This document shows positions 1 to 36,559 of a stretch of DNA of 36,559 nt, piece by piece (position 1 is the stretch's first letter; each line of letters begins with the position of its first letter). The position numbers were made by a program, and so were the translations under genes. The stretch comes from Myxococcota bacterium (GTDB taxonomy: Bacteria; Myxococcota; XYA12-FULL-58-9; JALHOP01). The notes beneath the pieces are model-generated. The model searched no databases. It was not told where the DNA came from and saw nothing but the letters and a program-made list of their open reading frames with translations. The stretch lies in NCBI GenBank assembly GCA_041288095.1, contig JBGGMJ010000083.1, positions 1 through 36,559 on the forward strand. The letters run 5' to 3'.

Positions 1-641
1 CCCCCGAGACCTTGCTCAAGGTCGCCGACGGTTGGGTCGAGACGCATGCACTGGCGGGTACCGCGCCACGCGGAGCGTCGCCGCGCGAAGACGACGAGCT
101 CGCCGCGGCGCTGGTCGCGAGCGCCAAGAATCGCGAAGAGCACGATGTCGTGGCTCACGCTCTGCGGGCCCGCCTCGCGGCGCACTGCACGGTGATCGAG
201 GCCGCGAACGAGCAAGCGCCGCACCTCGTGAAGCTCACCCACGTCCAACACCTCGAGACCGTCATGCGCGGAAAGCTCGCGGGCGAGCGCCACATCTTGT
301 CGCTTGCCGCCGAGCTCCACCCGACTCCCGCCGTCGGCGGCTTTCCCGGTGATCGCGCCGCGCACTACCTCGCCGAGAGCGAGCCCCTTGCGCGCGGCTG
401 GTATAGCGGACCGATCGGGGTCGTCGACGCGGTGGGTGAAGGCACGCTCGTCGTCGCCATCCGCTCCATGATGTTGCGTACCGATCGCGCATGGGCTTTC
501 GCGGGCGGCGGCATCGTCGCGACCTCGAACCCGCGCGACGAATGGCGCGAGACCGAGCTCAAGCTCGCCGGCATCACCGATGCCGTGAGCCTCGAGCTCG
601 AAACCGGCGAGCACGACAGCCGCCAGGCGAGCAACGCATGA
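1..641 (+). CDS. menF: Isochorismate synthase (5' part lies outside the window)
   Basis: Chorismate-binding motifs PETL, ALAGTAPRG, KNREEH, HVQHL, LHPTPAVGG, RGWYSGPIG, VAIRS, FAGGGIV, EWRETELK. The stop overlaps the menD start (ATGA, 638-641). Confidence 0.9.
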   Translation, partial: PETLLKVADGWVETHALAGTAPRGASPREDDELAAALVASAKNREEHDVVAHALRARLAAHCTVIEAANEQAPHLVKLTHVQHLETVMRGKLAGERHILSLAAELHPTPAVGGFPGDRAAHYLAESEPLARGWYSGPIGVVDAVGEGTLVVAIRSMMLRTDRAWAFAGGGIVATSNPRDEWRETELKLAGITDAVSLELETGEHDSRQASNA

Positions 642-2386
642 GCTCGCGGCTCGACGGACCGCGCGAGGGCGACGGCATGGCTCTCGTGCACGCGCAGCGC
701 AACGCGACCTGGTCGTCGCATCTCGCCTCGGCGCTCGTCGCCAACGGCCTGCGCCACGCGGTGATCTCACCGGGCTCGCGCAACACGCCGCTGGTGCTGG
801 CGCTCGACGCCGTCTTGGGTGATCGCGCCCTCGTGGTCCTCGACGAACGTAGCGCCGGCTTCGTGGCACTGGGCCTTGCCCGCGCCAGCGGACAGCCGGT
901 CGCGCTGCTGTGCACTTCCGGGTCCGCCGCGGCGCATTACTTCCCGGCGATCATCGAGGCGCACTACAGCCGCGTGCCGCTCGTCGTCATCACCGCCGAC
1001 CGCCCGCCCGAGCTGCACCACAACGGCGCCGGCCAGAGCATCGAGCAAGAGAACCTCTACGGCAGCTACGTGCGCTGGTCAGCGAGCCTCGGCGCGCCCG
1101 GCGACAGCGCCGCGCCGCGGACCTGGGGCCACATGGCTGCTCGGGCGATCGGTGTAGCAACCGGCGTCAATCCGGGCCCGGTCCACTTGAACGCGGCTTT
1201 CCGAGAGCCACTGTGGGCACCCGGCGTCGGCTATGGTCCGCCGTCGCAGGACGCGATGCTCGTGCAACGCGGCGGCAACACAGCCATCTCGCTCGAGCCA
1301 GTGCGCGAGCGTGTCGCGAAAGCCAAGCGCGGCATCATCGTCTGCGGCCCGCGTGCCTCCGGCGCCGCTCTCTCCGCCGACGTGGGCTTCGCGGCCGCCG
1401 TCTCGAAGCTCGGCGAGCGCCTCGGCTGGCCGGTGTTGACGGACGCCATTTCGGGAGCGCGGCGCGATGGAACCATCGCGACCTACGACGCCCTGCTGCG
1501 ATCGTCCACCTTCGCGGACGCCATGCGTCCGGACCTGGTGCTGCGCTTCGGCCAGCTGCCGGCCTCGAAACCACTCGCGGCCTGGCTCAACAACGCGAGC
1601 ACCAGCACCATTCTGGTCGAGCCGAGCGGCGCTCTCCACGATCCAGCGAGCGTCGCCGACATGCTCATCGCCTGCGATCCGACCGCTCTATGCACCGAGC
1701 TCGCGAAGACGGCCGAGCGCGGCGTCGATGGTTGGCTCGCACAATGGCAAGGCGCCGAGCGCGAAGCCCGTCGCGTCCTCGCCGACGCGGTAAGCGACGG
1801 CTTCTGGGAAGGCGCCATCGCCGCCTGTGTCGGCCGAGCCCTTCCCGCGAACGCGCTGTTGCACGTCGCGAGCAGCATGCCGGTGCGTGACCTCGAGAGC
1901 TATGCCGCCAGAGTACCCGTCGTCACCGCCAATCGCGGCGCCAACGGCATCGACGGCACCATCGCGACCGCGTGCGGAGCGGCGCTGGCTTGGGATGGGC
2001 CGACGGTCGCGCTCTTGGGAGACCTGGCGTTTCTCCATGATGTGGGCTCGCTCGCGACGGCGCGCGCCTTGAACGCCAATCTCACCTTGATCGTCGTCGA
2101 CAACCACGGCGGGGGCATCTTCGACTTCTTGCCGATTGCCGCGCACGAGCCGCGCATCTTCGCCCGTTACTTCAGCACCCCGCAGGAGATCGACATCGCG
2201 GCCACCGCCGCGGCATTCGGTTTCACCACGACGAAGGTCGGGTCGCTCCCCGAGCTCGAGCAAGCACTGGCCGGCGCCGGCCATGGCCGCCGCCTGATTC
2301 ACGCCGTCGTCGATCGCAGCCGCAACGTCACGCGCCACCGGGCGTCCGCTAACGCGGTCGCGCGCGCGCTCGAAGCCATCAAGTAG
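638..2386 (+). CDS. menD: SEPHCHC synthase (ThDP-dependent)
   Basis: [66 protein letters not shown]. Start placed at ATG 638 (ATGA overlap); ATG 677 is an alternative. Confidence 0.95.
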
Positions 2387-2394
2387 AGGAAGAC

Positions 2395-3222
2395 ATGAAC
2401 GCAGCGCTACCCAACTGGATCAAAGTCAAAGCCTTCGAGGACATCGAGTACCACAAGGCCGAAGGCATCGCGAAGATCACCATCAACCGCCCCGAGTGCC
2501 GCAACGCATTCCGGCCGCAGACCATCTTCGAGCTCTCGTCGGCGTTCTACGACGCGCGTGAGGACCCGGAGATCGGCGTCATCATCCTGACGGGCAAGGG
2601 CGACATGGCCTTTTGTTCGGGCGGCGACCAGCGCGTGCGTGGCGACAAGGGTTATGTCGGCGCCGACGGCGTGCCGCGCTTGAACGTCCTCGATCTGCAG
2701 CGCTTCATCCGCACCTGCCCGAAGCCGGTCGTCGCCATGGTCGCGGGCTTTGCGATCGGCGGTGGTCACGTGCTGCACGTCTGCTGCGATCTGACCATCG
2801 CCGCGGACAACGCCAAGTTCGGCCAGACCGGACCGCGCGTCGGCAGCTTCGACGCGGGCTTCGGCGCGGGCCTCTTGGCTCGCATGGTCGGCCAAAAGAA
2901 GGCGCGCGAAATCTGGTTCCTCTGCCGCCAGTACGGCGCGCAAGAGGCGCTCGACATGGGCCTCGTCAATCACGTGGTGCCGGTGGCCGAGCTCGAGGAG
3001 GAGACAGTGAAGTGGTGCCGCGAGATGCTGGAGCTCTCGCCGATGGCCCTGCGCCTGCTCAAGGCCGGCTTCAACGCCGACGTCGACGGCATGACCGGCG
3101 TCCAGCAACTCGCCGGCGACGCGACGCTGCTCTTCTACATGAGTGAAGAGGGTCAGGAAGGCCGCAACGCTTACGTCGAGAAGCGCAAGCCCGACTTCAA
3201 GAAGTTCAAGCGAGTGCCTTGA
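2395..3222 (+). CDS. menB: 1,4-dihydroxy-2-naphthoyl-CoA synthase
   Basis: [63 protein letters not shown] upstream. Confidence 0.97.
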
Positions 3223-3229
3223 GAGAGCC

Positions 3230-4177
3230 ATGACGAGCACCACGCACATGCCCGCGCAAGCGGACATCGAGCTCGGACCGGCGCAGGACGCGCCGCCTGG
3301 GCTCGCGCGCACCTGGTTCCTGGCGGTGCGCCCCCGCACGTTGCCGGCCGCGGTGACCCCGGTGCTCGTGGGCTCCGCTTTGGCGTACAGCGACGGAGTC
3401 TTCCACGCCGGCTACGCGGCCTTGGCGGCGGTCGGCGCGGTGCTGATCCAGGTGGGCACCAACCTTTTCAACGACTATGCCGACTTCAAGCGGGGTGCCG
3501 ATACCGCGGAGCGCCTCGGCCCAGCGCGGGTCACGCAGCGCGGTTGGGTGACACCACGCGCGGTGCTCATCGCCGCTGTGCTCGCCTTCGCGCTCGCCAT
3601 GCTCGTCGGCGTGGCGCTCGTCGCGCGCGGTGGTTGGCCGATCGTCGCCATCGGGCTCGCGAGCGTCGCCTGCGGCTTCCTCTACACCGGCGGCCCGGCC
3701 CCTCTTGCCTACCTCGGCATCGCCGACCTCTTCGTCTTCGCCTTCTTCGGCTTGGTCGCCGTCGGTGGCACCTACTACGTGCAGGCGCTGCGCCTCGCCG
3801 AGACCGCGCTCTATGCCGGGGCCGCGCTCGGCGCGCTGTGCACCGCCGTCCTCGTGGTCAACAATCTGCGCGACCGCGTCGGCGATGCCCGTGCCGGTAA
3901 GCGCACGCTCGCTGTCCGCTTCGGCGCACGCTTCGCGCGCGGCGAATACGTCTTCTTGCTCGCTGTTGCTTACGCCATCCCGGTCGTCGGTTGGGCGGTT
4001 GGCGCCACGCCGGTCTCCTGGCTCGTGGCCCTCCTCACTTTGCCTCTCGCGGTGGCGCGCCTGCGCGGCGTGCTCGCGAACGACGGCGCGGCGCTGAACC
4101 GCTACCTCGGCGGCACCGCGCAGCTCATGCTCGTCTACGGCGTTGTGCTCGCGGCGGGGGTCACGTTATGGCGCTGA
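3230..4177 (+). CDS. menA: 1,4-dihydroxy-2-naphthoate polyprenyltransferase (UbiA superfamily)
   Basis: RPRTLPAA, NLFNDYADFKRGAD, YTGGP, NNLRDRVGDARAGKRTLAVRFG and multiple TM helices. Start ATG 3230 inferred. Confidence 0.95.
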   Translation: MTSTTHMPAQADIELGPAQDAPPGLARTWFLAVRPRTLPAAVTPVLVGSALAYSDGVFHAGYAALAAVGAVLIQVGTNLFNDYADFKRGADTAERLGPARVTQRGWVTPRAVLIAAVLAFALAMLVGVALVARGGWPIVAIGLASVACGFLYTGGPAPLAYLGIADLFVFAFFGLVAVGGTYYVQALRLAETALYAGAALGALCTAVLVVNNLRDRVGDARAGKRTLAVRFGARFARGEYVFLLAVAYAIPVVGWAVGATPVSWLVALLTLPLAVARLRGVLANDGAALNRYLGGTAQLMLVYGVVLAAGVTLWR

Positions 4178-5154
4178 CCGGCATCCAAGTTCGGCCCTAC
4201 CGGCTGGCCTTCGTGAAACCGCTCGTCACCGCGGCCGGCACCTTCTCGCACCGCGAGGGCTGGGTCGTCCGGGTGCGCGACACCGACGGCCGTATCGGTT
4301 ACGGCGACTGCTCACCGTGGCCGGGCTTCGGCAGCACGCTCTCGCGCGTGCGCTCGCACATGGCCGAGCTGACGGCGCTGGAGCGCTCGGAGCTGCCCGA
4401 AGTGCGCAGCGCCGTGGCGTGCGCGGTCAGCGATCTCGAAGCGCAGCAGGCCGGTGTCGCTCTGGCCAAGTGGTTGTCGCCGTCGGCCCGTGACGACGCC
4501 GCGACCCACGCCTTCGTGAGCGACGTCGCGACTAGCGTCGCCGCGGTGGGCGCCGGCTACACCGCGCTCAAGGTGAAGGTCGCCGCTGACTCGGTTGCCG
4601 TCGACTGCCGGCGCGTGCGCGACATCCGTGAAGCGGTCGGTGGTGGTGTTCGCTTGCGCATCGACGCCAACGGGGGCTGGACCGTGCGGGCCGCATGCGA
4701 CGCGCTGACCGCCATGAAGGACCTCGAGCTCGATCTCGTCGAGCAGCCGGTCACAGGCCTCGATGCGATGGCGCGTGTCCGCGAAGCCACCGGCGTTCGC
4801 ATCGCCGCCGATGAAGGTGTCACCGACGCCGCGAGTCTCGAACAGGTGGTGAAGCTGCGAGCGGCGGACGTCGTGGTCTTGAAGCCTGCCTTTCTTGGTG
4901 GGGTCCGCGCCACCTTCGAGCTCGCCGAAGTCGCGCGGCGGGCAGGGCTTTCGGTCATGGTCACGCACGCGCTCGAATCGGCGATCGGCCGCGCCCACGC
5001 CCTGCACCTAGCGTGTGCTTTGGCGGACGACGCGATCTGCGGACTCGGCCAACCGCTCGCCGAGGATGTCGCGACGCTTGCCGATCCCGTGGCTGGCCGC
5101 ATTGCACACCCGCGCGGTCCGGGCTTGGGGCTCGTCCCTGGAGGTGTCGCATGA
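4168..5154 (+). CDS. menC: o-succinylbenzoate synthase (enolase superfamily)
   Basis: KVKV, LRIDANGGW, VEQP, IAADE, VVLKP motifs and men operon context. ATG 4168 overlaps the end of menA. Confidence 0.9.
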   Translation: MALTGIQVRPYRLAFVKPLVTAAGTFSHREGWVVRVRDTDGRIGYGDCSPWPGFGSTLSRVRSHMAELTALERSELPEVRSAVACAVSDLEAQQAGVALAKWLSPSARDDAATHAFVSDVATSVAAVGAGYTALKVKVAADSVAVDCRRVRDIREAVGGGVRLRIDANGGWTVRAACDALTAMKDLELDLVEQPVTGLDAMARVREATGVRIAADEGVTDAASLEQVVKLRAADVVVLKPAFLGGVRATFELAEVARRAGLSVMVTHALESAIGRAHALHLACALADDAICGLGQPLAEDVATLADPVAGRIAHPRGPGLGLVPGGVA

Positions 5155-7016
5155 TGGACGACTGGATCATCCCGGATAGCGGTGCCATTCCGCACCCGTT
5201 GCGTAGCGCCGCCATCGCACGACCGTCGCACTGCGCGCTGGTCGCCGACGACGGTGAGTGGAGCTACGCCGCCCTTTGCGACCGCGTCGCCATCGAAGCG
5301 GCTCGGCTCACGGCTCTCGGCATCGAGCCGGGTATGCGCGTCGTCCTCTCGGGTGTCGCGAGCTCCGCATGGGTGGTCGCCTTCCACGCCCTCGGTTGGC
5401 TTGGCGCCACGGTCGCGCCGCTCTCCTATGACGCCTCCGACGCCGAGTTGCTGCGTGACCTGGCAACGCTCGCCCCTGACGCGGTCGTATTGACCCAAGG
5501 CGCCCCCGAGGCACTCGCGAGCCACGCCAAGGTCGTTCGCGTCGATCTCGGAGCGGTCGCCGCCGACGCTCAGCGCGCCCCCGAGCGCTTCTGGCCGTGG
5601 AACGAGACCCGTCTCGTGCTGCTCACCTCCGGCACGACGGGCACACCCCGCCCAGTCGCGCTCAGCACCCAGCAAATCGCTCTGCAAGCCTTCGGCTCGG
5701 CCATTCGCCTCGAGCACCGCGCCGGTGACCGCTGGCTCGCGTGTCTGCCACTGCATCACGTCGGCGGCTTGTCGGTGATCACCCGCTGCGCTTTCTACGG
5801 CACCACGGTCGTCCTGCACGCCCGCTTCGTCGCGGCCCGCGTGGCGCGCGCTCTCGACCTCGGCCAAGCCACGATGGTCTCGCTGGTCCCGACGATGCTC
5901 GAGCGCGTGCTCGAAGTGCGTGACGCAAAACCATTCCCGGCGAGCCTCCGTGTCGCGCTCATTGGCGGCGCCAAAACGCCGAGTGACTTGCTCGCGCGCT
6001 GCCGCTCCCTCGAAGTTCCGGTGGCGCTCACCTGGGGCATGAGCGAAGCCGCGTCGCAGGTCGCGACACGCGCCGTCGGCGACACCAGTGAAGACGGCGG
6101 CGCCGGCGCACCGCTCGCGTTCGCGCGCGTGCGCACCAACGACGGTTTGCTCGAGATTGCCGGCCCGACCGTCGGCGGTGTGCTCATCACCCGCGATCGC
6201 GGACACGTCGACGAGCAGGGCCGCGTGCAAATCGAGGGTCGCGACGACGGCGTCATCGTTTCCGGCGGCGAGAAGCTCGACCCACTGGAAATCGAGCGCG
6301 TCCTCGCCGACCACCCGCAGGTACGCGACGCATGCGTAGTCGGCGTGCCGAGCCCCCGCTGGGGTGAGCGGCCCGTGGCGCTCCTGGTGGCGCGCGGCAC
6401 CCCGCGACCCGCGGACGCTGACCTCGACGCCTGGTGTGGCAAGGCTCTGTCACGCTTCAAGACGCCCGACCGCTACGTTTGGGTCGAAAGCCTCACGACC
6501 AGCGTCATGGACAAGCGCTCGCGAGCAGCCCTGTGCGACCTACTGCGCGTCCGCGCTCCCGATCTTTTCGTGGCCGTCGATGCCGGCGCCCCGCAAGGCG
6601 TCCGCGAAAGCGGACGGGAACATCACCGGGCGAAAGGTCCCGAGGTCGACGAACGCATGCACGGTGCGGGCCGTGGCGCGCAGCACTTCGTCCTCTCCAA
6701 GCAGTCGGTAGGCGATGGTGATGGTCTTAGTGCTCGCCGCCTCGATAGCGACCTGGACGCGCACGCGCTCGCCCAGGCGCATGGGCTTCACGAAGTCGGC
6801 GTCGGCATGAACCAGCGGCGCGCCCCAATCTTTGGCCTCGAAGAGAGCCTGGATGCCGCCCGCCGTCACGGCAAGAAGCTCTTCGAAAGCCTCGTGGCAA
6901 TACTCGAATACCCGCGCAAAGAAGACGATGCCCGCGCGGTCGACGTCGCCAAAGCGGACGGTGAAAACATGCTCGAAAGCCAAGGCAAGAACCCCCGGAA
7001 CGAGGAGGACGTATGA
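5151..7016 (+). CDS. menE: o-succinylbenzoate-CoA ligase with a ~150 aa C-terminal read-through tail
   Basis: TSGTTG, LPLHHVGGLS, SLVPTML, TWGMSE, TRDRG, GRDDGVIVSGGEK, PSPRWGE. The ligase-like sequence ends near 6545, but the frame stays open to TGA 7014-7016. GGAGG RBS before ATG 5151. Confidence 0.9.
   Translation: MMDDWIIPDSGAIPHPLRSAAIARPSHCALVADDGEWSYAALCDRVAIEAARLTALGIEPGMRVVLSGVASSAWVVAFHALGWLGATVAPLSYDASDAELLRDLATLAPDAVVLTQGAPEALASHAKVVRVDLGAVAADAQRAPERFWPWNETRLVLLTSGTTGTPRPVALSTQQIALQAFGSAIRLEHRAGDRWLACLPLHHVGGLSVITRCAFYGTTVVLHARFVAARVARALDLGQATMVSLVPTMLERVLEVRDAKPFPASLRVALIGGAKTPSDLLARCRSLEVPVALTWGMSEAASQVATRAVGDTSEDGGAGAPLAFARVRTNDGLLEIAGPTVGGVLITRDRGHVDEQGRVQIEGRDDGVIVSGGEKLDPLEIERVLADHPQVRDACVVGVPSPRWGERPVALLVARGTPRPADADLDAWCGKALSRFKTPDRYVWVESLTTSVMDKRSRAALCDLLRVRAPDLFVAVDAGAPQGVRESGREHHRAKGPEVDERMHGAGRGAQHFVLSKQSVGDGDGLSARRLDSDLDAHALAQAHGLHEVGVGMNQRRAPIFGLEESLDAARRHGKKLFESLVAILEYPRKEDDARAVDVAKADGENMLESQGKNPRNEEDV
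6540..6983 (-). CDS. Hot-dog (4HBT-family) acyl-CoA thioesterase, probable DHNA-CoA thioesterase
   Basis: VRFGDVDRAGIVFFARVFEYCHEAFEE and PLVHADADFVKPMRLGE match the 4HBT/YbgC fold and resemble cyanobacterial-type DHNA-CoA thioesterases. Start TTG 6983 inferred (ORF track starts at 7025). Confidence 0.85.
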   Translation of the reverse strand: MAFEHVFTVRFGDVDRAGIVFFARVFEYCHEAFEELLAVTAGGIQALFEAKDWGAPLVHADADFVKPMRLGERVRVQVAIEAASTKTITIAYRLLGEDEVLRATARTVHAFVDLGTFRPVMFPSAFADALRGAGIDGHEKIGSADAQ

Positions 7017-8173
7017 GTGACGCAAGCAACGTGCCTGCGCTCGTGTCGGTCAGTCGCGAGGATAGCGTGTCGCGACGGTCGCGCGAAGCACGACGTGAGC
7101 CGGTCCTCGATCCGCTGGCCAATGTGGCGCGCGCCAATGGTGTGGATGCGTTGGCGGAGCGCTTGGAGGAGCTGAAGGCGCTTCTCGCGGATGACCTGAT
7201 GCAGATCGAGCTGGCGATTCAGGGCATCGACGCCGAGGTCCGAGAGCCGATGGCTGATCGGCGAGTGCCTACCGCCGATGGTCTGCTTGCCCGCCGGGCC
7301 GCGCGGCAGCTCCTCGATCGACCGGGCAAGCGCATCCGGCCGCTGTGTGTCCTGCTCGCCGCGCGCATGGGTGGGCGCAGCCTCGACGGCGTCGTGCGCA
7401 ATCTCGCCGTCGCCTGTGAGATCGTTCACGCCGCGACTCTGCTCCACGACGACGTCTTGGATCAGGGCGACGAGCGCCGCGGCGCCGCGACCGCGCGCCT
7501 CATTTACGGCAACAGCGCCAGCATCCTCGGCGGCGACCACCTGCTGGTCGAGGCTTTGAAGCTCGTCGATGGTGCCAACGAGCCGACCCTCTTGCGCTCC
7601 CTGTTGCAGGTCATCTCCGAGATGGTGCACGCCGAGGCCATTCAACTCGAGCAGCGCGGCCGCTTCCGGCCGGAGCGCGAGGTCTATCTCAAGGTGATCC
7701 ACGGCAAGACCGCCGCGCTCTTCCGCTGGGGCCTCACGGCGGGCGGCGTGGTCGCCAAGCTCTCCGCTGACAGTCTCGGACACCTCGCGCGTGTCGGTGA
7801 TGCGCTGGGCATGGCCTTCCAGCTCATCGACGACGTCATCGACCTCGAGGGCACGATTGCCGAGACCGGCAAGACGCCGCTCGCCGATTTGCGCGAAGGC
7901 AAGCTGACCTGGCCGGTCATCGTCGCCGCCGAGCGTGACCCTGCGCTGGCGCGCGATCTCGAGCAGCACGTGCGCGGCAACGCGAAAGACGAGCTCACCT
8001 TCGCCAAGAGCTTGGTCGAGCGCATTCGCGCCACCGGCGCCTTGCAGATCACGCGCGCCTACGCCGAGCAGCAAGGCGAGTGCGCCGCCGAAGAGCTCGC
8101 TCATTTACCCGCGGGTCCCGCCCGCGACGCCATCGCCATGGTCGTGCGCGATGCCATCAGGAGATCGAAGTGA
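7013..8173 (+). CDS. Trans-polyprenyl diphosphate synthase (HepT/IspB type; quinone side chain)
   Basis: GKRIRP, LLHDDVLD-RRG (FARM), GKTA, FQLIDDVID (SARM), DLREGKLT. Strong GAGGAGG RBS. Confidence 0.93.
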   Translation: MSDASNVPALVSVSREDSVSRRSREARREPVLDPLANVARANGVDALAERLEELKALLADDLMQIELAIQGIDAEVREPMADRRVPTADGLLARRAARQLLDRPGKRIRPLCVLLAARMGGRSLDGVVRNLAVACEIVHAATLLHDDVLDQGDERRGAATARLIYGNSASILGGDHLLVEALKLVDGANEPTLLRSLLQVISEMVHAEAIQLEQRGRFRPEREVYLKVIHGKTAALFRWGLTAGGVVAKLSADSLGHLARVGDALGMAFQLIDDVIDLEGTIAETGKTPLADLREGKLTWPVIVAAERDPALARDLEQHVRGNAKDELTFAKSLVERIRATGALQITRAYAEQQGECAAEELAHLPAGPARDAIAMVVRDAIRRSK

Positions 8174-8871
8174 CCGAAGTCGCAGGAGCAGCAGCCGGCA
8201 GTGGCGCCATGTTCGACCGCATCGCCGGTCGTTACGACCGCTTGAACCGCATCATCAGCCTCGGCATGGACCGCGGCTGGCGCGAGCGTTTGGTGCTCGC
8301 CATGAAGCTCCCGGCCGGCGCCCGCGTGCTCGACCTCGCGACCGGCACCGCGGATGTCGCAATCGCTGTAGCGGACATGCATCGGGACGCGCGCGTGGTC
8401 GGGCTCGACCCGAGCGCAAACATGCTGGACGTCGGCCGTGTGAAGACCGCGGCGTACGGCGAGCGCATCGAGCTCGTCCTCGGCGACGCTCAAGCATTGC
8501 CTTTCCCCGACGCTACCTTCGACGCCGCCTGCATCAGCTTCGGCATTCGTAATGTGCCCGATCGCGCAAAGGGGCTTTCGGAGATGCGTCGCGTCGTGAA
8601 GCCCGGCGGCCGCGTCGTCGTCCTCGAGCTCGGCGAGCCCAAGGGTGGTCCGCTGGCGTTCTTCGCCCGCTTGCACGTGCATCACATCGTGCCCCGCCTC
8701 GGCGCTTACCTGTCACGTGCTCCGGAGTACCGCTATTTGCAGCGCTCGATCGCGGCGTTCCCGCAGCCGGAAGACTTCGCGGTGATGATGGCGGACGCGG
8801 GTCTATCCGAGGTCGGCATCGAACGGCTCGCGTTCGGCGCCGCGCACATCTATTGCGGCCGCGTCGCCTAG
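8170..8871 (+). CDS. menG: Demethylmenaquinone methyltransferase (UbiE/MenG)
   Basis: MFDRIAGRYDRLN, VLDLATGTAD, GDAQALPF, SFGIRNV, YRYLQRSI. GTGA overlap with the upstream gene. Confidence 0.93.
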   Translation: MTEVAGAAAGSGAMFDRIAGRYDRLNRIISLGMDRGWRERLVLAMKLPAGARVLDLATGTADVAIAVADMHRDARVVGLDPSANMLDVGRVKTAAYGERIELVLGDAQALPFPDATFDAACISFGIRNVPDRAKGLSEMRRVVKPGGRVVVLELGEPKGGPLAFFARLHVHHIVPRLGAYLSRAPEYRYLQRSIAAFPQPEDFAVMMADAGLSEVGIERLAFGAAHIYCGRVA

Positions 8872-8886
8872 CGTAAGCTCCGGGTC

Positions 8887-9522
8887 ATGAGCATCGAGGA
8901 CCTGCGTCTCGAATACGCGCGCGGCACGCTCGACGAGAACGACGTCGACCTCGACCCGTTCGCGCAGTTCAACAAGTGGCTCGACGAGGCCATTAAGGCG
9001 CAGCTCCGCGAGCCCACCGCCATGACGCTCGCCACTGTCGACGCGGACGGCAGTCCCTCGGCGCGCATCGCGTTGCTCAAGGGCGTCGACCGCGACGGCT
9101 TCGTCTTCTTCACCAACTACGACTCCCGCAAGGGCCGCGCCATCGCCGTCAACCCGCGCGTCGCAATGTGCTTCTGGTGGAACGAGCTCGAGCGCCAGGT
9201 GCGCATCGAAGGCTTGGCCACCAAGGTCAGCGACGAGGAATCGGCGCGCTATTTCGCGACGCGCCCGCGAGCGAGCCAGCTGGGCGCCTGGGCATCACCG
9301 CAGTCGAGTCCGGTTCGCGACCGCGCCGAGCTCGAGAAGCGCCTCGAGGACGTCAAGGCACGCTACGGCGACGGCCCCATCGAGCGCCCGCCGCACTGGG
9401 GCGGCTACCGCGTCGCGCCCACCCGCTTCGAGTTCTGGCATGGACGACCGTCGCGCCTGCACGACCGCATCGCTTACGTGCCCCATGGTCCGGTATGGCG
9501 GACGGAACGCCTGGGGCCCTGA
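8887..9522 (+). CDS. pdxH: Pyridoxine/pyridoxamine 5'-phosphate oxidase
   Basis: [61 protein letters not shown]. Confidence 0.97.
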
Positions 9523-9541
9523 AGCGACGAAGCCGTCGAGC

Positions 9542-10111
9542 CTATGGGCGCGTGAGCTCGGCCCAGCGGCCTTCGAGATGTTTCACGAAGACCGGCGGCG
9601 CGTCCTTGTTGGTCGTGTCCAGAGCGTGGGTGCCGCCCACCTTCTCGCCGGCGCCGGTGTCGACGACGGTCTCGCCGCGCATCGCGTATTTCGTCGCACC
9701 TTCGTACATGAGGACCTTCAGGGTGCGTGGGCTCACATCGCTCGTACAGGTGAGCTCGTAAGCGAACGTGACCTCCGCGACGCCGTCGTCGTCGAGGTCG
9801 GTGACGGCGAGGCTCTTCGCGCGGTATTCGAGCACCTTGTCGAATTCGCAATCACGGACGAAGTCGCTCGCCTGCCATTGTTTGGTCCAGCCGCTGCCCT
9901 TCGTGTAACCGAAGCCGCGCAGCTCGAGGTCGCCCTTCTTGGTAGCCGCTTGCTCGACGTAGGCGACGTGGCTTCCGTCCTTGTCATCGAAGGTCGCGAG
10001 CGCGACGAGCGCCCCAGTCGCCTTGAGGCCCGCGGGCAGCTTCTTGGGGCTCTCCTCGACCTTCACGTTCAGTGGCGCGGCGACGAGCACGGCGAGCACG
10101 AGGGTCTGCAT
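9542..10111 (-). CDS. Secreted conserved hypothetical protein
   Basis: Signal-peptide-like N-terminus, GC3-rich codons, TDLDDDGVAEV loop and two Cys (DCEFD, CTSDVSP). Recalls the M949_RS01915-like family (from memory, not verified). Confidence 0.7.
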   Translation of the reverse strand: MQTLVLAVLVAAPLNVKVEESPKKLPAGLKATGALVALATFDDKDGSHVAYVEQAATKKGDLELRGFGYTKGSGWTKQWQASDFVRDCEFDKVLEYRAKSLAVTDLDDDGVAEVTFAYELTCTSDVSPRTLKVLMYEGATKYAMRGETVVDTGAGEKVGGTHALDTTNKDAPPVFVKHLEGRWAELTRP

Positions 10112-10189
10112 GGGCGCGAACGTTACGCGGGGACGTGGTCGCCTTCAACATTGTAGGCGCCACGGACTGAGGCGTAAGGTTCGGAACGC

Positions 10190-10912
10190 ATGCTTGCCTA
10201 CGCTGCAGTGATCCTTTTGTCGGCGTTCGACCAACCCGTGAAGATCGACACCGTGAGGACCGATGGGAGCCGCACGCTGACGTGCTGGCTCTACTCCTCC
10301 TTCATGGTGAAACAGCTCGCCGCCCCTGACCTCAAGGGTGCCGAGCGACTGTCGTTCGTCCGCTTCAACGGCGGCGCTCCCACCTGCGACCGCACCATCG
10401 CCGTGGGCGTCGAGAAGGTGCTCGACGACTGGGGCGGCTACTACGCGGGAGCGTTGGGTGACCTGGTGGTCTTCAACGGCGACGACGGCTGGAACGGCGG
10501 CATGGGGTTCGCCATCTACGACACCACGAACGGCAACCAGGTGTTCAAGGACGCGCGGCTCGGCGACATGACGGTGAAGGACAACACCCTGACCTACAAG
10601 CGCGTGACGCTGCTGGACTGCAACGCTTCAGCGGACAAGAAGTGCGCCGCCAAGGGCATGAAGCTGGCGAGCTCGAAGCAAGACCTCGGCGCCACGTGCA
10701 AGAAGGGTTACGCGAAATGGCTGGGGCAATTCCAAGCGAGCGTCGCCAAGATCGAAACGGCTTGTGACGCCACATGCAAGAAGGAGCGCAAAGCCCAGCT
10801 CGACAGTTTCAAGAGCAGCGACTCAGTGGTTGCCTATGCCGTGAGCGTCGATCGCGGGACCTTTGCCATCACACCCAAGAGCGGCAGCGTCGATTGCTGG
10901 CCCGCGAACTGA
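10190..10912 (+). CDS. Secreted Cys-rich hypothetical protein
   Basis: Hydrophobic N-terminus, 8 Cys, Lys-rich C-terminal half, typical high-GC codon usage. Confidence 0.75.
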   Translation: MLAYAAVILLSAFDQPVKIDTVRTDGSRTLTCWLYSSFMVKQLAAPDLKGAERLSFVRFNGGAPTCDRTIAVGVEKVLDDWGGYYAGALGDLVVFNGDDGWNGGMGFAIYDTTNGNQVFKDARLGDMTVKDNTLTYKRVTLLDCNASADKKCAAKGMKLASSKQDLGATCKKGYAKWLGQFQASVAKIETACDATCKKERKAQLDSFKSSDSVVAYAVSVDRGTFAITPKSGSVDCWPAN

Positions 10913-10915
10913 CGC

Positions 10916-11860
10916 TCACGCCTTCTGCTTCTTCTTGAGCGCGTTCCGCAGCGCCGTCATCGCCTTCTCCGCCTTCTTGCGCTCGGGTGATTCCGCGCAG
11001 GCGCGGATGAGCGTGAGCTGCTCGTCGACTTGCTTGATGATTCCCGCGATGTCGGCGCCGTCGAGCTCGTCGATGAAGGCGTTCTCGACCTTGTATTCGC
11101 CATACAGCTTGAGCGCCGCGCCAACATGCGCGCCGGTGGTGTGGCGCTTCAGATATTCGCCCTCTTCCATTTCCGAGTACGCGAGGTAGCAGCCGAGATA
11201 GCCTTCGCACTCGCCGGGGTGATTGGTGCTGGCGGCGAGCCAAGCGAGCGGCTCGGCGCTGCTGGTGGCGTGATACTTCGCTTCCATGTCCCAGATCGAC
11301 TTGGCGTTCGCGAACCATTCTCCTGCTGGTTCGCTATAGACGACGTCGTCCTTGTGCTGGGCGAGAAAGCCCTTGTACGGCTGTTTTTCGCTTCCGTTAC
11401 CGACCGCCGACAATGCATCACGCAGGACCGTGAAGCGGGCCAGAGCCAGCTTGCCGCCGCGCTCCGGGTCCTTGCTTTCGGCTGACGCACGCTTGAGGCA
11501 ATTGTAGAGGTCGGCGCGCTCGACGAAGGTCATGTCCTTCTTGCCGGCGCGCTCGGCGGCCAGCGCCACGTAGGTCTCGTCCGCTGTAGCGGCGTCGAGC
11601 ACGCGAAGTCCGGGACTGAACATCCACCCTTGTTTACCGTCGCTGCTCTCGAGGTGCTCCCAGACACCGTCCTGGCCACCGACATTGACCTTGGCTCCGG
11701 GGGCTTCCAGCTCCTTGAGCACCGTGCAGATGGGCAGGCGCGTCACTTCCGCGGCGTTAGCGGCCGCCGTGGCGCGCAAACGCATGCCGGAGGCGGCGGT
11801 GATGAAGGTCTTGGGGGAGTCGGTGACCACTACCGCGAGCACGACCAGCACGTTGAGCAT
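10916..11860 (-). CDS. Secreted SH3b-domain protein
   Basis: Signal peptide followed by an SH3b-like pattern (GMRLRA...W...DGKQGWMF) and a helical C-terminal region with CEGYLGC. Confidence 0.7.
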   Translation of the reverse strand: MLNVLVVLAVVVTDSPKTFITAASGMRLRATAAANAAEVTRLPICTVLKELEAPGAKVNVGGQDGVWEHLESSDGKQGWMFSPGLRVLDAATADETYVALAAERAGKKDMTFVERADLYNCLKRASAESKDPERGGKLALARFTVLRDALSAVGNGSEKQPYKGFLAQHKDDVVYSEPAGEWFANAKSIWDMEAKYHATSSAEPLAWLAASTNHPGECEGYLGCYLAYSEMEEGEYLKRHTTGAHVGAALKLYGEYKVENAFIDELDGADIAGIIKQVDEQLTLIRACAESPERKKAEKAMTALRNALKKKQKA

Positions 11861-11882
11861 GCGAGCATTGTCTCAAAATCGC

Positions 11883-11897
11883 GTCGCAAATTGCGAC
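11883..11897. promoter_or_regulatory. Perfect palindrome GTCGCAA-A-TTGCGAC, candidate operator
   Basis: 7-bp arms around a 1-nt centre, in the intergenic region between divergent genes. Confidence 0.45.
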
Positions 11898-11997
11898 ACC
11901 CAAAACATCGATCGCCGATTCTCAAGCGTTCCGCGCGGCTTGTGCGCGGGTTCGCGCTGGTACGGAAGCTGCTTCGTGCTCGGCCAGGAGATCACAC

Positions 11998-12486
11998 ATG
12001 CCCGCTTCCAGCATTTCCATCCATGACCGTACCAAGAAGAGCACCATCGTCGACGCGTCGTTGCGCAATCCCATCTCGGCGGCCCTCCGCCGTGGCCTGG
12101 TGACGCACAATCGCGTCCTCGAGCAGCAGGCAAACGATCCCCGCACCACTCGGGACGACGCCGCACAGGCGCGGCGCGACATGCGCGAGGCCGACGTCCT
12201 CATTCGCGCGCTCGAAAACGGCAAGCTCGCGGGAGGCGACCTCTATAGCGTCGATCCCGAGCTCACGCGCCGGAGCATCTGCACGGCGTCGGTGGGCCTT
12301 ACGCCGAGCCACTTTCCCTTCGCGGGCATCGCGCCCGAGTCGGTGGCCCAGGCGGCGGTGCTCGGCGAGCTGCGCGGCGCGCGACAGCTCGATGCGACGA
12401 CGGCCGCGCGCTTGCGGATCGCGGCGCGGACGGCGCGCATGACGCCGCCCGACACCCTCGAGCTCTCGGAGCGGACGTGTCGCTAG
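11998..12486 (+). CDS. Hypothetical protein (ORFan-like)
   Basis: AGGAG RBS 7 nt before the ATG; fills the gap between neighbours; no motif recognised. Confidence 0.6.
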   Translation: MPASSISIHDRTKKSTIVDASLRNPISAALRRGLVTHNRVLEQQANDPRTTRDDAAQARRDMREADVLIRALENGKLAGGDLYSVDPELTRRSICTASVGLTPSHFPFAGIAPESVAQAAVLGELRGARQLDATTAARLRIAARTARMTPPDTLELSERTCR

Positions 12487-12512
12487 ACCAAGCTAGCGAC
12501 GGTCCCGCGTCC

Positions 12513-13037
12513 TCAGCCTTCGTAGCCGCTGGTCGTGATCTTGATGACCTTCACCGGCGTCATCGGCCGATCGCCGCGATCGGTCTTGGTGCGCTCGATG
12601 GTCTGGACCACGTCCATGCCCTCGACGACCTTGCCGAAGACCGGGTGGCGCGACGGGCCTGGCGTGAACCAGTCGAGGCGCGCGTTGTGCACGGTGTTGA
12701 TGAAGAACTGGCAGCCGCCGCTGTCGGGCTGGCCGGTGTTGGCCATCGACAGAGTGCCGGGCTCATTCGAGATCTTGGCGTCGGCTGGGTGCTCGTCCTT
12801 CAAGCGCCCGTGCGGGCTGTCGCCAGTGCCGGCGCGGGGGCTCGACGGGTCCTTGCTGTGCGGACAGCCGAACTGGATCATGAAGCCTTCGATGACTCGG
12901 TGGAAGTGCAGTCCGTCATAGAAGCCTTCCTTGGCGAGCTTCAAGAAGTTGCCGGCCGTGATCGGCATCTTGTCGAGGAACAATTCAGCTTTGAACGTCC
13001 CGAGGGACGTCTCGAACGTTGCGGTTGGATTTGCCAC
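12513..13037 (-). CDS. Cyclophilin-type peptidyl-prolyl cis-trans isomerase
   Basis: [45 protein letters not shown]. Confidence 0.95.
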
Positions 13038-13218
13038 GGCGGTATTCCTACGGCGACCTCAAGTCGCCAGTTAGCGAAGCGATACACCAAGCCGCGAGGC
13101 GGCATAGACGTGTCGTCGGGCTCCATGCCCGACAGACGTCCTAGTCGGGATCGCGGGGCGGTGCCAAGAGGCCGGAGCACCTTGAAAGTCGAGGGTCAGG
13201 GCCGCATCATCCGCGCGC

Positions 13219-15477
13219 TTGCATTCATCGGAACAGAGCAGAGGGTCCTGGGGTCGGCACGTCTATCGCGCGCGCCGCGGCATCTTGCTGGCGAGCGCCG
13301 TCGTTCTGGCCCTCGCGGGGGTCGTCTTGGCGCGCGGAGCGCGACTTTCCATCGGCGACTTCGAGAACGAGGAATCGAAGCGGGCCGGGGAGCTCATCGC
13401 TGGTCTCGAAAGACCGGGCGATTCGTCGTTCCTTTTGGTGCTTTCGTCGAAGCAGTGGACCGTCGTCGACGACGCATTCCAGAGCGAGCTGGCCGACACG
13501 GTGAGCGCATTGAAGGCGAGCCCCGAGGTCGTCTCGGTGATTTCGCCGGTCGGCCTGCCCGGCCCGGCGGCACAGCGCTTCTACGCGCAAGATGCGCGAC
13601 ACGCGCTGGTGGCGGTCACCATGCGCGGCGATCTGCCGACCGCGGCGAAGCACTACCCCGAGGTGCGCGCGCTCGTGCCGAGCGGAAGGCTCGACGCGAG
13701 CTTCACCGGCAAGCTCCCGCTCATGAACGACATCGAGGTCGGTCTACGTCACGACCTGCTGCGCGCCGAGGCTATCGCCATCCCGATCTCGCTGCTGCTC
13801 CTGCTCTTCGTGTTTCGCAGCTTGGTCGCCGCGCTCTTGCCGGTGGTGGTCGGGGGTCTGGCGGTGGCGGCGGGCGTCGCGGCCGTCTTCGCGCTGTCGC
13901 ACGTCGCCGACGTGCCCAACTACGCCATCAACATCTGCTCGCTCATCGGCCTCGGGGTCGCGATCGACTACTCGTTGTTCATCGTCAGTCGCTACCGCGA
14001 CGAGCTGGCGCTGGGGCGGTCCGTCGAGGACGCGCTCGCCATCACCCTGCACACCGCTGGGCGCTCGGTGGTGTTTTCGGGGCTGACCGTCGCTACAGGG
14101 CTCACGGGCCTCCTCTTCTTCCACGGCTCGTTCCTCGCCGCCTTGGGGGTCGCTGGAGCCTTGGTCGTGGGCTTCGCCGTGATCGCGGCGCTCACCACCT
14201 TGCCGGCGCTGCTCGGCGTGCTCGGCGCGGCGGTCGATCGCGGTCGTTTCTGGCCGCGGCGCCCCGGCCGCTCGAGCGGACGCTGGCACGCTTTCGCCCT
14301 GACCGTCACGCGGAGACCCTGGCTGTTTTTGGTGCCGGCGATGGCCTTCGTCGGTTTCGCGGCCTGGCCTTATTCGCGACTCGAGGTTGCGACGACGGAC
14401 GTCAGCGTGCTGCCTCCGGACGCGGAGGCGCGCGTCGGCTTCGGTGTGTTGCGCGAGGCCTTCCCGGAGATCGCCGCGACACGCATCAACGTCGTGGTCG
14501 AGTTTCCGTCGTCACCAGCGTTGACCAGCGAGCGTGTCCACGCGCTCTACGCGACCAGCCGCAGGCTCGCCGCGTTACCGCACGTGCGCTCCGTCGAGAG
14601 CATCGTCGACTTGTCGCCGGGCCTCGACGCCACGACCTACGCGATGATGCTGACCCTCCCCGAGGCGATGCAGCCCCGAGACCTGGGCTACGCCTCGCGA
14701 ACCTTCGTCGCCGAGCGCGCGACCCTGATGACGGTGGTGAGCGATGCGCGCCCTTCGAGCCCTGAAGCGCGCGAGCTGGTGCGGTCCTTGCGCGCGGACC
14801 GGGCGGTTGCCGATGGCGGCATTCTCGTCGGTGGGCAAACGGCGCGCGATCTCGACAGCCTGGCGTTGGTCGCGGAGCGCAGTCCGTCCGCGGTGGCGTT
14901 CATCATCGGCATAACCATCGCCATTCTGTTCGTGCTGCTGCGGTCGGTGCTCTTGCCGATCAAGGCAGTGCTCATGAATCTGCTGTCCATCGGCGCGTCG
15001 TTCGGCGCGCTCGTCTGGGTCTTCCAAGAAGGACACGGGCGCGACATTTTGATGTTCGAGCCCGGCTTCATCGATCCGACGTTGCCGGTGATGCTCTTCT
15101 GCCTCGTCTTCGGTTTGTCGATGGACTACGAGGTGCTGCTCTTACACCGCATGCAGGAAGAGTACGAGCGCACCGGCGACAACAGTCAGGCCGTCGCCGA
15201 GGGCCTTTCGCGCACGAGCGGCCTCATCACCAGCGCGGCCGCCATCATGGTGTCCGTTTTCGCGGCCTTCTCGCTGGCGAGAATCTTGGTGGTGAAGGCG
15301 ACCGGCGTCGGCATCGTCGTCGCCATCATCATGGACGCGACCATCGTGCGGCTGCTCATCGTCCCGTCGACGATGGCGCTGCTCGGCGATCTCAACTGGT
15401 GGGCGCCGAAGTTCCTGGCCCGGCGCCGTGCTCCGAACGGCGGCGCTGCGAGCGACTCAAAACGCCTGGCAAGCTGA
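13219..15477 (+). CDS. MMPL-family (RND) lipid transporter, MmpL3/YdfJ-like
   Basis: Two repeats with the IDYSLFIVSRYRDE and MDYEVLLLHRMQEE Asp-Tyr pairs, TAGRSVVFSG, ITSAAAIM, DATIVR, LLGDLNWW. Start codon uncertain. Confidence 0.92.
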   Translation: MHSSEQSRGSWGRHVYRARRGILLASAVVLALAGVVLARGARLSIGDFENEESKRAGELIAGLERPGDSSFLLVLSSKQWTVVDDAFQSELADTVSALKASPEVVSVISPVGLPGPAAQRFYAQDARHALVAVTMRGDLPTAAKHYPEVRALVPSGRLDASFTGKLPLMNDIEVGLRHDLLRAEAIAIPISLLLLLFVFRSLVAALLPVVVGGLAVAAGVAAVFALSHVADVPNYAINICSLIGLGVAIDYSLFIVSRYRDELALGRSVEDALAITLHTAGRSVVFSGLTVATGLTGLLFFHGSFLAALGVAGALVVGFAVIAALTTLPALLGVLGAAVDRGRFWPRRPGRSSGRWHAFALTVTRRPWLFLVPAMAFVGFAAWPYSRLEVATTDVSVLPPDAEARVGFGVLREAFPEIAATRINVVVEFPSSPALTSERVHALYATSRRLAALPHVRSVESIVDLSPGLDATTYAMMLTLPEAMQPRDLGYASRTFVAERATLMTVVSDARPSSPEARELVRSLRADRAVADGGILVGGQTARDLDSLALVAERSPSAVAFIIGITIAILFVLLRSVLLPIKAVLMNLLSIGASFGALVWVFQEGHGRDILMFEPGFIDPTLPVMLFCLVFGLSMDYEVLLLHRMQEEYERTGDNSQAVAEGLSRTSGLITSAAAIMVSVFAAFSLARILVVKATGVGIVVAIIMDATIVRLLIVPSTMALLGDLNWWAPKFLARRRAPNGGAASDSKRLAS

Positions 15478-16876
15478 CCGGGAGCACGAGGCGCCTCGGC
15501 ATACGCGACGCCTGCGCCTTCAAGTGGCCGGCCGTGTCGGACAACGCGCCGACCAGTGCGTCGCGGGCGTGCGGCATGATGGTGCCGATGAGACGGGCGA
15601 TTGGTCCGAGCTCGGCGACCGTGCCCACGGGATTGCGCTCCGCGATAGCGGCGCGACTCCAGTCGACCAAGGCGTGGGTGACGACCGAGCCATATTCCTT
15701 CGCCATGGCGGTCATGCGCAGGTCGCGACCGGCGAGCAGTGCCAACGAAGCTTGTTGGTTCTCGATGGAGGAGCCCCAATAGCGGCGCATGCCGCGACGG
15801 AGGAGCCCCATCTCGGCGCTCGACTCGGCAAAGCAGCGATAAAGCGCCGACGACAAAGCGATACGTGTCCGCTGCGGCGCACGACGGGCACGCGCATAGC
15901 CGCGAAGCGCCGACTTGACGTTGTTGGGTGAGGCGATGAGCGCCTGGCGGAGGGCCAAGGCATCGCGAATCGCCGAGGTCATGCCCGAGACCGACAGGGG
16001 GTGGCAGCAACCCGCGGCGTCGCCCACGAGGCAGACGCGTCCACGCACCGACGTATGCGGCAGGCGCACGTCGTTCGAGGCGAAAAGGGGCTTGCCGCGC
16101 TTCAACGCCTTGCGCATGGCGCCGTGGAGCGGCTCGGGCACGGCGCGCGGCCACGCGGGATCGTCGGCGAGTGTCTTCCAATCGACGGTGTCGGGGACGT
16201 CGACGAGGATGCGGGCCAAGCCGTCGCCGGTCGCGTAGCCGAGGATCGGAGCGTGGCCGTCGACGAAGACATGACCAAGATCGGCGAACGGCAAATCCGC
16301 CGCGCTCACCGTCAGCCCCAGCATGGTCGAGATCTTCTCGTGGCGCTCGCGGATCCCGAGCTCCTCGCGCAGCGCGCCGGCGCGACCGGTGGCGATCACC
16401 AGCATGCTGCCGCGCGCGATCACACGCGTGCCCTTGCGATTGATGCGGACGGACACGTCCTGCGCGTCCTGGCTCACGAGCCCCTCGACCCGGGCGTTGG
16501 ACCAGAAGGTCACGTGCGGCCGGCGCAGAACGTCGTCTTGGAGGGCTTCGACCAGCCGGGCGTGCTCGATCGTCACCCCCGCGCCCAAGGTGTCGTACGA
16601 CAGGAGCATAGCCGGTTCGTCAGGCTCGAGGACCGCGAAACCCTTGACCGGCAGGGCGCCGCACTGCTCGAGGGCGGTCAGAAAGCCGAGATCGGCAAGG
16701 CCGGAGACCCCCACGGGGTGCAGAAGCTCGCCTGAAAACAGCTTCTTACGGTCGACTCCAGAGTCGACGAGGAGCGTGGTCTTGCCAAGACCAGAGAGGG
16801 CCGCGGCCACGGCGCATCCGGCCGGACCACCGCCGACGATTACCGCATCGAAGACGCAGTCTGGCAGCTCTTCCAT
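15392..16876 (-). CDS. Squalene epoxidase (squalene monooxygenase, FAD-dependent)
   Basis: IVGGGPAG, GELLHPVG (cf. eukaryotic GE-LQPGG), GDAAGCCHPLSVSGM. Adjacent to squalene synthase and OSC. Start ATG 16876 inferred. Confidence 0.85.
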   Translation of the reverse strand: MEELPDCVFDAVIVGGGPAGCAVAAALSGLGKTTLLVDSGVDRKKLFSGELLHPVGVSGLADLGFLTALEQCGALPVKGFAVLEPDEPAMLLSYDTLGAGVTIEHARLVEALQDDVLRRPHVTFWSNARVEGLVSQDAQDVSVRINRKGTRVIARGSMLVIATGRAGALREELGIRERHEKISTMLGLTVSAADLPFADLGHVFVDGHAPILGYATGDGLARILVDVPDTVDWKTLADDPAWPRAVPEPLHGAMRKALKRGKPLFASNDVRLPHTSVRGRVCLVGDAAGCCHPLSVSGMTSAIRDALALRQALIASPNNVKSALRGYARARRAPQRTRIALSSALYRCFAESSAEMGLLRRGMRRYWGSSIENQQASLALLAGRDLRMTAMAKEYGSVVTHALVDWSRAAIAERNPVGTVAELGPIARLIGTIMPHARDALVGALSDTAGHLKAQASRMPRRLVLPVSLPGVLSRSQRRRSEHGAGPGTSAPTS

Positions 16877-16889
16877 GGCGTGGTGGTCG

Positions 16890-16896
16890 TATAGTA
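16890..16896. promoter_or_regulatory. Overlapping back-to-back -10-like hexamers (TATAGT on +, TACTAT on -)
   Basis: AT-rich patch in the 41-bp gap between the divergent squalene epoxidase and squalene synthase starts. Confidence 0.4.
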
Positions 16897-16917
16897 AACG
16901 CCCGGCCAAAGTCTACG

Positions 16918-18000
16918 ATGGAATCGACCCGCCCAGAGAACGCCGCCGACGCCCAAGTCTCGGCCGCGACGGCGTTTTGCCGCCGCATGTTGCCGCGGGT
17001 GTCGCGCACCTTCGCGCTGAACATCCCGGTGCTGCCGGCGCCGCTCGATATCGTGGTCACCGTCGCCTACCTCTTGTGCCGCATCGCGGACACCATCGAG
17101 GATGAGAGCGCCGCTCCCGACGAAGAACGCGCCGCGCAGCTCGCCGAGCTCACACGTGTCGCCGAGCTCGGTCCGTCATGGCAGCCAGCGGCTCGCGCGC
17201 TCGCCGCGCGTATCGCCGGCAGTCTGCGGCAGCAAGCACCCGACGCCGAGCGCGATCTCTGCCTCGGTCTGCCGCACGTCGTCGCTTGTTACGCCGCGCA
17301 GCCCGTGTGGTCGCACGGCCACGTCGTGAAGTGCATCCGCGCCATGACCACCGGCATGGCCGAGCTCACCGCCTGCAACGGTGCTCCCCAAGGGTTGGCC
17401 GATCTCGACGAGACCCTGCTCTATTGCCACTACGTCGCCGGCACCGTCGGCGAGATGCTAACCGCGCTGTTCATCGGCTATTCGCCGGCCTGCCATGAGC
17501 ACAAGGAGTTCCTCGAAGCGAGCGCCGGCTCCTTCGGCCGCGCACTGCAGCTCACCAACATCCTGCAGGACGTGCGCGCCGACCTCGAGCGCGGCAGTTG
17601 TTGGCTACCGCGGACCGCCCTGACGCGACACGGGCTGACCCCGAAACAGTTGGTCGAGCCCGAATACCGCGCCCAGGCGCTCGCCTTGCTCGAAGACTTG
17701 ATCGCGGTCGCGCACCGCGAGGCCAAGGCCGCTTTCGAGTACACCCTGCGCATCCCCAAGTCCGAGCCGGGCATCCGCACCTTCTGCCTATGGCCGCTCT
17801 TCAACGCCGTGCTCACGCTGCGCGCGCTCCAAGGCAACCACGAGGCCTTCGGACCCAAGCGGGTCAAGATCCAGCGCAGCATGGTGAAGCTCGTCATGTC
17901 GGTCACCTCGGCGCTCGTCGGTTTCGATCGTGCCCTGCGTCTCACCTTCAAGGGTGCGACGATGGGCTTGTCGCGCGAGGTGTCTCCTGCACTCGACTGA
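16918..18000 (+). CDS. sqs: Squalene synthase (single-enzyme, eukaryote-like type)
   Basis: VSRTFA flap, YLLCRIADTIED, YCHYVAGTVG, LQLTNILQDVRAD, FCLWP, VKIQR. These match SQS motifs rather than CrtB/HpnCD. Confidence 0.9.
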   Translation: MESTRPENAADAQVSAATAFCRRMLPRVSRTFALNIPVLPAPLDIVVTVAYLLCRIADTIEDESAAPDEERAAQLAELTRVAELGPSWQPAARALAARIAGSLRQQAPDAERDLCLGLPHVVACYAAQPVWSHGHVVKCIRAMTTGMAELTACNGAPQGLADLDETLLYCHYVAGTVGEMLTALFIGYSPACHEHKEFLEASAGSFGRALQLTNILQDVRADLERGSCWLPRTALTRHGLTPKQLVEPEYRAQALALLEDLIAVAHREAKAAFEYTLRIPKSEPGIRTFCLWPLFNAVLTLRALQGNHEAFGPKRVKIQRSMVKLVMSVTSALVGFDRALRLTFKGATMGLSREVSPALD

Positions 18001-19966
18001 ACGGCCGCGCGACGTCGACGCCGCCATTGCCCGCGGCCTCGAAGCGATGATGTCGATCACGACGCCGTCGGGATCGTTCCGGGGCGAGTACGCCGGCACG
18101 CTGTTCCTCATCCCCTACTACGTCGGCACCTATCACATCCTCGGCGAGCCTTTGCCCGCCGAGATCCGCGACGGCTTCATTCGTTACTTGTGGAGCCAGC
18201 AGCACGAAGACGGCGGCTTCGGCCTCGACATCGAGTCACCGAGCTACGTGGTCTCGTCGGTCACCAACTACGTGGGCCTGCGGCTCATGGGTGTTCCGGC
18301 GGACGACCCGCGCATGGTCCGCTGTCGCGAGTGGTTTCTGCCGCGTGGCGGCGCCCTCAAGGCGTCGTCGTGGGGCAAGTTCCTGCTCACCATCCTCGGG
18401 GTTTACGACTACGACGGCTTGAACCCGCTGGTTCCCGAGATGTGGCTCCTGCCGCCGAAGCTGCCGCTGCATCCCTCGAACTACTGGGTGCATTGCCGCA
18501 TCGTCTATCTGCCGATGAGCTACTTGTACGCCAAGCGCTTCGTCACGCCGCTGACGTCCGTTCTGGCGGACATTCGCGAAGAGATCTATCCGACGCGCTA
18601 CGCCGACGTCGACTGGAAGAAAGCGCGCGGCGCCGTCGCGACTTCCGACGCCTATGCGCAGTACAGCAAGACGTTGATCTGGTCGTTCAAGCTGCTCGGC
18701 GCGCTCGAGCCCTACCACTCGCCAAAGCTGCGCGCTAAAGCGGTCGAGATGGTGCTCGAGCACATCCGCGTCGAGGACGAGTCGAGCGACTATTCGTGTG
18801 TCGGCCCACTCAACAAGGTGCTCAACGCCATCGTCTGGCACGTCGAGGAAGGGCCACGATGCGAGCGGGTGAGGCGCCACCTCGCGCGCATGCCCGAGTA
18901 CCTCTGGTTCGGACACGACGGCGTCAAGGTGAAGAGCTACTACTCGTCCGAGGTTTGGGATACCGCTTTCGCGGTCCAGGCGATCGACGCGGCGGGCGCT
19001 CTCGGCGCCTACCGCAAACAGCTCACCGGCGCGCAGCGCTTCCTCGAGGCGGAGCAAGTCATCGATGACGTGCCGAACGGCGCCAAGTACTTCCGCAATC
19101 CGCAACGCGGGGGTTGGGGCTTCGGCCACCGCAAGCAAGGCTGGCCGGTCACCGACTGCACCGCCGAGGCCTTGAAGGCGCTCGATATCATGCGCCCGCA
19201 TCGCCTCGAGGCACCACAGGTCCCCGATGATCGCATCGAAGCCGGCATCGACTGGATCCTGGCGATGCAAAACCCCGAGGGCGGCTTCCCAACCTACGAG
19301 CGCACGCGGGGGCCGCGCTGGCTCGAGCTCTTCAATCCCTCGGATTTCTTCGCCGAGATCATGATCGACTACAGCTACGTCGAGTGCACCTCTTCGTGCA
19401 TGCAGGCCCTTGCCCGCTATCGCGCACAGCCGGGTGTGTCGCGCAAGCGCCTCGCCCGCATCGACCAGGCCATGGCGCGCGCCGTTCGCTATCTCCTGCG
19501 CGTCCAGCGCAAAGACGGCTCGTGGGAGGGCTTCTGGGGCGTCTGCTTCACCTACGGCACCTGGTTCGCCATCGAAGGGCTGCGGGCCGCCGGCCTCTCC
19601 ACGAAACACCCGGCGATCCGCGCCGGGGCCCGCTTCTTGCGGTCGAAGCAACGCGAAGACGGTGGCTGGAGCGAATCCATCGAGAGCTCGCGGCAGCGCA
19701 ACTACGTCGAAGCCGAAACCAGCCAGACCGTGCAGACCAGCTGGGGCATCCTCGGCCTCGTCGCCGCCGGTGAAGGCGACACTGCCGCTGTACGCCGCGC
19801 CATGCAGAACCTCTGCGTCAAGCAACGCACGGACGGCGGCTGGGAGAAGGAGCACGTCGCGGGCGTGACCAACCGCAACTGCGCCATCGACTACGTCTCG
19901 TATTGGAGCGTGTTCCCGGTCTGGGCGCTCGGCGCCGGCCGCGCCGCGCAACGAGAGGCCGTGTGA
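17954..19966 (+). CDS. osc: 2,3-oxidosqualene cyclase (divergent active site)
   Basis: VTDCTAE (OSC type, not the SHC DXDD motif), WVHCRIVYLPMSY, WDTAF, YVECTS, WGVCFTYGTWF and several QxxDG(G/S)W/F repeats. Start uncertain (GTG 17930, GTG 17954 or CTG 17987). Confidence 0.93.
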   Translation: MRRWACRARCLLHSTERPRDVDAAIARGLEAMMSITTPSGSFRGEYAGTLFLIPYYVGTYHILGEPLPAEIRDGFIRYLWSQQHEDGGFGLDIESPSYVVSSVTNYVGLRLMGVPADDPRMVRCREWFLPRGGALKASSWGKFLLTILGVYDYDGLNPLVPEMWLLPPKLPLHPSNYWVHCRIVYLPMSYLYAKRFVTPLTSVLADIREEIYPTRYADVDWKKARGAVATSDAYAQYSKTLIWSFKLLGALEPYHSPKLRAKAVEMVLEHIRVEDESSDYSCVGPLNKVLNAIVWHVEEGPRCERVRRHLARMPEYLWFGHDGVKVKSYYSSEVWDTAFAVQAIDAAGALGAYRKQLTGAQRFLEAEQVIDDVPNGAKYFRNPQRGGWGFGHRKQGWPVTDCTAEALKALDIMRPHRLEAPQVPDDRIEAGIDWILAMQNPEGGFPTYERTRGPRWLELFNPSDFFAEIMIDYSYVECTSSCMQALARYRAQPGVSRKRLARIDQAMARAVRYLLRVQRKDGSWEGFWGVCFTYGTWFAIEGLRAAGLSTKHPAIRAGARFLRSKQREDGGWSESIESSRQRNYVEAETSQTVQTSWGILGLVAAGEGDTAAVRRAMQNLCVKQRTDGGWEKEHVAGVTNRNCAIDYVSYWSVFPVWALGAGRAAQREAV

Positions 19967-21081
19967 GCGGCTGGCCCGATACGCGGCTTACGGAGCTGTT
20001 CGCTATCGCGCACCCGATCCTCCAGGCCCCCATGGCCGGCGCCAGCACGCCGGAGATGGCGATCGCCGTAGGCAAGGCTGGTGGCATGGGCTCGCTGGCC
20101 TGCGCCATGCTCGGCGTCGACGAGACGCGCGCGACTCTCCGCAAGCTCGCGGAGGCCGGCGCCGGGTCGCTGAACGTCAACTTCTTCTGTCACGCGCGGC
20201 CGCGGCCCGAGGCCACGGCGCTCAGCGGCTGGGTCGACCGTTTGCGCGAGTACTACGACGAGCTCGGTCTCTCACCCGACGAGGTGCAGCCGGGCGTCGA
20301 ACGCGCGCCGTTCGACGAAGCGTATTGCGAGGTCGTCGAAGAGCTTCGCCCCAAGGTCGTCAGCTTCCACTTCGGCCTACCCGAGCAGAAGCTACTCGAT
20401 CGCTTGCGCAAGGTTGCCTGTACGATCATCGCGTCCGCTACGACGGTCGCCGAAGCGCGCTGGCTCGAGCACCGCGGCTGCGACGCCGTCATCGCCATGG
20501 GCGTCGAGGCGGGCGGCCATCGCGGTAGCTTCCTCACCCGCGACATGAGTCGTCAGGTGGGGACGATGGCGCTGGTACCCCAGGTCGTCGACGCCGTGAA
20601 GGTGCCGGTGATCGCCGCTGGCGGCATCGCCGACGCGCGCGGTATCGTCGCGGCGTTCGCCTTGGGCGCGAGCGCCGTCCAGCTCGGCACCGCCTACTTG
20701 CACACGCCGGAGGCGAAGATCTCGGCGTTTCACCGACACGCCCTGACCGCCGCCGCGGACGACAGCACCGCCGTGACCAACGTGTTCACCGGCCGGCCCG
20801 CGCGTGGCTTCGTCAATCGGCTCGTCGAGGAGGTCGGTCCCTTGAGCGATGTCGTGCCGCCCTTTCCGCTCGCGAGCGCGGCGCTGGCGCCCCTGCGCGC
20901 CGCCGCCGAAGCACGCGGTGAGTCGCACTTCACGAACCTCTGGGCCGGCCAGGCCGCGGGCCTCGGCCGGGCAGAGCCCGCCCAAGCGCTCACGGAGCGC
21001 CTCGCCCGCGAAGCGCTCGCCCACTTTTCCAGCCTCGCGATGTCGCAAAAAACGCCCAATTCAAGCGGAGCTCAGTCGTGA
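19963..21081 (+). CDS. Nitronate monooxygenase-family flavoprotein
   Basis: PILQAPMAG, NVNFFCH, VVSFHFGLP, EAGGHRG, IAAGGIAD, FTGRPARG, LWAGQA. GTGA overlap with the osc stop. Confidence 0.9.
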   Translation: MSGWPDTRLTELFAIAHPILQAPMAGASTPEMAIAVGKAGGMGSLACAMLGVDETRATLRKLAEAGAGSLNVNFFCHARPRPEATALSGWVDRLREYYDELGLSPDEVQPGVERAPFDEAYCEVVEELRPKVVSFHFGLPEQKLLDRLRKVACTIIASATTVAEARWLEHRGCDAVIAMGVEAGGHRGSFLTRDMSRQVGTMALVPQVVDAVKVPVIAAGGIADARGIVAAFALGASAVQLGTAYLHTPEAKISAFHRHALTAAADDSTAVTNVFTGRPARGFVNRLVEEVGPLSDVVPPFPLASAALAPLRAAAEARGESHFTNLWAGQAAGLGRAEPAQALTERLAREALAHFSSLAMSQKTPNSSGAQS

Positions 21082-21518
21082 CCGATGGCCAAGATCCTCG
21101 ACTCGGCCGCTGGCCAATGGCCATCGACGTCCGCGTCGCCTGGGGCGAGATGGACGCCTTCAAGCATCTGAACAACGTCATCTATGTGCGCTACATGGAG
21201 TCCGCGCGCATCGCCTACTTCGAGCGCACCGGCCTACCACTCGATGGTCTCGAGAGAGGGCCAATCCTCGTCAGTCAGACCGTCCACTATCGCAGAGCGG
21301 TGCTCTATCCCGACACCCTGAGCGTCGCGGTCACCACCATCAAGCTCGGCAACACCTCTTTCGTGAACGGCTACCGTATGGTCAACGGCAAGGGCGAATT
21401 GGTCTGCGAAGGCGAATCGACCGGCGTCTGGTTCGACTACAAGCTCGGCGCCAAGGTGCCGCTCGATGATGCGTTCCGCGCCGCCATCTACGGCCTCGAG
21501 GCAAAGGCGAAGGGATAG
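21078..21518 (+). CDS. Acyl-CoA thioesterase (4HBT/YbgC-FadM family)
   Basis: VAWGEMDAFKHLNNVIYVRYMESARI. GTGA overlap with the upstream gene. Confidence 0.9.
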   Translation: MTDGQDPRLGRWPMAIDVRVAWGEMDAFKHLNNVIYVRYMESARIAYFERTGLPLDGLERGPILVSQTVHYRRAVLYPDTLSVAVTTIKLGNTSFVNGYRMVNGKGELVCEGESTGVWFDYKLGAKVPLDDAFRAAIYGLEAKAKG

Positions 21519-21560
21519 AGCACGGTCGCGGTGCCGCTTCGACCGTACGCGCGAGGTCAG

Positions 21561-22412
21561 CTACTTGAAGACGACCGTGCGATGGCCGTTCATCATGACG
21601 CGGTGCTCGAGGTGCAGGCGCACTGCACGGGCCAAGCAGATGTTTTCGCAGTCATGGCCCACTTCGGCGAGGTCATCCGCCGACATCGTGTGGTCGACGC
21701 GCTCGACTTCTTGGTCGATGATCGGCCCCTCGTCGAGATCGCTCGTCACGTAGTGCGCGGTCGCGCCGATGAGCTTCACGCCCCGAGCGTGCGCTTGGTG
21801 GTAGGGCTTGGCGCCCTTGAAGCTCGGCAGGAACGAGTGGTGGATGTTGATGATGCGTCCGCGGAAGCGGTCACACACGGCGGGCGACAAGATCTGCATG
21901 TAGCGCGCCAGCACCACCAGGTCGACCTTCTCCTCTTCGACGAGCTGGACGAGCTGCGCTTCGGCCCGATCCTTGGTGGCCGCGCTCACCGGCCAGTAGT
22001 GGAACGGTACGTTGTGCCACGCGGCGAGCTGGTAGAAGTCGCGATGGTTCGAGACGATCGCCGGGATCTCCATGTGCAGGATACCCGCGCGGTAGCGATA
22101 GAGCAGATCGTTGAGGCAGTGTCCGATGCGCGACACGAGGATCAACACGCGTTGCTTACGCCGCGCGTCGTGTAGGCCCCAGGTCATGCCGTTCTTCACG
22201 GCAAGCTCTGCCAGGCTCTCGTTCAGCGCCGCTCTCTCGGCGTCAGTGGTCGCGCCGATGAACGACACGCGCATGAAGAAATGCCCGGTGTCGGGATCGC
22301 CGTACTGGGCACTATCGGTGATGTTGCATTGCCGCCCCGCCAAAAGACCGGTGACGGAGTGCACGATACCGATGGCGTCGGGGCAATCGAGGGTCAGAAC
22401 GTAGTCGGACAT
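21561..22412 (-). CDS. purU: Formyltetrahydrofolate deformylase
   Basis: ACT domain (CPDAIGIV), HCLNDLL, VLARYMQILS, INIHHSFLPSFKGAKPY, GATAHYVT-DLDEGPII. Confidence 0.97.
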   Translation of the reverse strand: MSDYVLTLDCPDAIGIVHSVTGLLAGRQCNITDSAQYGDPDTGHFFMRVSFIGATTDAERAALNESLAELAVKNGMTWGLHDARRKQRVLILVSRIGHCLNDLLYRYRAGILHMEIPAIVSNHRDFYQLAAWHNVPFHYWPVSAATKDRAEAQLVQLVEEEKVDLVVLARYMQILSPAVCDRFRGRIINIHHSFLPSFKGAKPYHQAHARGVKLIGATAHYVTSDLDEGPIIDQEVERVDHTMSADDLAEVGHDCENICLARAVRLHLEHRVMMNGHRTVVFK

Positions 22413-22426
22413 CACCTGCGAAAACC

Positions 22427-23719
22427 CTACGAGACCGGGGGCGACGGCGCAACCGTGCCCCGACATTCGCCAAAGCCGATGCTGGCGCGGCCCGGCGCGT
22501 GGGCGCGGCCGCGCATGATCACCGTGTCCCCGTCCTGGAGGAACAGCCGGGTCTCGCCGCTCGCGAGCTCGATGGGACTTTTCCCGCCGCCGGTGAGCTC
22601 GAGCAAGCTGCCGTAGCCGTCGGCTCGCGGCGCCGAGATGGTCCCGGTGCCGAGCAAGTCGCCCGCCTGCAGGTTGCAGCCGTTCACCGTGTGGTGCGCC
22701 ACCAGTTGCTCGACGGTCCAGTAGAGGTTCGTCGCCTCGGTGCGACTCAAGCGGTGCGGAGCCAGCTTCTTCTCGCGCATCGTCGGGGTTTCGAGGAGGA
22801 CGTCGAGGTCGATGGAGTACGCCTGACCACCCGCGAGATACGGTAGAGGAGCGGGATCACCATCGGGGCGAGGCGGCTGCGGCACGCGGTAGGGCTCCAA
22901 GGCCTCGCTCGTGACCACCCACGGGGAGACCGTGGTGATGAAGCTCTTGGCGAGAAACGGCCCGAGGGGTTGATACTCCCAGGCTTGCAGGTCGCGGGCC
23001 GACCAATCGTTCAAGAGCGACAGGCCGGCGATGTGCGCTTCAGCGGACGTGATGGGAATGCGCGAGCCGAGTTGGTTCCCAGGACCTATCCACACGCCGA
23101 GCTCGAGCTCGTAGTCGAGGCGCTGCGAGGGCCCGAAAACCGGTACGTCACCGTCAGGCGACTTTCGCTGGCCGGTCGGCCGCACCACCGGCGCGCCGCT
23201 GGGCCGCACCGAAGACGAGCGTCCGTGATAGCCGATGGGCACGTGTTTGTAGTTCGGCAGGAGCGGATTGTCTGGGCGGAAGAGCTTACCGACGTTCATC
23301 GCGTGATGGATGCCGGCGTAGAAGTCCGTGTAGTCGCCGATGAAGGTCGGTAGATGCACGATACCGTCGGCGATGGGCTTGAGCGCATCGTCGGGGGCGC
23401 GGTCGCGGCCGTTGGCCGAGAGCAGCTCGAAGACCCGCGCACGCAAGGCGCGGCGTGGTCCGGTGCCCGTCGCGAAAAGCGCGTTCAACGACTGGCCGCT
23501 CGCCATCTGAGCCGCGAGCGCCGCCTCGCCCTGGAGAAACGCGCCGTTCAGCAAACGGCCGATGTCGAGCGCCATGTCGCCGATGGCGATGACGACGCGT
23601 GGCGAGCCCGTACCGTACGAAAGTACGCCCAGCGGTAGGTTCTGGATCGGAAAATCTGGGTGACCGTTGGCGCTCGTCACCCAGCTCGTGGCTTGAGGAT
23701 CGTGCGTGGCATCAATCAT
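22427..23719 (-). CDS. fahA: Fumarylacetoacetase
   Basis: DFPIQNLPLG, GDYTDFYAGIHHA, PIGYHGRSSS, LDYELE, LNDWSARDLQAWEYQPLGPF, GFGECRG. Confidence 0.96.
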   Translation of the reverse strand: MIDATHDPQATSWVTSANGHPDFPIQNLPLGVLSYGTGSPRVVIAIGDMALDIGRLLNGAFLQGEAALAAQMASGQSLNALFATGTGPRRALRARVFELLSANGRDRAPDDALKPIADGIVHLPTFIGDYTDFYAGIHHAMNVGKLFRPDNPLLPNYKHVPIGYHGRSSSVRPSGAPVVRPTGQRKSPDGDVPVFGPSQRLDYELELGVWIGPGNQLGSRIPITSAEAHIAGLSLLNDWSARDLQAWEYQPLGPFLAKSFITTVSPWVVTSEALEPYRVPQPPRPDGDPAPLPYLAGGQAYSIDLDVLLETPTMREKKLAPHRLSRTEATNLYWTVEQLVAHHTVNGCNLQAGDLLGTGTISAPRADGYGSLLELTGGGKSPIELASGETRLFLQDGDTVIMRGRAHAPGRASIGFGECRGTVAPSPPVS

Positions 23720-23769
23720 CGCCTACCCTCTCGCACGACGGCCGGAGGCAAGCTAGGGTCCCGTTTCGA

Positions 23770-24327
23770 GTGGACGCAGCCGCAGCACAAGAGGCCGTTC
23801 TGGCCGTTGCCCGCTCTCAGGACCGGGCAGCCTTCGCGGCGTTGTTCGCGCATTTCGCGCCGCGCGTGAAAGGCTATCTCATCAAGCGTGGCGTCGAGAA
23901 CGCTTCAGCGGACGAGATCGTGCAGGACGTCATGCTGACCGTCTGGACCAAGGCGCGCTACTTCGACCCAGCGCGCGGTGGCGTCAGCACCTGGCTCTTT
24001 ACCGTCGCTCGTAACAGCCTCATCGATCGCGTCCGCCGCGAGCGTCGCCCCGAATACGACCCACTCGATCCGGCGCTCGTCGACGAGCCCGCCGGTCCCG
24101 ATGTAAACGTCGAGCGCTCGCGCTTCGCCGCGCTCCTGAAAACCGCGCTCGCCGAGCTCCCCGAGGAACAAGCGCAGGTCGTCGCGCAGGTCTACGGCGA
24201 GGGCAAGTCACTCAGCGACGTCGCCACCGCGACCAACACACCGCTCGGCACGGTCAAGACACGCATGCGTCTCGCGCTCGCGCGTTTGCGAACGCGCATG
24301 CCATCCGATGATGGAAAACCCGGCTAG
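23770..24327 (+). CDS. rpoE: ECF sigma factor, RpoE (ChrR-associated) type
   Basis: DRAAFAALFAHFAPRVK, EIVQDVMLTVW, STWLFTVARN, IDRVRR, LPEEQ, PLGTVKTRMRLA. Start GTG 23770 inferred. Confidence 0.88.
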   Translation: MDAAAAQEAVLAVARSQDRAAFAALFAHFAPRVKGYLIKRGVENASADEIVQDVMLTVWTKARYFDPARGGVSTWLFTVARNSLIDRVRRERRPEYDPLDPALVDEPAGPDVNVERSRFAALLKTALAELPEEQAQVVAQVYGEGKSLSDVATATNTPLGTVKTRMRLALARLRTRMPSDDGKPG

Positions 24328-26692
24328 CGCAGCTTCGCCGGGGCGTACCCCGCTGTCGGCGTTCGTGTCGGCTCTGCTCGTCATCGCGGCGGCACGCGCG
24401 CTGCGTGTCGGCTTGAAGGCCTGGCTCAACGTCGAGGCATTCGCGTTGCCGGCCCTGCTCCGCTTCTGGGTGTGGTACGTGCTCGCCTTCGCGTGCATCG
24501 TCGTCGCGATCGCAGGTCCACCTCGGCTGCTCCTCGAGCCCGCGCAGCGGCTCGCCGATGTGCTGGCGCGTGCGGTCGGCCGTCTTCCGCCGAGCGTGCG
24601 TCGCGCCCTCGCGTTCTGCAACCGCTACGCGCCAATCGTCGTCGTGCTCGTCATCGTCGCCCGTCGCTTCGTCGCGCGCTACGGCGTCGACTACTTCGGC
24701 ACTGACGGGCTGCTCTTCTCCCAGTTCGCCGTCGACAGCCTGCTCGAAGGCAAGAATCCCTATTCGTTGTCGATGGCTGACGCGTTCACGCGTTACGCCG
24801 CCGATCCCGCGTTCGGCACCTATCGCATCGACGGCACGCTCGTGACCGAGCTCTCCTATCCAGCTCTGTCCGTTTTGGCGTTCTTGCCGCAGCGGCTGTT
24901 GGGCGTACCGAATATCGACCTGACCTCCCTGGTGGTGCTCGCCGTCGTCTTTGTCTGGCTCGTCGCGAGGTCGCCGGCGCATCTACGGTGGTTCCCCGTC
25001 GCCATGTTGTGGGCGCAATGGGACCTCGTGAGCTTCAGCGCCGGAGGTGTCTTCGACATCCTCTGGGTGCTGCCGTTGCTCGGAAGCATGGCGTTCTTCG
25101 CGCGCGGCCGCTTGGTGTTCGCCGGCGCCCTCTTCGGCCTCGCCTGCGGCGTCAAACAGACGCCGTGGTTCGTGGCGCCCTTCTTGGTGTTGTGGCTCGC
25201 TCTGGAAAGCAAAGACACGCGCACCTGGGTCATGCGCCTCATGCGCTCGGGTGGCGCGGCGGCCGCGGCTTTCATCGTCGTCAACGCGCCGTTCATGGTG
25301 AGCGACCTGTCCGGCTGGTTGCGCGGCGTGCTGGTGCCGGTGGCCGGCGGCGCCCCGCTCGTGGAGATCGGCACGGGTCCGATCATGGCGAACATCGCCG
25401 GCGTGACTCACCTGCCGAAGGTCTTCTTCTCGCTGCTGATGGCCTGCGCCTGCGCGCTGATCGCGCTCGCCTACACGCTGTGGTTTTCGCGCTTGAAGTG
25501 GCTCGCCTTCACGGCGCCGATGATCGTGTTGTGGTTCAACTATCGGTCGCTCCAGAACTACTACATCTTCCTGCTGCCAGTCGCGTTTTTCGGTCTGCTA
25601 TTGCAGACAGATGACGTCGCCAGCGAGACACGACGTTTCCGCGCCAAGAGGCCGGCGACGGTCTTCGCGATCGCTTGTGTCGTTTGCATCGGCATGCTCG
25701 CTAGCGCCGGAGCCTGGCTCGCACCTCGCACGACGCTCGCCGCCCATGCCGAGATCCGCGGCCTGCGCGATCCCGAAGGTCTGGGCCGGGTTTCGGAGGT
25801 CGATGTCCAGCTGACCAACGACGGCACGACGGCGATCACGCCGACGTTCGGCATCGTACACTCGCGGCATCAAACGCCCGTGCACTGGACGGTTGCGACG
25901 GGACCAGAGATCCTCGCGGCCGGCGCTCAGGCGCTCTACACCCTCGCCGCGCCGATCCCGACGGCGACAGTTCCCTACCGCGCATCGATGCACCTGCGCA
26001 TCTACGACCGTGGCACCGAGCGGCGAACGGCAATCGTCCTGAAGCGCGTGCTCTCTGACCCGCCGCCGCTGATTGCGAACCCGCGGTATCGCCGATGGAG
26101 CGTCAGCCACGACGTCGGCGCGCGCGTGCCCTTCCTCTGGACCGCTCGCTTGCCCGCCCAGTTGCCCAAGGGGGCCGCGAGCTTCGAGGAGACCGAGGAC
26201 GGCATGCGCATCAGCGTCAGCGGCCAAACGTCTCGCGTCGAGCCCGGTCGCCTGGCGGTCGCCGGCATCGAACAGCAGCTGGACGGCGCCATCGAGCGGC
26301 TCCACGTCGACGCCACACCGGGCACTACGATCGACGGAGCCAAGCCCATCGATGGCCAGCCGCTCACGGGTCTCGAGCTGGTCGTTCCCCGCTACTGCCT
26401 GGCCGTGGTCTTCGCCGCACAGTCCGCCATCACGGTCGAGGACGCGCAACTCCGCGACCAGACCTGTCGTATCGTCGCCCTGCCTGCGAGCGCCGGAACG
26501 CGGCTCGCGCTGGACGTCCCTCTTCGCGAGGTCGTCGGCACGGAGTTCTTCGCCCGCTTCGAAGGTCGCCACAAACCGAAGCTACGCTTGTTCGCGGCTA
26601 TCGCGTCGGATGGGCGAGCAGCGGCCGCGTCAGTGACGTTCCATGACGTACACGCAGCTGCGCGTCACCCTTCCGAGGACGCCAGAAACTGA
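24308..26692 (+). CDS. Large integral membrane protein, GT-C-like glycosyltransferase (GT87/DUF2029-like) with an extracytoplasmic C-terminal region
   Basis: About 11-13 hydrophobic segments, GTDG...GKNPY, SYPALS and GLACGVKQTPW motifs, then a beta-rich soluble tail. Overlaps the sigma factor stop. Confidence 0.6.
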   Translation: MMENPASAASPGRTPLSAFVSALLVIAAARALRVGLKAWLNVEAFALPALLRFWVWYVLAFACIVVAIAGPPRLLLEPAQRLADVLARAVGRLPPSVRRALAFCNRYAPIVVVLVIVARRFVARYGVDYFGTDGLLFSQFAVDSLLEGKNPYSLSMADAFTRYAADPAFGTYRIDGTLVTELSYPALSVLAFLPQRLLGVPNIDLTSLVVLAVVFVWLVARSPAHLRWFPVAMLWAQWDLVSFSAGGVFDILWVLPLLGSMAFFARGRLVFAGALFGLACGVKQTPWFVAPFLVLWLALESKDTRTWVMRLMRSGGAAAAAFIVVNAPFMVSDLSGWLRGVLVPVAGGAPLVEIGTGPIMANIAGVTHLPKVFFSLLMACACALIALAYTLWFSRLKWLAFTAPMIVLWFNYRSLQNYYIFLLPVAFFGLLLQTDDVASETRRFRAKRPATVFAIACVVCIGMLASAGAWLAPRTTLAAHAEIRGLRDPEGLGRVSEVDVQLTNDGTTAITPTFGIVHSRHQTPVHWTVATGPEILAAGAQALYTLAAPIPTATVPYRASMHLRIYDRGTERRTAIVLKRVLSDPPPLIANPRYRRWSVSHDVGARVPFLWTARLPAQLPKGAASFEETEDGMRISVSGQTSRVEPGRLAVAGIEQQLDGAIERLHVDATPGTTIDGAKPIDGQPLTGLELVVPRYCLAVVFAAQSAITVEDAQLRDQTCRIVALPASAGTRLALDVPLREVVGTEFFARFEGRHKPKLRLFAAIASDGRAAAASVTFHDVHAAARHPSEDARN

Positions 26693-26707
26693 CGTCCCCG
26701 CCGGGAA

Positions 26708-27373
26708 TCAACCGAGAAAAGGGCGGAGGATTCTCCCCAGCCAAGTCAGCGGTATGGGCGCTGAGTCGGCTATGAAGAGACAAATACAGGTCGCGTCCTT
26801 GGTGATGCGTAGCTCGTGGCGGTGCGCTTCATCGCGGACTTCGACGTCGCCGCGTTGCATCTTGTCTTCGCCGTCTTCGAAGGCTCCGGTCAGGACGATC
26901 GTGAGCTCGGGACCGGGGTGCGTATGCAAGGGCACGACATAGCCAGGTGGAAACTTCACGAGGCGGGCCGGATAGTCGTTCCAGCGCAAGGTCAGCTCGA
27001 CCTGCTTCACGCCCGGGGCGAGGAAGCGCCACTTCAGGCCCTCGGGCATGTACGGCGCGAGCACGCCCGGCATGCCCGCGTCCGCGAGCTGCTTCTGAGC
27101 GGAGGCGACCTTTTCATCGACCTTCGGCTTGTCTTCTTTCGCGGACGGTGAAGCCTCGACCCGTGCCAGCAGGGTCTCGACGTCGACGCCGACGTTCATC
27201 GGCGTGATCGTCTCGATGGTGTGACCGCCGATCGACTCGAGCACCGCGAGCGAGTCGCGGCATTGCTTGCACAACGTGAGGTGCGTCGCGACGAAGAGCG
27301 CTTCGGGCTCCCCACACGTCCCGGCGGCGTAAACCGCTAGCAAATCTTCGGGAAGGTGGTGCGTCGGAGTCAT
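26708..27373 (-). CDS. chrR: ChrR-family anti-sigma factor (zinc anti-sigma domain + cupin)
   Basis: HHLPEDLLAVYAAG...HLTLCKQC, cupin HTHPGPELTIVLTGAFED, H-ELR, CICL. Confidence 0.92.
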   Translation of the reverse strand: MTPTHHLPEDLLAVYAAGTCGEPEALFVATHLTLCKQCRDSLAVLESIGGHTIETITPMNVGVDVETLLARVEASPSAKEDKPKVDEKVASAQKQLADAGMPGVLAPYMPEGLKWRFLAPGVKQVELTLRWNDYPARLVKFPPGYVVPLHTHPGPELTIVLTGAFEDGEDKMQRGDVEVRDEAHRHELRITKDATCICLFIADSAPIPLTWLGRILRPFLG

Positions 27374-27398
27374 GGGCGTGTCGACCCTCGGAGATGAC

Positions 27399-27424
27399 TA
27401 CGCACGAGGACATCCAACGGATTT
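27399..27424 (-). promoter_or_regulatory. Candidate RpoE-type promoter for chrR (AAATCC-N16-CGTA)
   Basis: Resembles the TGATCC...CGTA architecture recalled for RpoE-ChrR sigma factors; lies 25 nt upstream of the chrR ATG. Confidence 0.4.
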
Positions 27425-27433
27425 ATGCACCCG

Positions 27434-28282
27434 TCAATAAGGAGCTGAACTTGTGGCAGCGGCGGCGGCGACCGCCAACGCGAGTGACACGATCGCGATG
27501 GTTACTACGACGCGCACGCTATCGCGTTTCCAGAAAGCCAAGGGCGCGAGCCTAGGGACATCCCCGGCAAGCATCCCAAGCGGCGCGACGGCGACGAGAA
27601 GACCAACGAATACGGGCACATCGACATAGGCCACGCCGGCCACGACGAGCATCGCCAGAACCAGGTAGGCAACCCAGGCGGCGCCGTCGAGCAAGCGCGT
27701 ATCGCGGCGGATGAGCCCGAGAAGGATGAGCGGGGCCATGACGCTCGCGATCGCGCCAGCAAGCTGCCCGTAGCGCGCGCTGCCACAGAGGGCGAGCCCG
27801 ACGGCGACACCGGTGGCCGCGATCAATAGGACAGCGGGAGCACCAGGTCCGGGGGAAGCACGGCGGTCGACGAGCCAAGCGCCGCTGCCCGCTACGGCGG
27901 TCATGCCGATCACCCAGCCAATCGCTTCCGGCCACGACCAGAATTCACCGACCAGCGGGTGGACGATGACGATGACGATCGCCAGGGCAGCAAGCAGGCA
28001 TACGAGCCCCCAGACGGTCGAGGACACGCGCGGCCTGATGGCGATGGCGAGCACGGCCAAGACCATGGTGACAATCGAGAACCAACCCGAGGCCTCGATC
28101 GGCGGGACGCGGGGCACACCGTCGATCATGGTTTGCGCGGCGACAAAGCCGGCCGCGACAGCGAACGGTACCGCCCAGCGCAGGCAGGTTTCGCAGCCCG
28201 GGCGCCAGGCGCGAATGGCGGCGAGGACGACCGCGCAGATGACAGCCGGCAAGAGCGCGATGATGAGGCCGACGATCACCAT
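27434..28282 (-). CDS. Hypothetical polytopic membrane protein
   Basis: About 9-10 hydrophobic helices; GGAGG upstream of ATG 28282. Confidence 0.75.
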   Translation of the reverse strand: MVIVGLIIALLPAVICAVVLAAIRAWRPGCETCLRWAVPFAVAAGFVAAQTMIDGVPRVPPIEASGWFSIVTMVLAVLAIAIRPRVSSTVWGLVCLLAALAIVIVIVHPLVGEFWSWPEAIGWVIGMTAVAGSGAWLVDRRASPGPGAPAVLLIAATGVAVGLALCGSARYGQLAGAIASVMAPLILLGLIRRDTRLLDGAAWVAYLVLAMLVVAGVAYVDVPVFVGLLVAVAPLGMLAGDVPRLAPLAFWKRDSVRVVVTIAIVSLALAVAAAAATSSAPY

Positions 28283-28343
28283 GGGGGAACCTCCGCGAGC
28301 GCGAGGAACGGAGAACCTCCCGCTCCTCGCCCACGCGTCCGCG

Positions 28344-28910
28344 TTACTTCTTGTTACCTTCGAGGCTGATGATGAGCTGAACCTCGTCATCGATCTGCGG
28401 GATCCAGTAGGTGATGCCGTAGTCGCTGCGCTTCACGGGGAACGACGTCTCGAAACCGATGATCTGCGCGCCCGTCGGATCCTTGCCCGTGCCCGTGTGC
28501 GTGACCTTCGCGGTCACCGCCTTGGTGACACCGTGCAGGGTGAGGTCGCCGGTCACGCTCAGCGTCTTGTCGTCTACCTTGGTCACCGACTTGCTCTTGA
28601 AGGTGATCTTCGGAAACTGCTTGGCGTTGAAGAAGTCCGGGCTCTTCAGGTGCGTGTCACGCTGGCTGTTGTGCGTCGTAAGGCTGTCCGTTTTGGCGGT
28701 CAGCTCGATCGAGCTGGCGGCCGGGTTGGCTGCGTCGTATGCGATGCTGCCGGAGAGCTCGGTGAACATACCATAGACCCAGGCGGCGCCTAGGTGGTGA
28801 GCCTTGAAGATGAGGGCCGAGTGCACCTGATCGATGGCGTAGGTATCGGCGGCCCGTGCGGCGACCGGTAAGGCGAGGGCCAACAAGGCAGTGAGAGCAA
28901 AGCGGGACAT
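28344..28910 (-). CDS. yceI: YceI-family periplasmic polyisoprenoid-binding protein
   Basis: Signal peptide, YAIDQVHS, RDTHLKSPDFFNA, FPKITF, GDLTLHGVTK, KRSDYG. GGAG RBS before ATG 28910. Confidence 0.92.
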   Translation of the reverse strand: MSRFALTALLALALPVAARAADTYAIDQVHSALIFKAHHLGAAWVYGMFTELSGSIAYDAANPAASSIELTAKTDSLTTHNSQRDTHLKSPDFFNAKQFPKITFKSKSVTKVDDKTLSVTGDLTLHGVTKAVTAKVTHTGTGKDPTGAQIIGFETSFPVKRSDYGITYWIPQIDDEVQLIISLEGNKK

Positions 28911-29065
28911 ATTGATTTTCTCCATTCACGCAACGGCATGTTTACCGTGCTGCTATCGACCACGAGATGATGGGTCGTTTGAAGCCCTTCGGCCATCGGT
29001 ATGCCGAATGAGTCGAATCGGTCCGCTGAATTGCCTGAACGCAAGCGCCGCGCTATGCGGAAGAC

Positions 29066-30148
29066 ATGCGAGCCCTGGTCACCGGCGCCAACGGACTACT
29101 CGGTTGCAATCTCGTCCGCGAGCTCATCAACTCGGGCCACGAGGTGCGGGCCATGGTCCGCCGCACGAGCAAGATGCAGGGCCTCGAGGGGTTGGCGTGC
29201 ACGTTGGTGTACGGCGACGTCCGGGACGCCGCGGAAGTGCTCGAAGCGGCCAAGGACTGCGAGGTCATCTTCCACTGCGCGGCGGTCTTTGCCTACTGGG
29301 GCTACTCGCGTGATGTGATGATGGACACGGCCAAGAAGGGGTCGGTCAACGTCTTGGACGCGGCCAAGGCCGTGGGGGCGCGTCGCGTCGTCATGACATC
29401 GAGCACGGCGGTGTTCGGTGGCAGCGACGGGCCGAAGGTGCTCGATGAGCGGGCGCCGACGGTCGGTGCCGGTGTTCCCGACTACTTCGTGAGCAAAGCG
29501 GAGCAAGAGCAGGCGGCACGCGAGCACGCCGCCACCATCGGCGTCGAGGTCGTCTTCGCGAACCCCAGCGTCTTCATCGGCCCCCACGACCACCGGCCGA
29601 GCGCCTCGCTCAACACCGTGACCGGCTACCTCACGGATCCGATGAAGCTCACGTATCCCGGCGGCGCCAACGTCATGCACGCCACCGATGTCGCGCGTGG
29701 TCACCTCTTGCTCGCCGAGAAGGGCATGCCTGGTGAGCGCTACATCCTCGCCGCCGAGAACGTCACGTGGCGCGACATGCACGAGATGCTGGCCGAGCTC
29801 GCCGGCGTCTCCAGGCCGCGCTTCACCGTGACACGCGGGCCGGCCGTGCTGGCCGCGTCGATCATGGAGCTGGGGGCAAAGGTGACCAAGAGGGAGCCTC
29901 TCGCCACCGTCGACCTTGCCCGCCAAACCGGACGCTACTTCTGGTACAGCAACGCCAAGGCGGCGCGGCTCGGCTTCAGCCCACGCTCGATGCGCCTCAC
30001 GCTCACACAGACGCTCGCCTGGCTGCTCGCCGCGAGCCCGCACTTCACCGACAAGCAGCGGGCCAAGATGTCGCCACACGAAGACGTGTTGCAGGCCATG
30101 CGCGAAGCTCGCATCTCCGAGCGCGTGCGTCGCGACCAACCCGCGTAG
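29066..30148 (+). CDS. Extended SDR / NAD-dependent epimerase-dehydratase (HpnA/DFR/3beta-HSD-like)
   Basis: VTGANGLLG, FHCAA, MTSST, YFVSK (YxxxK), DVARGH, GERYIL. Confidence 0.88.
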   Translation: MRALVTGANGLLGCNLVRELINSGHEVRAMVRRTSKMQGLEGLACTLVYGDVRDAAEVLEAAKDCEVIFHCAAVFAYWGYSRDVMMDTAKKGSVNVLDAAKAVGARRVVMTSSTAVFGGSDGPKVLDERAPTVGAGVPDYFVSKAEQEQAAREHAATIGVEVVFANPSVFIGPHDHRPSASLNTVTGYLTDPMKLTYPGGANVMHATDVARGHLLLAEKGMPGERYILAAENVTWRDMHEMLAELAGVSRPRFTVTRGPAVLAASIMELGAKVTKREPLATVDLARQTGRYFWYSNAKAARLGFSPRSMRLTLTQTLAWLLAASPHFTDKQRAKMSPHEDVLQAMREARISERVRRDQPA

Positions 30149-31558
30149 CTAACGACCGTGCCCGGGCCCCAGGATGCGCGGGCGATAGGTAGCGAAGTCG
30201 AACTTGTCCGAGTGCTGCGGGTTGTGACAGGTCACGCACGTGGTGACTCCGGGATCGCGGACGAAGGACGCGCTCCAACCACTGCGATCGGCGGGGTTCA
30301 TGGCATGCCCTCGCCCCGGCCCGTGACAGTTTTCGCAGCCGACGTTGGTGAAGCGCTCGACGTCATCGAGTCGGCAGTAGCCACCCGGCTTTTCCCACCC
30401 GACACTGTGGCAACCGACGCAGGTCAGGTCGCAGCTCTTCGACGCTTTTTCGAGCGTGGCCCAGGCGTGAGCGTGCGAGGTCTTGTTGTAGACGTCCATC
30501 TCCTCGACGTGGCAGCCCTGGCAGACAGCAGTGCCGACATAGTGATCAGCGATGCTGGGGGCACGCTCGCATGTACGCTCACGGGTCGCGGTGCGCGTGA
30601 TGTCGCAGAGTGATCGATTGAAGCCCTGCAAGGCATCGGTCGCCCACTCCGCGGGCTCGACATCGCGGTCAATGGCTTCGAGCCTCCAGGTGACGTAGCG
30701 GCCGTGCGGTTTTTCGCTGGTCGTCACCTCGGCATCGAGGGCGGCGAGCTTGGCGCGTCGCGCTTCCTTCGCGGGGCCGTCTTCGAGAGCCTCGAGCTCG
30801 CGGCGCAGGCGCTCACGCTTCGCATCGTGGGTCAGGCGCGCGCTCTTGCCCTCGTCATAGAACGTCCACGAGCCCGGTGGCCCCATATGGAAGACGAGCT
30901 GTCCGAGATAACGGCCGCGATCGGCGGCGTCGATCCACAGGGCGCTCCCGGCGACGGTCGGGATGCGTGTCTCTTCACCGCCCGGCACGAGCACGATATC
31001 GACTCCGCTTTCGCAGGCCCGCGCCGCGGGACTGTCCGTGCCGAGAAGGAGCACGCGCGCATCGGCTTGCGCCCGGGCCGTCTCCGCTCGCAAGGCGCCA
31101 CACGATTTGCCATCGAGCTCGGCTCGCTGGAACAGAGCAACGGTCAGCCCGCCCAGCTCGATGGTCCGCGGCACCGGCTCTTGTTTGCGTCCACGCCCGA
31201 GGTCGGCCGGCCCCAAGACCAACGCCGCGGGGCCCAAGCGCTCGAGCACATCGCCAATGACCGAAGCGCGCGCCTCATCCTGGGCGCGGGCGTGGTCCGC
31301 GGAGGTGGGCTGCTCGAAGAAGGTGTCGCCGACCATGAGCAATGCCCGCGCTCCAGCCGACCGGTGCGCTCCCACCCGCGCGGCCAGGCGATCGAGGCCA
31401 CCCAAAGGATGTGAAGTGCAGCCACAAGGCTCGGTCGTGCCCCGTAAAGCGCTGACCACGAGGATGCTCGAGGCCTCCGCGAGGTCTTCGGCTCGGCGCG
31501 CCTTGCACGCCGACACGAGGACGACGAGCAGCGCTGCGACTCTGGTCACGGTATTCAC
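30149..31558 (-). CDS. Tetraheme cytochrome c (c554-like) lipoprotein with a degenerate 5'-nucleotidase-like N-terminal domain
   Basis: Lipobox VSAC; GTTEPCGC--PLGGLDR and VGDTFF; heme motifs CQGCH, CVGCH, CENCHGPG, CVTCH. Confidence 0.85.
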   Translation of the reverse strand: MNTVTRVAALLVVLVSACKARRAEDLAEASSILVVSALRGTTEPCGCTSHPLGGLDRLAARVGAHRSAGARALLMVGDTFFEQPTSADHARAQDEARASVIGDVLERLGPAALVLGPADLGRGRKQEPVPRTIELGGLTVALFQRAELDGKSCGALRAETARAQADARVLLLGTDSPAARACESGVDIVLVPGGEETRIPTVAGSALWIDAADRGRYLGQLVFHMGPPGSWTFYDEGKSARLTHDAKRERLRRELEALEDGPAKEARRAKLAALDAEVTTSEKPHGRYVTWRLEAIDRDVEPAEWATDALQGFNRSLCDITRTATRERTCERAPSIADHYVGTAVCQGCHVEEMDVYNKTSHAHAWATLEKASKSCDLTCVGCHSVGWEKPGGYCRLDDVERFTNVGCENCHGPGRGHAMNPADRSGWSASFVRDPGVTTCVTCHNPQHSDKFDFATYRPRILGPGHGR

Positions 31559-31594
31559 GGCAGGCTACTCTAGCCTTGGAGCGTCCGTTCGGAA

Positions 31595-31969
31595 ATGGCC
31601 GGCAAAGAAGATAGCAAGAGCGGCAGCAAACCTCGCAAGCTCGAGAAGACGAGCTCGAGCAGCGGCAGCTCATCCCTCGTCGACCCGCACCGGCCCGAAG
31701 CCGACGGCCTGGTCGGTCCCGCCGGCCACCTGCGCAAGAGCAGCGACCTCATCTACGATTCGATCATGCGCGGCGGTGGCGAGCCTTTCGGGGAGCCCTA
31801 CGAAGTGTCGGCGCAGTCGCTCACCGAGCGCATCGTGAAGTTCTTCAAGCAAAAGGGCTTCTTCGGCTTCGAGTTCTTCGAGCGCCGGCGCAAACGCCGC
31901 ACGCGCAACAAGTTCACCCGTTACGGCGCCGCGCCCTTCCGCGGCGATCACGACAACAAGCGTCGCTAG
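31595..31969 (+). CDS. Hypothetical basic protein
   Basis: GC3-rich codons; fills the gap; stop overlaps the glgX stop (CTAG). Confidence 0.6.
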   Translation: MAGKEDSKSGSKPRKLEKTSSSSGSSSLVDPHRPEADGLVGPAGHLRKSSDLIYDSIMRGGGEPFGEPYEVSAQSLTERIVKFFKQKGFFGFEFFERRRKRRTRNKFTRYGAAPFRGDHDNKRR

Positions 31970-34083
31970 CGCATCGGGTGCGTGAGCACGACCATCGAGC
32001 GGCCGGGCAGCTCGTAGGTCGGTTCGTCGACTTGTCCGCTTTTGCGGTCATCGCTGCTATCGAGCACGATGGTCCAGCGCACACCGTTGGTCGCGTCGGG
32101 GAGGTTGAACGTCACGGCTTCGTAGTGGGCGTTCATCAAGACGAGCACCGCGTCGCCGGTGATGTCTTGTCCGCGCTCGTCACGTAAGCCGGTGGCGTCG
32201 CCGCCGAGCAGCCAACCGAACGACCGCGTAAACGGTTGCTCCCAATCTTCCTGGCCCATCTCGCTGCCGTCCGGCCGGAACCACTGCAGATCTTTCTGCT
32301 GCGAGTCCCAGATGAAGTCGCCCTGGAAATAGCGGCGGCGCTGCAGCACTGGTTCGCGATGGCGGAAGGCGATGACGCGCTTGGTGAATTCGAGCAGCGC
32401 CTTGCGACGGTCATCGAGCGTCCAATCGATCCACGAGATGGCGTTGTCCTGACAGTAAGCGTTGTTGTTGCCACCTTGGGTGCGACCCATCTCGTCGCCC
32501 GCCACCAGCATTGGCACGCCTTGCGACAGGAACATGGTCGCCAGGAGATTGCGCTTTTGCCGCTCGCGCAGCGTGATGATCTCGGGGTCGTTGGTCTCGC
32601 CCTCGGCCCCGTGGTTCCACGACTGATTGTCGTCGGCGCCGTCACGGTTCGCCTCGCCGTTCGCTTCGTTGTGCTTCTCGCCGTAGCTCACGAGGTCATG
32701 CAACGTGAAGCCGTCGTGGGCGGTGACGAAGTTGATCGATGCCTGCGGGCGCCGGCCTTGCTGCTGGTACAGGTCCGCGGAGCCGGCCACGCGGTAACCC
32801 ATCTCCCCCGCCAAGTTCTCATCGCCTTTCCAGAAGCGGCGCACGGCGTCGCGATACTTGCCGTTCCATTCGCGCCACGGCGAGCGAAAGCCACCGACCT
32901 GGTAACCGCCGAGGCCGACGTCCCATGGCTCGGCGATGAGCTTGACGCGCGAGAGCACCGGGTCCTGTGCGATGATCTGGAGAATCGGCGCATGGGCACT
33001 GAACCCGCCTTCGCCGATGCGGCCAAGGGTGCTGGTGAGGTCGAAGCGAAAGCCGTCCACGTGCATGGTGTCGACCCAGTAACGCAGACTGTCGACGATG
33101 AGCCGCGCCACCTGCGGATGTGCCGCCCTTACGCTGTTACCCGTGCCGGTGAAGTCCAAGTAGAAGCGCTGCTCGGGCATCAGCCAGTAGTAAGTCGAGT
33201 TGTCGATGCCCTTGAACGAGAGTGTCGGGCCGAGATGGTTGCCTTCGCAGGTGTGGTTGTAGACGACGTCGAGAATGACCTCGATGCCCGCCTTGTGCAG
33301 GGTCTTCACCATGGTGCGAAACTGATCGACCTGGCCGCCGGCGCGCCTGTCCGCTGAAGCGAACCCTTGATCGGGAGCGAAGAAGCCGAGCGTGTTGTAG
33401 CCCCAGTAGTTGTGAAGCCCCTTCGACATGAGGAACGAGTCGTCGACGCTCTCGTGCACCGGCAAGAGCTCGATGGCGGTGACTCCGAGCTGCTGCATGT
33501 GCTCGATGACAGCTTCCGCACACAGGCCGAGATAGGTGCCACGGTGCTCTTCGGGCACCTCTGGGTGGAGCTTGGTGAGCCCTTTGACGTGCGCTTCGTA
33601 GATGACGGTCTTGCGCCACGGCGTCTGCAGCGGCTCGTCGCCGTCCCAATCGAACTCGCGCGCAACGACGATGCCCTTGGGCACCCCGGCGGCGCTGTCT
33701 TGGTCGTCGATGGTGAGGTCGTCGCCACCGAGCTTGTAGCCGAACACCGGCTGCTCCCAGTCGACGCGCCCGTGCAGCGCCTTGGCGTACGGGTCGACGA
33801 GGAGCTTCGCGGGATTGAAGCGCAGCCCGCGAGCCGGATCATAAGGTCCGTGCACACGCAGGCCGTAGAGGGTGCCGGGCTTCAGATGCGGCACGTAGCC
33901 GTGATGAACGAAGTCTGTCGTCTCGGGCAGGGTGAAGCGCCCGGTCTCCTTCGCGGGATCCTGCGGGTCGAACAAACAGACTTCGACCTTCTCTGCCCCC
34001 TGCGAATAGACCGCGAAATTGACCCCTAACCCATCGAACGTCGCCCCTTGCGGATAGGGCTTCCCCGGCCAAACCTCGACCAT
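31966..34083 (-). CDS. glgX: Glycogen debranching enzyme (GH13 isoamylase)
   Basis: GKPYPQGAT, NYWGYNT, DVVYNHT, DGFRFDL, IAEPWD, NFVTAHDGFTL, SQGVPM, NNAYCQDN. Confidence 0.97.
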   Translation of the reverse strand: MVEVWPGKPYPQGATFDGLGVNFAVYSQGAEKVEVCLFDPQDPAKETGRFTLPETTDFVHHGYVPHLKPGTLYGLRVHGPYDPARGLRFNPAKLLVDPYAKALHGRVDWEQPVFGYKLGGDDLTIDDQDSAAGVPKGIVVAREFDWDGDEPLQTPWRKTVIYEAHVKGLTKLHPEVPEEHRGTYLGLCAEAVIEHMQQLGVTAIELLPVHESVDDSFLMSKGLHNYWGYNTLGFFAPDQGFASADRRAGGQVDQFRTMVKTLHKAGIEVILDVVYNHTCEGNHLGPTLSFKGIDNSTYYWLMPEQRFYLDFTGTGNSVRAAHPQVARLIVDSLRYWVDTMHVDGFRFDLTSTLGRIGEGGFSAHAPILQIIAQDPVLSRVKLIAEPWDVGLGGYQVGGFRSPWREWNGKYRDAVRRFWKGDENLAGEMGYRVAGSADLYQQQGRRPQASINFVTAHDGFTLHDLVSYGEKHNEANGEANRDGADDNQSWNHGAEGETNDPEIITLRERQKRNLLATMFLSQGVPMLVAGDEMGRTQGGNNNAYCQDNAISWIDWTLDDRRKALLEFTKRVIAFRHREPVLQRRRYFQGDFIWDSQQKDLQWFRPDGSEMGQEDWEQPFTRSFGWLLGGDATGLRDERGQDITGDAVLVLMNAHYEAVTFNLPDATNGVRWTIVLDSSDDRKSGQVDEPTYELPGRSMVVLTHPMR

Positions 34084-34138
34084 CCTATTGCACCCCCAGC
34101 CCTTGAGGGTAAGCACGCCCCTCCCCCCAACAAAGGTC

Positions 34139-34168
34139 TGGACAACCGCCGCGCTCCCTTGCTACACG
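34139..34168 (+). promoter_or_regulatory. Candidate sigma70 promoter of the tRNA (TGGACA-N18-TACACG with TGn extension)
   Basis: Spacing and position about 40 nt upstream of the tRNA. Confidence 0.3.
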
Positions 34169-34209
34169 CGCGGCTCTTCAGAACGGCAAGTGCCTCCTGG
34201 CACGCAAAC

Positions 34210-34286
34210 GCGCCCGTAGCTCAGTTGGATAGAGTATCGGACTACGAATCCGAGGGTCGAAGGTTCAAATCCTTCCGGGCGCGCCA
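34210..34286 (+). tRNA. tRNA-Arg (ACG)
   Basis: Acceptor stem GCGCCCG/CGGGCGC, D-arm GCTC/GAGT, anticodon arm TCGGA-CTACGAA-TCCGA (ACG at 34244-34246), T-arm GAAGG-TTCAAAT-CCTTC, encoded CCA; 77 nt. Confidence 0.97.
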
Positions 34287-34350
34287 TGCCTCCCATCCAT
34301 CCCGCCGAATGGTCTGAACTGGCGCTCACCGCACCGATGCGGCGTCGGCC

Positions 34351-34686
34351 ATGAACGTCCTCTTCGTTTGCAGCCGCAACAATTGGCGGAGCCCTACCGC
34401 GGAGCAGGTGTTCGCGGACTACCCGGGCATCGAGTGCGCGTCGGCTGGGCTCACGAAGGATGCGGACACGCCGCTGAGCGATGAGCTCGTTGCGTGGGCC
34501 GACATCGTGTTCGTCATGGAACCCGAGCACCGGACCAAGCTCACCAAACGCTTCAGCGCTTCGCTCAAGGGCAAGCAAGTCGTCTGCCTCGACATCCCCG
34601 ACCGCTATCAGTTCATGGACGAGCGGTTGGTTGAGTTGTTGGAGGCAAAGGTGCGACCGGTGCTCGAGCGAGCCCGCGCTGTCTGA
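34351..34686 (+). CDS. Small LMW protein-tyrosine phosphatase-like protein
   Basis: VLFVCSRNNWRS (CX5R), SAG, WADIVFVME, LDIPD. Confidence 0.9.
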   Translation: MNVLFVCSRNNWRSPTAEQVFADYPGIECASAGLTKDADTPLSDELVAWADIVFVMEPEHRTKLTKRFSASLKGKQVVCLDIPDRYQFMDERLVELLEAKVRPVLERARAV

Positions 34687-34824
34687 CGCTCCGGGCGGCA
34701 TGTCTGAAGCAGGGCCATACCGATTGGCCCGCTGAACCCCGTGTGCTACGCAGATGCTGTCGGCACCGCCCGCACGACCGCTCGAGGCACCGCCCTCACG
34801 GTTACTCTACTCCAGTAGGCGACC

Positions 34825-35199
34825 ATGAGTGCTTCCGCGTCCCAGTTCAATCTCGGCCGTTGTGCGGCCACAATCCCTGTAAGTGACATCAAGCGTGCAC
34901 TGGCATTCTATTGCGACGCGCTTGGGTTCGAGGTGACGTTCGAGAACGGTGCTCCCGTCGGATTCGTCATCTTGAAAAAGGACGATGCGGAGATCCACTT
35001 GACGCTCGTTCGTGGCCACGAAGGCGCGACGTGGAATGTGGCCCACCTTCTCGTCAGCAACGCGCCTGCTGTCCACGATCGCTGCGTGAGTCTTGGACAC
35101 CGCGTGATGAAGGGACTTCGCGACAAGGACTTTGGTTTACGCACGTTTGTCATAGCGGACCCCGATGGCAATCGGATCGACGTTGGCGAGAAGCTCTGA
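34825..35199 (+). CDS. VOC (glyoxalase/bleomycin resistance) family protein
   Basis: VSDIKRALAFYCDALGF, FGLRTFVIADPDGNRI. Confidence 0.9.
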   Translation: MSASASQFNLGRCAATIPVSDIKRALAFYCDALGFEVTFENGAPVGFVILKKDDAEIHLTLVRGHEGATWNVAHLLVSNAPAVHDRCVSLGHRVMKGLRDKDFGLRTFVIADPDGNRIDVGEKL

Positions 35200-35264
35200 C
35201 TGTTCCCCTGGTCGGGGTTCATCCAGGTACAACTGGGGCGCGCCACTTGTCGTTTCGATACGGC

Positions 35265-35729
35265 TCAGTTGCCGTCGCTGTCGCCCGCTTGCGAGCCGAT
35301 AGTCGCCGCAAGCCCATTCGCCAACGACCGCTTCTGCTCTGACGTAAGGCGGGCAGCCGGATGTAGCAAGACATACGCCGCAGGTGGCATCTCGCCTTCG
35401 AGCACCGTTTCCGCGGACTCGTCGGCTTCCTCGTGTGGGCGATCCCATTCCGAGAAGTTTACGACTCGCCGCCCGACATCGACGTCACGCTGGACTAGCC
35501 ACGAGAACGGCGCGACGTGCGCGTACCATGGCCAGTGTGTTTCGTTGCTGTGGCAGTCGAAGCATGCACGCGCGGCGAGGGCGCGGGTCTCTGGATGGTT
35601 CCACGCCGGCTCCTGCTTGACCGGCGGATTGGTGTGGTGCCGGCCGTAGGGCACGAGCTGCACGACAGCCAACGCCCCGATTCCGGTGACGGCGACGATT
35701 CGCGCTGCTTTTCGGAAAGGTGTGGTCAT
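35265..35729 (-). CDS. Heme-binding domain (Haem_bd-like) monoheme cytochrome c
   Basis: N-terminal anchor, TNPP, ACFDCHSNETHWPWY, NFSEW, GEMPP-Y--LH. Confidence 0.88.
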   Translation of the reverse strand: MTTPFRKAARIVAVTGIGALAVVQLVPYGRHHTNPPVKQEPAWNHPETRALAARACFDCHSNETHWPWYAHVAPFSWLVQRDVDVGRRVVNFSEWDRPHEEADESAETVLEGEMPPAAYVLLHPAARLTSEQKRSLANGLAATIGSQAGDSDGN

Positions 35730-35898
35730 GGCTATCCGTTGTTCGCTTCGAACATGGAGCATCTGCCGTGCCAGCGGTCCACGAACTGCGTGCGGCTCAA
35801 GGAGCTACGAGCGCCGCGCAAGACTTACGCGCATCCCCAGGAGGCGCGCGCTTTTTTCGCGATGGTCTCTCGATACGCTGAGCGCGGCCGGGCCGGCA

Positions 35899-36559
35899 CT
35901 AGCCGACCGCGACCCCGAATAAGTGACCAACGCCCGCGCTGATGCCCATGGCGATGACACCGCCGATGGTGACGCGCAAGGCCGCGCGCAGGCGCAGGGC
36001 GCCGCCGAGATGAGCACCGAGCGCACCCAAGCTCGCCAGGGCCGCTAGAGAGATGGCGCCGATGGTCGGGATGCGCAGGGTCGCCGGAGCGATGAGCAAG
36101 GCGAGCACCGGGACCGCCGCGAACACCGCGAAGCTCGCGGCCGAGATCCACGCTGCTTGCAGCGGCCGCGCCAGCGTCTGCCGATCGATGTTGAGCTCGT
36201 CTCGCAGGTGCGCTTCGAGGCGATTGCCTTGGCTCAGCTGCTGAGCGACCTGCCTGGCCAGATCCGCGTCGAGCCCGCGGGCCACATAGATCGCGACCAG
36301 CTCCTCGAGCTCGGCCTGCGGCTGTTCGGCGAGCTCACGCGTCTCCTTGGCGATGTCGGCTCGCTCCGCGTCACGTTGCGAGCTCACGGAAACATACTCA
36401 CCCACGGCCATCGACATAGCGCCCGCGACCAAGGCGGAAACACCCGCAACGACAATCGTGGCACGCTCAGCAGCCGACGCCGCGACGCCAATCATCAGGC
36501 TCGATGTCGAGACAATCGCGTCGTTGGAGCCGAGCACAGCGGCACGCAACCAGCTCGAG
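35899..36559 (-). CDS. VIT1/CCC1-family Fe/Mn transporter (5' part lies outside the window)
   Basis: WLRAAVLGSNDAIVS, GAMSMAVGEYVSVSSQRD, ELEEL, HLRDEL, PLQAA. Confidence 0.93.
   Translation of the reverse strand, partial: SSWLRAAVLGSNDAIVSTSSLMIGVAASAAERATIVVAGVSALVAGAMSMAVGEYVSVSSQRDAERADIAKETRELAEQPQAELEELVAIYVARGLDADLARQVAQQLSQGNRLEAHLRDELNIDRQTLARPLQAAWISAASFAVFAAVPVLALLIAPATLRIPTIGAISLAALASLGALGAHLGGALRLRAALRVTIGGVIAMGISAGVGHLFGVAVG

What the first reader, a model, noticed from the sequence alone, without database searches (positions are those of the whole stretch)
19847..19935. Bacterial oxidosqualene cyclase with a natural Phe-to-Thr change in the GVFN motif
Seen: the C-terminal motif reads EHVAGVTNRNCAIDYVSYW, with Thr encoded by ACC at 19868-19870. 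Known: lanosterol and cycloartenol synthases have GVFN here (human F696, yeast Erg7 F699), an aromatic residue lining the C/D-ring cation site. As I recall, engineered Erg7 F699T makes protosta-13(17),24-dienol instead of lanosterol; this needs checking. ACC differs from TTC at two bases, so a single miscall is unlikely. Inference: this may be a natural protostane or truncated-ring triterpenol synthase.
Basis: partly seen in the sequence, partly recalled or inferred. Interest (0 to 1): 0.85.

Follow-up and report, generated by a model that had tools for sequence, protein, structure and literature searches.

The report
Bacterial oxidosqualene cyclase with product-switching threonine
An uncultured myxobacterial lineage carries a sterol-type cyclase in which a nearly universal phenylalanine is replaced by threonine, the change shown in plant, yeast and animal enzymes to divert the product from sterol precursors to the rare triterpene protostadienol.

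Summary
ORF 17930-19966 (+) is an oxidosqualene cyclase (OSC), and its Thr (ACC, 19868-19870) aligns with human lanosterol synthase F696.

It is not an error. Four independent MAG loci encode Thr here, one with a different codon. Thirteen Thr sequences form one clade nested in Phe-bearing Myxococcota OSCs. dN/dS is 0.07-0.27. All other mapped catalytic and cavity residues are kept or conservatively changed.

Zhang et al. 2023 (PMC10246894) report that a natural plant enzyme with Thr here makes only protosta-13(17),24-dienol. F->T converts cycloartenol, lanosterol and parkeol synthases to 91-99.8% protostadienol, yeast ERG7 (Phe699) included, and a cucurbitadienol synthase to 49.5%. They found Thr in no other of 256 OSCs.

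My reading is a bacterial protosta-13(17),24-dienol synthase. It sits in a conserved MMPL / squalene epoxidase / squalene synthase / OSC locus with no tailoring genes, so the product is probably an unmodified membrane lipid. The product itself is untested. My literature searches found no bacterial protostadienol synthase. A second, independent bacterial Thr lineage exists in Streptomyces.

The parts
17930..19966 (+). Oxidosqualene cyclase gene (678 aa from GTG 17930; alternative start ATG 18047 gives 639 aa)
   Evidence: Pfam SQHop_cyclase_N and _C. TIGR01787 596 bits, above its cutoff of 322.7; TIGR03463 718 bits, below its cutoff of 851. Human LSS 1w6k E 1.1e-171. AF2 model pLDDT 95.5, TM 0.93 to 1w6k. 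Residues 1-28 have low pLDDT and overlap the squalene synthase gene. Close homologs start at the MMS... position or carry other N-termini, so the start is unresolved.
19850..19906 (+). Motif EHVAGVTNRNCAIDYVSYW (E641-W659), the GVFN region of other OSCs
   Evidence: Identical in L001-L004.
19868..19870 (+). Thr647 codon ACC, opposite human LSS F696, yeast Erg7 F699 and AoCAS F726
   Evidence: Alignment; codon. Thr in 13 of 13 clade rows.
19148..19168 (+). Catalytic motif VTDCTAE (V407-E413). D409 (19154-19156) is the proton donor, equivalent to human D455. V407 is equivalent to human V453.
19136..19138 (+). Gln403 codon, equivalent to human C449 and plant CAS H477. Clade-specific: Q in 8 of 8 clade members, H in 101 of 113 relatives.
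18938..18940 (+). Tyr337 codon, equivalent to human T381 and plant CAS Y410
16918..18000 (+). Squalene synthase-like gene, immediately upstream on the same strand
   Evidence: Pfam SQS_PSY 165 bits. TIGR01559 108 bits, below its cutoff. Syntenic in L001, L002 and L004.
15392..16909 (-). Squalene epoxidase-like flavin monooxygenase, divergent from the squalene synthase gene (8 bp between the two start codons as called)
   Evidence: Pfam SE 74 bits and FAD_binding_3. Syntenic in L001, L002 and L004 at 82-94% identity. Intergenic sequence.
13219..15477 (+). MMPL-family RND transporter, the candidate exporter of the triterpenol
   Evidence: Pfam MMPL 271 bits. NCBIfam hits are all below cutoff: MmpL3 326, HpnN 53, BstA 21 bits. 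Adjacent in L001, L002 and L004. The role is inferred from adjacency only.
19963..21081 (+). NMO/FabK-like FMN oxidoreductase. Its likely GTG start overlaps the OSC stop (GTGA).
   Evidence: Pfam NMO 260 bits. Overlap. Present in L001 and L004 but absent from L002, so probably not essential to the pathway.
21078..21518 (+). 4HBT-type thioesterase. Its GTG start overlaps the NMO stop.
   Evidence: Pfam 4HBT_2. Weak YbgC and MenI matches. Syntenic in L001, L002 and L004. No link to the cyclase has been shown.

Best explanation
The gene encodes an active oxidosqualene cyclase of an uncultured Myxococcota lineage.

Shown:
- It has the OSC fold and the catalytic Asp.
- It has a full set of protosteryl-type (chair-boat-chair) cavity residues.
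- A single ancestral Phe->Thr change at the F696 position is kept under purifying selection.

Inferred from work on other OSCs:
- The enzyme protonates 2,3-oxidosqualene through D409 and cyclises it to the protosteryl cation.
- The usual run of hydride and methyl shifts leads to lanosterol or cycloartenol. Here the Thr hydroxyl, helped by a water chain, instead removes a proton at the D ring after the first shifts.
- That releases protosta-13(17),24-dien-3beta-ol as the main product.

Inferred from gene context:
- Squalene synthase and squalene epoxidase next door supply the substrate.
- No tailoring enzymes are nearby, so the triterpenol is probably used unmodified as a membrane lipid and moved outward by the adjacent MMPL transporter.
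For: Family and fold. Pfam, NCBIfam and PDB matches. AF2 model pLDDT 95.5, TM 0.93 and rmsd 1.6 A to the human OSC-lanosterol complex 1w6k.

Active site. I mapped it by hand from the alignment.
- Identical: Y98=Y54, W192=W148, W230=W186, H232=H188, C233=C189, Y237=Y193, W387=W343, F444=F398, V453=V407, D455=D409, C456=C410, Y503=Y456, F521=F474, I524=I477, C533=C486, W581=W536, Y587=Y542, Y704=Y655, Y707=Y658.
- Conservatively changed: I338=L294.
- Different: F696->T647, T381->Y337, C449->Q403.

Thr is real and selected.
- Thr codons occur in four independent MAG loci, ACC three times and ACG once.
- Thirteen Thr rows form one clade with SH-aLRT 100. The clade reaches down to 56% identity.
- It is nested in Phe-bearing Myxococcota OSCs; a node with 96% support joins it to the Corallococcus-type group.
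- dN/dS is 0.065-0.27.

Functional precedent (PMC10246894).
- The natural plant AoPDS has Thr at this position and makes only protosta-13(17),24-dienol.
- AoCAS F726T gives 99.7% protostadienol, ItOSC3 96.7%, AjPS 90.7%, yeast ERG7 99.8% and SgCBQ 49.5%.
- The effect held at only ~34-37% identity to AoPDS and was strongest in CAS and LAS backgrounds. This clade derives from CAS-type (Y/H/I) relatives.

Loss of the cycloartenol signature goes with Thr. The Myxococcota clade is Y/Q/V/T and the Streptomyces pair is C/H/V/T, while the nearest relatives of both are Y/H/I/F. No sequence in three alignments combines Ile453 with Thr. AoPDS also has Val where AoCAS has Ile481.

Context. The order MMPL, SE, SQS, OSC is conserved in L001, L002 and L004. 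The 36.5-kb window holds no CYP51, sterol methyltransferase or Rieske SdmA.
Against: - No product has been measured for any member of this clade.
- The F->T effect depends on background: SgCBQ gave only 49.5%, and chair-chair-chair OSCs did not show it.
- Eleven further clade-specific substitutions lie near Y98, H232, T381, F444 and Y704. They could redirect the reaction in ways the single mutants do not predict.
- Q403 and V407 are invariant in the clade. They sit at the late deprotonation site, which should matter little if the reaction stops at the D ring.
- By the usual bacterial rule, V453 indicates lanosterol (PMC4919349).
- Corallococcus coralloides carries SE and OSC yet made no detectable sterol, so gene presence does not prove production.
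- The transporter role and the 'unmodified end product' idea rest on adjacency and on one window. The rest of these genomes was not searched.
Confidence: 0.6

Rival explanations
1. It is a lanosterol or parkeol synthase. The Q449/V453 pattern decides the product, and the other clade-specific substitutions compensate for Thr at the F696 position.
For: Q and V at the 449 and 453 positions match two of the three lanosterol-synthase signature residues, and V453 tracked lanosterol in every bacterium tested by Wei et al. 2016 (PMC4919349, passages). Q403 and V407 are invariant in the clade. Eleven further clade-specific changes could compensate.
Against: Yeast ERG7 is itself a lanosterol synthase and gave 99.8% protostadienol after F->T. 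Phe is kept in 113 of 113 relatives outside the clade, so a neutral Thr held in 13 of 13 sequences down to 56% identity is unlikely. In AoPDS, replacing the Thr nearly abolished activity.
Confidence: 0.13
2. It is an active cyclase that makes some other protosteryl-derived or aborted product, or a mixture. Examples are protosta-17(20),24-dienol as in Aspergillus AfPDS, a product of a different deprotonation site, or an incompletely cyclised triterpenol.
For: Twelve clade-specific columns, several next to cavity residues. SgCBQ F->T gave a mixed profile. In a chair-chair-chair OSC the same position gave other outcomes.
Against: Four of five chair-boat-chair OSCs tested gave at least 90% of the 13(17) isomer, and the natural Thr enzyme gave it alone. 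All residues that shape rings A-D are conserved, which argues against early abortion of cyclisation.
Confidence: 0.22
3. It is an artefact or a dead gene: a base-calling or assembly error, or an OSC decaying after loss of sterol synthesis.
For: All members come from metagenomes, with no cultured isolate. Some myxobacteria with SE and OSC make no sterol.
Against: Thr is present in four independent assemblies with two different codons and in seven further protein clusters from several sources, P0005, P0007-P0010 and P0124 among them. The frame is intact. dN/dS is 0.065-0.27. The catalytic and cavity residues are intact. Synteny with SE and SQS is conserved.
Confidence: 0.03

Closest known systems
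AoPDS, protosta-13(17),24-dienol synthase of Alisma orientale (Zhang et al. 2023, PMC10246894)
   Same: It is a natural OSC derived from cycloartenol-synthase stock. It has Thr at the conserved Phe position (T727) and Val at the I481/V453 position. The predicted chemistry is the same: Thr acts as the base that quenches the protosteryl-derived cation at the D ring.
   Different: AoPDS is a plant enzyme, more than 79% identical to plant CAS. The window enzyme arose separately inside bacterial OSCs. AoPDS has Val at the Y410 position where this clade keeps Tyr. This clade has Gln at the H477/C449 position. The AoPDS product was measured; this one was not. I did not have the AoPDS sequence to align.
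Engineered F->T mutants: yeast ERG7 (Phe699), AoCAS F726T, ItOSC3, AjPS, SgCBQ
   Same: They carry the same substitution at the same aligned position. Four of the five yield 91-99.8% protostadienol.
   Different: They are single laboratory substitutions in otherwise wild-type enzymes. The window enzyme is a natural lineage with 11 more clade-specific changes and long retention under selection.
Myxobacterial cycloartenol synthases (Stigmatella and Cystobacter type; Y/H/I/F pattern)
   Same: They are the closest relatives by sequence (about 50-54% identity) and by tree. They share the fold, the DCTAE motif and the cavity residues, and the association with squalene epoxidase.
   Different: They have Phe at the 696 position, His at 449 and Ile at 453. 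The Thr clade has Thr, Gln and Val. Thr-clade members score 718-771 bits on TIGR03463, against 860-888 for three Phe-bearing relatives and 828 for Cystobacter fuscus.
AfPDS, protosta-17(20)Z,24-dienol synthase of Aspergillus fumigatus (helvolic acid pathway)
   Same: It is an OSC that stops at the protostane skeleton.
   Different: It is a fungal enzyme close to fungal lanosterol synthases. It makes the 17(20) isomer and sits in a cluster with tailoring enzymes (as described in PMC10246894). No tailoring genes are seen here. I did not examine its residue at this position.
Human lanosterol synthase (PDB 1w6k)
   Same: 41% identity, TM 0.93, rmsd 1.6 A. The catalytic Asp and nearly all cavity residues are conserved.
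   Different: F696 is Thr, T381 is Tyr and C449 is Gln.

Membership tests
Oxidosqualene cyclase (class II triterpene cyclase, OSC branch) | Two alpha-alpha barrel domains with the squalene/oxidosqualene cyclase fold | tested here: met
   Pfam SQHop_cyclase_N and _C. TIGR01787 596 bits against a cutoff of 322.7. Model TM 0.93 to 1w6k.
Oxidosqualene cyclase (class II triterpene cyclase, OSC branch) | xxDCTAE catalytic motif (OSC type) rather than the DxDD of squalene-hopene cyclases | tested here: met
   VTDCTAE at residues 407-413, with D409 opposite human D455. That DxDD marks SHCs is recalled.
Oxidosqualene cyclase (class II triterpene cyclase, OSC branch) | Score above the curated cutoff of NCBIfam TIGR03463 (2,3-oxidosqualene cyclase) | tested here: not met
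   718 bits against a cutoff of 851. Other clade members score 720-771. Cystobacter fuscus, from a cycloartenol-producing species, also falls below at 828. This reflects divergence and does not exclude the protein from the family.
Thr-type protosta-13(17),24-dienol synthase (AoPDS kind) | Thr at the position of AoCAS F726, human F696 and Erg7 F699 | tested here: met
   T647 is opposite F696 and is conserved in 13 of 13 clade rows.
Thr-type protosta-13(17),24-dienol synthase (AoPDS kind) | Chair-boat-chair (protosteryl) type active site | tested here: met
   The equivalents of Y98, H232, W387, F444, Y503, W581 and Y704 are all conserved. The clade is nested in sterol-type bacterial OSCs. The roles of these residues are recalled from the human OSC structure paper.
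Thr-type protosta-13(17),24-dienol synthase (AoPDS kind) | Product is protosta-13(17),24-dien-3beta-ol | not testable with these tools
   Needs expression followed by GC-MS and NMR.
Thr-type protosta-13(17),24-dienol synthase (AoPDS kind) | Common descent with AoPDS | tested here: not met
   The Thr label needs 3 changes on a 100-row tree. The Myxococcota clade is separate from the plant-like Thr sequence P0261 and from the Streptomyces pair. The similarity is therefore convergent. AoPDS itself was not in the tree.
Lanosterol synthase | T381 / C or Q449 / V453 signature (human numbering; Wei et al. 2016) | tested here: inconclusive
   The pattern is Y/Q/V, which matches two of the three positions.
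Lanosterol synthase | Aromatic Phe at position 696, which stabilises the C-17/C-20 cation through the rearrangements | tested here: not met
   The residue is Thr647.
Cycloartenol synthase | Y381 / H449 / I453 signature; I453 in bacteria | tested here: not met
   The pattern is Y/Q/V. The nearest Phe-bearing relatives are Y/H/I.

The most novel reading that the evidence does not exclude
An uncultured Myxococcota lineage has swapped sterol-precursor synthesis for a protostane triterpenol, which it uses untailored as a membrane lipid and exports through a dedicated MMPL transporter. The same Phe->Thr switch arose independently in Streptomyces and in plants. Protostanes would then be a recurrent bacterial lipid class that has been overlooked. 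Bacteria would become possible sources of protostane-type molecular fossils, and of a starting scaffold for fusidane-like compounds.
Probability: 0.4. Interest if true: 0.72.

Novelty: new member of a known kind. Interest (0 to 1): 0.62.

Why it matters
- Protostane triterpenes are rare. The papers read here describe them as largely confined to Alisma plants and a few fungi, where they lead to the fusidane antibiotics. Only two natural synthases are described there.
- A bacterial enzyme would extend the range of this chemistry to prokaryotes.
- It would give a ready, prokaryote-expressible protostadienol synthase.
- It would show that one residue switch has been found repeatedly by evolution in three distant lineages.
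- Bacterial OSCs are usually read as lanosterol or cycloartenol synthases from residue 453 alone. This clade shows that rule can mislead, which matters when sterol and sterane sources are inferred from metagenomes.
- The prediction can be tested directly with one expression experiment and one revertant.

Tried and rejected
- **Sequencing error:** rejected. Four independent assemblies use two different Thr codons.
- **Pseudogene or relaxed selection:** rejected. The frame is intact and dN/dS is 0.065-0.27.
- **Misalignment of the Thr:** rejected. The HMMER alignment to 1w6k has no gap here, and three MAFFT alignments agree.
- **The listing of cluster members:** Source names for P0004-P0010 were therefore not obtained that way.
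- **Off-by-one column:** my column for human T381 was off by one and read N382. I corrected it.
- **Incomplete motif scan:** the regex caught only the window and L001-L005. One search read the rest. Of the 15 loci, 4 have Thr (L001-L004) and 10 have Phe (L005, L006-L014). L015 could not be read because of an internal stop in my extraction.
- **Bad rows in the first tree:** the L005 row was badly extracted (13 internal stops) and made a long branch at the root. I dropped L005 and L015 for the second tree. Both trees used the quick LG+G4 search with SH-aLRT only. No bootstrap or AU test was run, and no squalene-hopene cyclase outgroup was included.
- **Subsampling in the trees:** the first tree used every third of the 113 non-clade hits, 38 of 113. 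The second tree used representatives of 600-800 aa only.
- **Proton-relay idea:** I wanted to measure whether the clade-specific D654 and N650 lie near T647 as a possible proton relay. The model coordinates are not exposed to scripts, so this stayed untested.
- **TIGR03463 cutoff:** I tested whether scoring below it is specific to the Thr clade. It is not, because Cystobacter fuscus also falls below.
- **Atlas look-ups:** these gave only coarse taxonomic leads for P0141 and P0261.
- **Triterpenoid cyclase survey (PMC12324236):** term search only. It had no passage on this clade, on F696 or on protostadienol synthases.
Full report
**1. The observation**

The window reads GGC GTG ACC AAC at 19862-19873. 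ORF 17930-19966 on the + strand translates to a 678-residue protein, P0001, that ends ...EKEHVAGVTNRNCAIDYVSYWSVFPVWALGAGRAAQREAV. Thr647 is ACC at 19868-19870, and the motif E641-W659 spans 19850-19906. ACC is two substitutions away from either Phe codon.

**2. What the gene is**

- Pfam finds both squalene-hopene-cyclase domains.
- NCBIfam places the protein in squalene/oxidosqualene cyclases: TIGR01787 scores 596 bits against a cutoff of 322.7. Its best match is the 2,3-oxidosqualene cyclase model TIGR03463 at 718 bits, below that model's cutoff of 851.
- The best solved relative is human lanosterol synthase, 1w6k, at E 1.1e-171. Squalene-hopene cyclases follow far behind at E 1e-46.
- An AlphaFold2 model built on a 98-sequence alignment has mean pLDDT 95.5 and pTM 0.94. 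It superposes on the human OSC-lanosterol complex with TM 0.93 and rmsd 1.6 A over 660 columns.
- The OSC-type catalytic motif VTDCTAE is present, with D409 opposite human D455.

I read the alignment position by position.
- Identical: the equivalents of Y98, W192, W230, H232, C233, Y237, W387, F444, V453, D455, C456, Y503, F521, I524, C533, W581, Y587, Y704 and Y707.
- Conservatively changed: I338 is Leu.
- Different: F696 is Thr647, T381 is Tyr337 and C449 is Gln403.

The functional roles of these residues are recalled from the human OSC structure paper. In that alignment the Thr sits exactly opposite F696, with no gap in the region.

**3. Is the Thr real, and is it selected?**

*Near relatives.* Of the query plus the 120 best relatives from a 5.8-billion-protein search, 113 have Phe and 8 have Thr at this column. 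The 8 are the query and its 7 nearest relatives, P0004-P0010, at 56-88% identity.

*Targeted search.* A search seeded only from the C-terminal 54 residues found 10 candidates and 6 hits in the whole database. All 6 were clade members, and one, P0124, was new and also reads GVTN.

*Genomic loci.* A scan of one genome per species returned 15 loci.
- L001, L002 and L004 are 87-91% identical to the query and L003 is 70% identical. All four come from uncultured MAGs labelled Myxococcota, Myxococcaceae or, for L001, Bdellovibrionales.
- All four encode EHVAGVTNRNCAIDYVSYW, with ACC in three and ACG in L002.
- Ten other loci have Phe, and one could not be read.

*Trees.* On a 62-row tree the 13 Thr rows form one clade with SH-aLRT 100. 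On a cleaner 100-row tree the result is the same. The clade lies several nodes inside Phe-bearing bacterial OSCs, and a node with 96% support joins it to the Corallococcus-type group. So Phe is ancestral and Thr arose once in this lineage.

*Selection.* Pairwise dN/dS between the window gene and the four loci is 0.065-0.27. The gene is therefore not an error and not a decaying copy.

*Broad survey.* A word-index-free HMMER scan found 616 representatives at E <= 1e-30. Among the best 150, the column is Phe in 104, a gap in 24, Thr in 2 and other residues in 20.

**4. What else marks the clade**

Twelve alignment columns separate the 8 clade members from the 113 others. They are residues 50, 53, 57, 187, 336, 399, 403, 587, 647, 650, 654 and 656.
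- Several flank cavity residues: Y54 (human Y98), H188 (H232), Y337 (T381), F398 (F444) and Y655 (Y704).
- The clade reads Y/Q/V at human positions 381/449/453. Its nearest Phe-bearing relatives read Y/H/I, the cycloartenol-synthase pattern.
- Wei et al. 2016 (PMC4919349, passages) state that T381/C,Q449/V453 marks lanosterol synthases and Y381/H449/I453 marks cycloartenol synthases. In the bacteria they tested, V453 tracked lanosterol and I453 tracked cycloartenol.

**5. What the Thr is expected to do**

I could not read the primary paper. Zhang et al. 2023 (Sci Adv, PMC10246894; abstract, sections 4, 9, 10 and 26, and passages) settle the point and go further.
- They characterised AoPDS, a natural plant OSC from Alisma orientale. 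It has Thr727 where the sister cycloartenol synthase AoCAS has Phe726, and it makes only protosta-13(17),24-dienol.
- AoCAS F726T gave 99.7% of that product.
- The same F->T change gave 96.7% in ItOSC3 and 90.7% in the sea-cucumber parkeol synthase AjPS. In yeast ERG7 it gave 99.8%, a value credited to Wu et al. 2010, Org Lett 12:500, whose title names phenylalanine 699. In the cucurbitadienol synthase SgCBQ it gave 49.5%.
- The effect did not depend on overall identity: AjPS and ERG7 are only about 37% and 34% identical to AoPDS.
- Their QM/MM work assigns Phe a cation-pi and CH-pi role that promotes the C17-to-C20 hydride shift. It assigns Thr, with a water chain, the role of a base that removes a D-ring proton early.
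- Replacing the Thr in AoPDS nearly abolished activity, although Ser kept some.
- They note that chair-chair-chair OSCs do not show the uniform effect.
- They state that Thr at this position was 'unique (only found in AoPDS)' among the 256 OSCs they aligned.

**6. Best explanation**

The window enzyme is a chair-boat-chair type OSC of cycloartenol-synthase ancestry. It carries the substitution that natural and engineered precedents tie to protosta-13(17),24-dienol, and it has kept that substitution under purifying selection across a clade. I therefore predict a bacterial protosta-13(17),24-dien-3beta-ol synthase, with confidence 0.6.

A supporting detail is that the cycloartenol signature was lost along with Phe in each bacterial Thr lineage. 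No sequence in three alignments pairs Ile453 with Thr, and AoPDS also has Val where AoCAS has Ile481.

**7. Evidence against**

- No product has been measured.
- The SgCBQ result shows that the effect depends on background.
- Eleven further clade-specific changes could redirect the reaction.
- Q403 and V407 are invariant within the clade. That is unexpected if the late deprotonation site no longer matters.

The rivals are therefore a lanosterol or parkeol synthase that tolerates Thr (0.13), a different or mixed protosteryl-derived product (0.22), and an artefact or dead gene (0.03).

**8. Genomic setting**

Pfam and NCBIfam scans of 31 ORFs chosen by third-position GC give the following map.

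| Coordinates | Strand | Gene |
|---|---|---|
| 3-8871 | + | Menaquinone operon |
| 13219-15477 | + | MMPL-family RND transporter |
| 15392-16909 | - | Squalene epoxidase |
| 16918-18000 | + | Squalene synthase |
| 17930-19966 | + | OSC |
| 19963-21081 | + | NMO/FabK-like oxidoreductase; its GTG start overlaps the OSC stop |
| 21078-21518 | + | 4HBT thioesterase |
| downstream | | PurU, a fumarylacetoacetase and an ECF sigma factor |

- The order MMPL, SE, SQS, OSC, thioesterase, PurU, FAH is conserved in L001, L002 and L004. The NMO gene is missing from L002.
- The window holds no CYP51, sterol methyltransferase or Rieske SdmA.
- The only sterol- or hopanoid-flavoured extra is an HpnA/SdmB-like SDR 9 kb downstream, with both matches below cutoff.
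- I infer that the cyclisation product is used without tailoring as a membrane lipid and may be exported by the MMPL protein. This step rests on adjacency only, and the rest of these genomes was not searched.

**9. Comparison with what is known, and novelty**

Functionally the closest known thing is AoPDS. Phylogenetically the closest are myxobacterial cycloartenol-type OSCs.

The Thr label needs three changes on the 100-row tree:
- the Myxococcota clade;
- a Streptomyces pair, P0141 from S. sparsus and P0274, which read G[VI]TFRT with C/H/V and are nested among Phe-bearing Streptomyces OSCs;
- a plant-like fragment, P0261, which reads GVTNQNC with Y/Q/V and resembles Streptophyta cycloartenol synthases.

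The resemblance to AoPDS is therefore convergent and not by descent.

Literature searches found no bacterial enzyme or bacterial protostane.
- 'protostadienol' with 'bacteria': 20 papers, all on fungi or plants.
- 'protosta', Myxococcota and OSC terms.
- 'protostane' with 'bacterial' and 'oxidosqualene cyclase', from 2022 on: 5 papers.
- A 2025 survey of triterpenoid cyclase diversity had no passage on it in a term search.

These searches cover only the open-access library and bioRxiv. I file the finding as a new member of a known kind: the switch and its chemistry are known, and its natural occurrence in bacteria appears to be new.

**10. Verdict**

Interest is 0.62. This is a clear, cheaply testable prediction of a rare triterpene skeleton in bacteria, with convergent evolution of a one-residue switch. 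It is not a new enzyme class.

Noticed in passing
P0141 and P0274 (proteins; not in the window): There is a second, independent bacterial Thr lineage. Two Streptomyces OSC homologs, S. sparsus and Streptomyces sp. NPDC055239, are 70% identical to each other. They read G[VI]TFRT at this motif and C/H/V at positions 381/449/453. Their nearest Streptomyces relatives are Y/H/I with Phe. One source is a named species, which may make this lineage easier to test experimentally.
   Followed up: partly
P0261 (protein; not in the window): This 502-aa plant-like OSC fragment has GVTNQNC and Y/Q/V, the same four-residue pattern as the Myxococcota clade. It resembles Streptophyta cycloartenol synthases. 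It may be another natural plant Thr-type cyclase, distinct from AoPDS, which has Val at the Y410 position.
   Followed up: partly
window 19148-19150 (V407) with 19868-19870 (T647): Thr at the 696 position never co-occurs with Ile at the 453 position in three alignments. Each bacterial Thr lineage has Val while its nearest Phe-bearing relatives have Ile, and AoPDS against AoCAS shows the same change. The single F->T mutant is enough in the laboratory, so the reason for the recurrent Ile->Val is unexplained.
   Followed up: partly
window 19877-19897 (N650, D654, V656): Three more clade-specific substitutions sit within nine residues of the Thr, one of them an Asp next to Y655 (human Y704). They might form part of a proton relay for the Thr.
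   Followed up: no
window 19963-21518: An NMO/FabK-like FMN oxidoreductase and a 4HBT thioesterase follow the OSC with 4-bp GTGA start/stop overlaps, which suggests co-translation. The NMO gene is absent from the otherwise syntenic L002, and the thioesterase weakly resembles MenI. No link to the triterpenoid has been shown.
   Followed up: partly
window 29066-30148 (+): This SDR is most similar to the hopanoid-associated HpnA (250 bits, cutoff 368) and more weakly to the bacterial sterol C-4 demethylation protein SdmB (154 bits, cutoff 600). It lies 9 kb from the cyclase, and no SdmA partner is in the window.
   Followed up: no
window 3-8871 (+): A near-complete classical menaquinone operon: isochorismate synthase (cut at the window edge), MenD, MenB, MenA, MenC, MenE, a polyprenyl synthase and MenG/UbiE. 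A pyridoxamine-phosphate oxidase follows at 8887-9522.
   Followed up: no
window 17930-18047: The OSC start is ambiguous. The GTG at 17930 overlaps the squalene synthase gene by 71 bases, and residues 1-28 have low model confidence. The ATG at 18047 matches the start of homolog P0005, but other clade members have longer N-termini that share an RGL motif with the region upstream of 18047.
   Followed up: partly
L001 (contig CAZAER010000003.1): The record title calls this MAG Bdellovibrionales. Yet the locus is syntenic with, and about 90% identical in protein to, loci titled Myxococcota, and its OSC nests in Myxococcota sequences. The taxonomic label looks doubtful.
   Followed up: no
window 9542-12486 and 24308-28390: Several conserved ORFs have no Pfam or NCBIfam match: 10190-10912, 10916-11860 (-), 11857-12486, a 794-aa ORF after an ECF sigma factor at 24308-26692, and 27434-28390 (-). 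The first four are syntenic in L001, L002 and L004; 27434-28390 was not among the queries.
   Followed up: no
window 15392-16917: As called, the squalene epoxidase and squalene synthase genes start only 8 bp apart on opposite strands. The MMPL and epoxidase genes overlap convergently by 86 bp. The start codons or the promoter layout need checking.
   Followed up: no
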